Shown: piece by piece, positions 1-32,000 of the stretch
Layout of the letters: the number at the start of each line of letters is the position of its first letter
Numbering within the stretch: the first letter of the stretch is position 1
Origin: Candidatus Saccharimonadota bacterium
GTDB lineage: Bacteria > Patescibacteriota > Saccharimonadia > Saccharimonadales > UBA4665
Reading direction: 5' to 3'
DNA: 32,000 bases
Assembly: GCA_003516025.1 (NCBI GenBank)
Contig: CP023991.1
Coordinates: 300,001 to 332,000, forward strand
Notes under the pieces: model-generated
Seen by the model: the letters and a program-made list of their open reading frames with translations, nothing else
What the model was told of the DNA's origin: nothing
The model's database searches: none
Position numbers and translations under genes: made by a program

Positions 1-164
1 GCAGCCAGGAATGCTAAACCAGATACAATGTGTACCAAGTTATGAACTCCGTCGACCCGGAAAATACCGAGAAGCTGACTTTCGTTAGTGAGGCCAGGAA
101 TAAATCCTGCGATACCGATAATCAGGAATACAATTCCTGTAGCGAGCGCTGCTTTTTTTAACAT
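1..164 (-). CDS. DUF4383-like small membrane protein, N-terminal part only (3' end lies left of the window)
   Basis: Not in the ORF track because it is open at the window edge. Reverse strand from ATG (164-162) reads MLKKAALATGIVFLIIGIAGFIPGLTNESQLLGIFRVDGVHNLVHIVSGLAFLA. GGAGAT SD (rc of 171-176) lies 6 nt upstream. A TM helix plus the HNLVH motif recalls DUF4383. Confidence 0.6.
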   Translation of the reverse strand, partial: MLKKAALATGIVFLIIGIAGFIPGLTNESQLLGIFRVDGVHNLVHIVSGLAFLA

Positions 165-208
165 AGCAATCTCCTTAATTTATATATTCAAGCCGTGCTT
201 GATAATGC

Positions 209-247
209 TAAGTATAAACTTAAATCTTTTATAGTTAAGTGACTTAA
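209..247. promoter_or_regulatory. Two palindromes sharing the half-site TAAGT/ACTTA in the divergent promoter region; candidate MarR operators
   Basis: TAAGT-ATAA-ACTTA at 209-222 and TTAAGT-G-ACTTAA at 235-247. Both lie between the minus-strand DUF4383 gene and the MarR gene. Confidence 0.4.
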
Positions 248-353
248 TTAACAGCAAACACTTATTTTTGTCTTGTATACTTGGTGGGCGACAGCATTTT
301 TCCTACATCGACTGAATTTCCATATATAAAATTAAGGATAAGGGGGTAATATA

Positions 354-797
354 ATGGCTACTCAAAAAGCCGAAAAAGAACCGACAACGACGTACGCAAC
401 CGCCGCGTTGCAAGTGATAACCTACAAAAAGCTTCAGAATAAAATTAACGGCGTTTTGAAACAATATGGCCTGAATGTGACCCAGTGGATTATTATGGGC
501 CGCCTGCGTGAGAAGAAGTCCGGCCTGCGCACCACTGATTTGGCTAAATTCATCAACGTTGAAGTGCCATTGATAACTATGGTTTCGCAGCCGCTGTTAG
601 GCCGCGGTTTGTTGGACAGCACCAAATCATCGACCGACAAACGGGCGAAGCTGCTCCAGCTTACGGACCGCGCCAATGAACTGATGGACACCGTAGAACT
701 GCGCATGCAACAACAGCTACAAGGTCTGATGAAAGATATTCCCCGCCAGGAACTGAATACGTATTTCAAAGTTTTACAAACAATGCAAAGCGCCTAA
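354..797 (+). CDS. MarR family transcriptional regulator
   Basis: 147 aa. Winged-helix pattern LNVTQWIIMGRL...LRTTDLAKFINVEVPLITMVSQPLLGRGLL...DKRAKLLQLTDRANEL. GGGGGT SD about 8 nt upstream. Confidence 0.85.
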   Translation: MATQKAEKEPTTTYATAALQVITYKKLQNKINGVLKQYGLNVTQWIIMGRLREKKSGLRTTDLAKFINVEVPLITMVSQPLLGRGLLDSTKSSTDKRAKLLQLTDRANELMDTVELRMQQQLQGLMKDIPRQELNTYFKVLQTMQSA

Positions 798-800
798 CCC

Positions 801-1433
801 TTAATAGGGGTAGGTGGATGGTAAAAGCGCCGGCTTATCGATTGGCAGGATACAGCCGGCTGCTTTCGTGGTCTCGATTGTTTTGTCAAAAATTGACTGT
901 ACTGCCTTGTTGTAATCGCTGACGTACCGGCTGGTGATCATTGACCCAATAGCAAAAAGTGGTGACAAGACGCTGCTATCAAGCAGCGACCGTTGCTGGC
1001 CGACCAGTTTATTGTAGTTATTAGTTTGCTGTTTGATAAACATCGCACAGTTATTCGTCATGGTCGGCATCGCTGTTGGTGATGGAGTCTGCTGGTTGGT
1101 CGGAGAAGTCGGGGACTGATTGGCGCTGGATGACGTACTGGTACCGTCTGCCGGTTCACCGGTTTCGGAGTTGGCTACCGCCTCAGATTCATCATTGGTA
1201 GTCGGACTGAGGTTCTCCGGCTTATCCTGTAACTGTTGAGAAGTGGCAACTGCCTGAGCGTTGGGAACGGTTACGCTGGCCACTGATGAACTACGTAATT
1301 TCGGGATAGTTATAATAGCAGCTACTGCCAGAATGGCGGCTATTGCTACAAACGAAGCCACATATGCTTTGGTCCCTCGTATACCCTTGTCCTTACGTAA
1401 TTTCCGCACTACCTCATTGTAAAATGTATCCAT
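801..1433 (-). CDS. Membrane-anchored hypothetical protein with a Ser/Thr/Pro/Gln-rich linker
   Basis: ORF 801-1481. The internal ATG at 1433 (MDTFYNEVVRKLRK...) followed by the TM segment AYVASFVAIAAILAVAAIITI is the more plausible start. It then has a low-complexity STPQ tract and a globular C-terminus. No family recognised. Confidence 0.55.
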   Translation of the reverse strand: MDTFYNEVVRKLRKDKGIRGTKAYVASFVAIAAILAVAAIITIPKLRSSSVASVTVPNAQAVATSQQLQDKPENLSPTTNDESEAVANSETGEPADGTSTSSSANQSPTSPTNQQTPSPTAMPTMTNNCAMFIKQQTNNYNKLVGQQRSLLDSSVLSPLFAIGSMITSRYVSDYNKAVQSIFDKTIETTKAAGCILPIDKPALLPSTYPY

Positions 1434-1509
1434 TAATAAGCAAGCTAGTTGTCCACAGAGTGGATCTTTTCCTTGACGCATGCCGCGTAATTAGCCTAGT
1501 CTTAGGTGT

Positions 1510-2844
1510 ATGTTAGATAAAGCAAAAAGCGCGTTAGTCACTGGGGCAAATAAGGGCAAGGACATTGCTTCCATTGCCACTAAAGGCTCGAGCAAAGTTA
1601 AGGGCAAATTATTGTCATTCCGCCAGGACAGCGACCTGACACCTGAAGATGTGTTGATCGCGCGGGATTATATTAAAGCCTACTGGCCGAAGCTCGAGCG
1701 ATACCACCCCAAGGATGATGAAAGCCTCATTGGCCTACCAAAGCCGTTCTTGGTGCCGTCATACGCTGAAGGCCACGAGTTTGATTACGATGAAATGTTT
1801 TATTGGGACAGTTACTTCATGGTACAGGGCATGATGGATGAGCAGCATAAAGAGCTGGTTATGGGTATTCTTGAAGACCTGGTCTACCTGTTTAAGCGCT
1901 TTAAAGTAATTCCCAATGCCTCACGGCTCTACATGACGGCCCGTTCGCAACCACCGCTGCTCACGAGCTTTATCTTCGATGTCTACCAGGCCTATGATCC
2001 CGGCAAAGACTGGCTGAAGGATCATATTGATGTCGCTCAAAAGGAGTACGAAGTCGTCTGGATGGGTACCCGTAAGCCAAATGCCCGCCTGGTACACGAA
2101 GGCCTTAGCCGTTATTACGACTTCAATTATCTGCATGATATCGCCGAAGCCGAGAGTGGCTGGGATATGACGCCGCGCTTTAACCGCAAGGCCCTTAACT
2201 ACCTGCCGGTTGATCTTAACGCGCTGTTGTATAAGTATGAGACCGACTTCGCCCGCGCCGCCCGCATATTGGGCAACAAAAAAGAGGCGGAAAAGTGGGA
2301 CGAAGCCGCTGAAGCCCGCAAAAAGACTATGAACAAGCTGATGTGGGACCGGTTGCGCGGGTTGTTCTATGACTTTAATTATAAGAAGAACAAGCGCGGT
2401 AATGTCAGCTCGCTGGCCACTTATTTCCCGATGTGGGCCGGTGCTGTGTCGGAGCAGCAGGCAAAGCAGCTGGTCAAGTCGCTGAAGCGCTTTGAAAATA
2501 AAGGCGGCCTAGCGACTACCGACGCCCTGCCGATCGGCCAGATGGTTATTCCATCTCTGCCCACCCAATGGGCCTACCCGAATGGCTGGGCGCCGTTGCA
2601 CTTTATAGTGGTAAAGGCTCTGGAACGTTACGGCTACCATGACGATGCCCGCCGCGTCGCAACCAAGTGGATTAAATGCAATTTAGCCTGGTACAACGAG
2701 CATGGAGTATTCTTGGAAAAGTACAACGTAGTATCGCCAGACCGGCCGCCAGCTAAGGGTGTGTACCCGTCACAGACCGGTTTCGGCTGGACCAACGCCG
2801 TCTTTGAGCGGCTGTGCCAGGATTACGTCGACAAGCGGGCTTAA
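1510..2844 (+). CDS. Trehalase (glycoside hydrolase family 37), no signal peptide
   Basis: 444 aa. GH37 signatures: EMFYWDSYFMVQG, RSQPPLLTSF, ESGWDMTPRF, QWAYPNGWAPL, SQTGFGWTNAV (compare E. coli TreA/TreF). Confidence 0.9.
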   Translation: MLDKAKSALVTGANKGKDIASIATKGSSKVKGKLLSFRQDSDLTPEDVLIARDYIKAYWPKLERYHPKDDESLIGLPKPFLVPSYAEGHEFDYDEMFYWDSYFMVQGMMDEQHKELVMGILEDLVYLFKRFKVIPNASRLYMTARSQPPLLTSFIFDVYQAYDPGKDWLKDHIDVAQKEYEVVWMGTRKPNARLVHEGLSRYYDFNYLHDIAEAESGWDMTPRFNRKALNYLPVDLNALLYKYETDFARAARILGNKKEAEKWDEAAEARKKTMNKLMWDRLRGLFYDFNYKKNKRGNVSSLATYFPMWAGAVSEQQAKQLVKSLKRFENKGGLATTDALPIGQMVIPSLPTQWAYPNGWAPLHFIVVKALERYGYHDDARRVATKWIKCNLAWYNEHGVFLEKYNVVSPDRPPAKGVYPSQTGFGWTNAVFERLCQDYVDKRA

Positions 2845-2968
2845 AAGGTGAATTTGCACGTGGGGCGTAGATACTTGGATGTGGGTTACTAGACAAGTTG
2901 CTTCAAATTAAGGTACGATAAAGCTGACAATAAGCATAAGAAGGGTAATCTTTTAGATATAAAAGCTT

Positions 2969-4696
2969 ATGGCAGCACGACTTCCTACTCCCGGCGGTGA
3001 TGATAATGCCTGGGGTGTTATCCTCAACGATTTTTTGGGTCAGGCACATAATTCCGACGGCTCGCTAAAGCAGCTATCGCAGTCCCAAGTTGATGGCCTT
3101 GTTGTAACATTGGACCACAAGGTCAATAGTGATGACTTAGCAGACGTTGCAACCAGCGGATCCTATGTAGACTTAATCAATCGGCCAAGTATTCCTACTG
3201 AAGCGCACGAAGTGGGGGCTGTAGCCTCGGATCAATTAGACGATGACATTACAGTATTGGTAAATGATACAGATTCAGCTACGAGCGGTGCTTTACATAC
3301 GGCTTTTGTAACCAAAGATGTTGTGACGTCATTAAGCCAAAATATGCAGGCAACGGCCGCACAAAGCGCGGCATCAGCCCACCAGCCGGTCGGTTTGCCG
3401 AATTCAGTGACGATTAGTAATACTACTACGGTGTCACCGTTAATTAGTGCTAACTTTGCGGCCGAAGATCTCGCAGTAGGCGACGTTATACAAATTTATT
3501 GCACCGGAACTTTTTTAAATACCAGTGGAACGGCCGTAACTCTGGCTCCAAATGTTTCGTATGGGTCGTCTGTTCAGGGAGGTCCTGGTAGTTTCGCTGC
3601 GTCACCATTACCGTATGTATGGTCCACTGAAGTCAGGTTGGTAGTGAACGCGGTTGACGCCCAGGACATGTACTGCCTCTTTTCGGTGGAAACTCCTACA
3701 GGGCCGGAACGCTGGGTTACGCAGTTTAGCGCTACTCAATCTTTATCCGTCAACTCATCGCTGACATTTGCCATCAAGCTTGGTACGGCAAGTACGTCGG
3801 CCGTATTTACTATGACAAGCGGATGGATTAACCGATTGCCACCATCATCTCAGCAGGTATCGCCACCGTTATGGTTTGCGGATTACGACCTGGTGGGCAC
3901 GAATGGTACGGGCACGGTACAGGGTGTATGGTATCGAGAACAGGAACCTAACAGCGTAAATGCCAGTATAAACCGCATTTCCATAGTACCGGCAGTCCAG
4001 GTGCCAGGTGCCGGCGCTTATAAGCCGCTGGGCAATGCGATGCGGGTCGAGCTCCATCCTTATTCTACTTCGAACCCGGGAACCAGTGAACCGGCCGATG
4101 GTGATGTACAGGGAGGTTCGTATAACCGGGCTGAGTGCTATGACCGTTATCCAACAGGTACAGCCAGTAGTACGCCGCCTGCCGACTGGCCAGATCCAGT
4201 TGGATCAGAACGTTGGTACGGCTTCAGTGTTTTCTTTCCTGACGATCACATTTTTGCAACAGACTCGACTTGGTTTACCTTGACGCAGTGGAAAGGGTAT
4301 CATGGCGGGTCTCCGCCCCTAGCAATAGAACTAAACCGGCAAACACTGCGTTTTGGTGGTACGAGAGGGCCCAGCCTGCCGGGTTACAATCTGATGACCG
4401 TAACGGCCGGCAAGTGGTACAAAATAGTCGTTGGAATTAAATGGTCTACCCAACCGGCTGTCGGCTGGGTAAACGTGATTGTTAACGACCAGGAGCTCAT
4501 CCCGCGCTTCTACACCGACACTATGGATACATACGGCGGCACAGGAGACCTGAATGCTGATCCAATATACCTTAAACAGGGTATCTATCGATCTAAAGAT
4601 TGGTCGGTGACGCATGTGCTGCACTTTGGTAATATGGTTGTCGGGCGCCATCGTGGAGATGTCGAAAGCAAATTAAACAGCGTGCTAGGAGCGTAA
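2969..4696 (+). CDS. Phage tail-fibre-like protein with a C-terminal polysaccharide-lyase-type (PF14099-like, concanavalin fold) domain
   Basis: 575 aa. The N-terminus PTPGGDDNAWGVILNDFL and the SGSYVDLINRPSIPT motif resemble tail-fibre or minor-tail proteins. The C-terminus WFTLTQWKGYHGGSPPLAIEL...GKWYKIVVGIKWS...GWVNVIVNDQEL...IYLKQGIYRS fits the polysaccharide-lyase jelly-roll pattern. No signal peptide. Confidence 0.6.
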   Translation: MAARLPTPGGDDNAWGVILNDFLGQAHNSDGSLKQLSQSQVDGLVVTLDHKVNSDDLADVATSGSYVDLINRPSIPTEAHEVGAVASDQLDDDITVLVNDTDSATSGALHTAFVTKDVVTSLSQNMQATAAQSAASAHQPVGLPNSVTISNTTTVSPLISANFAAEDLAVGDVIQIYCTGTFLNTSGTAVTLAPNVSYGSSVQGGPGSFAASPLPYVWSTEVRLVVNAVDAQDMYCLFSVETPTGPERWVTQFSATQSLSVNSSLTFAIKLGTASTSAVFTMTSGWINRLPPSSQQVSPPLWFADYDLVGTNGTGTVQGVWYREQEPNSVNASINRISIVPAVQVPGAGAYKPLGNAMRVELHPYSTSNPGTSEPADGDVQGGSYNRAECYDRYPTGTASSTPPADWPDPVGSERWYGFSVFFPDDHIFATDSTWFTLTQWKGYHGGSPPLAIELNRQTLRFGGTRGPSLPGYNLMTVTAGKWYKIVVGIKWSTQPAVGWVNVIVNDQELIPRFYTDTMDTYGGTGDLNADPIYLKQGIYRSKDWSVTHVLHFGNMVVGRHRGDVESKLNSVLGA

Positions 4697-4702
4697 ATAC
4701 TT

Positions 4703-5566
4703 ATGCAGTCATTCACTCACACCCCGGCCCCTGTTAGTATGCAAGTGGTCGTTCATGGCAGTAATGCGGCAACGCAACGTCCTAGCGGCGCCGTGGCTGT
4801 TTACTGGGTGGGCGCAGTTATGCCAACCAATGCAATTGCCGGTGATTTATTAAATATTAACGGTACCTTGTCGACGATTGCAGTGCCGCCAGCTGTCGGC
4901 TCTCCGATAGCCTGGTTTGATTTTCGGCAATATGACGGCAGCGGGATCCTTGCTTCCCGAATTGGCTCATTTATAGCAACGGTTTATGGTACGCCAGCTT
5001 ATACTGCAGGCTCTAATGTCGCCATTACCGGAGGATCGCAGTACATTGCTATCCCCAATGACCCGGCGTGGAATCCTGACACCACTGGATCACTTACGGT
5101 TATCGCTATAACTAATGAAGCTGTTTACGGCAATGGCAAGACCCGCTGGTTCGCGTCCCACAGAGCTGCCGATGCAGATGGGACGCCAGGATGGGGTTTT
5201 GGGCGCGGATCGGCCAGTCCTTACGCTGTTAATTTGACGGTCCGGGACAATGTGAGTTCACAAACCGTTACAAATGGTACGGATAGTGTAGCGGGATATC
5301 AGGCAAAAGCCGCAATTATACAGCCAGCTGGCAGCCATGGAATTGTAGCCGGTTCGCAAACGACTACGGCAGTTTCAACTGTTACGGGCTCCCAAAATAA
5401 TATGGCTCGTTTGATCCTTGGCCTCCGATATGACAATCCGGAGGCGCTCACTGGCCAGGCGCATTCCAACCTTACTTCTTACCGGGGACTGCTAGTGTAT
5501 AACTCGGCCCTGACGCAAGCACAAATAACTGATTATGCCAACGTAGCTGGCGCCGGACCAATATAA
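4703..5566 (+). CDS. LamG-like (concanavalin/Laminin_G_3-type) domain protein
   Basis: 287 aa, 6 nt after the previous stop. The C-terminal LILGLRYDN...YRGLLVYNSALTQAQITDY is the usual ending of LamG-type jelly-roll domains found in phage and surface proteins. Confidence 0.5.
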   Translation: MQSFTHTPAPVSMQVVVHGSNAATQRPSGAVAVYWVGAVMPTNAIAGDLLNINGTLSTIAVPPAVGSPIAWFDFRQYDGSGILASRIGSFIATVYGTPAYTAGSNVAITGGSQYIAIPNDPAWNPDTTGSLTVIAITNEAVYGNGKTRWFASHRAADADGTPGWGFGRGSASPYAVNLTVRDNVSSQTVTNGTDSVAGYQAKAAIIQPAGSHGIVAGSQTTTAVSTVTGSQNNMARLILGLRYDNPEALTGQAHSNLTSYRGLLVYNSALTQAQITDYANVAGAGPI

Positions 5567-5637
5567 CAGAGTATGTTATTCGTTGTCTTCGATGCCTAAG
5601 CGCGTTACACTAACAGTACTTAAGGGAGTGAAGCACT

Positions 5638-6396
5638 ATGGCTGGTCTTGTAATATTTTTAATCATTGTTATCCTGATTTTCATCCTTTCAGGCATTAAA
5701 ATTGTTAACCAGTACGAGCGCGGCGTCGTACTGACGCTTGGTAAATTTACCGGGCTTCGTGATCCAGGTTTGCGGATAGTTATTCCTATTTTTCAGCAAA
5801 TTACTAAAGTTGATATCCGCTCCCGTCCTATCGATGTGCCCGGCCAGGAAATCATCACCCGTGATAATGTTACCGTTCGGGTTGACGCCGTGGTATATTT
5901 CCGCGTTACCGATGCCGCCAAGGCTGTCCTGGAGACCATTAATTATATCTCTGCTACCAGCCAGTTCGCCCAGGCGGCCCTGCGCGACGTTTCAGGAAAT
6001 GCTGACCTTGACGATGTCCTTAGTAAGCGCGAGCAAATCAGCGAGCAAATCAAAATTATTGTTGATGCCGAGACCAGCAAGTGGGGTATCGACGTTGAGA
6101 ACGTTAAGATTCAGAACGTTGAGTTGCCACAGGAGATGAAGCGGGCCATGGCCAAGCAGGCAGAGGCTGAGCGTGACCGCCGCGCTAATATCATCAATGC
6201 TGACGGTGAAAAAATTTCAGCACAGGCGCTAGCCGAAGCCGCAGCCATGCTGGCCGCTACGCCAGGCGCTATGAACCTGCGTACGCTTAACACTTTGGAA
6301 CGCATTAGCACCGAACCGTCACAGAAGACTATCATGATGTTCCCCGTCGAACTTATCGATGCTATCCGGGGCATTGCCGGAAACGTACGCAAGTAA
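5638..6396 (+). CDS. SPFH/band 7 (stomatin/prohibitin-like) membrane protein
   Basis: 252 aa. N-terminal TM, then IVNQYERGVVLTLGKF...ITRDNVTVRVDAVVYFRV...LRDV...WGIDVENVKIQNVELP, and an Ala/Glu-rich coiled coil. Confidence 0.9.
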   Translation: MAGLVIFLIIVILIFILSGIKIVNQYERGVVLTLGKFTGLRDPGLRIVIPIFQQITKVDIRSRPIDVPGQEIITRDNVTVRVDAVVYFRVTDAAKAVLETINYISATSQFAQAALRDVSGNADLDDVLSKREQISEQIKIIVDAETSKWGIDVENVKIQNVELPQEMKRAMAKQAEAERDRRANIINADGEKISAQALAEAAAMLAATPGAMNLRTLNTLERISTEPSQKTIMMFPVELIDAIRGIAGNVRK

Positions 6397-6466
6397 CATT
6401 TTTAACCGCATTGCGAGCATAACTGCTTTACACTGAGTCTCATAATTCTATAAACCGGAGAATAGT

Positions 6467-6838
6467 ATGTCAGCAAACGGATACCTACAGGCAGCAGCAG
6501 CCCAGTTACAGAGTGCCGCCCAGGCGGTCAAGCAGGAAGCTGACCATATGCGCGCCGAGCTGGCTAATTATGAGCGCCAGGCAACTCATGAGATAGATAG
6601 TAAATCTACGAACGTAAAGGCACGTCTGGCCGAAATGACCGCCATAAGTGATCAGAACGCTGCCGCCAGCCTCAACCATGTCGTACAGGGGCTTCAGGGT
6701 GATATTGACGGTAAAAAACGCGAAATGCAGCAAAAGAAAGCTGAAACGGAAGCGGCCATTAAGGGTAAAGAGAGTGCCGCCCAAGGCCTCCAAAGCCAGG
6801 CTCAGGGTTTACAGAGTCAGGCTGCCAGCTTTAAATAG
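6467..6838 (+). CDS. Coiled-coil hypothetical protein
   Basis: 123 aa, Ala/Gln/Glu-rich. C-terminal tandem AQGLQSQAQGLQSQA. GGAGA SD upstream. Confidence 0.5.
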   Translation: MSANGYLQAAAAQLQSAAQAVKQEADHMRAELANYERQATHEIDSKSTNVKARLAEMTAISDQNAAASLNHVVQGLQGDIDGKKREMQQKKAETEAAIKGKESAAQGLQSQAQGLQSQAASFK

Positions 6839-6887
6839 CGGTTCGTCCGGGGTAATACGCACAAAGTATGAGACAATAGCTGGCATC

Positions 6888-7301
6888 ATGGATTTTCCAC
6901 AAAAAAGTACATTTTACCGGGTTACCGGCAAAGCTCTCATATTTGACGACCAAAACCGGTTATTAGTTATCTGTAATGCTAAGGGACACTGGGAGCTGCC
7001 AGGCGGCGGCTGGGAATACGACGAATCATTCGAAGAATGCCTGCGCCGCGAGATAGATGAAGAGCTTGGCGTAAACGTATCTGAGATCGGCGCGGTACGA
7101 TTCATGTACCGGCGCATGCATAACGAAGCAGGGGTTTCGGCGGTACGGATCGCTACGGATGTAACACTGAACAGTTATGATTTTGCTATTGGGGACGATA
7201 TGCGGGAGGTCCGGTTCGTCAGCCGTGCGACATTTTTGCGGCTTGATTTCACCCATGCCGAGGGCGATGTAGCCGACCACGTTGACGAGATTTGGCCGTA
7301 A
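6888..7301 (+). CDS. NUDIX hydrolase
   Basis: In-frame ATG at 6888 within ORF 6648-7301. The upstream part overlaps the previous gene. Nudix box GGGWEYDESFEECLRREIDEELG. Confidence 0.8.
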   Translation: MDFPQKSTFYRVTGKALIFDDQNRLLVICNAKGHWELPGGGWEYDESFEECLRREIDEELGVNVSEIGAVRFMYRRMHNEAGVSAVRIATDVTLNSYDFAIGDDMREVRFVSRATFLRLDFTHAEGDVADHVDEIWP

Positions 7302-7315
7302 AATATGTAGGGCAG

Positions 7316-7344
7316 TTGAAAAAAACCGCTTCTATCTGTAGAAT
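7316..7344 (+). promoter_or_regulatory. Sigma70-type promoter for tRNA-Phe
   Basis: TTGAAA (7316-7321), 17-nt spacer, TAGAAT (7339-7344), about 30 nt upstream of the tRNA. Confidence 0.5.
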
Positions 7345-7374
7345 AACTAAGTCTGAACGCTATACATGCGTTTT

Positions 7375-7450
7375 GGCTCTTTAGCTCAGTTGGTAGAGCA
7401 GAGGCCTGAAGAGCCTTGTGTCCCCAGTTCGAGTCTGGGAGGAGCCACCA
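7375..7450 (+). tRNA. tRNA-Phe (GAA), CCA encoded
   Basis: Hand-folded cloverleaf: GGCTCTT/AGGAGCC acceptor, GCTC-AGTTGGTA-GAGC D arm, GAGGC-CTGAAGA-GCCTT anticodon arm, CCCAG-TTCGAGT-CTGGG T arm. 76 nt. Confidence 0.95.
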
Positions 7451-7455
7451 AAAAA

Positions 7456-7491
7456 CCCATTTCTTGAATATTTCGGGAAGTGGTTTTTTTT
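7456..7491 (+). terminator. Rho-independent terminator after tRNA-Phe
   Basis: CCATTTC/GAAGTGG stem (one G-T pair) followed by T8 (7484-7491). Confidence 0.6.
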
Positions 7492-7526
7492 ATGCCCGGA
7501 TTGCGCTTACTTTGTAAACATGAGCG

Positions 7527-7985
7527 GTGTATGATGTAGCTACAATGTGGCATCCGGAATCCGGCACTAAACTGATACTTGAGGACCCGCAGGGACGAAT
7601 TCTAGCCTGCTTGCGCGACAATGACCCGACCATTCCATATCCCGGAAAGTGGGACTTGCCCGGCGGTGGCGTAGAGCCCCACGAGACATTATTGGAATGC
7701 GGCCACCGGGAGCTATTCGAAGAGTTTGGCCTGCAAGACGTTCCTTTAGCCATGCTAGACCAGATTGAGAGTAGGTGTACGCCCGGTAAGATCATGGGAC
7801 GGGCCTGGGGTAGGCTAACGGCCGTACAGGTCGGCAGCATCGCGTTTGGACCCGAAGGGCAGCGTTACGACTTCTTTTCTGTACCGGAAATCGCCGAACT
7901 GGATTTTGTACCGCAGCTGCAGGAGTACGTGCTAACGCTGCATGGACTGGCTAACAGGGTAAAACTACTTGAACGAACGGCCTAA
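7527..7985 (+). CDS. NUDIX hydrolase (second copy)
   Basis: Nudix box GGGVEPHETLLECGHRELFEEFGL. The track start at 7527 is GTG. An ATG at 7545 (MWHPESG...) is an equally plausible start. Confidence 0.8.
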   Translation: MYDVATMWHPESGTKLILEDPQGRILACLRDNDPTIPYPGKWDLPGGGVEPHETLLECGHRELFEEFGLQDVPLAMLDQIESRCTPGKIMGRAWGRLTAVQVGSIAFGPEGQRYDFFSVPEIAELDFVPQLQEYVLTLHGLANRVKLLERTA

Positions 7986-7997
7986 GTCTAGTACAAT
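7969..7997 (+). promoter_or_regulatory. Sigma70-type promoter for tRNA-Gly, embedded in the 3' end of the NUDIX gene
   Basis: TTGAAC (7969-7974), 17-nt spacer, TACAAT (7992-7997), 20 nt upstream of the tRNA. Confidence 0.45.
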
Positions 7998-8017
7998 CAG
8001 TTCCGTTGTACTGTTAT

Positions 8018-8094
8018 GCGGGTCTAGCTCAGTTGTTTAGAGCGCGTCCTTGCCAAGGACGAGGCCAGGGGTTAGAGTCCCCTGACCCGCACCA
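8018..8094 (+). tRNA. tRNA-Gly (GCC), CCA encoded, non-canonical D/T loops
   Basis: GCGGGTC/GACCCGC acceptor, GCTC-AGTTGTTTA-GAGC D arm, CGTCC-TTGCCAA-GGACG anticodon arm, AGGGG-TTAGAGT-CCCCT T arm. 77 nt. Confidence 0.9.
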
Positions 8095-8108
8095 ACCATA
8101 AGCACTTC

Positions 8109-8137
8109 AAAGACTTTTTCGGAAGTCTTTTTGTTTT
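8109..8137 (+). terminator. Rho-independent terminator after tRNA-Gly
   Basis: AAAGACTT (8109-8116) / AAGTCTTT (8123-8130) stem followed by TTGTTTT. Confidence 0.6.
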
Positions 8138-8152
8138 CTGTATACTAATTCT

Positions 8153-8665
8153 ATGAAGACATCAGTCCTAATTACTGCGGTGGCTGGCTCGGGAAAGTCC
8201 ACGACATGCAAAGCTTTGCAGCAGCTTGGTTACAATGCTTGCGATCTCGAGTCCATTTTAGGATTATATGAACTTGTTGATGAAAAGACCGAAAAAACAA
8301 TACCAGGCAATCTTGAGCAAATTCGTGACGGCGTGGATTGGCGTTGCAATAAAGTGAAGTTGCAGAGTTTACTAAATAATAGTGATGAAGAATTAACATT
8401 TTACTGTGGTGGTATGTCTAATACGGAAGAAATTTGGGACGTATTCGATAAAGTCATTGTATTAACAGTGAGTGATACGACAACCGTATTGCGCTTATCT
8501 AGTCGCCAAGCCGGTGAATTTGGTAGCACTCAAGAAAATAGGGATTGGGTACTGAGTTGGAAACATGGTTTTGAGCGACGATTACTTGAAGCGGGTGGTA
8601 TACCCGTAAGTGCTGAAGATGTTCCCGCAGAGGTTGCGAAATTGGTCGTGAAAGCAGCGTTATGA
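8153..8665 (+). CDS. P-loop NTPase / small-molecule kinase-like (AAA_18/33-type)
   Basis: 170 aa. Walker A AVAGSGKST at the N-terminus. Homologous in layout to the ORF at 12505-13035. Confidence 0.65.
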   Translation: MKTSVLITAVAGSGKSTTCKALQQLGYNACDLESILGLYELVDEKTEKTIPGNLEQIRDGVDWRCNKVKLQSLLNNSDEELTFYCGGMSNTEEIWDVFDKVIVLTVSDTTTVLRLSSRQAGEFGSTQENRDWVLSWKHGFERRLLEAGGIPVSAEDVPAEVAKLVVKAAL

Positions 8666-8937
8666 TTGATTATAATATATTAAATCGATTCCTTGACGAT
8701 CAGAATAGAGTTACTGTTTGGCCTGCAAAACCAGCCAACAAGTCACTTATTTTAGATTATCTTGTGACAAAATTTGAGATTAACAGAGTGTATAGAGAAA
8801 AAGAAGTTAACGAGATATTGAATGCTTGGCATACTTTTGAAGATTGGGCTGTTCTTCGGCGTGCATTAATAGACGAAGGTTATATGACTCGTGACATAAA
8901 TGGCTATGAGTATCAAGTTGCCGACATATCTGACTAA
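8662..8937 (+). CDS. DUF2087 domain protein
   Basis: 91 aa. ATGA start/stop overlap with the upstream gene. RFLDDQNRVTVWPAKPANKSLILDYL...YREKEVNEIL...DWAVLRRALIDEGYMTRD fits the DUF2087 pattern. Confidence 0.7.
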   Translation: MIDYNILNRFLDDQNRVTVWPAKPANKSLILDYLVTKFEINRVYREKEVNEILNAWHTFEDWAVLRRALIDEGYMTRDINGYEYQVADISD

Positions 8938-8965
8938 AAGATGAAACAGTACTATTGCAAAAAGT

Positions 8966-9388
8966 ATGTTAACATGTAATTATATTTTGATGACTGATTC
9001 CAGTGAGTCCAAAATAAAGAAAATTGAGCGAACTCTCGCATTAAATAATGCTGCCGACCAGCTCGGATTTGATGCTGATACACGACGGGCTATGACCCAT
9101 GTCGAAACATTGATTTCTGTTTTGGAGAAAGCTGGGATGACATGGGCGGATGTTCCTGACAACTTTACGCTCGAAAAAGCTATAGGCGAGTCCCCTGATG
9201 CTATGATGGTGCTTGAAACGGGACGAGCGCTTGACCCCGGGCTAGTGCTTGCCGAACAAGCTCAATATGACCCAGGGCTAAGAACTGCATTACTTGCTAA
9301 GTATGTGCAGTGTATCGAAGTTGCTTTACCTGGCGAGAGAATGACTGTAGAAGAAACACTGCAATCATTACTACAGCGGGAACCATAG
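8966..9388 (+). CDS. Hypothetical protein
   Basis: 140-aa ORF with an alternative ATG at 8990 (MTDSSESK...). No motif recognised. Confidence 0.45.
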   Translation: MLTCNYILMTDSSESKIKKIERTLALNNAADQLGFDADTRRAMTHVETLISVLEKAGMTWADVPDNFTLEKAIGESPDAMMVLETGRALDPGLVLAEQAQYDPGLRTALLAKYVQCIEVALPGERMTVEETLQSLLQREP

Positions 9389-9404
9389 GTGTAACTCCCA
9401 GCTC

Positions 9405-9509
9405 TTACTTAGTCTGTAAGTATTCCTCATAAGAAACCTCAAGTATTCTCCTCCATCGCATTAGTTCTTCTCTGATAAGGTGTAAACTTTTACCCCCTTG
9501 CTGCACCAA
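9405..9509 (-). pseudogene. Orphan 3' gene fragment (34 codons plus stop), copy 1
   Basis: Minus strand reads LVQQGGKSLHLIREELMRWRRILEVSYEEYLQTK*. An in-frame TAA lies 13 codons upstream of the homologous part, and there is no ATG or SD. It is paralogous to 10275-10379. Confidence 0.55.
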
Positions 9510-9512
9510 ATT
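9471..9512 (+). repeat. Island junction repeat, copy 1 (core TGCTGCACCAAATT at 9499-9512)
   Basis: TCTGATAAGGTGTAAACTTTTACCCCCTTGCTGCACCAAATT is nearly identical to 10341-10381. Confidence 0.8.
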
Positions 9513-9523
9513 GAATAATAGAG

Positions 9524-9555
9524 AAGACGCATTTTCGTGATGCGTCTTTTAATTT
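9524..9555 (+). terminator. Hairpin/terminator after junction repeat 1
   Basis: AAGACGCAT (9524-9532) / ATGCGTCTT (9540-9548), a 9-bp perfect stem, then TTTAATTT. Confidence 0.55.
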
Positions 9556-9616
9556 CAAGCCCATCTGTTATATAGGTGAGAGTACCGTGTAGTCGATGTC
9601 CTGTTATCATTACTAT

Positions 9617-10264
9617 ATGACCGATATTGAAGTAGATGTATTAGCGGAAGAACTATATAAATATGGACAGATGAAACAACTTCTTAAAAAAGCTGATGCC
9701 ATTGTTGCTTTAGGAAATATGGATTTGCGGTTGGCTACTAGGGCTGCCGAACTTTATCACGAAGGTTTAGCATCTACTGTCGTAGCATCTGGAGGCATAG
9801 GTAGGCTCACTCCGAAGGAATGGACAAACCCCGAAGCTGTTATTTTTGCGGAAGAACTATATAGATGTGGAATGCCTGGCGACAATGTTATCGTTGAAGT
9901 GAAATCTACTAACTTGCCAGAGAATATTCGACTGTCGCTGGAGTCACTCAATCATGCGGGACTAAAATCGGAACATTTGATACTTGTATCACTCCCGTTT
10001 GCTGAACGTAGAATTATGAGATTGTGCCAGAAACAATTCCCTCACGTCGTCATTCAAATTACATCGCCGAATATCTCTTATCAAGAATATGCCAATGATG
10101 CGATTAGTAGAGAAGAGTTAATAAACTTGATAGTAGGTGAGATAGATAGATTAGATAAATTTCCCTCCAAAGGGTTTAGTATGCCCGAGCAAATACCAGA
10201 AGTAGTACTGGGTGCAATGAATAAGCTAATGAATGTTGGCTTCGATAAGTACAAGGTAGTGTGA
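9617..10264 (+). CDS. YdcF/DUF218 family protein
   Basis: ATG at 9617 within ORF 9596-10264. VALGNMDLRLATRAAELYHEGLASTVVASGGIG matches the DUF218 (ElyC/SanA/YdcF) core. Confidence 0.7.
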   Translation: MTDIEVDVLAEELYKYGQMKQLLKKADAIVALGNMDLRLATRAAELYHEGLASTVVASGGIGRLTPKEWTNPEAVIFAEELYRCGMPGDNVIVEVKSTNLPENIRLSLESLNHAGLKSEHLILVSLPFAERRIMRLCQKQFPHVVIQITSPNISYQEYANDAISREELINLIVGEIDRLDKFPSKGFSMPEQIPEVVLGAMNKLMNVGFDKYKVV

Positions 10265-10274
10265 CTCTCTGCAT

Positions 10275-10379
10275 TCATTTAGTTAGCAAATACTCTTGAT
10301 ACGGTACATCTAGTATTTCTCTCAAACGAGCCATCTCATCTTTGATAATGTGTAAACTTTTACCCACTTGCTGCACCAA
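10275..10379 (-). pseudogene. Orphan 3' gene fragment (34 codons plus stop), copy 2
   Basis: Minus strand reads LVQQVGKSLHIIKDEMARLREILDVPYQEYLLTK*. It is immediately preceded by an in-frame TAA. 22/34 residues are identical to copy 1, with mostly conservative differences. Confidence 0.55.
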
Positions 10380-10381
10380 TT
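10341..10381 (+). repeat. Island junction repeat, copy 2 (core TGCTGCACCAATT at 10369-10381)
   Basis: TTTGATAATGTGTAAACTTTTACCCACTTGCTGCACCAATT. Confidence 0.8.
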
Positions 10382-10419
10382 AGAACCAAACGATTTTGGA
10401 ACAGCATTGTTTCTAACTG

Positions 10420-10445
10420 AAAGACCCTATTAGGGTCTTTTTTCT
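10420..10445 (+). terminator. Rho-independent terminator after junction repeat 2
   Basis: AAAGACCCT / AGGGTCTTT stem followed by a T-run. Confidence 0.7.
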
Positions 10446-10473
10446 TGACGTGAGCAGTAAAACACATTATATT
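10445..10473 (+). promoter_or_regulatory. Near-consensus sigma70 promoter positioned for a leaderless arsR mRNA
   Basis: TTGACG (10445-10450), 17-nt spacer, TATATT (10468-10473), then 7 nt to the ATG at 10481. No SD. Confidence 0.55.
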
Positions 10474-10480
10474 CAACCAC

Positions 10481-10804
10481 ATGGTTGAAGAATCATTAAA
10501 TTATAACAATGTGTTTCACGCACTTGCCGACGAAACTCGTCGAGATATTTTGTTGCAGCTGAATTCTGGTGAGAAAACAATTACTGAAATTGCAAAGAAG
10601 TATTCAATGAGTTTTGCTGCTATTGCAAAACACCTAAATGTACTAGAAGCAGCGGCATTAATTTTCAAAAGGAAACAAGGTCGACTTCAAGTCATTTCAC
10701 CCAATCCGCAAACGGTAGCCGATATTACAGAGTATTTGAAGCAATACGAAGTTATGTGGGATAAACGGTTTAATAATCTAGAAAACATACTAAAGGAGAA
10801 CTAA
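10481..10804 (+). CDS. ArsR/SmtB family transcriptional regulator
   Basis: 107 aa. FHALADETRRDILLQL...KTITEIAKKYSMSFAAIAKHLNVLEAAALI. Confidence 0.85.
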   Translation: MVEESLNYNNVFHALADETRRDILLQLNSGEKTITEIAKKYSMSFAAIAKHLNVLEAAALIFKRKQGRLQVISPNPQTVADITEYLKQYEVMWDKRFNNLENILKEN

Positions 10805-11301
10805 TGAACGAAACAGTACTTACACACGAAGGCACTAAGTTAACAATTGAGCGAGTCATTAATGCCCCTAAAGATAAAGTTTGGGAAGCATACGCTGACG
10901 CGGATGTATTCGCTAAGTGGTACTCAACAGACGGCTGGACGACACGAGTAAAGCACTTTGACTTTAGTGCGGGCGGTTATACGCTTTTCGCAATGAAGTG
11001 CGAGGATGAAAGTCAAGAAATGTTTGGACAAGAGAGTTGGAACAAGTCGGAGTTCAGTACCGTTATTCCTAAAGACGTATTCACCTATAAGGATAGCTTT
11101 TCAGATGAAGACGGCAACTTAAACGAGAATATGCCAAGCACTGAAGTAACGGTCACTTTAGAAGAAACGGGTGATGCAACAAAGATCACATCGGTGAGTA
11201 TATTCGGTTCAGAAGCTGGACTTCAGCAAGCCTTAGCAATGGGTATGGAAGAAGGTGTTAAGCAGACCTTTAACAAGTTAGCGAATGTTGTAGAACAATA
11301 A
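10804..11301 (+). CDS. SRPBCC (Aha1/AHSA1-like) domain protein
   Basis: 165 aa. AAGGAG SD, and the start overlaps the arsR stop. INAPKDKVWEAYADADVFAKWY... is typical of the ArsR-linked SRPBCC partner. Confidence 0.7.
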   Translation: MNETVLTHEGTKLTIERVINAPKDKVWEAYADADVFAKWYSTDGWTTRVKHFDFSAGGYTLFAMKCEDESQEMFGQESWNKSEFSTVIPKDVFTYKDSFSDEDGNLNENMPSTEVTVTLEETGDATKITSVSIFGSEAGLQQALAMGMEEGVKQTFNKLANVVEQ

Positions 11302-11409
11302 GCTCTGAATGACTTTAGGTAATTAGACTCGGCATAGGTTAAACTGATTTACCATTTTTTAACTTATGCGAGTCTACATTGCCATTAGCGGTTAGAAATA
11401 CGCCGGCTA

Positions 11410-11422
11410 TGCTGCACCATTT
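11410..11422 (+). repeat. Island junction core, copy 3 (TGCTGCACCATTT)
   Basis: 12/13 match to the core of copy 2, at the same offset between genes. Confidence 0.55.
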
Positions 11423-11508
11423 CTGTGTAACATGAAAAACCTCTAACAGTGCTTTTTTTGTTTGCTAAAATAGAAATGAAACTAATTCTTATTAAGGGAA
11501 TAATCTAA

Positions 11509-11946
11509 ATGGCAACTATCAATCCTTACATTAACTTCAACGGAAATGCCGAAGAAGCATTCAATTTTTACAAATCCGTGTTTGGGGGCGAGTTTGAAAC
11601 GATTATACGCTTCAAAGATCTTGAAAGCGCTGAGTTCCCTGTACCTGAAAACGAAGCAAATAAAATCATGCGTATTGTTTTGCCGATCGGTGAAAATACT
11701 TTAATGGCCAATGATGTTCCTGAAAGTCTGGGTCCAGTAAATGAAAATGAAAACCGGTCCAAGATAGCGATTACTACAGAAACCAAAGAAGAAGCCGATA
11801 AGCTATTCAGAGGTCTTTCAGAAGGGGGCGCCATTGAAATGCCTATGGCGGAGAGCCCCTGGGGTACCTATTTTGCTATGTTTAGAGATAAGTACGGTAT
11901 CGAATGGACAGTAGAATTTGACTCAAATGGAGATGGGCAAGCATAG
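11509..11946 (+). CDS. VOC/glyoxalase superfamily protein (PhnB-like)
   Basis: 145 aa. INPYINFNGNAEEAFNFYKSVFGGEF...MANDVPE...PWGTYFAMFRDKYGIEWTV. Confidence 0.8.
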   Translation: MATINPYINFNGNAEEAFNFYKSVFGGEFETIIRFKDLESAEFPVPENEANKIMRIVLPIGENTLMANDVPESLGPVNENENRSKIAITTETKEEADKLFRGLSEGGAIEMPMAESPWGTYFAMFRDKYGIEWTVEFDSNGDGQA

Positions 11947-12044
11947 CTCGTCAAAGGCGATCCTAACTTCATTAAGAATGCCCAGCATTTGGCGGCTCTA
12001 ACCGTACGCAGCACCTCTGAATAAAGCTACACTTTTATTAATGA

Positions 12045-12057
12045 TGCTGCGCCAATT
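12045..12057 (+). repeat. Island junction core, copy 4 (TGCTGCGCCAATT)
   Basis: 12/13 match to copy 2. The upstream CTACACTTTTAT resembles GTAAACTTTTAC of copies 1 and 2. Confidence 0.55.
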
Positions 12058-12069
12058 TTGAGTATTATA

Positions 12070-12097
12070 AAGGGCTTCATGGAAGTCCTTTTGTTTA
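12070..12097 (+). terminator. Hairpin/terminator after junction core 4
   Basis: AAGGGCTTC / GAAGTCCTT (one G-T pair) then TTTTGTTT. Confidence 0.5.
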
Positions 12098-12141
12098 TTT
12101 CCTCTTTCATGTAATACTGGATTGTAATAACCAAAAGCAAA

Positions 12142-12441
12142 ATGCCAAATAGAAGCTATCATTTCCACATTACCAAAAAAGACGAAAAGCGCCTGATAAA
12201 CCGCGTCTGTTCTGTTTTTGCCGTACTAATGCCACTCACCGCATTACCCCAGGTATGGCTTCTGTATTCAACGAAAGAGACAGCGGGGTTGTCTCTGGCG
12301 ATGTGGATATTGTACTGCGTCGGGTGTGTTCCTTTTCTGCTGTTTGGATATATATACAAACATACGCAGTTAATCGTTTTAAATATTATGTGGCTAATCG
12401 TGCAGGCAATTATGATTGCCGGCATCATCATGTACTCCTAA
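12142..12441 (+). CDS. PQ-loop / SemiSWEET-like 3-TM membrane protein
   Basis: 99 aa with three hydrophobic helices. LTALPQVWLLYSTKETAGLSL carries the PQ motif at the expected position. Confidence 0.65.
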   Translation: MPNRSYHFHITKKDEKRLINRVCSVFAVLMPLTALPQVWLLYSTKETAGLSLAMWILYCVGCVPFLLFGYIYKHTQLIVLNIMWLIVQAIMIAGIIMYS

Positions 12442-12504
12442 AAATTACCTGACGCCGAAAATAAAATTTCTTGGGCTGTCTTCTTGTTTTGTTATCATGC
12501 TCTT

Positions 12505-13035
12505 ATGGCATTATTCTTTATCACTGGAATTGCAGGCACCGGAAAGTCAGAACTGGCCTTAGGGCTGAGAGCGCGCGGTTATGAAGCATATGACACTGAT
12601 GACGATGCCCTCGCGCGGTGGCAAAACGTCGCGACCGGCTATATTTATCCTAAATCGTCCGTTAAACCAGGGCAGCGTACCCAGGAATTTTTAAATCAGC
12701 ATAAGTGGAATGTGCCGCGTGAATACGTAGAAGAGCTGGCATTGAAAGCGGAAAGTCACCCTGTTTTTATGTGTGGCACCGCGAATAATATTGATGAGCT
12801 GAGAGACCTGTTTAACGTGGTATTCGCACTAACGATTGATGACGACACATTGAAAACCAGGTTGGCCTCGCGCACTAATAACGACTGGGGCAAGCAACCA
12901 CAGGAACTGGCACAGACCCTCGCTCAGCAAAAAGACGCCATTCAAACATATAACAGCTCGGGGTATACCTTAATTGATGCCTGCCAGCCTCGGGATACGG
13001 TAATTGATAACATACTTACTAAAGTTACGGGTTAG
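12505..13035 (+). CDS. P-loop NTPase / kinase-like (paralogue of 8153-8665)
   Basis: The track start at 12484 is TTG. ATG at 12505 gives MALFFITGIAGTGKSELA (Walker A). It shares FxCG..N...L.D.F..V..LT.DD.TL..RL.SR with the island copy. Confidence 0.65.
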   Translation: MALFFITGIAGTGKSELALGLRARGYEAYDTDDDALARWQNVATGYIYPKSSVKPGQRTQEFLNQHKWNVPREYVEELALKAESHPVFMCGTANNIDELRDLFNVVFALTIDDDTLKTRLASRTNNDWGKQPQELAQTLAQQKDAIQTYNSSGYTLIDACQPRDTVIDNILTKVTG

Positions 13036-13143
13036 CTTTCGCAGATACGGAATATTTTTGGTGTAAGTTTACTGTGTTGATTTAGACGTTGAGCCGGCAG
13101 AATCTTCAATTACATATTTGCGCAACCAGAGTAGTATAGAGGG

Positions 13144-13827
13144 ATGGTTCAAAGCACTCCTCACGTAATAATTTACTCGCACGGTTTCGGCGTGCGCAAG
13201 AACGGCCGTGGCCTATTTACGGAAATTGCCGCAGCGTTGTCCGGCGCTCAGAACGTTATGTTCGACTACAGTCCCATTAACGAGGAAGCTAACACGCTCA
13301 CGATGAAGCCGCTACAGGATCAGGCATTGAAACTCCGTAAAGTCATCAATGCCGTCAGGGCCGAACACCCGGACGCCGTCATTGATTTGGTATGTCACTC
13401 ACAGGGGTGTGTTGTTGCGGGGTTGGTGAAACCTCGTGGTATACGCAAGGTTATCATGCTCGCTCCTCCGGAAGATTTCAGCGAAGCGGCAGTCGTGGCG
13501 TGGCTTAATAAAAAGAACGGCGTAAACATTGATGTATCCGTACGGACACGTTTAACGAGTGCTAGCGGCAGTACAACGGTTATCCATCCTGAATACTGGC
13601 AAAGTCTGGCTGGTATAAATACGGTGAAGTTGTATAACCGTCTGGCGCGGTTTACCAAGTTGCGGATCATACATGCCCGCCAAGATGAAGTGCACGGGAC
13701 AGCCGCATCTGCGGCGCTTGACCCGCTCATTTCGCTCGTGACGCTGGACGGCAACCATAACTTTAGCGACCCTGAAGACCGTAAACGCCTCCTGTATATT
13801 CTGCAAAAAGAGTTAACTATAGAGTGA
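13144..13827 (+). CDS. Alpha/beta hydrolase
   Basis: 227 aa. VIIYSHGFG, nucleophile elbow VCHSQGC, C-terminal His (DGNHNF). Confidence 0.7.
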   Translation: MVQSTPHVIIYSHGFGVRKNGRGLFTEIAAALSGAQNVMFDYSPINEEANTLTMKPLQDQALKLRKVINAVRAEHPDAVIDLVCHSQGCVVAGLVKPRGIRKVIMLAPPEDFSEAAVVAWLNKKNGVNIDVSVRTRLTSASGSTTVIHPEYWQSLAGINTVKLYNRLARFTKLRIIHARQDEVHGTAASAALDPLISLVTLDGNHNFSDPEDRKRLLYILQKELTIE

Positions 13828-13868
13828 GTTCTTACCGGCCATCTTTCGTATGTGTTATTTCTTATTGT

Positions 13869-13884
13869 CTTAAAGTACTTTAAG
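13869..13884. promoter_or_regulatory. Perfect 16-bp palindrome upstream of the alcohol dehydrogenase gene
   Basis: CTTAAAGT|ACTTTAAG, 47 nt before the ATG at 13932. A second 5-4-5 palindrome ACAGT-ACAA-ACTGT follows at about 13905-13918. Confidence 0.4.
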
Positions 13885-13931
13885 TAACTACACTAGATAT
13901 AGTCACAGTACAAACTGTAAAGGAGTCAAAC

Positions 13932-14981
13932 ATGATAGAAGCAAAAGCACGCGCGGTATTTAGCGTTGATAGCCCCTTTGAAAAAACGACAATTGAACGG
14001 CGCGACGTTGGACCGAAAGACGTTCTAATTGATATTAAATTCGCGGGTATTTGCCACTCAGACCTCCATACTGCCCGCCAAGAGTGGGGCAGTATTGAAT
14101 ATCCGATTACACCCGGCCATGAGATTGCCGGCATCGTAGCGGAAGTCGGCCCGGAAGTTACGAAGTATAAAGTTGGCGATCGGGTAGGCGTGGGCTGTAT
14201 GGTTGATTCATGCGGCGAGTGCGAATATTGCTTGCGCGGCGACGAGCAGTTCTGTGTTAAAGGCAATGTGCAAACCTACAATGATACGAACCGGTTTGGC
14301 GATGGCCGGCCTACTCAGGGTGGCTACTCATCTCGTATTGTGGTTACGGAAAGCTTCGTACTCTCAATTCCCGAGGCTATCGAACTGGATCAGGCAGCTC
14401 CGCTTTTATGCGCCGGTATCACCACTTACTCGCCACTGCGCCACTGGAATGCTGGTCCAGGTAAAAAAGTAGCGGTTGTTGGCCTGGGCGGCCTCGGACA
14501 CATGGCCGTTAAAATCGCTCACGCCATGGGTGCTAATGTTACGGTACTTTCTCGTTCAGAAGGCAAGCGTGAAGATAGCTTGAAGCTTGGCGCGGACACA
14601 TACGTAAATACCAGTGACGAAGGAGCGCTTAAAAAGTTAGCTGGTACGTTTGACCTGATCATTAACACTGTCAGCAGCGCTCAAATGGATATCAGTTCCT
14701 ACCTGCAGACGTTGAGGGTTGACGGTACGTTAGTAAACGTTGGCGCGCCGGCAGAACCTATCTCCGTAAATGTTTTCGCGCTCATAGCAGGCCGTCATTC
14801 ATTCGCGGGTTCTATGATCGGGGGCATAAAGGAAACGCAGGAAATGATCGACTTCTGCGCGGAGCACGGCTTAGGCGCAGAGATCGAAGTAATCTCTGCG
14901 GACGAAATTGATACGGCGTATGAGCGAGTTTTAAATTCCGATGTCCGGTACCGGTTTGTGATTGACAACTCGACTCTCTAG
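13932..14981 (+). CDS. Zinc-type NAD(P)-dependent alcohol dehydrogenase (cinnamyl-alcohol DH / YahK-like)
   Basis: 349 aa. [16 protein letters not shown], structural-zinc CGECEYC...C, GLGGLGH dinucleotide fold. Confidence 0.9.
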
Positions 14982-15039
14982 TGTGGACTGGCATTATATG
15001 TACGAAACAGCAGATGCTTAAGTTATAATTGGCGTAAGC

Positions 15040-15591
15040 ATGATAAAACCAAAACTTAAAATTCTTCTATCAGTCTACTTGTTTAGCCAAATCGGCTTCT
15101 ACATTTTCGCGCCACTCTACGCCTTGTTTGCTCAGGGCCTGGATATGGAGCCGAAGGACATCGCCCTGCTTTGGAGTTATTACTCATTGACCATGGCGGT
15201 GTTCATATTGATCTTTGGTAAGCTTGAAAACAAACGAAAAAAAGAAAAGTTTCTGGCATTCGGCATGCTGCTGTTCCCAATCGCCGATCTCCTGTTTTTG
15301 GGAGTCCATACGCAGCTGGCGTTAGCGGGAGTATTGACGATAAACGCGCTGGGCGGCGGCATAACCATTCCGGCGATAAAGACACTATTCGCGAAAAACG
15401 AAAACCGGGGAAGGGAAAGTGAAGAGTGGTCTTGGATGGACAGTGGTAATATGTTTTCGTCTGCGATCGGCGCGGGCATCGGTGGGCTTATTCTGAGCCT
15501 GGATGGTTTCCGCGGCTTATTTTTGACCATGGCTGCCGTACAGTTTCTAGCCTTTGTGCTGGCGCTAAAATCCATAACGGTCAGGCGCTAA
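15040..15591 (+). CDS. Half-size MFS-like membrane protein (about 6 TM)
   Basis: 183 aa. It resembles one six-helix half of an MFS transporter (FAPLYALF..., GKLENKRKKEKFLAFG, GGGITIPAIKTLF). TATAAT at 15024-15029 lies only 10 nt from the ATG. Confidence 0.5.
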   Translation: MIKPKLKILLSVYLFSQIGFYIFAPLYALFAQGLDMEPKDIALLWSYYSLTMAVFILIFGKLENKRKKEKFLAFGMLLFPIADLLFLGVHTQLALAGVLTINALGGGITIPAIKTLFAKNENRGRESEEWSWMDSGNMFSSAIGAGIGGLILSLDGFRGLFLTMAAVQFLAFVLALKSITVRR

Positions 15592-15650
15592 TAGTCCATA
15601 TCGCGAATAGCGCTGTTTAAGCCAGCTTGTTATTTGCTATGATTATCAGT

Positions 15651-16088
15651 ATGAAGACAACCTATGAAACGGTGGTTATAGGCCATGGCAAACATGCCGC
15701 TATCGAAATACCGGCCAAAAACCTTACTGAGATCGGTGGCAATAAGCGGGCGCCATTGAAAATTACTATTAATGGCTACACTTATCAGAGCACGGCAACG
15801 GGAGTGGACGGCACATGTATGGTCGTATTCCCCTCGCGCGACCGCGAAGCCTCGGGTGCCGTAGCGGGAGATCGCATAACAGTCACGCTGGAGCTGGACG
15901 ATGGCTATAGGCACGTGGATGTGCCGCCTGAGCTCAGTGAGGCTCTAACCGCGAGCGGCCTCAGTGAAACATTCCATAATCTTGCCTATTCCAAGCGCAA
16001 AGAGTTCGCCCGGCAAGTGCATGAAGCCAAAGCGGAAGAAACGAAGCTACGCCGGATCGAAAAGGTAATCGATCAGCTTAAACAGTAA
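15651..16088 (+). CDS. DUF1905 / YdeI-type (OmpD-associated) family protein
   Basis: The track start at 15627 is TTG. ATGs occur at 15639 and 15651. ...AAIEIPAKNLTEIGGNKRAPLKITINGYTYQST... and C-terminal FHNLAYSKRKEFARQVHEAKAEETKLRRIEKVIDQL. Confidence 0.7.
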   Translation: MKTTYETVVIGHGKHAAIEIPAKNLTEIGGNKRAPLKITINGYTYQSTATGVDGTCMVVFPSRDREASGAVAGDRITVTLELDDGYRHVDVPPELSEALTASGLSETFHNLAYSKRKEFARQVHEAKAEETKLRRIEKVIDQLKQ

Positions 16089-16295
16089 GCCGCCGCCGGC
16101 CAACAAGTTGCTTCAGGAGCTGTCATAAAGCTATCCGAAGGCTTTATGTATCGCAATGCCAACAAAGGCTGCCTCCTTATCAATAACTGTTTAGTCTGCA
16201 AGGGTAATAAATAGTTATATTGGTTAAATATATGACAGACCTCGTGCCGCATTAGCGGTGTAATAGCCGTAACAATTCACATAGGGAGAAGCATT

Positions 16296-16970
16296 ATGGC
16301 ACGTTCTGACATACAGCAAGACCGCGACATACGGGCGGATATCGAAGAAAAGCGTGCAGCAAAACGCATGGATAGCAGCGCGAAAAACAGTAGTCATACT
16401 GTCGAAGCCGCGATAGTTGATGAAGGTTTGCAACATCGTAAATATGGTGGTTTTCACTTCGGCTCAGCTTTTTTTGGCTGGCTCGTAAGCACGGGTATGG
16501 CGGCTATATTATTATCACTTTTGGCAGCCGCAGGAACGGCAATCGCATTGACGCAGGTTAATGATGCTTCTGATGTGAGCCGGGACGCGGCTAATTCAGT
16601 CGGCCTGGCCAGCGGCATCGTGCTGAGTCTGGCACTTGCCCTGGCTTATTACGCTGGCGGTTATGTGGCTGGCCGTATGGCGCGGTTCGATGGGGCGCGC
16701 CAAGGCGTGGGCGTCTGGATTATCGGTTTGGTCGTTACATTGATTCTTGGAGGTGCCGGCACTGCGCTCGGTGCGAAATATAATGTACTGCAGCAACTGA
16801 ATCTGCCTAATCTGCCGGTCGATGGTAGTACTTTTACGAAGGGCGGTCTCATAACCTCAATCGTAATCCTGCTTATAACACTTCTCGCGGCCATGCTGGG
16901 CGGTAAGGTTGGTGTAAAGTACCACCGTAAGATTGACGCTGCGGGGACGATTGATAACGTAGCGCTGTAA
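16296..16970 (+). CDS. Gly/Ala-rich polytopic membrane protein, hypothetical
   Basis: 224 aa. AGGGAG SD. A charged N-terminus is followed by about 4 TM helices. Confidence 0.55.
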   Translation: MARSDIQQDRDIRADIEEKRAAKRMDSSAKNSSHTVEAAIVDEGLQHRKYGGFHFGSAFFGWLVSTGMAAILLSLLAAAGTAIALTQVNDASDVSRDAANSVGLASGIVLSLALALAYYAGGYVAGRMARFDGARQGVGVWIIGLVVTLILGGAGTALGAKYNVLQQLNLPNLPVDGSTFTKGGLITSIVILLITLLAAMLGGKVGVKYHRKIDAAGTIDNVAL

Positions 16971-17028
16971 ACGCGGGCACAGATATGCGTTTAGCCTAGT
17001 ATGTAAATTATATTTTTTGCCCATTATA

Positions 17029-17073
17029 ACAATATAAATATATTGTAAAACGATAAATGACGTGCTATATTGT
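17029..17073. promoter_or_regulatory. Operator-like palindrome plus a third half-site upstream of the DUF2975-HTH operon
   Basis: ACAATATA-AA-TATATTGT (17029-17046), and TATATTGT again at 17066-17073. Confidence 0.45.
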
Positions 17074-17096
17074 GGTGAATAATATAAGGAAAGCAC

Positions 17097-17579
17097 ATGA
17101 AACGTGGATCAACATTTATTCTCAGAGGCGCAGTTATTGCCATTGGAGCTGTAGTGCTCGCTCTTTGTGTATTCGCCTTACCGGCAATATGGGCGGCGGT
17201 TGCTGAAGAATATCCACACTATACCTATGTGTTTTACGTTATCCTGAGTGCTTTCTATGTTGCTGCGGTGCCGTTCTATGTCGCGCTCTACCAAGCCATG
17301 AAACTTCTCTCGTATATTGATAACGGCAAAGCCTTCACATTGTTTGCGGTAAAGGCACTTAAGCGAATAGCTTATAGCGCGCTGTCTATTAGCGCGGTAT
17401 TTGTGGCGAGTTTGCCATTTTTCTACATCTGGGCCGATAATGACGACGCGCCTGGTCTGGTCATTGTAGGCATGTTCCTTGTCGTAGCGCCGTTCACCAT
17501 CGCGGTATTCGCGGCGCTGTTGCAGCGGCTGTTCCGCGAGGCAATCGAAATTAAAGACGAAAACGATTTAACGGTCTAG
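17097..17579 (+). CDS. DUF2975 family membrane protein
   Basis: 160 aa, 4 TM. It has the usual genomic pairing with a downstream YozG-like HTH gene. Confidence 0.65.
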   Translation: MKRGSTFILRGAVIAIGAVVLALCVFALPAIWAAVAEEYPHYTYVFYVILSAFYVAAVPFYVALYQAMKLLSYIDNGKAFTLFAVKALKRIAYSALSISAVFVASLPFFYIWADNDDAPGLVIVGMFLVVAPFTIAVFAALLQRLFREAIEIKDENDLTV

Positions 17580-17588
17580 GTTACCACT

Positions 17589-17810
17589 ATGGCAATAGTA
17601 ATAAATATCGATGTCATGCTGGCTAAGCGCAAAATGAGCGTTACGGAACTGACCGAGAAGGTGGGCATTACTATGGCCAACTTGTCTATCCTTAAGAACG
17701 GACGGGCTAAAGCGGTGCGTTTATCGACGCTGGAAGCAATTTGTAAAGCGCTCGATTGTCAGCCAGGTGACATTTTGGAATACCAGCCTGATAAGGCTCA
17801 TAAACGGTAA
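17589..17810 (+). CDS. XRE/Cro-type HTH transcriptional regulator (YozG-like)
   Basis: 73 aa. MLAKRKMSVTELTEKVGITMANLSILKNGRAKAVRLSTLEAICKALDCQPGDILEY. Confidence 0.85.
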   Translation: MAIVINIDVMLAKRKMSVTELTEKVGITMANLSILKNGRAKAVRLSTLEAICKALDCQPGDILEYQPDKAHKR

Positions 17811-17861
17811 AAAACACTACATATAGCGTAGTGCGCTTATGTTATAGTACTAATACTTAAC

Positions 17862-17960
17862 AAGCAAAAGCTGGAAGCAGGTGAGATTCCTGCACTGTGC
17901 CGCAACGGTAATGGTCTATGTAGAATATATAGCCTAAGTCCGATACAGCTACTAAACAAG
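17862..17960 (+). promoter_or_regulatory. Cobalamin riboswitch-like aptamer (boundaries approximate)
   Basis: GGAAGCAGGTGAGATTCCTGCAC (17873-17895), GCCGCAACGGTAA (17899-17911), B12-box-like AGTCCGATACAGCT (17937-17950) with CAGCT pairing to AGCTG (17869-17873). An extended -10, TGtTATAGT, lies at 17840-17848. Confidence 0.7.
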
Positions 17961-18040
17961 CCTTCCGAGCAGAAGCACGCGGCCCTATGTGGCGGCCCAT
18001 TGTCTGCTCGCTCGGTAGACAAAGACAGAGGGAACCAACC

Positions 18041-19495
18041 ATGGCCGTCGCAGCCGAAATGCATACTTATGAACCTGATTACCGGCTGGTTGATGCTATT
18101 CCGGAAGCGTATCAGCAGCGGCAGGCAGTGCGCGTGCAGGCCGAAGCGGTACTAGAGGAACGCCGCGACCGAATGACGGCTGGCGAAGTAATGGTGTCGG
18201 TCGATGTCTTGTCGACTGCTCACCGGGTGCTTGCTGCCGGAAGATGGTACGGCCAGGGAAGTCCGCAACAAATCGAGCTATTTGAAGGTTTGAAACTAGA
18301 TAGCCACCGCGCTTTAGCCGAATGGTACCGTAAAAACACCGCGGAATATTTCCCGCCTGAACGTCATACTTTCGACGACGCGACGCGGGATTTTTATTCT
18401 AATGGATTGTCGACCGGCCGGATGACCGAAAACGGCATCGTGCCAATTCCGGACAGTCCCGAAGATGAAGCCCGCCGCGTTAACGAGCATGTCGAAGAAC
18501 GTACGCCGCAGATACTCCGCAGCCTGGGCTGCGTTGCTATTGGTACCGACAAAATCAGGACAGTTTCCGAATGTACCGATAAGGCGATTGTCGATTATAA
18601 CGATGATGTGGCTGCCAAACGGCCAGCACGGAGTTCGGGCGGACAAGTGCCGAAAATCGCCAAGCTGATGATACGGGACATGGGCTTTGACGCCGATAGC
18701 AGCGACCGGTTCCAGGAGCAGGTCGCCATTAGCGGGTTGCTGGTAACGCATGAGATTATCCAAAAGACCCTGGAACGCGCCGGATTAGCCGTAGCTCATA
18801 TGGATAAAACTGAACTGCACGCCGCCCAAATACTGGCCCGCGATGACCTGATGGATTTTATACGCCGCCTCGATACTGTTGCTAGCGAGGAATGGTGTAC
18901 CAGCGTATTCATGGGCGAGCAAGTCTCGCAGGACCACCCCAAGAATTATGAGACGTTCCGCCAGGAGGCGCTGCGCCGGCAGGAGGGTTTGTGGGACATA
19001 GCTGAAACTGTCGCCCAGTTTGTGCTCGATCTGGCCCGCGACAATGTAGACAGGCGCGCTGCTCCGGCTATGGTAGAAAAGTTCATCAAATTGCAATTAC
19101 TGGAGCTGGGCAAGGAAAGTACCGAAATTGCCGAACATATGTTCGACCGAGAAACAGCCCAAGGGCTGCAGGAAGTCGCGCGCCTGGAGTCAATCGGCAA
19201 GCAGGAGCTGGCCTTTGAACTGATGCGGCTGGTAACCGAAGCCGCGCCGAACGATGGCTACTGCGGGGCGGGCAGCTGCGGCCTTGAAGCGGTTAACGTA
19301 TATAGCGAATCGGGTCAGGCCCTGGCAAAAAAAGTTGGTGCCGCGCCTGGTGATATCGTGGTGCGTGATACCGAACGCCGCTGCCGCTGCGGCAAAAAGG
19401 CCATTGTTTACTCCTATACTACAACGCGGGTTAATAAGTACTGCACGGCATGCACGGCGTTCGAGTCCAAGGTATCGGTGGCGGCTACTGCTTAA
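18041..19495 (+). CDS. Hypothetical cytoplasmic protein with a C-terminal Cys cluster (function unknown)
   Basis: ATG at 18041 with GAGGGA SD 7 nt upstream. The track start at 17987 lies inside the leader. 484 aa with no TM or signal peptide. The C-terminus has Cx4C...CxC...CxxC (GYCGAGSCG, RCRCGKK, KYCTACT). Confidence 0.6.
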   Translation: MAVAAEMHTYEPDYRLVDAIPEAYQQRQAVRVQAEAVLEERRDRMTAGEVMVSVDVLSTAHRVLAAGRWYGQGSPQQIELFEGLKLDSHRALAEWYRKNTAEYFPPERHTFDDATRDFYSNGLSTGRMTENGIVPIPDSPEDEARRVNEHVEERTPQILRSLGCVAIGTDKIRTVSECTDKAIVDYNDDVAAKRPARSSGGQVPKIAKLMIRDMGFDADSSDRFQEQVAISGLLVTHEIIQKTLERAGLAVAHMDKTELHAAQILARDDLMDFIRRLDTVASEEWCTSVFMGEQVSQDHPKNYETFRQEALRRQEGLWDIAETVAQFVLDLARDNVDRRAAPAMVEKFIKLQLLELGKESTEIAEHMFDRETAQGLQEVARLESIGKQELAFELMRLVTEAAPNDGYCGAGSCGLEAVNVYSESGQALAKKVGAAPGDIVVRDTERRCRCGKKAIVYSYTTTRVNKYCTACTAFESKVSVAATA

Positions 19496-19523
19496 ATTAC
19501 TACATTTATGTTAGTGTAAATGC

Positions 19524-20486
19524 ATGTCTACCAGTGATAAAACGGTACTTTCGGTAGTTATTCCGGTACATAACGAAGCGGACAATATACAGCCGCTCTA
19601 TATGGTGCTTGATCCCGTTCTCAAACACGTGTCAAAAAATGCCTATGAAATCATTTTTGTTGACGATGGCAGCCACGACAGTACTGCGCGCGTAATCGCT
19701 GATCTGCACGGCATGAACGGGCGCGTCAAGCTGCTGAGTTTGTCTAAGAACTTCGGCAAGGAAATCGCCCTGGCAGCCGGCATAGCCGCGGCTTCGGGAG
19801 AGGCGATTATCCTAATGGATGGCGATGGACAGCATCCCGTAGACCGCATTCCTGATTTGGTATCAGCCTGGAAGCAGGGCTGGCAAGTGGTAGTTGGTGT
19901 ACGGACACATAACAGGAACGAAGGCCTGGTTAAGAAATATGGTTCTAAATTGTTTTACGCTCTGTTCAACCGCCTGTCTGGACAGCGGATGGTACCTGGT
20001 TCCAGTGATTTCCGGCTTATTGACCGCGCGGTACAGCAGGAGTTTATAAAACTGAACGAGCCGCAATCGATTACGCGCGGCCTGATCGATTGGCTTGGTT
20101 TTAAACGCGCCTATGTCACGTATGCTGCCCATCCGCGGATGCATGGCCCGGCGTCCTACACTTTTCGTAACCTCAGTAAATTAGCTGCCCACAGTTTCGT
20201 ATCGTTGTCGCCCGCGCCGCTCTACGCTTTCGGCTATCTCGGGCTGGCCATTACCGGAGTATCATTCGTCCTTGGCCTGGCGGTACTGATAGAGCAAATA
20301 ATACTTAATGATCCGCTCAGCTGGGACTTTACCGGTACCGCTATGCTTAGCATACTCGTGCTATTCCTGGTTGGGTTAACTCTTGTGTCGCAAGGTGTAC
20401 TGGCGCTCTATATTTCGTACATCCACACCCAAAGCAAAGGCCGGCCGCTGTATGTTGTTAACCACCGCGAATCGCGCGGCCTGTAG
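19524..20486 (+). CDS. GT2 polyprenol-phosphate glycosyltransferase (ArnC/GtrB/DPM1-like)
   Basis: 320 aa. LSVVIPVHNEADNI, VDDGSHDST, NFGKEIALAAGIAAASGEAIILMDGDGQHP, and two C-terminal TM helices. Confidence 0.85.
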   Translation: MSTSDKTVLSVVIPVHNEADNIQPLYMVLDPVLKHVSKNAYEIIFVDDGSHDSTARVIADLHGMNGRVKLLSLSKNFGKEIALAAGIAAASGEAIILMDGDGQHPVDRIPDLVSAWKQGWQVVVGVRTHNRNEGLVKKYGSKLFYALFNRLSGQRMVPGSSDFRLIDRAVQQEFIKLNEPQSITRGLIDWLGFKRAYVTYAAHPRMHGPASYTFRNLSKLAAHSFVSLSPAPLYAFGYLGLAITGVSFVLGLAVLIEQIILNDPLSWDFTGTAMLSILVLFLVGLTLVSQGVLALYISYIHTQSKGRPLYVVNHRESRGL

Positions 20487-20574
20487 CGGCTTAATCTGTA
20501 CTTTGGGGTACCGGCTCAGTTATACTTAAGGGCAATGTACAGCACTCTTATGTAATGGGTTCTTACTGATTTTT

Positions 20575-23220
20575 ATGCCGCGCACCAAACTAACCGATCA
20601 AGCTACATCAACCACAGCCAAAAAGGCCCGGAAATCGTCTGGACGGTCTTCGTCGCAGTCTCAGGCCGAAGTTGTAGCTAAGGAAGCCCCTGCCGGTTGG
20701 CGGCAACGGATTAGTGGCCTGCTGCGGTCTGGCCGCTTTCAAAAAATCTTTGCCTGGACGAGTTTCGGTGTACTGATGCTTACCTCGGTATTCTGGGCGG
20801 TGCTGGGAGCCCGGCTGCATGAAAATAATGCCGACCAGTTTATCGACGCCTACTTGTTTGACGACGCAAGTACCTTTACGAACGCGCTTTTTCCAGGCGC
20901 GCATACTTTTCTGATTAAGTGGCCGGTATTTTTGCTGATGCAATTATACGGGTATCACACCTTTGTGTTTATGGCGGCTACTGTCCTTATGGTATTGCCA
21001 ACGGTTGCCCTGTTGGCTTACCTGATCCGAAAAATCGATCCCCGGCCGGTCGTGTTTGGTGTGGTATGTCTCGCCCTGTCCCTGGTCTTGCTGCTGGTAC
21101 CGGCTCAACCATATCCAGGAGCGCTGTTACCAGCTAACTTTGCGATGACAACTACCCGTAACCTGGAGTATGCCTTGTTTGTCTGGTGTCTGTACAGGTT
21201 CGTGTCTGCCCGTCCACATATTCGCCAGTGGACATTCTGGCTTCTCGCCGGCCTGATGGCCTTGGTTATTGCCAGTGATAAGCTGTTCGCCGTTCTCTTA
21301 CTGGGCGGCGCGGCGGCTGCTCTGGTTGGTTATGCCGGCGTGTTGCGCCGCCGATACGAACTGCGGACTATTCTGCGGTTAGGCGTGCTGGGGATAATGG
21401 CCTTCGCGCTAGCGAACGTGCTGCTGCTGGTACTGTCGCGTACCGGACTGACGAACATCGTTAATGAGGGCAGTACCTCGCCCTATCCGCTCGTACATTC
21501 CGCAGGCCAACTCGCTCAAGGGTTGCTCTACGCTGCTGGCGCTCTGCTCACTAATATGGGTGCCAATCCAATCCATGACAACCTGGTCGTTCGTGACATT
21601 CCGGCCGCGCTGCTGCAAAGCATAATGAGACCGAGTTTTATCGCCTACTTCGCTAACTTTTTAGTGGCTGTAGCGGGTCTGTACGCTATTGTCCGCGTAA
21701 TCCTCAGCCGCACCTCGGATGCCCCCACTCGCCTAACGGTACTGCTCTGCGGCTCCACACTGGCAGCTTTAGCCGTTTTTGCGTTAACCGACCATTATTA
21801 TCCGGTTGACGCCCGCTATGTCGCCATTGAATTGTTCGCTGTATTTATCGCACTGGCCACCTACACGCGCGGCCGTCAGCTGCGGGGCAGGGCAATTATG
21901 GCGTTGTCCGGGCTGCTTGTGCTGCTCCTGCCAATTGGTATGGCTCAGGCATGGCATGAATATCAGCTAGGTAGTAACGCGACGGCCGCTGATACGAGCC
22001 GGACAGTAACAATTGCCAAAATTTTAGACCGCAATCATATTTCACGGCTACTCGGAGATTACTGGAAAATCACGCCGGTAAAATCACGCACGGCGACTAA
22101 CATCACTGTGGCGCCGGTTGATGACTGCCAGACGCCGCACCCGGTGCTTAACAGCAAAGCCTGGTTTACTATGCCCAAATCGACGCCTTCCGCGCTGTTA
22201 CTGCAGCGTGACGGTACCGATGAAGCTACGTTTAACGGCTGTAGTCTGGCTCGCATTGCCACCTTGTACGGCGCACCGACCGACCGGGTTGTTTTAGATA
22301 GTAATCCGCAGCCACCTTATTTGGCCCAAACGATGCTCTTATTGTACGGGAATGGGACTGAGCCGCTGTCTGAGCAGAAGGCTGCCGATACGCCCAAACC
22401 TCTGGCGGCTCCTGTGGTCGCGGCGCTCCGCGAAACCGGTAACTGTACCGAAACCTCCCTGAACGTTGTCGCCCATCAGGACGATGACCTCTTATTTATG
22501 AATCCCGATATCCTGGGTGATATCGCGGCAGGCCGCTGTATCCGGACAGTCTACGTAACCGCTGGTGATGCCGGCGCGGGCCGTGCCTACTGGCAAAGCC
22601 GCGACATGGGCGCGCGGGCGGCGTATGCCGATATGTACAATGTGCCGAGCGTGTGGCACGAAGAACGGCAGCAATTGAACGGCCGCTTCGTGACTGTCGC
22701 GACGCTCGAAGGCAGGCCTAACGTATCATTGGTGTTCCTGCATTTGCCGGACGGAAACCCCGAAGGTAGCGGTTTCGCGGTGAGTAACCACGAAAACCTG
22801 GCAGCCCTAACCAGTGGCGCCATACACGAGATGCATAACGTAGAAGATGGCAGCAGCTACACCAAAGACCAACTGGTAAGTGATCTAAAGACGATTATGG
22901 ATGTAGATGCCCCAACCGTTATTCGCAGCCAGGGATCTGATAACGCGTTCGACGGCGACCATAGCGATCACCATGCTGTCGGCCAGCTAACGGAGCTGGC
23001 GCGCCAGGAGTACAATAACGGGCCGCAAGTTGTGCGCTACATTGGCTATCCCAATAAGGTCTGGCCAGTTAACCTTACGGACGATCAGGTGACCCTAAAG
23101 GAACGGGCATTCTTGGCCTACGCCAAATTTGACGGCGCTGTCTGCCAGTCGGCCTTTGACTGTCAGCAGACGTATACCTACGGCAATTATTTGATCCGCC
23201 AGTATTCAAGCCAGCCATAA
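20575..23220 (+). CDS. Polytopic membrane protein (GT-C/PMT_2-like N-terminal half, inferred) fused to a PIG-L/LmbE-family deacetylase domain
   Basis: 881 aa. About 12 hydrophobic helices lie between residues about 55 and 460, with an acidic first loop (ENNADQFIDAYLFDD). The C-terminal domain has VVAHQDDDLLFMNPD...VYVTAGDAG and DGDHSDHHAVG, which are PIG-L zinc-site motifs. Confidence 0.7.
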   Translation: MPRTKLTDQATSTTAKKARKSSGRSSSQSQAEVVAKEAPAGWRQRISGLLRSGRFQKIFAWTSFGVLMLTSVFWAVLGARLHENNADQFIDAYLFDDASTFTNALFPGAHTFLIKWPVFLLMQLYGYHTFVFMAATVLMVLPTVALLAYLIRKIDPRPVVFGVVCLALSLVLLLVPAQPYPGALLPANFAMTTTRNLEYALFVWCLYRFVSARPHIRQWTFWLLAGLMALVIASDKLFAVLLLGGAAAALVGYAGVLRRRYELRTILRLGVLGIMAFALANVLLLVLSRTGLTNIVNEGSTSPYPLVHSAGQLAQGLLYAAGALLTNMGANPIHDNLVVRDIPAALLQSIMRPSFIAYFANFLVAVAGLYAIVRVILSRTSDAPTRLTVLLCGSTLAALAVFALTDHYYPVDARYVAIELFAVFIALATYTRGRQLRGRAIMALSGLLVLLLPIGMAQAWHEYQLGSNATAADTSRTVTIAKILDRNHISRLLGDYWKITPVKSRTATNITVAPVDDCQTPHPVLNSKAWFTMPKSTPSALLLQRDGTDEATFNGCSLARIATLYGAPTDRVVLDSNPQPPYLAQTMLLLYGNGTEPLSEQKAADTPKPLAAPVVAALRETGNCTETSLNVVAHQDDDLLFMNPDILGDIAAGRCIRTVYVTAGDAGAGRAYWQSRDMGARAAYADMYNVPSVWHEERQQLNGRFVTVATLEGRPNVSLVFLHLPDGNPEGSGFAVSNHENLAALTSGAIHEMHNVEDGSSYTKDQLVSDLKTIMDVDAPTVIRSQGSDNAFDGDHSDHHAVGQLTELARQEYNNGPQVVRYIGYPNKVWPVNLTDDQVTLKERAFLAYAKFDGAVCQSAFDCQQTYTYGNYLIRQYSSQP

Positions 23221-23231
23221 TTTTGTTTTTG

Positions 23232-23321
23232 TTAGTGCGTATCGCGCAGGTGAGTATGGCGTTCTTTTAGTGTAGTGTCTATTTTGGCGATTATTTGTTC
23301 GATAGTCATGTGTTTTTGCAT
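23232..23321 (-). CDS. Candidate small ORF (29 aa)
   Basis: Below the ORF-track cutoff. Minus strand AAAGGAGAAATAAACG-ATG gives MQKHMTIEQIIAKIDTTLKERHTHLRDTH*. The AAGGAG SD has good spacing. Confidence 0.35.
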   Translation of the reverse strand: MQKHMTIEQIIAKIDTTLKERHTHLRDTH

Positions 23322-23438
23322 CGTTTATTTCTCCTTTGGTTTTGTGTGGGTGGACGTTTGTTTCTTGAGACTAAACACGAGTATAATGCCCGAAATGTAC
23401 CCTAGCTGTCATATTTCTTACTTTATGCGATTTTCGGG

Positions 23439-23444
23439 TATAAT
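23439..23444 (+). promoter_or_regulatory. TATAAT -10 box upstream of the tRNA-Cys/tRNA-Leu pair
   Basis: TATAAT lies 45 nt before tRNA-Cys. A second TATAAT at 23382-23387 has TTGTTT 18 nt upstream. Confidence 0.35.
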
Positions 23445-23489
23445 GGGATGGTCTCGCACGGATATGCGCGTGTTGGTCAATTAACTCAG

Positions 23490-23563
23490 GGCGCCTTGGC
23501 GGAGCAGTTACGCAGCGGTCTGCAAAACCGCGTAGACGGGTGCAACTCCCGTAGGTGCCTCCA
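23490..23563 (+). tRNA. tRNA-Cys (GCA), CCA encoded, discriminator U
   Basis: GGCGCCT/AGGTGCC acceptor (one G-T pair), GCGGT-CTGCAAA-ACCGC anticodon arm, ACGGG-TGCAACT-CCCGT T arm. 74 nt. Confidence 0.85.
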
Positions 23564-23572
23564 AACAATTTA

Positions 23573-23660
23573 GGGCGAGTGGCGGAATTGGTATACGCGG
23601 CGGACTTAAAATCCGCTGGCCTTAACAGCCTTGAGGGTTCGAGTCCCTCCTCGCCCACCA
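23573..23660 (+). tRNA. tRNA-Leu (UAA), long variable arm, CCA encoded
   Basis: GGGCGAG/CTCGCCC acceptor, GCGGA-CTTAAAA-TCCGC anticodon arm, 16-nt variable arm, GAGGG-TTCGAGT-CCCTC T arm. 88 nt. Confidence 0.95.
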
Positions 23661-23704
23661 CTGATTCTTGCTATTATTTTTGTGTACCTAAGGGGGTTGC
23701 GACA

Positions 23705-24136
23705 ATGGAAACCAATGCTAACCACGATAATTGCCCATTTTGTAACCTCGATGACCGTATCCTTAAGCAGAACGACTATGCCCAAGTATTTTTGAGCGAC
23801 CCGCATAAAGTTGCCGGCCATTTACTGGTTACGCCCAAACGCCACGTCGAAAAGCCATGGGAGTTAACTAATCTGGAACTAACAGCTATTTTTGACCTCA
23901 TTTTCTGGATAGAGCAGAAGCTTATCGGCAAACTGGGTGATGGCTTCGACATCCGCCAGAACTACCGCCCGTTCGTTAATCAGAATCGTTTGAAGGTGAA
24001 CCACACGCATTTTCATGTTATCCCACGCTCTGAGGGTGACTATATTTATGAAATTTCCGAGCAGTACGAAAAAGATCTGTTCGTTGAACTCGACGACATG
24101 GAACGCGACGCCGTCGCCGATATGCTGAAAGACTAA
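23705..24136 (+). CDS. HIT (histidine triad) family protein
   Basis: ATG at 23705 (METNANHDNCPFC...). The track ORF start at 23555 overlaps the tRNAs. Histidine triad VNHTHFHVIPR. Confidence 0.85.
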   Translation: METNANHDNCPFCNLDDRILKQNDYAQVFLSDPHKVAGHLLVTPKRHVEKPWELTNLELTAIFDLIFWIEQKLIGKLGDGFDIRQNYRPFVNQNRLKVNHTHFHVIPRSEGDYIYEISEQYEKDLFVELDDMERDAVADMLKD

Positions 24137-24181
24137 TCCTAAGCGGTGGCATAAAAATCTTTTAAGGGGTAGACTAGGAGG

Positions 24182-25630
24182 ATGAATTACTTCGTCACAA
24201 CCTCTATTCCTTATGTCAACGGTGAGCCGCATCTTGGTCATGCCATGGAGTACGTCATGGCTGATGTTTTAGCCCGAACTGCCCGCAAAGAAGGCAAGCC
24301 GGTTATTTTCAGTATCGGTACCGATGAACACGGCGGTAAAATCGAAGAAAAGGCCAAGGAACTGGGCGTTAAACCACGGGAGTTTACTGACGAAATGAGC
24401 CAGAAGTTCCGCGACCTGGCCGAGGCGCTTAACGTTAGCGCCGACCGTTTTATCCGGACTACAGAGGCTAATCATGAAAAGCGGGCCCAGCTGGTCTGGA
24501 AGGCGCTGAAAGATGATATTTATAAGAATAAGTATGTCGGCTGGTACTGTACCGGCGACGAAGCTTTCTTTACCGAAGCCGAAGTTAAAGCTAACAACGG
24601 CGTCTGTCCGAACCACAATCGGCCGTACGAAAAAGTCGAGGAAGAAAACTACTTTTTCCACCTCAGCAAGTACAACGAGCACATCAAGCACGCTATTGAA
24701 TCGGGCCAGTTCCAGGTTATTCCGAAGACTAAACGCAACGAGATCCTGTCGGTTATCCATGAAGGGTTAGAAGATATCAGCATTTCACGGCCGGCTGACA
24801 AAATTTCCTGGGGCATTCCGGTACCTGGTGACAAAACGCAGGTTATGTATGTCTGGTTTGAGGCGCTGCTCAACTATATTACGGTGCTTGGTTATCCGGA
24901 ACATGAAGACTTTAAGCAGTTCTGGCCAGCCAACGTCCAAGTGATCGGCAAGGACATCATCCGCTTCCATGCTGCCATCTGGCCTGGTATATTACTCGGC
25001 CTCGGCCTGCCATTGCCAAAATCACTGTACGTACACGGCTTTATTAACATTGATGGCAAAAAAATGAGCAAATCGCTCGGTAACTACCTGTCTCCGTACG
25101 ACATCATCAATAAATACGGCGCTGATGCTTTCCGTTACTACTTCCTGCGCCATATCCCAAGCAATAGCGACGGTGACTTCAGCTGGGATAAATTCGAGGC
25201 CGCATATAATAACGAGCTGGCCAACGAACTCGGTAACGCCGTACAACGTACCGCCGCCATGGTCATGAAGTACCAGAACGGCCTGATCGGTCCGATTCCA
25301 GAGGCGGAACATGATATAGCGCAGTACCAGACAGCGCTTGAGCACTGTCATTTCGACCGGGCACTCGATGAAGTATGGGAGCAAGTGCGTGGTATCAACC
25401 AGTATATCGACGTTGAAAAACCTTGGACCATCGCCAAAGAGGGTGACGAAGAGCATCTTCGTGAAGTTTTAGCTTACCAGGCGAGCGCCTTACTGGAAAT
25501 CGCCGACCTGCTGGAACCATTCATGCCGGAAACTGCCGCTAAAATCCAGGGCATATTCCAGGAGGGCATCATCCACCCGCTGGATGGCACGCTATTCCCT
25601 AAGTTCGAAACGCCTGCCACGGAAGCGTAG
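24182..25630 (+). CDS. metG: Methionine--tRNA ligase (short form, no C-terminal tRNA-binding domain)
   Basis: 482 aa. PYVNGEPHLGH (HIGH), KMSKS, and WFEALLNY, typical of MetRS. Confidence 0.95.
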   Translation: MNYFVTTSIPYVNGEPHLGHAMEYVMADVLARTARKEGKPVIFSIGTDEHGGKIEEKAKELGVKPREFTDEMSQKFRDLAEALNVSADRFIRTTEANHEKRAQLVWKALKDDIYKNKYVGWYCTGDEAFFTEAEVKANNGVCPNHNRPYEKVEEENYFFHLSKYNEHIKHAIESGQFQVIPKTKRNEILSVIHEGLEDISISRPADKISWGIPVPGDKTQVMYVWFEALLNYITVLGYPEHEDFKQFWPANVQVIGKDIIRFHAAIWPGILLGLGLPLPKSLYVHGFINIDGKKMSKSLGNYLSPYDIINKYGADAFRYYFLRHIPSNSDGDFSWDKFEAAYNNELANELGNAVQRTAAMVMKYQNGLIGPIPEAEHDIAQYQTALEHCHFDRALDEVWEQVRGINQYIDVEKPWTIAKEGDEEHLREVLAYQASALLEIADLLEPFMPETAAKIQGIFQEGIIHPLDGTLFPKFETPATEA

Positions 25631-25632
25631 GG

Positions 25633-26490
25633 ATGAACATAGATCTGGTTGACACCCATTGTCATATTCAGTCCGCCGGTCTGCCGACCGGGGAGCGCCA
25701 AACTTTGGAAAAGTGGGCCAAAGTGCCCGAGCGGACACCGGAACTGATTATTGCCGATGCAGTCGCCAAAAACGTGCGGCGTATGGTGGTAGTTGGCTGT
25801 GATTTAGCCGATAGTGAGCAGGCGATTGCGACTGTGCAGAACCATCAGGAAACCTGGGCCAGTATCGGTTTGCACCCCCATGAGGCCGCCAGTAGCCTCG
25901 AAAATGGCCATTTGGACGCGTTTGCGGCCCTTGCAGGGCGTCCGAAGGTCATAGCTGTGGGTGAGTGCGGTCTGGACTACTTTTATGAGCATTCTCCACG
26001 ACAAGCTCAAATTACTGTGTTACGCTTCCAGATGGAGCTGGCGCTCTTGCATAATTTACCGATGATTTTTCATGTACGGGGCGCGTCGTCTGCGGAGCAG
26101 CGCTATAATGCAATGGATGATTTCTGGCCCATTTTTGACGAATATAACAGCGGTAGCAGCAAAATACGCGGCGTGCTGCATAGTTTTACCGATACGCGGG
26201 CTAACCTGGACCGGGCGATAGAGCGCGGGCTCTATATTGGGGTCAATGGAATTGCCACTTTTGCCAAGGACCCGGCCCAGCTGGATATGTATAAAAATAT
26301 CCCGTTGTCAAACCTTTTATTGGAAACTGACGCTCCGTTCTTGACGCCCACTCCGTACCGTGGTACTATTTGTGAGCCATATCACATTTCAGTGATAGCC
26401 GACTTCTTGGGTGGACTCCGACAAGAGCCCCTACCGGATCTGGCCAGAGCCACGACCGAGAACGCCGAAGCACTGTTTTCGTTACAGTAG
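25633..26490 (+). CDS. TatD family metal-dependent hydrolase
   Basis: 285 aa. LVDTHCHI, GECGLDYFY, IFHVR, HSFTD, LLLETDAPFLTP. Confidence 0.9.
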   Translation: MNIDLVDTHCHIQSAGLPTGERQTLEKWAKVPERTPELIIADAVAKNVRRMVVVGCDLADSEQAIATVQNHQETWASIGLHPHEAASSLENGHLDAFAALAGRPKVIAVGECGLDYFYEHSPRQAQITVLRFQMELALLHNLPMIFHVRGASSAEQRYNAMDDFWPIFDEYNSGSSKIRGVLHSFTDTRANLDRAIERGLYIGVNGIATFAKDPAQLDMYKNIPLSNLLLETDAPFLTPTPYRGTICEPYHISVIADFLGGLRQEPLPDLARATTENAEALFSLQ

Positions 26491-26517
26491 ATAATCGCGC
26501 ACCAACGTATAACAACT

Positions 26518-26832
26518 ATGCACAACAAGCCCAACTCACCAATTGAAGGTGGCCATAATAATCATTCCGAACTGATGGTATCCGCGTCGGCGCGCCGCCA
26601 AGCAGTCGCCAACGCGATTTACTGGGTCAGCAACACTGTCGACCACCAGATAATCGCGGAAGCGGCTATGCAGGCCTCTATGCAAACAGCTACCGTACCC
26701 GAAGTTGTCGCGCAGCAACCCTCAGCTACCGTACCGGACGCCGTAGCCGATGTGGCAACCCTGCAACTTGGCAAGGATGACGACGGCATCAATTATAAAT
26801 TGCTTAATTCATTGGAAGCGAGCGAGGCTTAG
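26518..26832 (+). CDS. Hypothetical protein
   Basis: 104-aa ORF with an internal ATVPE/ATVPD repeat. No motif recognised. Confidence 0.4.
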   Translation: MHNKPNSPIEGGHNNHSELMVSASARRQAVANAIYWVSNTVDHQIIAEAAMQASMQTATVPEVVAQQPSATVPDAVADVATLQLGKDDDGINYKLLNSLEASEA

Positions 26833-26840
26833 GAAAAGCT

Positions 26841-27212
26841 ATGTCAATTCTTGACTCGATCTTTAAACAGAAAAAGGATGAGCGCCGCGCGCAGATTCAC
26901 CGGGCGCTAATTCACCATGAAGCTAAAATTGGCAGCGAACTGTTCGGCCCGATCCCTGAAGGCAGCCGCCGGGAATTTTTCTGCCTGGATGAGCACACCT
27001 GGGTATGGCATGAAGAATGGACCGACGCTAATGGTAACCGCCAGTTTATGATGACCCGTTATGACGTCCGCCCGGGCGGCATCGTGAAGTCACAGGGCCA
27101 CAATAATTACCAAAGTTTATCACGCCAAGAACTCATAAACTTTTACCGGGCCGTCCAGATGTATGGCCAGCGGGTTGACGCGGAATACGCCCGTATGTTG
27201 CAGGCTGCTTAA
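26841..27212 (+). CDS. Hypothetical protein
   Basis: 123-aa ORF, GGAAAAG upstream. Globular-looking composition with no motif recognised. Confidence 0.5.
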   Translation: MSILDSIFKQKKDERRAQIHRALIHHEAKIGSELFGPIPEGSRREFFCLDEHTWVWHEEWTDANGNRQFMMTRYDVRPGGIVKSQGHNNYQSLSRQELINFYRAVQMYGQRVDAEYARMLQAA

Positions 27213-27244
27213 CAAGCAACCTCAATCCTTTATACTGGTATTAG

Positions 27245-28381
27245 ATGAATCCGATATATCTCGACCATGCCGCGGCGACGCCGTTGGACGCGGAAGTTTT
27301 AGCGGCTATGCAGCCGTATTTTAGCGCGCAATTTTATAATCCTTCTGCGGTATACGGCGCGGCCCAGCGCGTATCTAAAGATTTGCAGGCTGCCCGGGCA
27401 TCGGTTGCACAGGTTATTGGCGCCAGGCCGGTGGAAGTTACATTTACGGCCGGTGGAACAGAAGCGAACAACCTGGCTATCCATGGCGTCATGTCCCGAT
27501 TCCCGGCCGCCAACATGGTTGTAAGCGGTATCGAACACGATTCAGTGCTGGGCCCAGCCGCGCAGTATACCTATAAGCTCGCGCGGGTAAACGAGCAGGG
27601 CGTTGTAGATATACCGGCTCTGCGGGCACTGGTTGATGACCAGACGGCGCTGATAAGCGTGATGTATGCCAACAATGAAATTGGTACCGTACAGCCGGTA
27701 CGCGACATCAGCAACCTGGTAGCTGAAATTCGGAAAGACCGCCGTGCCAGAGATGTTGCTATGCCGCTGTATATTCATACCGACGCCGCTCAGGCCGGAA
27801 ACTATCTTGATATCCACGTCTCACGGTTGGGAGTCGACTTGATGACGCTGAACGGCGGTAAGGTGTATGGGCCAAAGCAGAGCGGTATTTTGTTCGCGAA
27901 AAGTGGCATGCAGTTGCAGCCGCTGGTTTATGGCGGAGGCCAGGAACACAATCTGCGCAGCGGAACCGAAAACGTCGCCGGTTGCATCGGTTTAGCAACG
28001 GCGCTACAAAAAGCGCAGGCTACGCGTGGTGAAGAGGGCCGGCGCTTGCAAGACTTGCAGGCCTACTTCATCGATCAGTTACAGGCGCGCATACCAACCA
28101 TAGTTATTAACGGTTCATTAAAAAAACGGCTGCCAAACAACCTGCATATTACTATTCCGGGCACTGATAACGAGCGTTTGTTGTTTGGACTGGATGAAAA
28201 AGGCATTATGGCCGCCGCCGGGTCGGCCTGCAGTGCCAGTAATGACGAGCCGTCGCATGTGCTTACAGCACTTGGTATCAGTGATGAACTCGCCCGGGCC
28301 AGTTTACGGTTTAGTATGGGCCGGGAAACAACGCGCGAACAGCTGGACCGGGTCGTGGCGACTCTGTCCACTCTCATCTAA
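27245..28381 (+). CDS. Cysteine desulfurase (class V aminotransferase, NifS/IscS family)
   Basis: 378 aa. IYLDHAATTP-like N-terminus, FTAGGTEANN, HTDAAQA, a lysine in NGGKVYGPK, RSGTENV, and the active-site loop AAGSACSAS. Confidence 0.9.
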   Translation: MNPIYLDHAAATPLDAEVLAAMQPYFSAQFYNPSAVYGAAQRVSKDLQAARASVAQVIGARPVEVTFTAGGTEANNLAIHGVMSRFPAANMVVSGIEHDSVLGPAAQYTYKLARVNEQGVVDIPALRALVDDQTALISVMYANNEIGTVQPVRDISNLVAEIRKDRRARDVAMPLYIHTDAAQAGNYLDIHVSRLGVDLMTLNGGKVYGPKQSGILFAKSGMQLQPLVYGGGQEHNLRSGTENVAGCIGLATALQKAQATRGEEGRRLQDLQAYFIDQLQARIPTIVINGSLKKRLPNNLHITIPGTDNERLLFGLDEKGIMAAAGSACSASNDEPSHVLTALGISDELARASLRFSMGRETTREQLDRVVATLSTLI

Positions 28382-28419
28382 TAGCAGGTGCCGCCGCCGC
28401 GCGGAAGCTTGTTAACCTG

Positions 28420-28460
28420 TTATGCTTATGCTATAAATAGACCTGAAAGCATAAGCATAA
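28420..28460. promoter_or_regulatory. 13-bp perfect inverted repeat abutting the start of the ATPase-linked operon
   Basis: TTATGCTTATGCT (28420-28432) / AGCATAAGCATAA (28448-28460). The 15-nt loop contains TATAAA. The repeat ends 4 nt before the ATG at 28465, and no SD is present. Confidence 0.5.
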
Positions 28461-28464
28461 AAAC

Positions 28465-29340
28465 ATGAAAAAGCTCAAAAAACTGACCCATCTGCTCCTT
28501 TTGGTGCTGCTGTGCGCCAGTATGGGCAGTCCGGCAACCGCCGTGGCTGCCGACACTAAAACTACTGACAGTAAAGCCACTAACACTGATAGCGGCGTTC
28601 AGGGCTACGCGGCTGACAAACAGATTCCGGTCGGTACGATCGTACAGTTGCAGGGAAGTGGCGCCAGTAAGGTGGAAGTTTCCACTAAAGCTGATATTGG
28701 ACACATGTATGGTGTGGCCGTTGATAAGCTGAAATTATCAATCACTATTTCCAATTCAGCCATTCAAAACGAGGTGTTTGTAGCTACTGCCGGGACTTAT
28801 GATACCTTGGTAAGCTCACAGGGCGGTACCATAAAGGCTGGTGACTACGTGACGCTGTCGTCGGTAGACGGCGTCGCTAAAAAAGCCTCTACCGATGACA
28901 CGACCGTCTTTGGCCGGGCAGCCGCCAATTTCGAAGGCAAGGGCGACAGTATTGGCAAAACCACCCTAAAAGACACTAGCGGCAAGGCCAGTCAGGAAGT
29001 TGCCCTCGGTGTCATTCCCGTATCGATTGACGTACGCACTAACCCTGAAAAAAAGAGCACCAAGACTAAAGTCCCGGACTTTTTGCAACGCATCGGTGCT
29101 GCCGTCGCTGACAAACCGGTCGGTCCATTGCGTATGTATCTCAGTATCGCTATCACGGCGTTAACGATAGCTGCTGCCATCGTAATCCTGTATTCCGGCG
29201 TACGCAGTAGCATCATCGCTATCGGACGTAATCCGCTGTCGAAAAAGTCGGTTTTCAGGGGGCTTTTAGAGATTATATTTACCTCCATACTGATTATGAT
29301 TATCGGGTTATTTGCAGTATACTTATTGCTAAAGCTATGA
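28465..29340 (+). CDS. Secreted-domain protein with a C-terminal two-helix hairpin of ATP-synthase-c-subunit size and topology (assignment tentative)
   Basis: 291 aa. Signal peptide MKKLKKLTHLLLLVLLCASMGSPATAVA|AD, a roughly 195-aa Thr/Ser/Lys-rich domain, then a 68-aa hairpin (nt 29134-29337) with loop AIGRNPLSKK and a Glu in helix 2 (GLLEIIF). It sits directly upstream of the b-like, delta and alpha genes. Confidence 0.55.
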   Translation: MKKLKKLTHLLLLVLLCASMGSPATAVAADTKTTDSKATNTDSGVQGYAADKQIPVGTIVQLQGSGASKVEVSTKADIGHMYGVAVDKLKLSITISNSAIQNEVFVATAGTYDTLVSSQGGTIKAGDYVTLSSVDGVAKKASTDDTTVFGRAAANFEGKGDSIGKTTLKDTSGKASQEVALGVIPVSIDVRTNPEKKSTKTKVPDFLQRIGAAVADKPVGPLRMYLSIAITALTIAAAIVILYSGVRSSIIAIGRNPLSKKSVFRGLLEIIFTSILIMIIGLFAVYLLLKL

Positions 29341-29365
29341 TTTTTAACAGGGGGGCGACAACAAT

Positions 29366-29998
29366 ATGACTCAGTGGCAGATGCTAGCTGCCGGCGGTAT
29401 CCTACTCGTACTGGTAGGGTTGATTGTCGTTGCCGGGCAACTGTCACGCCTGTCACGCGCCTTGAGCGCCGGTAAGAAGCCCCTGAAGGGATCGGTTAAC
29501 GCCATTGGCGATTCGGCGGACCAGGCCGCTGAGGACGTTTTCGACAAAGAATTCCACGAGGAACTCCGCAACCGGGGTCGTTTGCATTTCGAAAAGATTA
29601 TCAACGAAAACTCCATGTTCCTTAAGCAGGACTTAGATATGACCATTGCCCAGCTGAACCAGTACCTGAAAAAGGAGATTGGCGATAAGCTGCAACTGGA
29701 ATTCGCTGATTACGCTAAAGCCATGCAGGATGCCCAGGAATTGGCCCTGGCGGCCCTCCATAAGAGCGCCAGCGCTGTCGACGAACAGCGTACCGCACTG
29801 GAAGCTGCCATGAAAAAGGATGTCGCCGAGCGTGAAGCGGCGCTTCTGGCCGGCTATGAGCAAAACATGGCCAAAATTGTCGAGCATTACTTATTACAGA
29901 CACTGGGCGACCAGTTTGACCTTAAGAGCCAGTTGCCGTTCATTCTTGAGCAGATGGAAGCTAATAAGCAGAAAATCATGGATGACATGCGGTTATGA
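29366..29998 (+). CDS. Single-TM coiled-coil protein, probable ATP synthase peripheral-stalk (b-like) subunit
   Basis: 210 aa. GGGGGG SD. N-terminal TM (LAAGGILLVLVGLIVVAG), then a long helical Glu/Lys/Ala/Gln-rich region. The stop overlaps the atpH start. The call rests on position and architecture, with no sequence motif. Confidence 0.5.
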   Translation: MTQWQMLAAGGILLVLVGLIVVAGQLSRLSRALSAGKKPLKGSVNAIGDSADQAAEDVFDKEFHEELRNRGRLHFEKIINENSMFLKQDLDMTIAQLNQYLKKEIGDKLQLEFADYAKAMQDAQELALAALHKSASAVDEQRTALEAAMKKDVAEREAALLAGYEQNMAKIVEHYLLQTLGDQFDLKSQLPFILEQMEANKQKIMDDMRL

Positions 29999-30498
29999 GC
30001 GAAACGACCGACTACCAGTTCCCAGCGTCATTAGTTGGCCGGGCAGATTTAGCCCGGTTGCTGCGTGAGATCGAGACTGTAGATGGAGACCTGGAATCGC
30101 AGAAGGTACGCGCGACCGGTAACGGCAGCAAGCCGGCTTACCATATGCCACTGCTCAGCCAGGCTCTGAGCGATTTCCTGAACATGAATAAGCTTGATAT
30201 AACAAAAGAGCAGGAGCGCATGGTTATAAAGGAGCGCGTCCGGGTTCTCAAGGATAAAGCACCGACAGTTCATATGACCTTCGCGGTTGAGGCTGACCCG
30301 GAAAGCCTGCAAACGTTAGTAGCGTGGCTGCGCGCTAATGCTCATCCGCATACACTGCTAAGTGTCGGCCTGCAACCAAACCTGGTGGGTGGAGTGTATC
30401 TTCGTACGCCGAACCACGTACATGACTACAGTATGCGCGCCTTGTTCGCTAACAGCCGCGACGTTTTGGCCAAAGAAATCGAAGGAATGACCGGGTGA
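29995..30498 (+). CDS. atpH: F-type ATP synthase delta (OSCP)-like subunit, divergent N-terminus
   Basis: 167 aa. The C-terminal VHMTFAVEADPESLQTLVAWL...LQPNLVGGVYLRTPNHVHDYSMRALF matches the delta pattern (..dp.LiGG..v..g....D.S....L). It is translationally coupled on both sides. Confidence 0.65.
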   Translation: MSETTDYQFPASLVGRADLARLLREIETVDGDLESQKVRATGNGSKPAYHMPLLSQALSDFLNMNKLDITKEQERMVIKERVRVLKDKAPTVHMTFAVEADPESLQTLVAWLRANAHPHTLLSVGLQPNLVGGVYLRTPNHVHDYSMRALFANSRDVLAKEIEGMTG

Positions 30499-32000
30499 AA
30501 GACAAACTGTTCGAAGAACTGGTCGAAAAGGGAAACCCGGTAGGTGAGATTATCGGTATTGATTCGTTCCTGGTTAAAGTCCGTGGACTGCAGCCAACTA
30601 ACGTGCATGCCCTGATCCGGTTCGAAGATGGCAGCCGCGGGTATGTACACCACGTATATGAAGACTACGTCGTCGTAATGAAACTCGGTATCACCGTTCT
30701 GCGCATTGGTATGGTATGCGTCATCCAGCACGAGGAGCTGCTTGCCAAAGTCGGTAAAAACTTCATCGGGCGGGTTATAAATATTTTTGGTGACCCGATT
30801 GACGGCAAGGGCACGATTCAGTCTGATGATGTCTGGGAAGTGTTCCATGAAGCACCGATGTTGTACGAGCGCAAACTACTCGATTCGCAGCTGGAAACCG
30901 GCATTACCATTCTGGACATTAACTTCTCCCTAGTGCGCGGCCAGCGTATGGCGGTTTTAGGCGACGGTAAGGTTGGTAAAACGGCTATGACCACCCAGAT
31001 CGCCATTAACCAAAAGAACACTGATATTACAGTGATCTATGTGCTGATTGCCAAACGCCAACGTGACGTGGCCCAGCTGGTAGCTCGCCTGGAAGAAAAC
31101 GATGCTCTCAAAAAAGCTATTATTATTGTTACGAACATGTTCGAATCCCTGGTGGCAACGTATCTGGCACCCTACATCGGCGCGGCCCACGGTGAATACT
31201 TTTGGCAAAAGCTCGGTATGGACACGTTGGTGATTTACGACGACCTAACCAGCCACGCCCAGGCCTACCGCGAAATCTCTCTGATTGCCGGTGTCAGCCC
31301 TGGCCGTGACTCCTACCCGGGTGACATGTTCTACACCCACTCCAGCCTGGTAGAGCGCGCCGGACGTTTGGACAGCAACTCGGCTAGCCAAACCATTCTG
31401 CCGATCATTTACGCTCCGTCTGGTGATATTACGGCCTATTTGCCGACCAACGTCATGTCCATGACGGATGGCCAGTGGATTCTCGATATGAACGTCTTTA
31501 AAGACACTATGCGCCCAGCCGTTAGTACCGGACTGAGTGTGACCCGCGTCGGTGGTGTCGGCCAAAACAAACGCCAGAAAGGCTTGGCCGCCGGCCTCAA
31601 TAAAACGCTGGCAGGATATCGCCAGGCTGAGGAGTACGCTCACTTTGGTACCGAACTATCCCCAGAGGCCCAGACGGACTATGACAAAGGTAAGGCCTTG
31701 TTTATTCTCATGAACCAGGACATTGGCGAAGGTTATAACCTTATGGAGCAGCAGTTCCTATTGGATATCGTGCTGAATTCCAACCCAGGTGAAAAGATTG
31801 ATATTAAGAAAATGAAAGAGCTGGTGCGTGATTACGCGCCTAAGGTAGTCGAGGACAAAGAAAACAGCAACTTTGACCAACTGCGTGATGAGCTCAAGGC
31901 ACAGGTTTTGATATTAACCGATGGTAAGAATGCCAGATTAGATGCGGCGACCGCGCCAGCGCCGGCGGAAGACGACAAACCGACAGATAGCGATAAAAAA
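30495..32000 (+). CDS. atpA: F-type ATP synthase alpha subunit (runs off the window end)
   Basis: Not in the ORF track. GTG at 30495 overlaps the atpH stop (GTGA), and the frame is open for 502 codons to the window end. RGQRMAVLGDGKVGKT (Walker A), LVIYDDLTSHAQAYREISL, PGRDSYPGDMFYTHSSLVERAG, LPTNVMSMTDGQWIL, RPAVSTGLSVTRVGG. Confidence 0.9.
   Translation, partial: MKDKLFEELVEKGNPVGEIIGIDSFLVKVRGLQPTNVHALIRFEDGSRGYVHHVYEDYVVVMKLGITVLRIGMVCVIQHEELLAKVGKNFIGRVINIFGDPIDGKGTIQSDDVWEVFHEAPMLYERKLLDSQLETGITILDINFSLVRGQRMAVLGDGKVGKTAMTTQIAINQKNTDITVIYVLIAKRQRDVAQLVARLEENDALKKAIIIVTNMFESLVATYLAPYIGAAHGEYFWQKLGMDTLVIYDDLTSHAQAYREISLIAGVSPGRDSYPGDMFYTHSSLVERAGRLDSNSASQTILPIIYAPSGDITAYLPTNVMSMTDGQWILDMNVFKDTMRPAVSTGLSVTRVGGVGQNKRQKGLAAGLNKTLAGYRQAEEYAHFGTELSPEAQTDYDKGKALFILMNQDIGEGYNLMEQQFLLDIVLNSNPGEKIDIKKMKELVRDYAPKVVEDKENSNFDQLRDELKAQVLILTDGKNARLDAATAPAPAEDDKPTDSDKK

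Follow-up and report, generated by a model that had tools for sequence, protein, structure and literature searches.

Why would a cobalamin riboswitch stand in front of a gene that resembles nothing known to be regulated by B12? This question is raised by a leader and the gene that follows it on the plus strand, here called c0 (18041–19495), in the 32,000-nucleotide stretch of Saccharimonadales DNA that was analysed (the window). CPR bacteria, Saccharibacteria among them, have very small genomes and rely on their hosts to supply cofactors. In the literature collection that was searched, no paper linked Saccharibacteria or Patescibacteria to cobalamin riboswitches, and a search for B12 together with RNR likewise gave nothing relevant.

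Is the leader a cobalamin aptamer? When the whole 32-kb window was searched on both strands with the covariance models of 4227 Rfam families, the sole match other than tRNAs was RF00174 at 17828–17967, which scored 35.6 bits against a gathering threshold of 31.5 (E = 1.1e-5). The preliminary description had proposed a cobalamin riboswitch on the basis of three strings, and these were all found in place: GGAAGCAGGTGAGATTCCTGCAC at 17873–17895, with a GCAGG/CCTGC hairpin inside it; GCCGCAACGGTAA at 17899–17911; and AGTCCGATACAGCT at 17937–17950, whose CAGCT (17946–17950) pairs with AGCTG (17869–17873). The riboswitch call itself is borne out both by the score above gathering and by a covarying structure that is conserved among orthologous leaders. 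The aptamer core extends over 17869–17950 of the plus strand, where the family-specific covariance model R1 scores 104.6 bits. It is made up of P3 (17869–17873 with 17946–17950), P4 (17877–17881 with 17889–17893, closing the loop TGAGATT), P5 and its loop L5 (within 17894–17905), P6 (17906–17908 with 17940–17942), a short P6-extension hairpin (17913–17934), and the B12 box (17937–17950). Both AGTCCGATACAGC and GCCGCAAC align to the RF00174 consensus and are invariant or nearly so across 22 leaders, and every core nucleotide of the B12 box and the junction is intact in the window copy. The minimum free energy of the leader is not unusual (z = -1.16).

The leader shares with RF00174 (clan CL00101) the GGAA...GGUG-loop-CC, GCCGCAAC and B12-box strings, its position 5' of a gene on the same strand, a probable OFF-type expression platform, and covariation support for P3, P4 and P6. 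It differs in several respects. The P1 and P2 columns of RF00174 are mostly non-canonical in the window alignment, meaning that neither helix forms, and this part of the sequence is more probably promoter DNA. In place of the large peripheral domain of classical class I aptamers, P6 is extended by one 22-nt hairpin. Moreover, the P13 loop, CGAGCA, is conserved and specific to the lineage, and the leader also has a 5' UUAACAA motif. The window aptamer is of a structurally compact type. The insert in P6 measures 27 nt in the window and 3 to 104 nt among orthologues, so that a single orthologous set straddles RF00174 and RF01689, the AdoCbl-II/variant family. Leaders that have no P6 extension (L004, L005, L015, L022, L143, and L145) score above or near the gathering threshold of RF01689, whereas the window aptamer, although nearly as compact, scores best with RF00174.

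How widely is this leader conserved? Upstream sequence is available at 21 related loci, and every one of them has this leader, with its core motif, in front of the orthologous gene. The expected linkage between riboswitch and ORF is thus conserved in 22 of 22 cases having upstream sequence. Directly upstream of orthologues, matches to the cobalamin clan reach the gathering threshold at six loci (L004, L005, L008, L015, L016, and L022) and fall slightly under it at three more (L019, L020, and L021). Covariation was assessed over 17 pairs of P3, P4, P6, and the downstream hairpin in 22 leaders, and 11 of these pairs change on both sides. Paired cells make up 94.4%, compared with 77.8% in shuffled alignments, and none of 500 shuffles reaches the observed score; cells that have changed on both sides number 62 where 17.4 are expected. 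In controls where the partner was slid along the alignment, at most 45% of cells are paired. Across 146 loci, model R1 gives one match per locus, scoring 61–111 bits. The leader is a cobalamin aptamer with covarying helices, and it is linked to this ORF.

The sequence upstream of the aptamer has the appearance of a promoter. An extended -10 box, TGTTATAGT, can be placed at 17841–17849 (plus strand) from the conservation of its position: almost every orthologous leader has, at this place, a TA-n3-T box, usually preceded by TG, whose middle bases vary (TACACT, TAAACT, TATGCT, and others). The conserved upstream block had also been considered as P1/P2 of the aptamer; this was dropped, as the variation of TA-n3-T better fits a -10 box. 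At the -35 position of the leader promoter lies an imperfect palindrome, CACTACATATAGCGTAGTG, with a run of A residues before it (17815–17833, plus strand); a scan of the window flagged this palindrome as a hairpin on both strands. Judged by eye and not counted, an element resembling TACTAYATnTAGCGTA occupies the same place in most of the 19 leaders that have 60 nt of upstream sequence. The palindrome may be an operator, or it may be the terminator of the upstream gene. The transcript probably starts a few nucleotides before the motif TTAACAA (17857–17863, plus strand), most columns of which show little or no variation among the 22 aligned leaders; L001 and L020 each deviate by one base. The motif is retained in L007, L017, and L019 despite an insertion that separates it from the -10 box. 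No pairing partner for TTAACAA was found in the leader alignment.

Downstream of the core lies a P13-like hairpin, CTTC-CGAGCA-GAAG (17962–17975, plus strand). Both partners have changed in three of its four stem pairs, with 97.7% of cells paired, and the loop is conserved in 21 of 22 leaders. The hairpin is present in every R1 match, including those that precede uptake operons encoding DUF4430. Its loop is presumed to be the kissing partner of L5 or, alternatively, one half of an anti-sequestor helix. At most about three kissing pairs can form between L5 (UGCCG) and L13 (CGAGCA), and since neither loop varies, apart from one loop base in L002, covariation provides no evidence for the kissing loop.

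How might the leader control c0? The expression platform, delimited by RNA folds, spans 17988–18043 of the plus strand. It contains the Shine–Dalgarno (SD) sequence GAGGGA (18028–18033) and the start codon (18041–18043), and no T-run precedes the start codon in the window leader. The complementarity between CGAGCAGA (17966–17973) and TCTGCTCG (18003–18010) was verified, together with the positions of GAGGGA and the ATG at 18041; in folds, TCTGCTCG may join CGAGCAGA in a helix or instead form part of a local hairpin at 18000–18022. Orthologous leaders carry CCCTCTGC...GCAGAGGG followed by a T-run at the position of the expression platform. The last hairpin buries the SD within its 3' arm in 19 of 22 leaders. 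In 16 of the 22 a U-run follows, by which the hairpin doubles as an intrinsic terminator. Its 5' arm is complementary to the conserved region of the CGAGCA loop in about half of the leaders, that of the window included; L004, L012, L015, and L020 show weak anti-terminator complementarity. The suggestion that control is translational and not by termination suits the window copy, which makes that copy an exception among orthologous leaders. Given the loss of the U-run, control of the window copy is most likely translational only.

The terminators that bury the SD indicate that the riboswitch would act as an OFF switch. The region 17857–18043 would then be a cobalamin riboswitch subtype specific to Saccharimonadales, which switches off 18041–19495 when B12 is plentiful. 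Once the four-way-junction aptamer (P3, P4, P5, and P6) has bound cobalamin, it would keep the CTTC-CGAGCA-GAAG hairpin closed, probably through the L5–L13 kissing loop; TCTGCTCG would be free to fold locally and the ribosome-binding region would be buried. When cobalamin is absent, CGAGCAGA and TCTGCTCG would pair, and the SD and AUG would be released.

Which other genes are controlled by this riboswitch subtype? A metagenome scan with the core pattern found 120 loci, of which 101 had a callable downstream ORF. The c0 superfamily is the dominant target, with 80 of the 101 ORFs, and a further 14 belong to an operon encoding DUF4430 (with or without DUF6580). In transcobalamins, DUF4430 forms the C-terminal domain (PMC4350170). 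A third family, highly acidic, of low complexity and unrelated to the others, stands behind the same riboswitch at L102, L117, L126, and L132. The uptake cassettes consist of the transcobalamin-like binder DUF4430, in some cases a prenyltransferase-like alpha domain, and the membrane protein DUF6580. They have the same riboswitch subtype and P13 hairpin as the c0 leader, and at L043, L070, and L100 they also occupy the genomic slot of c0, after a LexA-like gene, c9, and the riboswitch. At L143 the two outputs stand in tandem, in the order riboswitch, DUF4430, prenyltransferase-like gene, DUF6580, second riboswitch, and c0. Thus, c0 is co-regulated with uptake genes, and by sharing its riboswitch subtype with a transcobalamin-like uptake operon it belongs to a B12-starvation regulon; under the proposed OFF logic, it would be induced by B12 starvation. 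In contrast to the cassettes, c0 is soluble, has neither a transmembrane segment nor a signal peptide, and has no domain in common with them. It is an additional member of the regulon and not a transporter.

What kind of protein is c0? An in-frame ATG at 17987 would yield a product of 502 residues, but all homologues start at a MAVAAE-type N-terminus, which places the start at 18041 and gives a protein of 484 residues. The preliminary description had taken it to be cytoplasmic and free of transmembrane segments; the highest 19-residue Kyte–Doolittle mean, 0.97, shows no transmembrane segment, and no signal peptide was found. The cysteine pattern reported for the C-terminus is also present, as C408-x4-C413, C448-x-C450, and C468-xx-C471. 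The C-terminal module (codons at 19262–19453, plus strand) places C408 and C413 in a Gly-rich loop, CGAGSCG, which is followed by a Cys4 ribbon formed by C448, C450, C468, and C471. In alignment A1 none of the six cysteines varies. The broader alignment A3 shows C408 and C468 as invariant residues and the other four as nearly invariant, and in alignment A4, which covers the superfamily, C408 and C471 come close to invariance. As for charged residues, E94 is invariant, R146 nearly invariant, and K208 is found in the closer subfamilies only. An ATP-grasp or ligase-type enzyme had been considered because of K208, and this was dropped when the residue proved not to be conserved in distant subfamilies. 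AlphaFold models of c0 and of a short-form relative are confident (pLDDT 86.5 and 85.9). In the c0 model, residues 406–411 of the cysteine loop have a pLDDT below 50, and beta strands are predicted at 439–478, spanning C448/C450 and C468/C471.

The view that c0 resembles no known B12-regulated gene was upheld by every search made (Pfam, NCBIfam, PHROGs, PDB, an HMM search of 1.84 billion proteins, and AlphaFold with Foldseek). Pfam and NCBIfam gave no match for c0 or for distant members of its superfamily; in single members, zinc-ribbon families of Pfam matched weakly, below threshold. The only PHROGs match covers 24 residues (E = 0.0055), sequence and profile searches of the PDB found nothing, and an HMM scan of 1.84 billion representative proteins returned only the c0 family itself. 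Foldseek found no significant match in PDB or BFVD for the model of the 484-residue protein, and none for the model of the short-form relative. The top matches are weak (E at least 0.18) and fall on ligand-binding alpha/beta sandwiches (IclR, LasR, and TagF). No similarity in sequence or fold to the B12-binding Rossmann domain, the MetE barrel, the ten-stranded barrel of RNR, or QueH was detected, tblastn found no match in phage and plasmid collections, and no defence family was matched.

The superfamily has several hundred members and is hyper-divergent. So far it has been found only in Saccharimonadales MAGs, apart from one MAG labelled merely as Patescibacteria. Common to its members are a single Glu, a single Cys on a flexible loop rich in Gly, and the C-terminal Cys4 ribbon; an N-terminal AxAE motif and the ribbon are kept despite extreme divergence, and some members have Lys-rich tails after the putative zinc ribbon. 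Direct profile comparison fails between the family of the window and two short-form groups, whose homology to it is supported solely through an intermediate group. Identity among c0 proteins is 10–50%, compared with about 27–53% for the neighbouring gene, so that c0 diverges far faster, and within this one bacterial class superfamily identity falls to 10–15%. Such fast divergence is unusual for a cofactor-handling enzyme.

What, then, could c0 do when B12 is scarce? Any biochemical role that is assigned to it is for the present a guess. The reading tentatively preferred here, held at slightly less than even confidence, joins a functional B12 OFF riboswitch to c0 as a B12-starvation protein, with capture or processing of corrinoids inside the cell as the leading guess. 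In this model a central alpha/beta domain, taken to be of ligand-binding-like type, would bind the corrinoid, and the invariant Cys on the flexible Gly-rich loop would be a reactive or cobalt-ligating residue beside a structural zinc ribbon. BtuM, CblC/CblD, and the EutT-type adenosyltransferase act on cobalamin or ligate it by means of an essential Cys or of a metal site rich in Cys. These Cys-dependent cobalamin handlers may offer a functional analogy, and hence a lead, although c0 has no detected similarity in sequence or fold to any PDB entry. No canonical B12-binding motif or domain was found in c0. It is also possible, if somewhat doubtful, that the superfamily represents a novel type of B12-economy protein whose fold has not been seen before, working in the cytoplasm to trap, chaperone, or process corrinoids by means of its invariant loop Cys and forming the main output of B12 sensing in Saccharibacteria; in a bolder version of this proposal, B12 would be a cue of host contact that switches on hypervariable proteins.

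Several other explanations have to be weighed against corrinoid capture or processing. It is highly improbable that the leader has decayed, or resembles a riboswitch by chance, and does not respond to ligand: the Rfam score is marginal, just 4 bits over gathering, P1 and P2 are unformed, and the window copy has lost the U-run, but conservation and covariation extend over 22 genomes and about 120 metagenome loci and the core nucleotides of the window copy are intact. A B12 OFF switch before a cytoplasmic enzyme classically controls a B12-independent substitute, in organisms that are unable to make B12. By the logic of metE and nrdAB/nrdDG, c0 might thus be a substitute or bypass that is made when B12 is too scarce for a B12-dependent enzyme. 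It is soluble, with conserved charged residues and a metal-binding-like cluster of cysteines, and it is the target at 80 of 101 loci. However, neither AlphaFold model resembles the MetE barrel, the ten-stranded barrel of RNR, or QueH, Pfam and NCBIfam are empty, and identities of 10–15% within one class are atypical of a core metabolic enzyme, which makes a substitute unlikely. Saccharibacteria are episymbionts, and B12 might instead serve as a cue, for example of contact with a B12-producing host, for fast-evolving proteins of starvation, regulation, or host interaction that carry out no B12 chemistry themselves. This would suit the extreme divergence around a conserved AxAE motif and C-terminal ribbon, the acidic family behind the same riboswitch, and the Lys-rich tails. 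It too appears improbable, given that c0 has no signal peptide or transmembrane segment and no defence, phage, or plasmid match, and that co-regulation and tandem arrangement with the B12 uptake operon point more simply to B12 economy.

Does the riboswitch also reach the genes downstream of c0? The preliminary description had suggested that envelope-glycan genes are co-regulated. The proximity on which this was based is real: a GT2 glycosyltransferase gene (19524–20486) starts 28 nt past the c0 stop codon and is followed by the gene for an 881-residue PIG-L-domain protein (20575–23220). The arrangement itself is not general, since the downstream gene differs between genomes. Read-through from c0 would create a longer B12-controlled operon, and in its favour the spacer is just 28 nt long, the genes lie on the same strand, and the window scan found no terminator-like site after the stop codon of c0. 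Elsewhere, however, c0 precedes a NadD-like gene, a small Cys-rich ORF, or convergent genes. Moreover, the spacer ATTACTACATTTATGTTAGTGTAAATGC (19496–19523, plus strand) is similar to the promoter region in front of the riboswitch; it carries a second copy of the promoter-like motif and may be the GT2 gene's own promoter; under translational control, read-through transcription would in any case not be gated. A longer operon is therefore rather doubtful, and any co-regulation of glycan genes would be specific to this genome. The NadD-like gene, the usual follower of c0, had also been considered as its working partner. This was dropped, as the NadD-like gene travels with its own small Cys-rich ORF and stays with it where another gene separates it from c0 (L004 and L008); it is absent beside c0 in the window and at L009, L010, L021, and L145.

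What does this mean for the biology of Saccharibacteria? A lineage-specific B12 riboswitch has two main outputs in these bacteria, a transcobalamin-like uptake operon and, far more often, the orphan c0 superfamily. The orthologous leaders, with P6 extensions from 3 to 104 nt, form a natural series that is useful for studying how a peripheral domain tunes the selectivity of a riboswitch. Through the riboswitch, several hundred hypothetical CPR proteins gain a rare and hard functional anchor, namely that they would be made when B12 is scarce, and this anchor makes them directly testable.

Does a cobalamin riboswitch precede the gene for the 484-aa orphan protein c0? Every string and pairing on which the preliminary description had based this proposal is present on the plus strand of the window: the P4 hairpin GCAGG-TGAGATT-CCTGC (17877-17893), GCCGCAACGGTAA (17899-17911), the B12-box-like AGTCCGATACAGCT (17937-17950), the pairing of AGCTG with CAGCT (17869-17873 with 17946-17950), the pairing of CGAGCAGA with TCTGCTCG (17966-17973 with 18003-18010), the Shine-Dalgarno (SD) sequence GAGGGA (18028-18033) and the start codon ATG at 18041. 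An Rfam 15 scan of the whole window matched four tRNAs and RF00174 (Cobalamin), and nothing else. The RF00174 match (17828-17967, plus strand; E = 1.1e-5) scores 35.6 bits, above the gathering score of 31.5, and so bears out the riboswitch claim; in the alignment the core columns fit well and the P1 and P2 columns are mostly non-canonical. The tRNA genes, all on the plus strand, lie at 7375-7447, 8018-8091, 23490-23560 and 23573-23657, the last two being 12 nt apart.

Scanning one genome per GTDB species for c0 yielded 22 loci (L001-L022; 34-54% identity), nearly all from Saccharimonadales MAGs, with one labelled only Patescibacteria and one 'Candidatus Pristimantibacillus'. Directly 5' of the c0 orthologue, a match to the cobalamin clan of Rfam reaches the gathering score in L004, L005, L008, L015, L016 and L022, and falls slightly under it in L019, L020 and L021. 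When the leaders are read directly, all 21 loci with upstream sequence share one layout: a promoter-like block, UUAACAA, GCUGGAA, the P4 hairpin and ACUGUGCCGCAACGGU, followed by a variable insert of 3-104 nt and AAGUCCGAUACAGC, and then by a hairpin whose CGAGCA loop is conserved, by a last hairpin and by the start codon. The linkage of riboswitch and gene thus extends to the relatives.

The structure is likewise conserved among the orthologous leaders. The helices P3, P4 and P6 and the CGAGCA hairpin, 17 pairs together, were marked on the alignment of 22 leaders. Standard pairs occupy 94.4% of cells, compared with 77.8% in shuffles (0 of 500 reach the observed value), and only 26-45% of cells pair when the 3' partners are slid by 1-3 columns. 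Cells changed on both sides number 62 against 17.4 in shuffles, and pairs changed on both sides 11 of 17 against 8.0 in shuffles and 3 in each slid control. The 22 leaders also served to build a covariance model (R1). Of the first 100 sources 99 contain one match each, all but L014, whose sequence begins inside the c0 gene; the remaining 47 sources contain one or more each. Scores span 61-111 bits. In the window its single match is at 17858-17977 (104.6 bits). Given the conserved layout, the pair counts against controls and the R1 matches, the riboswitch call is secure: the cobalamin riboswitch in the window is almost certainly real, and the leader RNA represents a variant, specific to this lineage, of an established riboswitch class.

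Orthologous leaders with a P6 insert match RF00174 and those without one match RF01689, because the length of this insert varies within one orthologous set. Between GCAACGGU and AAGUCCG it measures 3 nt in L004, L005, L015 and L022, and 86-104 nt in L001, L003 and L020; in L007 and L012 the P4 loop is enlarged by inserts as well. UUAACAA (17857-17863) is near-invariant at the 5' end of the leader and is retained in L007, L017 and L019 even though an insert of 25-40 nt separates it from the -10 box there; no sequence complementary to it was found. An imperfect palindrome preceded by an A-run, CACTACATATAGCGTAGTG (17815-17833; TACTAYATnTAGCGTA-like), is conserved in L001-L022, where it takes the -35 position in the promoter of the riboswitch irrespective of the upstream gene, and could be an operator for some regulator or a bidirectional terminator.

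How would such a leader control its gene? The stretch that begins with the CGAGCA hairpin and ends at the start codon was folded for each of the 22 leaders. The SD (GAGGG) lies within the 3' arm of a strong last hairpin in 19, and in 16 of the 22 four or more U directly follow this hairpin, immediately before AUG; with a U-run behind it, the SD hairpin would therefore be an intrinsic terminator and an SD sequestor at once. About half of the leaders have a last hairpin whose 5' arm (CCCUCUGCUCG or a variant) can pair by complementarity with the CGAGCA loop and its 3' arm. Duplex energies for this pairing are -13 to -17 kcal/mol in L003, L006, L011, L016 and L017, and -13.8 kcal/mol for CGAGCAGA with UCUGCUCG in the window; in L004, L012, L015 and L020 the two segments are weakly complementary. 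Most simply, the leader would work as the familiar cobalamin OFF switch, by steps that we infer as follows. Bound cobalamin would lock the CGAGCA hairpin, presumably via L5, and the terminator or sequestor would form; with no ligand, the 3' half of the CGAGCA hairpin would open the terminator. It is very likely that the riboswitch acts as an OFF switch. The platform of the window copy, GAGGGAACCAACCAUG, has no U-run, so that translational control, as originally suggested, is the best reading there; that control is translational only is probable. In the minimum-free-energy fold of the whole window leader, 17988-17997 is also paired to the first codons, and the fold z-score of -1.16 is unremarkable.

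What is the protein behind this switch? The c0 ORF (18041-19495, 484 aa) starts at 18041 because all homologues begin with a MAVAAE-type N-terminus, which rules out the in-frame ATG at 17987. The earlier account of a Cys-rich protein with no transmembrane segment and no assignable family proved correct. No hydrophobic segment was found (highest 19-residue Kyte-Doolittle mean 0.97), and the C-terminal cysteines follow the pattern C408-x4-C413, C448-x-C450 and C468-xx-C471. A word-indexed search returned 183 homologues; those listed, 120 in number, share 48-64% identity with c0 and are 476-533 aa long, apart from one truncated to 443 aa; all names given are 'hypothetical protein', and the organisms are nearly all Candidatus Saccharimonadales or Saccharibacteria. 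Neither c0, as single sequence or profile, matched Pfam, NCBIfam, PHROGs or PDB sequences, nor did its distant members match Pfam. Scanned with an HMM, 1.84 billion cluster representatives yielded 182 proteins, all full-length or fragmentary c0-family members, and no outside family. The AlphaFold2 model (34-sequence alignment) is confident (pLDDT 86.5, pTM 0.84) and consists of N-terminal helices, a central alpha/beta domain, a five-helix bundle, a low-confidence Gly-rich loop with C408 and C413, and a small beta ribbon with the other four cysteines. Foldseek found nothing with E below 0.03 in the PDB or among viral predicted structures; the weak best matches were IclR-effector, TagF, longin and UTRA-type alpha/beta sandwiches. 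In the library of papers searched, none was found that links Saccharibacteria or Patescibacteria to cobalamin riboswitches. The main gene family regulated by this riboswitch is thus one for which no family, fold or literature match was found.

Profile comparisons support a wider c0 superfamily through a chain: the window family matches an intermediate group (98.3%, E = 1.5e-14), the intermediate group matches the short forms (90.5%, E = 1.4e-6), and one short-form group matches the other (99.9%), whereas the window family and the short forms do not match when compared directly. The short forms, more than 387 members of about 370-410 aa (a few up to 491), are named 'hypothetical protein' or, mostly, not at all, and the organisms given are Saccharimonadales, Saccharibacteria or Microsaccharimonas. 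The AlphaFold model of one of them, P0270 (pLDDT 85.9), had no Foldseek match in the PDB (best E = 0.18). Retained across the superfamily are the AxAE motif at the N-terminal end, a single Glu (E94), a G-[YF] that precedes a beta hairpin, a single Cys within a Gly-rich loop (CGAGSCG, GCGG or CPGG) and the C-terminal Cys ribbon.

In most related genomes the usual order is an O-antigen-ligase-like gene, GtrA, a LexA N-terminal-domain gene, a gene that is either c9 or UppP, then the riboswitch with c0 behind it, a NadD-like nucleotidyltransferase and, on the minus strand, a Kef-like gene. The LexA-like protein (about 150-160 aa) is encoded one or two genes 5' of the riboswitch in 17 of the 22 loci and has the N-terminal DNA-binding domain of LexA alone, no peptidase domain being detected in it (L001-L022, L143/L145). 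The NadD-like gene follows even very divergent c0 genes. It stays paired with its own small Cys-rich ORF even where another gene parts it from c0, and is absent beside c0 in the window, L009, L010, L021 and L145; c0 is therefore treated as the riboswitch's own target. The small ORF (57-69 aa; FCDxC..YPIEPVHGHFxCPxC...TKCCEGMP) lies directly 5' of the NadD-like gene (L001 6478-6651, L011 6422-6598, L017 1689-1874, L004 about 8324-8470, L008 about 5976-6122, and 10 more loci). It fell under the 80-aa cut-off of ORF calling and has no significant Pfam match.

The window neighbours of c0 are unrelated to B12: upstream DUF2975 and HTH_26, downstream a glycosyltransferase (GT2), a PIG-L-domain protein, tRNAs and MetRS. 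The DUF2975 membrane protein (17097-17579) and, 10 nt on, the 73-aa HTH_26 Cro/C1-type regulator (17589-17810) stand directly 5' of the riboswitch and are missing from orthologous loci. The 881-aa protein at 20575-23220 has PIG-L (GlcNAc-PI de-N-acetylase; residues 629-807) as its sole Pfam match, the first roughly 600 residues having none. Only positions 1-170 of the 347 in the MFS_1 profile, its first half, are matched by a 183-aa ORF (15040-15591), which may be a truncated or split transporter gene. Co-regulation of the glycan genes, raised as a possibility in the preliminary description, is its weak point: these genes, 28 nt 3' of c0, may be read through in this genome, but the arrangement is not conserved and the spacer is promoter-like. 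The spacer (19496-19523), ATTACTACATTTATGTTAGTGTAAATGC, repeats parts of the riboswitch's upstream promoter region (ACTACAT ... TTATGTTAnnGT) and may serve GT2 as a promoter of its own or be left over from the insertion of a cassette.

Searching metagenome contigs from JGI with the core pattern TGCCGCAACGGT-N(1-31)-AGTCCGATACAG gave at least 120 loci, 101 of them with a callable downstream ORF. Among the loci listed, this gene belongs to a BLAST-linked cluster with the window protein in 80 of 101, to a two-gene operon of a membrane-anchored DUF4430 protein and a DUF6580 membrane protein in 14, and to neither in 7. Four of the last (L102, L117, L126, L132) have a third family just behind the riboswitch, very acidic and low-complexity proteins of 440-600 aa; they share an N-terminal block LVAxNAxVxVRC and a C-terminal block ITEAEAQE...GTHEIIKKLL, and two (L117, L132) had no match in Pfam. 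Since DUF4430 is the C-terminal domain of transcobalamins (PMC4350170), the DUF4430/DUF6580 operon is plausible as a corrinoid uptake system. It fills the c0 slot in L043, L070 and L100, where the LexA-like gene, c9 and then the riboswitch come before it. In L143 (JGI Ga0494143_0000001), a contig of 1.05 Mb, the uptake operon and c0 stand in tandem, each behind its own riboswitch: 1057-1134 (RF01689, 44.4 bits), then DUF4430, a prenyltransferase/SQHop-like gene and DUF6580; and 3857-3927 (35.9 bits; R1 89.9 bits), then a c0 short form and a NadD-like gene. Together, the three genes of the first unit resemble a transcobalamin-like binder in split form accompanied by a membrane protein.

What might c0 do? 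The reading ranked highest, tentatively, is an intracellular protein for corrinoid capture or processing, for which count its solubility, its co-regulation and adjacency with uptake genes, its ligand-binding-like central domain and the invariant Cys on a flexible loop. A bypass enzyme that works without B12 is unlikely, as it has no support from the fold and the family's evolution is too rapid; a function outside B12 chemistry, for which B12 would serve as a cue, is ranked no higher. The tandem occurrence of both units rules out c0 as a replacement for uptake. The protein is placed as a second, co-regulated member of a B12-starvation regulon.

Follow-up and report, generated by a model that had tools for sequence, protein, structure and literature searches.

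Two adjacent genes in the analysed window, i.e. the whole 32-kb stretch of DNA, raise the question of how a glycosyltransferase and a membrane protein carrying a deacetylase domain could act together in the envelope of a Saccharibacterium, and on which face of the membrane the deacetylation would take place. Both open reading frames were found at the coordinates and on the strand given by a first-pass annotation, which had read them as an amino-sugar decoration pathway:

19524..20486, + strand: GT2 gene, polyprenyl-phosphate glycosyltransferase of GtrB type, 320 aa (assigned by ORF, Pfam and structure alignment)
20575..23220, + strand: fusion protein gene, 881 aa, with a GT-C-like membrane domain, a middle domain and a PIG-L domain (ORF, homologues and AlphaFold model)

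The genes are separated by 88 nt, and no terminator-like site was found between them. Besides the identical sequence itself, 106 homologues of the fusion protein were obtained at 32-58% identity (down to E 1.5e-78), nearly all of the source-named ones from Saccharibacteria. Due to this set of homologues, the genes of the module are judged to be real rather than chance ORFs.

The GT2 matches Pfam PF00535 (Glycos_transf_2) with 5.8e-30, and its alignment with GtrB sll0501 (PDB 5ekp) covers the full length (aa 8-313, E 1.7e-60). Two parts were assigned:

19545..20198, + strand: cytoplasmic GT-A catalytic domain and juxtamembrane region, aa 8-225 (GtrB alignment)
20220..20414, + strand: C-terminal TM helix pair, aa 233-297 (hydrophobic stretches aligning with TM1 and TM2 of GtrB)

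The active-site residues of GtrB are D94, D96, R122, D157 and R200 (PMC4728340). In a residue-by-residue alignment they correspond to D99, D101, R127, D162 and R205 of the GT2; all five are present, including the DxD-type pair D99-G-D101, and the DxD-type core and two C-terminal TM helices described before are both in place. The earlier label 'ArnC-like' held in part, as the ArnC structure aligns over the full length (4e-33), whereas orthology with ArnC was rejected (131.6 bits, where the cut-off is 529). The best NCBIfam match was PgfS (1.9e-63, full length), at 214.6 bits compared with an equivalog cut-off of 500 bits. On its sequence, the GT2 is a GtrB/CsbB/PgfS-like polyprenyl-phosphate glycosyltransferase with intact catalytic motifs. 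Since GtrB (Glc) and PgfS (GalNAc pathway) match it about equally well, the sugar is left unfixed by homology.

The AlphaFold model of the 881-aa protein was obtained with pLDDT 92 and pTM 0.87, only aa 1-32 falling below a pLDDT of 50. For the N-terminal half the following features were assigned:

20575..20745, + strand: N-terminal tail, aa 1-57, predicted to be cytoplasmic and disordered, K/R-rich (pLDDT, K+R count)
20746..21954, + strand: GT-C-like polytopic domain, aa 58-460, 11 TM helices, predicted N-in/C-out (model, hydropathy, K+R bias, Foldseek)
20827..20835, + strand: N85-A86-D87, candidate for the catalytic acid, at the beginning of the first external loop (invariance of N85 and D87)

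The tail contains 13 K+R in 57 residues (mean of 12.3 across 69 homologues). The polytopic half proposed before was thus revised: the membrane part stands for aa 58-460, but with 11 helices according to model and hydropathy instead of about 12, and with aa 1-57 as a tail. Across the 69 homologues the K+R density is 0.26 in the 'in' loops vs 0.05 in the 'out' loops, and the topology is predicted as N-in/C-out. The acidic first loop is present, with N85 and D87 invariant among the 69 homologues and located directly past TM1, the helix of which extends to residue 84 in the model. Because the acidic motif of GT-C enzymes usually sits at this position (PMC8035078), N85-A86-D87 may provide the catalytic acid. 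Altogether 13 polar residues are invariant, all of them in outside loops (N85, D87, H110, K115, R195, N196, E198, Y199, D235, H407, D412, R414 and Y415).

When the membrane-only model was compared with the PDB by Foldseek, every match with a probability of at least 0.84 was a GT-C enzyme (STT3, PglB, Pmt4, AftB, DPY19; TMq 0.39-0.48), and one more yeast OST entry was matched at 0.69. The likeness is moderate (E of about 1e-3 to 1e-2, TM <0.5). Transporters, channels and GPCRs reached TMq 0.09-0.21 at probabilities < 0.3. No Pfam family matched the membrane domain, the sub-threshold scores being E 0.93 for PMT_2 (one member) and 3e-5 for DUF6056 (one homologue), and a profile search of PDB sequences gave no real match. 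Hence the previously suggested GT-C similarity was borne out at the level of fold, with GT-C enzymes as the only resembling structures, and the model suggests that the membrane domain acts as a transferase.

The C-terminal half consists of two domains:

21955..22434, + strand: middle domain, aa 461-620, alpha/beta, predicted extracytoplasmic (confident model, cysteines)
22435..23217, + strand: PIG-L/LmbE zinc-hydrolase domain, aa 621-881, predicted extracytoplasmic (Pfam PF02585, Foldseek, relatives)
22474..22488, + strand: H634-Q-D636-D637-D638, HxDD part of the LmbE zinc site (motif according to PMC4101496, invariance)
22957..22974, + strand: D795-H796-S-D798-H799-H800, second motif with H799 as third zinc ligand (invariance, motif according to PMC4101496)

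The conserved, soluble middle domain of about 160 aa, which was absent from the first-pass annotation, contains C518 and C556 in 69/69 homologues and is kept together with the membrane part in variants without PIG-L; possibly it binds the acceptor. The PIG-L domain matches Pfam PF02585 at aa 629-807 (47.5 bits, cut-off 28.2), and the zinc motifs reported before, AHQDDD (H634-D638) and DHSDHH (D795-H800), are at their places. The full set of residues at the positions of H634, D636, D637, H796 and H799 is found in 303 of the 308 members of the clade. Of the residues of the HxDD motif of LmbE proteins, two bind the metal and one is the general base, and the distance from the second to the third ligand is quoted as 97-148 residues (PMC4101496), slightly below the 162 residues counted here. 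Foldseek matched the domain with LnmX, BshB, MshB, diacetylchitobiose deacetylase and teicoplanin deacetylases, and also with the GalB hydratase, while phmmer against PDB sequences gave no match at E <= 0.01. Judged by its residues, the PIG-L domain has an intact HxDD...H zinc site.

The PIG-L domain follows an odd number (11) of TM helices. All 69 homologues share the six cysteines of the external region, and for the pair C624/C655 both residues are present in 272 and both absent in 8 of the 308 clade members, C655 alone occurring in 28 and C624 alone in none. Relatives of the domain at 40-56% identity are preceded by signal peptides, held by one N-terminal anchor or joined to partner domains of extracellular type (F5/8 type C, DUF7402, PKD), and in GtrA-PIG-L fusions an extra fifth TM helix follows the four helices of GtrA. 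Because signal peptides and membrane anchors occur in the clade and its cysteine pairs are conserved, and in agreement with the topology, the PIG-L domain is predicted to be extracytoplasmic, i.e. on the outer face, where the invariant residues of the GT-C-like domain also lie. On this model the deacetylation must happen outside the cell and after flipping, unlike in the lipid A pathways to which the locus had been compared.

Gene linkage was counted in 71 related loci with enough context. The GT2 is located directly upstream in 46 of them and has no adjacent counterpart in 25, GtrA is adjacent or fused in 49, and neither is nearby in 11. GtrA is the third gene of the normal system; in the 32-kb window no GtrA gene was found. 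In related Saccharibacteria, GT2, GtrA, PIG-L and polytopic protein occur in unfused, pairwise-fused and triple-fused forms. The architectures comprise membrane, middle and PIG-L domains (176), the same preceded by GtrA (11), membrane and middle domains (33), GtrA with membrane and middle domains (1) and GtrA with PIG-L (1). Three unfused four-gene loci (L087, L088, L090) encode GT2, GtrA, a TM-anchored PIG-L and a polytopic protein of ~520-545 aa, and in L083 and L084 the order is GT2, GtrA-PIG-L, polytopic protein. The PIG-L domain thus switches between flippase and transferase as fusion partner. The GT2 of linked loci is 50-51% identical to that of the window whether the locus is fused, half-fused or unfused, and the co-conservation of GT2 and fusion extends to unfused versions. 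In one subclade a small Ser/Thr/Pro-rich protein with a C-terminus resembling a LANTG sorting signal is encoded directly upstream of the GT2; no Ser/Thr-rich gene was found next to the module in the window.

The probable explanation is a compact lipid-carrier system, in which the GT2 and the fusion of a GT-C-like transferase with an external PIG-L domain would deacetylate an N-acetylhexosamine and transfer the sugar to a surface acceptor. On the cytoplasmic face, the GtrB-like GT2 would move an N-acetylhexosamine from a UDP-sugar to polyprenyl (undecaprenyl) phosphate. The lipid-linked sugar would then be flipped, for which most relatives have an adjacent or fused GtrA, the PIG-L domain would remove the N-acetyl group on the outer face, and the 11-TM GT-C-like domain would transfer the sugar onto the cell-surface acceptor, where a positively charged hexosamine would remain. 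Placement of a hexosamine on such an acceptor is the most likely function of the module, and candidates for the acceptor may be a wall glycopolymer or Ser/Thr-rich surface proteins. A HexNAc, leading to GlcN or GalN as product, is suggested solely by the presence of a de-N-acetylase; GtrB itself transfers glucose, which is a counterpoint. Taken with these corrections, the earlier pathway proposal was supported by the checks of GT-C fold, membrane face and co-conservation.

It is slightly more likely that the flipped lipid intermediate is deacetylated first and the sugar transferred afterwards than the other way round, because the PIG-L domain moves between flippase and transferase, whose common substrate would be the lipid-linked sugar. 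A less likely reading reverses the order, so that the GT-C-like domain would transfer HexNAc first and the tethered PIG-L domain would de-N-acetylate the acceptor-bound sugar, as in the external polysaccharide deacetylases PgaB, IcaB and Agd3. Soluble secreted enzymes carrying domains of carbohydrate-binding type (F5/8 type C, DUF7402, PKD) and a secreted fungal protein are among the closest PIG-L relatives, which argues for this order because they cannot act on the lipid carrier of the producer itself and must have glycans as substrates. Moreover, the ~160-aa domain separates PIG-L from the membrane in the window protein, and L085 has a TM-anchored PIG-L gene within a glycopolymer cluster that includes a Wzm/Wzt ABC transporter, with no polytopic partner in view. 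However, in some genomes PIG-L is fused to the GtrA flippase next to a polytopic protein without PIG-L, an arrangement with no obvious purpose if the substrate were the finished product, and the domain is membrane-tethered in all Saccharibacteria cases. It also counts against the reverse order that NaxD and ArnD, the deacetylases of lipid A amino-sugar pathways, act on lipid-linked sugars. The same holds for the founding PIG-L enzyme, GlcNAc-PI de-N-acetylase (PMC4101496).

It is improbable that the polytopic domain has an anchoring, scaffolding or transport role for an external PIG-L that remodels an envelope or host glycan already in place (for instance the GlcNAc of peptidoglycan, or the surface of the actinobacterial host), with GT2 and GtrA in a separate pathway. 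The lack of a GT-C sequence family, the moderate structural scores, the stand-alone secreted enzymes in the PIG-L clade and the 11/71 loci without GT2 and GtrA would fit, but 13 invariant outer-face polar residues, including an acidic one right after TM1, are unexpected for a mere anchor, only GT-C enzymes resemble the fold among solved structures, and the linkage to GT2 and GtrA, with a GT2 50-51% identical to that of the window, is kept in fused, half-fused and unfused loci. Very improbable is that the PIG-L domain is an amidase or other hydrolase, perhaps cleaving or recycling the lipid-linked intermediate. Although the LmbE superfamily includes non-deacetylases such as Mca and GalB (PMC4101496) and the latter is among the fold matches, the deacetylase metal site (HxDD+H) is invariant in its entirety and the best fold matches are the GlcNAc-type deacetylases named above.

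The lipid-carrier system with GT2 and fused transferase resembles three-component transmembrane glycosylation, known from GtrA/GtrB/GtrC of serotype-converting phages, from CsbB-GtcA-YfhO, which adds GlcNAc to teichoic acids, and from GacI/J-GacK-GacL, which adds GlcNAc to the group A carbohydrate (PMC8035078). In common are a membrane-bound GT-A enzyme that loads C55-P (the window GT2 aligning with GtrB over its full length with active-site residues kept), a GtrA-type flippase in most relatives, operon clustering and a polytopic transferase with a conserved acidic residue in an external loop. In contrast to these systems, an external PIG-L zinc deacetylase is included and fused to transferase, flippase or both, the polytopic protein lies outside the described GT-C sequence families (not YfhO, PMT_2 or GtrC), the window has no GtrA gene and the host is a Saccharibacterium. 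The Pgf protein O-glycosylation of Streptococcus mutans, with PgfS (GT2, the best NCBIfam match), PgfE and PgfM1/M2 (GT-C, YfhO-type), modifies surface proteins with GalNAc in their Ser/Thr-rich regions, acting from outside the cell (PMC11092751), but has no deacetylase, and the window membrane protein is not YfhO-type.

In the lipid A pathways ArnC/ArnD/ArnT (L-Ara4N), Francisella FlmF2/NaxD/FlmK (GalN) and Bordetella LgmA/C/B (GlcN), the amino sugar is likewise attached to Und-P in N-acylated form by a GT2, its amine is freed by a deacylase, and transfer by a GT-C enzyme then adds positive charge. There, the three proteins are separate and the acceptor is lipid A, whereas the window has a fusion with a PIG-L deacetylase predicted outside. 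The deacylases of those pathways are from families other than PIG-L: NaxD is YdjC-like and ArnD CE4-like, and both act on the cytoplasmic face before flipping. To our knowledge, lipid A synthesis is not expected in Saccharibacteria. With the LmbE/PIG-L superfamily (PIG-L, MshB, BshB, TkDAC, teicoplanin deacetylases; CE14) the window domain shares Pfam match, HxDD+H site and fold; the characterised members we know of are soluble cytoplasmic or cytoplasm-facing, unlike the predicted extracytoplasmic clade of the window domain.

In bacteria without lipid A, the mycobacterial/corynebacterial arabinogalactan GalN pathway, with PpgS (GT2), Rv3632 (small membrane protein) and Rv3779 (GT-C), also makes, flips and deacetylates a polyprenyl-P-HexNAc and has a GT-C enzyme that attaches the hexosamine to a wall polymer, although the window GT2 matches PpgS weakly (1.9e-8) and in the N-terminal part only. 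We know of no PIG-L enzyme in that pathway. The locus is predicted to represent a new form of an established type of envelope pathway, with the last membrane transferase and an external zinc deacetylase joined in one protein, and the Saccharibacteria system may offer a candidate enzyme class and location for the missing step of the mycobacterial and corynebacterial GalN pathway.

The two-gene amino-sugar module proposed in the first-pass annotation was recovered by ORF calling, and both genes were found exactly where that annotation had placed them:

19524..20486, + strand: GT2 gene (320 aa), predicted polyprenyl-phosphate glycosyltransferase
20575..23220, + strand: fusion gene (881 aa), GT-C-like membrane domain joined to a PIG-L domain

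The two genes are separated by a gap of 88 nt, in which no terminator-like site was found. The AHQDDD motif (H634-D638), the DHSDHH motif (D795-H800) and the start of the acidic first loop (N85-A-D87) of the fusion protein are likewise located as first described. Two parts were absent from that description, namely a disordered K/R-rich tail formed by the first 57 residues and a separate soluble domain (aa 461-620, here called the middle domain) between the membrane domain (aa 58-460) and the PIG-L domain (aa 621-881). Besides the identical sequence itself, 106 homologues of the fusion protein with 32-58% identity were obtained. Those with a named source belong almost all to Candidatus Saccharibacteria or Saccharimonadales, and the titles of the best 80 related loci from a species-level genome collection are nearly all Saccharibacteria or Patescibacteria.

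The GT2 belongs to the PI-GT family and is predicted to act as a GtrB/CsbB/PgfS-type polyprenyl-phosphate glycosyltransferase. A GT-A domain was detected at aa 10-170 by Pfam Glycos_transf_2 (PF00535) with an E-value of 5.8e-30 and 104.9 bits (cut-off 23.3). Residues 8-313 align with residues 27-327 of the GtrB chain (5ekp) at an E-value of 1.7e-60, collinear over the full length, whereas the alignments with ArnC (4e-33) and DPMS (3e-15) are both poorer. GtrB is a crystallised polyisoprenyl-phosphate glucosyltransferase with the active-site residues D94, D96, R122, D157 and R200 (PMC4728340), to which D99, D101, R127, D162 and R205 of the GT2 are aligned, so that both the DxD motif and the catalytic Asp/phosphate Arg are present. 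Moreover, a juxtamembrane region is present, and the two C-terminal hydrophobic helices of the GT2 (aa 233-297) are aligned to TM1 and TM2 of GtrB. The highest-scoring NCBIfam model was PgfS (NF047588, 214.6 bits), followed by ArnC (PRK10714, 131.6 bits); orthology was rejected in both cases due to the equivalog cut-offs of 500 and 529 bits, respectively. The earlier designation of the GT2 as ArnC-like can therefore be kept for the fold and not for orthology. Homology is equally strong to the Glc enzyme GtrB and to the GalNAc-pathway enzyme PgfS, and it does not reveal the sugar specificity of the GT2.

The PIG-L domain is assigned by sequence and fold to the LmbE/PIG-L superfamily, and de-N-acetylase activity is predicted for it. 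Pfam PIG-L (PF02585) is the sole Pfam match of the fusion protein (aa 629-807, 47.5 bits, cut-off 28.2). The HxD1D2 + H metal-binding/general-base motif defined for LmbE (PMC4101496) is represented by H634-Q-D636-D637 and H799, which are invariant in the fusion family; the equivalents of H634, D636, D637, H796 and H799 are all kept in 303 of the 308 members of a wider clade. The domain has the Rossmann-like LmbE fold, and it was matched by Foldseek to LnmX (5bmo), BshB (2ixd and 6p2t), MshB, TT1542 and teicoplanin deacetylases with a probability of 1.0 and TMt values of 0.43-0.60, diacetylchitobiose deacetylase being also among the fold matches. A phmmer search of the PIG-L region against the PDB sequences returned nothing at 0.01.

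The pathway proposed in the first-pass annotation depended on the membrane face at which this domain is located, and four independent lines of evidence predict the outer one. Firstly in the fusion protein itself, the PIG-L domain is placed outside because it is preceded by an odd number of TM helices and the positive-inside rule is obeyed: with the N-terminus inside, the K+R density (mean of 69 sequences) is 0.26 in inside loops vs 0.05 in outside loops. The external region contains six cysteines, each of which occurs in 69/69 homologues. Among the 308 members of the wider clade, C624 and C655 occur together in 272 and are both missing in 8, C655 occurs alone in 28 and C624 never without C655, while the pair C857/C863 is kept in 306. 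Such a paired pattern is what disulfides predict, which argues for a location outside the cell. The nearest PIG-L relatives (40-56% identity), which are bacterial and fungal, have signal peptides or a single N-terminal anchor helix, some of them also carrying F5/8 type C, DUF7402 or PKD domains. Finally, GtrA-PIG-L fusions have an additional, fifth TM helix behind the four of GtrA, by which the PIG-L domain is brought outside.

The uncharacterised clade of extracytoplasmic PIG-L proteins extends past the Saccharibacteria (P0302, P0305, P0314, P0333 and others among the fetched proteins, and the fetched locus L091). Actinobacterial members from Nakamurella and Arthrobacter combine a signal peptide and the PIG-L domain with DUF7402 and F5/8 type C domains. 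Further members comprise a Woesebacteria form and a form with a PKD domain, and the fungal member is a secreted 274-aa protein of Aspergillus fumigatiaffinis.

For the membrane domain, an AlphaFold model of the fusion protein was built from 69 homologues (pLDDT 92, pTM 0.87). It contains 11 TM helices, in agreement with hydropathy, instead of the about 12 counted before. The invariant polar residues are all located in outside loops (N85, D87, H110, K115, R195, N196, E198, Y199, D235, H407, D412, R414 and Y415), N85 and D87 lying directly after TM1. GT-C active sites usually have an acid after TM1 and, in external loops further along the chain, basic residues (PMC8035078), and the conserved residues of the membrane domain would be compatible with a layout of this type. 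Foldseek searches with the full model gave matches to DPY19 (E 1.1e-3 over 648 columns), PglB, STT3 and Pmt4. With the membrane-only model, STT3, PglB, Pmt4, AftB and DPY19 were matched with probabilities of 0.84-1.0, whereas transporters, channels and GPCRs all had TMq values of 0.09-0.21 and probabilities < 0.3; the N-terminal half thus shows a moderate resemblance to GT-C enzymes rather than transporters, at TMq values of only 0.39-0.48.

At the level of sequence, the membrane domain belongs to none of the described GT-C families (PMT, PMT_2, YfhO, STT3 and others). In the search of the full fusion protein it had no Pfam or NCBIfam match, and a Pfam search of 21 membrane domains at E <= 10 gave PMT_2 as the best match (E 0.93, one member). 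DUF6056 was seen in one homologue (3e-5, under its threshold); no description of the function of DUF6056 or DUF7402 was found in the literature. The profile of the 69 homologues yielded just chance GPCR matches (E 0.3-0.5) among all PDB sequences. The family is small: 320 clusters at E <= 1e-3 were found with HMMER among 1.84 billion representatives, the best 150 of these 320 clusters being inspected and the most distant matches lying outside these. Just 4 proteins came out of a second protein search based on the membrane-domain alignment, and a BFVD viral fold search returned uncharacterised phage proteins only. The GT-C fold class is putatively assigned from the topology, the position of the motif and the linkage of the genes, the structure scores being moderate and no sequence family matching.

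In order to assess gene linkage, 80 loci with verified fusion relatives were used, of which 78 are near full-length matches and the other two are truncated at the end of a contig. A count of 546 genomes was not taken as a count of fusions because one search pattern used, H[QE]DDD[LI]LF, also matches stand-alone PIG-L proteins. The usual gene order in the 80 loci is GT2, GtrA (~138 aa, PF04138) and fusion protein. Enough upstream sequence for counting was available at 71 loci. The GT2 is located directly upstream in 46 of them, and GtrA is a separate gene in 45/71 and forms an N-terminal extension of the fusion protein in 4/71. The arrangement of the window, with a GT2 followed by the fusion protein and no GtrA, occurs in 11/71 loci, and both GT2 and GtrA are missing in another 11/71. 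Co-conservation of the two genes, on which the first-pass proposal relied, is hence supported, and the linkage is also seen in unfused systems. Linkage to a PI-GT (46/71) and to a GtrA flippase (49/71), taken as a proxy, is consistent with a polyprenyl-linked donor of the GT-C-like domain. Within the 32-kb window, no GtrA was detected by tblastn or by an HMM of 53 GtrA proteins; of the flippases of GtrA/GtrB/GT-C systems (GtrA- or Wzx-type), GtrA is thus encoded with the module in most relatives and not in the window, and a GtrA gene may be located elsewhere in the ~1-Mb genome.

At some related loci (L008, L013, L018, L023 and L059) an LPG_synthase_TM protein of ~320 aa (PF03706, 1.2e-32; gene family F19) is encoded just upstream of GT2/GtrA. 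An accessory role or that of an alternative flippase is conceivable for this protein.

The domains of the module are combined in several ways, as classified among the proteins fetched.

Domain architectures among 361 fetched proteins (mem, membrane domain; mid, middle domain)
mem+mid+PIG-L: 176 proteins
PIG-L alone: 94 proteins
mem+mid: 33 proteins
mid+PIG-L: 26 proteins, several probably fragments from short contigs
mem alone: 15 proteins
GtrA+mem+mid+PIG-L: 11 proteins
GtrA+mem+mid: 1 protein
GtrA+PIG-L: 1 protein

The closest split form of the fusion consists of a 511-aa membrane part (P0099) and a 430-aa middle+PIG-L part (P0242) on one 7413-nt JGI contig; the gene is either truly split or broken by a frameshift.

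Half-fused and unfused systems were found as well. At L081, a 547-aa family member without PIG-L is followed by a GtrA-TM5-PIG-L protein. The order at L083 and L084 is GT2, GtrA-PIG-L and a 531-aa polytopic protein; at L087 and L088 it is GT2, GtrA and TM-anchored PIG-L, adjoining a polytopic protein of 521-543 aa; and L090 encodes a 537-aa polytopic protein together with TM-anchored PIG-L, GtrA and GT2. The GT2s of these loci are 50-51% identical to the GT2 of the window. The polytopic proteins, apart from that of L081, form a sister family of ~520-545 aa without Pfam match, always located beside GT2, GtrA and membrane-tethered PIG-L:

L083:3147-4742, sister polytopic protein
L084:3055-4608, sister polytopic protein
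L087:7167-8732, - strand, sister polytopic protein
L088:3932-5563, - strand, sister polytopic protein
L090:4375-5988, sister polytopic protein

An hhalign comparison of this family with the membrane domain of the window was not significant (E 0.04, probability 1.3%). Four motifs occur in the same order in both families, namely an acid after TM1, (T/S)RN(L/I)E, (S/A)D and (A/S)RY, so that kinship is suggestive only. The four functions (GT2, GtrA, PIG-L and polytopic protein) travel together, and PIG-L is attached variously to the flippase, to the polytopic protein or to both.

The first-pass annotation had compared the module with lipid A pathways (Arn, Flm/NaxD, Lgm). The module differs from these in the fusion, as recognised there, and also in the deacetylase family and the side of the membrane. 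NaxD and ArnD, the deacylases of lipid A pathways, are of YdjC or CE4 type and act at the cytoplasmic face before flipping; a deacylase of the Arn, Flm-NaxD or Lgm type was rejected for the module, as its enzyme is a PIG-L protein with a predicted extracytoplasmic location. A lack of lipid A is generally assumed for Saccharibacteria and Patescibacteria. The module would work like the three-component systems GtrA/GtrB/GtrC, CsbB/GtcA/YfhO and GacI/GacK/GacL (PMC8035078). The nearest amino-sugar pathway is mycobacterial PpgS/Rv3632/Rv3779, by which GalN is added to arabinogalactan; where and by which type of enzyme this modification is deacetylated is explicitly an open question (PMC9671496). 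No description of GT-C/PIG-L or GtrA/PIG-L fusions was found in the literature. While the kind of system is already known, the integrated external PIG-L deacetylase, the unclassified GT-C-like family and the extracytoplasmic PIG-L clade are new.

The best-supported reading of the module is that of a transmembrane glycosylation system of the Gtr type to which an external de-N-acetylase has been added. Polyprenyl-P-HexNAc would be made inside the cell by the GT2 and the lipid-linked sugar would then be flipped; outside, the acetyl group would be removed by PIG-L and the sugar moved by the GT-C-like domain onto an acceptor at the cell surface, with its amine left free. A HexNAc is assumed solely because a de-N-acetylase is present.

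Deacetylation of the lipid intermediate before transfer is favoured, with slightly better than even chances. PIG-L shifts between flippase and transferase, whose shared substrate is the lipid-linked sugar, and it is always membrane-tethered in this phylum, both of which argue for this order. The substrates of NaxD and ArnD are lipid-linked sugars, which counts in the same direction. So does the PIG-L enzyme itself, which acts on lipid-linked GlcNAc (PMC4101496). Deacetylation after transfer to the acceptor, to which a little less than an even chance is given, would suit the soluble secreted enzymes with glycan-binding-type domains and the fungal protein in the PIG-L clade, as well as the 160-aa spacer domain between PIG-L and the membrane in the window protein. 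With deacetylation before transfer, the fusion series GtrA-PIG-L, GT-C-like-PIG-L and GtrA-GT-C-like-PIG-L could be a Rosetta stone revealing a step order that has not been described so far, in which flipping comes first and the sugar is handed straight to a transferase founding a new GT-C family; this full reading is offered tentatively and is less likely than not.

With regard to the acceptor, GT4 genes are frequent in the related loci, and a wall glycopolymer is suggested by the Wzm/Wzt ABC transporter cluster of one locus. This locus, L085:1-9504, harbours a TM-anchored PIG-L of the extracytoplasmic clade between two GT2 genes, along with GtrA, a GT4 gene, a methyltransferase gene and an ABC transporter of the Wzm/Wzt type, and looks like an ABC-transporter-dependent glycopolymer cluster. 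In one subclade, a small Ser/Thr/Pro-rich protein with a LANTG sorting-signal-like C-terminus is encoded directly upstream of the GT2. Proteins of this type (125-185 aa; gene family F12 at L050-L053, L071, L074 and L078, directly upstream of GT2 or GtrA, and L081:2481-2894) have a TM helix at the N-terminus, a low-complexity region rich in Ser/Thr/Pro and, at the C-terminus, LANTG, a hydrophobic stretch and a K/R tail. The C-terminus resembles a sortase signal, and the LANTG proteins are possible O-glycosylation acceptor substrates; this subclade recalls PgfS/PgfM1, which O-glycosylates Ser/Thr-rich surface proteins (PMC11092751). A LANTG-type Ser/Thr/Pro-rich gene was not found in the window.

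No envelope genes besides the module were found in the window, and the module is therefore considered self-contained here. The other genes encode a trehalase, a polysaccharide lyase, an SPFH protein, a NUDIX protein, an alcohol dehydrogenase and a DUF2975 protein as well as, likewise unrelated to the module, tRNAs, HIT, MetRS, TatD and an aminotransferase. Selected features are:

1510-4696, + strand: trehalase (PF01204, 1.2e-84) and adjoining 575-aa polysaccharide lyase-domain protein
15040-15591, + strand: 183-aa ORF whose match to the MFS_1 profile is confined to its first half (profile positions 1-170 of 347)
17987-19495, + strand: 502-aa ORF immediately upstream of the GT2 gene

The trehalase/polysaccharide lyase pair suggests carbohydrate scavenging and is of interest for an epibiont of Actinobacteria, and the MFS_1 ORF is probably a truncated transporter gene or pseudogene. 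The 502-aa ORF has a Cys-rich C-terminus (CGAGSC ... CRCGKK ... CTAC), gave no Pfam or NCBIfam match and is not conserved beside the module in related loci. The region 8001-12000, just after tRNA-Phe and tRNA-Gly (7375-8094), has a G+C content of 0.38-0.43 vs ~0.50 elsewhere and contains small ORFs including AAA_18, DUF218 and AHSA1-like proteins; this region may have been acquired as an island by horizontal transfer. The fusion gene is immediately followed by tRNA-Cys and tRNA-Leu, within a stretch (23490-24136) that also holds a HIT-domain ORF. This ORF, mechanically called with 193 aa from a GTG start at 23555, overlaps both tRNAs, and its true start is therefore probably an internal ATG (METNANHD...).

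Saccharibacteria are ultrasmall epibionts with genomes of roughly 1 Mb, and to our knowledge almost nothing is known of the surface chemistry by which attachment to their host bacteria is mediated. A conserved and repeatedly re-fused system that likely adds a cationic amino sugar to the surface provides a testable handle on this envelope. Two uncharacterised families are flagged, a GT-C-like polytopic family without Pfam model and an extracytoplasmic PIG-L clade reaching Actinobacteria and fungi. The external PIG-L domain, physically between flippase and transferase, suggests the site and the type of enzyme by which a lipid-linked HexNAc can be unmasked in monoderms. If the full reading with its new step order holds, the extracytoplasmic PIG-L clade thereby defined, which also occurs in secreted form in Actinobacteria and fungi, would be the enzyme class so far lacking for amino-sugar decoration in bacteria that have no lipid A, and it would hint at the type and location of the deacetylase of mycobacterial arabinogalactan GalN.

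Follow-up and report, generated by a model that had tools for sequence, protein, structure and literature searches.

The operon headed by the 291-residue protein described here (hereafter X) is, judging from its sequence, a second and divergent F1-type ATPase and not the ordinary ATP synthase of the organism. The lack of PF00137 matches in X, the replacement of its helix-2 Glu, mostly by Gln, the absence of a nearby a subunit and the doubling of alpha, beta and gamma reported for a relative together lead to this assignment. We consider it somewhat probable that this non-canonical, F1-like rotary ATPase works beside the ordinary F1Fo enzyme and that X is the dedicated membrane/output subunit of a motor that does not pump ions.

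Organization of the operon

The features of the locus are collected in Table 1, numbered along the window, that is, the whole 32-kb stretch of DNA analysed. The operon comprises seven genes in the order X, b-like, delta-like, alpha, gamma, beta, epsilon. The full set is found on an identical contig (L001), on which alpha (512 aa) is followed by gamma (287 aa), beta (441 aa) and epsilon (109 aa). The ATG of the delta-like gene overlaps the b-like stop codon (ATGA) and the GTG of alpha overlaps the delta-like stop codon (GTGA). These overlaps had been noted in an earlier, sequence-only reading, as had the cysteine desulfurase upstream and the 291-residue protein in the slot of the missing atpB and atpE. 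ORFs, coordinates, loop and Glu spacing were rechecked, and all of its sequence-level statements were borne out.

Table 1. Features of the X locus in window coordinates
Feature	Position	Strand	Evidence
Class-V aminotransferase / cysteine-desulfurase-type gene	27245-28381		PF00266, E 2.6e-57
Promoter-like site: -35 TTGTTA (28409-28414), 17-nt spacer, extended -10 TGcTATAAA (28429-28437)	28409-28437	+	sequence reading
Perfect 13-nt inverted repeat TTATGCTTATGCT / AGCATAAGCATAA, arms 15 nt apart	28420-28460	.	found only in contigs of this species (L001, L002)
Gene X, 291 aa, membrane subunit heading the F1-like ATPase operon	28465-29340	+	ORF, homologues, synteny
Signal peptide of X, residues 1-28, predicted cleavage AVA/AD	28465-28548	+	sequence pattern
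Extracytoplasmic beta-rich domain of X, residues 45-192	28597-29040	+	AF2, Foldseek, Pfam
C-terminal two-helix membrane hairpin of X, residues 221-290	29125-29334	+	AF2 and charge pattern
Cytoplasmic loop motif G254-R255-N256-P257 of X	29224-29235	+	family alignment
b-like gene, 210 aa, presumed peripheral-stalk subunit	29366-29998	+	position and architecture only
delta/OSCP-like gene, 167 aa	29995-30498	+	weak delta/OSCP profile matches
alpha-type gene, GTG start at 30495	30495-32000, cut by window end	+	PF00006, E 1e-62

The promoter-like site is absent from the promoter scan list on account of the final A of its -10 hexamer. Many other Saccharibacteria loci have a related motif, TTATG[CG]TATAAT, upstream of X, and this conservation speaks for a transcription unit that begins with X. 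The inverted repeat, which stops 4 nt short of the X ATG, shares sequence with both the -10 region and the 5' leader. It is confined to contigs of the source species (L001 and L002), the other loci compared being without it, and could act as an operator or form a hairpin in the leader.

Divergence of the F1-like subunits

All F1 subunits of the operon score below the NCBIfam equivalog cut-offs (alpha, atpA model, 367 bits against a cut-off of 484; beta 433 against 463; gamma, TIGR01146, 65 against 194; epsilon 34 against 67). Alpha also matches the models of Mycoplasma MMOB1660 and MSC_0619, and beta those of Mycoplasma F1-like families, in each case below cut-off. Alpha has the Walker A sequence GDGKVGKT, a shortened N-terminus and an acidic/Lys/Pro tail. 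Beta retains Walker A GGAGVGKT, GERIRE and the Walker B Asp, by which motifs it would be catalytically intact. In epsilon the C-terminal helical domain is missing and the N-terminus is extended.

The delta-like protein hits the NCBIfam F0F1 delta model below cut-off (E 1.6e-4) and Pfam OSCP with E 0.014; its Nanosynbacter orthologue clears the Pfam OSCP cut-off (26.3 vs 22.3 bits), and the delta C-terminal domain is recognisable. The b-like protein has one N-terminal hydrophobic TM helix and, beyond it, an extended helical stretch; single-sequence AF2 modelled the chain, at a low pLDDT of 67, as helices 3-55 and 61-184, the latter of 124 residues. None of 35 b-like relatives matches PF00430 and the protein has no match among PDB sequences.

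When compared to canonical F1Fo operons (atpIBEFHAGDC, including that of Southlakia epibionticum), the last six genes show the same order, b, delta, alpha, gamma, beta, epsilon, and the beta catalytic motifs and the delta C-terminal domain are likewise preserved. Unlike these operons, the one described here is without atpI, a and c; its subthreshold scores and the altered termini of alpha and epsilon set it further apart. The canonical gamma of Southlakia matches PF00231 with E 3.5e-82, whereas gamma here reaches just the 65 bits given above against TIGR01146.

Architecture of protein X

The N-terminus of X reads MKKLKK-LTHLLLLVLLCA-...AVA/AD, in which a KKLKK n-region precedes a Leu-rich h-region and an AxA site, the pattern of a signal peptide; AlphaFold2 models a helix at 2-18 and then a disordered stretch at 20-42. 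The ectodomain that follows, modelled with pLDDT mostly 80-94, is predicted to fold like the cement, decoration and appendage proteins of phages. Foldseek against the PDB matched it to Borrelia phage BB1 (8pkh, E 7.8e-6) and to cement/decoration proteins of Pam3, Sf11, HFTV1, T1 and TW1, and against BFVD to preneck appendage barrel and DUF2190 proteins (best E 1.3e-9). Sequence signals for this common fold are weak: among 79 diverse family members (26-57% identity) PF23982 is matched by 25, PF22758 by six and PF09956 (DUF2190) by four. Whereas the phage proteins are capsid or tail components, the X domain is cellular, membrane-anchored and encoded in an ATPase operon.

The C-terminal helices of the AF2 model cover residues 221-255 and 260-290, with membrane spans at about 224-246 and 266-289. 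Positive charges are concentrated on the loop side and the predicted topology is N-out / C-out. The loop reads AIGRNP, and its GRNP is kept in 79/79 members as the sole invariant stretch of the family, three ectodomain glycines aside, which points to a docking site for a cytoplasmic partner. A small-residue face recurs on helix 1 throughout the 79-member alignment.

Relationship of X to c subunits

That X ends in a hairpin shaped like a c subunit and carrying an R-N-P loop, as first read from the sequence, is confirmed. F-type c subunits (PF00137) and X share a two-helix hairpin of some 70 residues, its orientation and a polar cytoplasmic loop with R-(N/Q)-P, and superpose at 1.9 A (Foldseek, c subunit 9itt_H, TM-score 0.80 c-normalised, 24% identity, non-significant at E 0.6). 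Unlike a c subunit, X has an exported domain of 190 residues fused to its hairpin and lacks the conserved carboxylate, the Gly-rich helix 1 (GxGxGxG) and any significant sequence or profile match. PF00137, the profile by which the hairpin was to be judged, is matched by 0/79 members; a PDB profile search with X returned nothing at E<=10, and hhalign probability remains below 10%.

The helix-2 Glu had been proposed as a c-like carboxylate, a role at odds with the family alignment. E269, the only acidic residue, lies at the cytoplasmic edge of helix 2, 12 and not 18 residues beyond Pro257, and a hydrophobic column of X aligns with the c-subunit carboxylate. Only 6/79 members have Glu here; in the other 73 it is replaced by Gln (49), Lys (7), Arg (5) or another residue. 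A search of all frames of the window, and of the surroundings of the gene out to 10 kb in 160 related loci, revealed neither a canonical a nor a canonical c subunit, although its queries (phmmer with E. coli a; a small c HMM) made it a weak one. X as the ion-binding c subunit of the cell is thus largely refuted, and since it has no ion-binding site the machine probably uses ATP for mechanical work at the cell surface.

A possible but distinctly less probable account is that X was derived from a c subunit after loss of ion binding and that a c-ring-like oligomer, turned by gamma/epsilon, spins an extracellular crown, the device being a transmembrane rotary drive and not a conformational relay. 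Several weak similarities fit such a descent, namely Foldseek superpositions on Chloroflexus and mammalian c subunits (22-24% identity, rmsd 1.9 A), a local hhalign P of 0.003 as compared to 0.19 for the reversed control, and weak matches of 7/79 members to the NCBIfam c model NF005521 (best E 0.012). Furthermore, the position of the invariant loop is that at which c rings touch gamma/epsilon, the small-residue face of helix 1 suits tight packing, and the complete central and peripheral stalks that are kept make sense only if something rotates against something else. However, homology of X to c subunits is not significant, the ectodomain fold is typical of trimer-forming proteins and not of rings with 8-17 subunits, and without an a subunit nothing obvious keeps the b-like anchor beside a turning ring.

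Synteny and spread of the X family

X directly precedes ATPase genes in 69/69 evaluable GTDB Saccharibacteria species loci, all of which keep the order X-b-delta-alpha-gamma-beta-epsilon though their upstream neighbours vary. The operon order is also found in 30/36 metagenomic loci of distant X homologues, which are 26-40% identical. Hence the arrangement is not due to chance, and X, with more than 1,471 close homologues and 2,941 homologue clusters (50% identity, E<=1e-3), is the most constant non-F1 component of the second, F1-like ATPase. The sequence-only reading was right to place the protein with the ATPase; its other option, an unrelated accessory protein, does not quite describe so constant a component with an invariant cytoplasmic loop.

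The remaining 6/36 distant homologues lie away from ATPase genes, five of them adjoining giant ORFs, which means that the family can exist away from the operon. Such orphans (L096, L105, L107, L146, L152, L085) have as neighbours either giant ORFs, 1,900-3,200 aa long, or genes of other kinds. These orphans would suit a protein of the cell surface or envelope that is merely co-transcribed with the ATPase and serves as an anchor for large surface proteins, or as an assembly factor at the AtpI position, without being part of the motor. The ectodomain is indeed a widespread phage-type binding/oligomerisation module, and the contact between X and F1 is a presumed one. Nevertheless we judge this explanation unlikely: synteny persists over deep divergence while upstream neighbours change, the sole invariant motif is on the cytoplasmic side and not outside, and Mycoplasma proteins that bear a signal peptide as well as two TM helices at the C-terminus co-purify with F1-like subunits under cross-linking (PMC12994834).

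A canonical ATP synthase in relatives

The complete genome of GWC2_44_17 (CP011211, locus L068) carries the same X operon and is reported with KO counts of one each for a, b and c and two each for alpha, beta and gamma; S. aalborgensis and M. amalyticus show the same counts (PMC12592800 Table S5). Going by this published table for relatives, the ordinary F1Fo ATP synthase is most likely encoded elsewhere in the source genome too, which speaks against the operon being the organism's F-ATPase with an odd rotor. A canonical atpB-atpE pair elsewhere, along with a hairpin free of PF00137 signal, was named at the outset as telling against the c-subunit idea; this combination is reported for GWC2_44_17 and expected in the source genome. 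Southlakia has the canonical operon only (PMC10633639). Bins of the CAILAD01 order, perhaps of the X type, are reported with alpha, beta, gamma and epsilon and without any a, b or c (PMC12592800 Table S5), and Seymour et al. grouped Saccharimonadia beta subunits with a 'non-respiratory' F-type clade (PMC10066038).

It is accordingly improbable that X is a true, highly diverged c subunit in an ion-translocating rotor ring with an external crown, the operon being the working ATP synthase or ion pump of the cell and the a subunit lying elsewhere or being replaced. Besides the weak similarities listed above, such a ring would be consistent with the c-like topology and length of the hairpin (AF2), with a gapless end-to-end profile alignment that brings the loops into register, with a loop R-N-P equal to that of mitochondrial-type c subunits, and with the retention of gamma, epsilon, b-like and delta-like genes. 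The missing signatures, the replaced Glu, the lack of a detectable a subunit and the canonical a and c reported for a relative bearing the same operon all argue against it. Least probable of all, and very much so, is an alternative F1 head and stalk that docks on the canonical a/c ring, for instance under particular conditions, in a swap regulated by X: single a, b and c next to two alpha, beta and gamma reported for genomes with the operon, and its own b-like and delta-like genes without a or c, would agree with this, yet divergence is greatest in gamma and epsilon (65 and 34 bits), the very subunits that would have to fit the c ring, X and its invariant loop are left unexplained, and the CAILAD01-order bins, again perhaps of the X type, are reported without a, b and c.

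Comparison with known systems

As comparators we used two systems of Mollicutes, the Type 3 F1-like X0 ATPase (M. mycoides MSC_0618-0624 / MMCAP2_0575-0581) and the Type 2 G1-ATPase (Mycoplasma mobile MMOB1610-1670). Each, like the operon here, is an additional and rapidly evolving set of alpha, beta, gamma and epsilon next to a genuine F1Fo (in our case inferred from relatives) and is without a or c, and the architecture of X matches that of their subunit with a signal peptide plus two C-terminal TM helices. For Type 2 (gliding) and Type 3 (MIB-MIP), as for the present system, ATP-driven force is proposed to cross the membrane to surface proteins (PMC12994834; see also PMC3369863), and Type 3 is needed for its surface system (PMC12994834). 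There are also clear differences. The b-like and delta-like genes, and therefore a peripheral stalk, are kept here and lacking in the Mycoplasma types, whereas their 12-TM X0 protein and small cytoplasmic protein are absent here. Gene order differs, and the host belongs to another phylum (Saccharibacteria/CPR). X has 291 aa and a phage-cement-like ectodomain against counterparts of 85-127 kDa; no similarity to them is detectable in its sequence, which also matches none of the NCBIfam Mycoplasma models.

Omnitrophota have a 'non-respiratory' F-type ATPase of which beta clusters with Saccharimonadia and alpha with Mycoplasma Types 2/3, its membrane subunits being undescribed in that study (Seymour et al. 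2023, PMC10066038). The Omnitrophota genes adjoin type IVa pilus clusters, whereas no pilus genes were found in the window. Kantor et al. (2013, PMC3812714) described an atypical CPR ATPase operon in WWE3 / OP11 with membrane subunits that 'lack significant homology' to the a, b and c subunits and a recurring transmembrane protein taken as putative c subunit; neither an ectodomain nor a second canonical operon is described there. Going by its description, this operon may represent a system of the same sort.

Proposed working of the complex

In the favoured reading, of a second ATPase with X as its output subunit, the signal peptide would export the beta-rich, phage-cement-like domain to the cell surface while the hairpin spans the membrane with the topology of a c subunit. 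In the F1-like head, the gamma/epsilon foot would be the docking point of the GRNP loop, and the b-like and delta-like proteins would hold the alpha3beta3 ring to the membrane. ATP hydrolysis by beta would then yield torque or a conformational change, and X would pass this motion through the membrane to the external domain and whatever that domain binds. With neither an a subunit nor a conserved membrane carboxylate, the complex should not carry ions across the membrane or synthesize ATP. The mechanical output, the oligomeric state of X and the process served are parts of this reading that we infer. If it is true, the machine does ATP-driven mechanical work at the cell surface.

Organization of the operon

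X, a 291-aa protein, is encoded by the first gene of an operon that begins in the window and ends beyond it. The remainder was found on an identical 9-kb contig of the same species (L001), which encodes alpha (512 aa), gamma (287 aa), beta (441 aa) and epsilon (109 aa), followed by a convergent gene; the operon has seven genes and a 12-TM protein is absent from it. Coordinates are listed in the table, in which L-numbers denote contigs or loci of the same species or of relatives that carry X homologues.

Coordinates of the operon, its surroundings and related loci
Feature	Position	Size	Remarks
Low-G+C stretch	window 8001-12000		G+C 0.38-0.43, about 0.50 in the rest of the window; short ORFs
ORF with H-T-H-F-H-V-I motif	window 23555-24136		immediately 5' of the metRS gene
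metRS, TatD-type hydrolase, 123-aa protein, cysteine-desulfurase-type gene	window 24182-28381		upstream block
Class-V aminotransferase	window, ends 28381		cysteine-desulfurase type (PF00266)
Spacer, aminotransferase to X		83 nt	contains the promoter-like site and the inverted repeat
Promoter-like site	in the 83-nt spacer		TTGTTA, 17 nt, TGcTATAAA
Perfect inverted repeat	window 28420-28460	13 nt	TTATGCTTATGCT ... AGCATAAGCATAA, 15-nt gap
X	window 28465-29340	291 aa
b-like ORF	starts 25 bases past X	210 aa	single N-terminal hydrophobic helix
delta-like ORF		167 aa	ATG overlaps the stop codon of the b-like ORF
alpha-type ORF			GTG overlaps the stop codon of the delta-like ORF; cut off by the window end
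alpha, tail included	window 31900-32000; L001 4056-5594		disordered, Ala/Pro/Asp/Lys-rich (…APAPAEDDKPTDSDKK…)
epsilon	L001 7783-8112	109 aa	30-residue acidic N-terminal extension and beta-sandwich domain
Bactofilin-like gene	L001 8109-9155 (-); L080 10201-11013 (-)	270-350 aa	convergent, immediately past epsilon
Giant ORFs at orphan X paralogues	L096 3260-12832; L105 4031-9787 and 11091-19577; L107; L146 7805-14719; L152 8461-12051	about 1,200 to over 3,100 aa	Pro/Asn/Gln-rich N-terminus
Distant X homologue	L085 2154-2987; L086 1705-2538		RNase H gene 3'

The inverted repeat shares sequence with the putative -10 box and with the leader of X and could serve as operator or as leader hairpin. 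It is confined to contigs of the window's species and was not seen in 80 other species; a role as a conserved regulatory element was therefore rejected. A promoter motif, TTATG[CG]TATAAT, was repeatedly found just 5' of X in related loci. The block from metRS to the cysteine-desulfurase-type gene recurs 5' of the operon in about 20 related loci, other species having different upstream genes. The motif of the ORF preceding metRS is typical of HIT-family nucleotide hydrolases. Elsewhere in the window, the low-G+C stretch could be an island of foreign or fast-evolving DNA.

Conservation of the operon

More than 1,471 close homologues of X were identified, and clustering at 50% identity (E<=1e-3) gave 2,941 homologue clusters. 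A first locus scan, of one genome per GTDB species, yielded 251 loci, almost all of them under the label Saccharibacteria or Saccharimonadales; 80 were kept. X was followed by the b-like, delta-like, alpha, gamma, beta and epsilon genes in every locus with enough downstream DNA (69/69), and the genes 5' of X vary between loci. A second scan, of metagenome contigs with a four-sequence alignment, was directed at homologues sharing no more than about 30% identity with X, and the same operon was present in 30 of the 36 evaluable loci. Given both counts, X is the constant first gene of the operon across deep divergence. The sequence-only reading, which had associated X with the ATPase genes, is in this respect borne out by synteny in relatives, and its description of the gene layout agrees with the ORF map and the raw sequence.

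A bactofilin-like gene occupies the same position past epsilon in most loci that reach beyond it, even with differing upstream neighbours; PF04519 matched its product with E-values of 4.8e-7 (L080) and 6e-4 (L001). Orphan paralogues of X with an intact GRNP loop and no ATPase genes 3' occur at L096, L105, L107, L146 and L152, where they adjoin the giant ORFs. Two of these ORFs were searched against Pfam and neither matched; the arrangement brings to mind the giant surface proteins linked to the motor of Mycoplasma mobile. ATPase genes are also absent beside the distant homologue at L085 and L086, 5' of which two secreted-looking proteins (294 and 361 aa) are encoded divergently.

F1 and stalk subunits

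Equivalog models did not match all eight subunits: a and c are absent, and the F1 subunits stay below the NCBIfam cut-offs, with 367 bits for alpha (cut-off 484), 433 for beta (463), 65 for gamma (194) and 34 for epsilon (67). The F1 subunits also match Mycoplasma F1-like models (MMOB1660/1670, MSC_0618/0619) and N-ATPase models, all below cut-off. Against the Mycoplasma families alpha scored 324 (cut-off 600) and 247 (520), and beta 390 (570) and 341 (850); against the alt_F1F0 (N-ATPase) models alpha scored 299 (750) and beta 389 (752).

The beta subunit retains GGAGVGKT, GERIRE and the Walker B Asp, its catalytic motifs, and is catalytically competent. Epsilon has no C-terminal helical (inhibitory) domain. 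The tail of alpha has no counterpart in canonical alpha. The N-terminal delta-binding helix of alpha is shortened by about 10 residues relative to the NCBIfam model. The delta-like protein of the window weakly matches OSCP/delta in its C-terminal half, and for its Nanosynbacter orthologue the match exceeds the Pfam cut-off. Only position and shape make the 210-aa protein b-like: PF00430 matched none of 35 relatives and no PDB relative was found. Its single-sequence AF2 model, of low confidence, shows a membrane helix followed by a helix of 124 residues.

Ectodomain of X

X was modelled by AlphaFold2 with 35 homologues (mean pLDDT 78). In the model a signal-peptide helix and a disordered linker rich in Thr, Ser and Asp are seen, with a beta-rich domain predicted confidently at residues 45-192, one short helix (205-215) and two long ones (221-255 and 260-290). 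A lipoprotein was also considered and rejected, since Leu-Leu-Cys is a poor lipobox.

By structure comparison of the predicted model, the ectodomain folds like phage cement, decoration and appendage proteins. The best 30 Foldseek matches in the PDB are phage capsid cement or decoration proteins, among them those of Borrelia phage BB1 (E 7.8e-6), Pam3, Sf11, HFTV1, T1 and TW1; among viral structures (BFVD) preneck-appendage barrels, DUF2190 and tail proteins were matched, the best with E 1.3e-9. In a diverse set of 79 family members, Pfam identified PF23982 (XM1 gp53 minor capsid) in 25, PF22758 in six and PF09956 in four, with a best E-value of about 1e-6. The window's X itself lies under the Pfam cut-off for a phage cement-type family (E 0.021), so the similarity in fold is shown and membership of the cement/decoration family is only probable. 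The phage cement-type fold usually trimerises.

The C-terminal hairpin and c subunits

In the sequence-only reading, the C-terminal two helices of X, joined by a GRNP loop, had been taken as the c-subunit-like part of an atypical F-ATPase. The shape stands: GRNP, a polar loop of the R-(Q/N)-P type, is present in 79/79 members, and signal peptide and charge distribution suggest an N-out/C-out topology. The ion-binding part does not. Neither Pfam (PF00137) nor NCBIfam gave a c-subunit match for X or for the isolated hairpin, PF00137 matched none of the 79 members at E<=10, and the sequence profile of the X family had no match in the PDB. Helix 1 has no GxGxGxG motif; it presents a small-residue face, with A, S, G or T at 227, 234, 238, 245, 248-249 and 252. 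The column that matches the c-subunit carboxylate is hydrophobic in the family. E269, the helix-2 Glu that the sequence-only reading had pointed out, sits at the cytoplasmic edge of the helix and is not conserved, its column holding Q in 49 members, K in seven, E in six, R in five, A in three and others. Among these members, which are 26-57% identical, only three ectodomain glycines and G254-R255-N256-P257 are invariant.

In hhalign comparisons of the hairpin with c subunits the probability ranged from 0.06 to 9.6%, below 1% for shallow profiles and 9.6% for deeper ones, which is a hint only. Three weak signals leave a shared distant origin of hairpin and c subunits open but unproven. The first is a gapless end-to-end profile alignment that puts the two loops in register (local P 0.003 vs 0.19 for the reversed control). 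The second is a set of weak matches to the NCBIfam c-subunit model NF005521 in 7/79 members (best E 0.012), which are as frequent as clearly spurious nadB matches. The third is R-N-P, the loop of mitochondrial-type c subunits. On the Chloroflexus c subunit 9itt_H the hairpin superposes with an rmsd of 1.9 A at 24% identity (E 0.6; TM-score, normalised to the c subunit, 0.80), as is expected of any helical hairpin. Judged by its sequence, the hairpin fails every defining c-subunit test and is not a c subunit.

Six-frame phmmer/HMM searches, which are of low sensitivity, detected no a or c subunit in the window, L001 or L002 (contigs of the window's species), nor within 10 kb in 160 related loci. 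Pfam found no a subunit among the neighbours at L080.

A probable second ATPase beside a canonical one

Ordinary ATPases are documented in related genomes. The one operon of Southlakia epibionticum is of the ordinary kind, atpI-a-c-b-delta-alpha-gamma-beta-epsilon, and just two PF00006 proteins are encoded in this species (PMC10633639), and rhodopsin-bearing Saccharibacteria have ordinary a and c genes (PMC9296517). KEGG orthologue counts in complete genomes list a, b, c and epsilon once each in TM7x, RAAC3_TM7_1, S. aalborgensis, GWC2_44_17 and Ca. Mycosynbacter amalyticus; alpha, beta and gamma are each listed once in the first two and twice in the other three (PMC12592800 Table S5). GWC2_44_17 (CP011211) is our locus L068, which carries a complete X operon. 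The L068 operon and these counts together make the X operon, where this can be checked, a second F1-type set that accompanies a canonical F1Fo; for the window's own genome we infer the same from relatives and the published table. The earlier reading of the X operon as the ATP synthase of the cell is contradicted by GWC2_44_17, reported with a and c plus doubled alpha, beta and gamma.

Seymour et al. remarked in passing that the beta subunits of Saccharimonadia fall together with a 'non-respiratory' F-type clade of Omnitrophota; the alpha subunits of that clade cluster with those of Mycoplasma Types 2/3 (PMC10066038). A WWE3 ATPase operon with membrane subunits lacking homology to a, b and c was described by Kantor et al. 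(PMC3812714). For bins of order CAILAD01 the published counts show alpha, beta, gamma and epsilon, and a, b and c are all missing (PMC12592800 Table S5); these lineages may have an F1-like motor only and no ATP synthase. No paper on an F1-like ATPase in Patescibacteria was found, and the term F1-like does not appear in the top-ranked literature on Saccharibacteria, TM7, Saccharimonadia or the candidate phyla radiation. ATPases are not mentioned by Jaffe 2021 (PMC8406219).

Discussion

In Mycoplasma, Type 2 ATPases power gliding via huge surface proteins. Types 2 and 3, the 'F1-like X0' ATPases, are additional alpha/beta/gamma/epsilon sets that lack a and c, and Type 3 is needed for, and co-purifies with, the antibody-cleaving MIB-MIP surface system (PMC12994834). 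The X operon is likewise an alpha/beta/gamma/epsilon set without a and c, its coexistence with a canonical set being known from the literature on relatives only. By description, X resembles MMCAP2_0577 and MMOB1650 in its signal peptide, ectodomain and two C-terminal TM helices (PMC12994834). In contrast to Types 2/3, the Saccharibacterial operon retains a peripheral stalk (b-like, delta-like) and lacks the 12-TM and small cytoplasmic proteins, and X is small with a phage-type domain. None of the 79 X members matched a Mycoplasma X0 family in NCBIfam. Since the NCBIfam cut-offs of the Mycoplasma families are not reached, we assign the operon to neither type and regard it as a variant of the F1-like X0 kind. 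From the N-ATPases, an alternate F1Fo with its own a and c, AtpQ/R and no delta, it differs by lacking a and c genes and by having a delta-like gene. With the X operon, an epibiotic phylum has a widespread variant of the F1-like X0 ATPases that is essentially undescribed.

As to its working, we lean, with some reserve, towards X as the dedicated membrane or output subunit of a second, non-pumping F1-like ATPase. Gamma and epsilon are the parts that contact the membrane rotor in F1Fo; here gamma, epsilon, the delta-like and the b-shaped proteins are retained, the a subunit and the conserved carboxylate are absent, and outside the ectodomain glycines only GRNP, facing the cytoplasm, is invariant in X. 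The GRNP loops of an X oligomer would dock on the gamma/epsilon foot, ATP hydrolysis would rotate or strain this assembly against the b/delta stalk, and the motion would be transmitted via the hairpin to the external domain; no ions would be pumped.

A bolder version, in which X forms a c-ring-like rotor without ion binding, turned by the gamma/epsilon shaft so that ATP hydrolysis spins an external phage-type crown, strikes us as improbable. Were it true, the assembly would be a transmembrane rotary drive for a surface process of epibiotic bacteria, with outputs such as movement, host grip or actuation of the giant surface proteins adjoining orphan X paralogues. X may instead be a trimeric relay; the ectodomain fold is one that usually trimerises. 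As for the output of a non-pumping motor, the bactofilin-like protein is a conceivable cytoskeletal partner, and together with the giant ORFs of 1,900-3,200 aa near orphan paralogues it hints at the cell envelope or cytoskeleton; these are leads, not evidence.

Saccharibacteria and other CPR bacteria are host-attached with tiny genomes, and reviews have repeatedly handled their 'F-type ATPase' as one enzyme of unclear purpose. Our analysis points to a second F1-type motor in many of them, one that has both stalks and no ion path and whose operon ties it to an exported, phage-like domain at the surface. The hypothesis is testable, because Ca. Mycosynbacter amalyticus, with two alpha, beta and gamma sets, is a cultured epibiont and genetic tools exist for Saccharibacteria. 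If it holds, some metabolic reconstructions should be reconsidered: the number of alpha, beta and gamma genes would be no sign of a second ATP synthase, and where a bin has only these genes there may be none at all. The Mycoplasma 'F1-like X0' idea would then apply to a distant phylum as well. The form there would be simpler, with three membrane helices in each pair of X and b-like protein, and this could render the mechanism of force transmission tractable.
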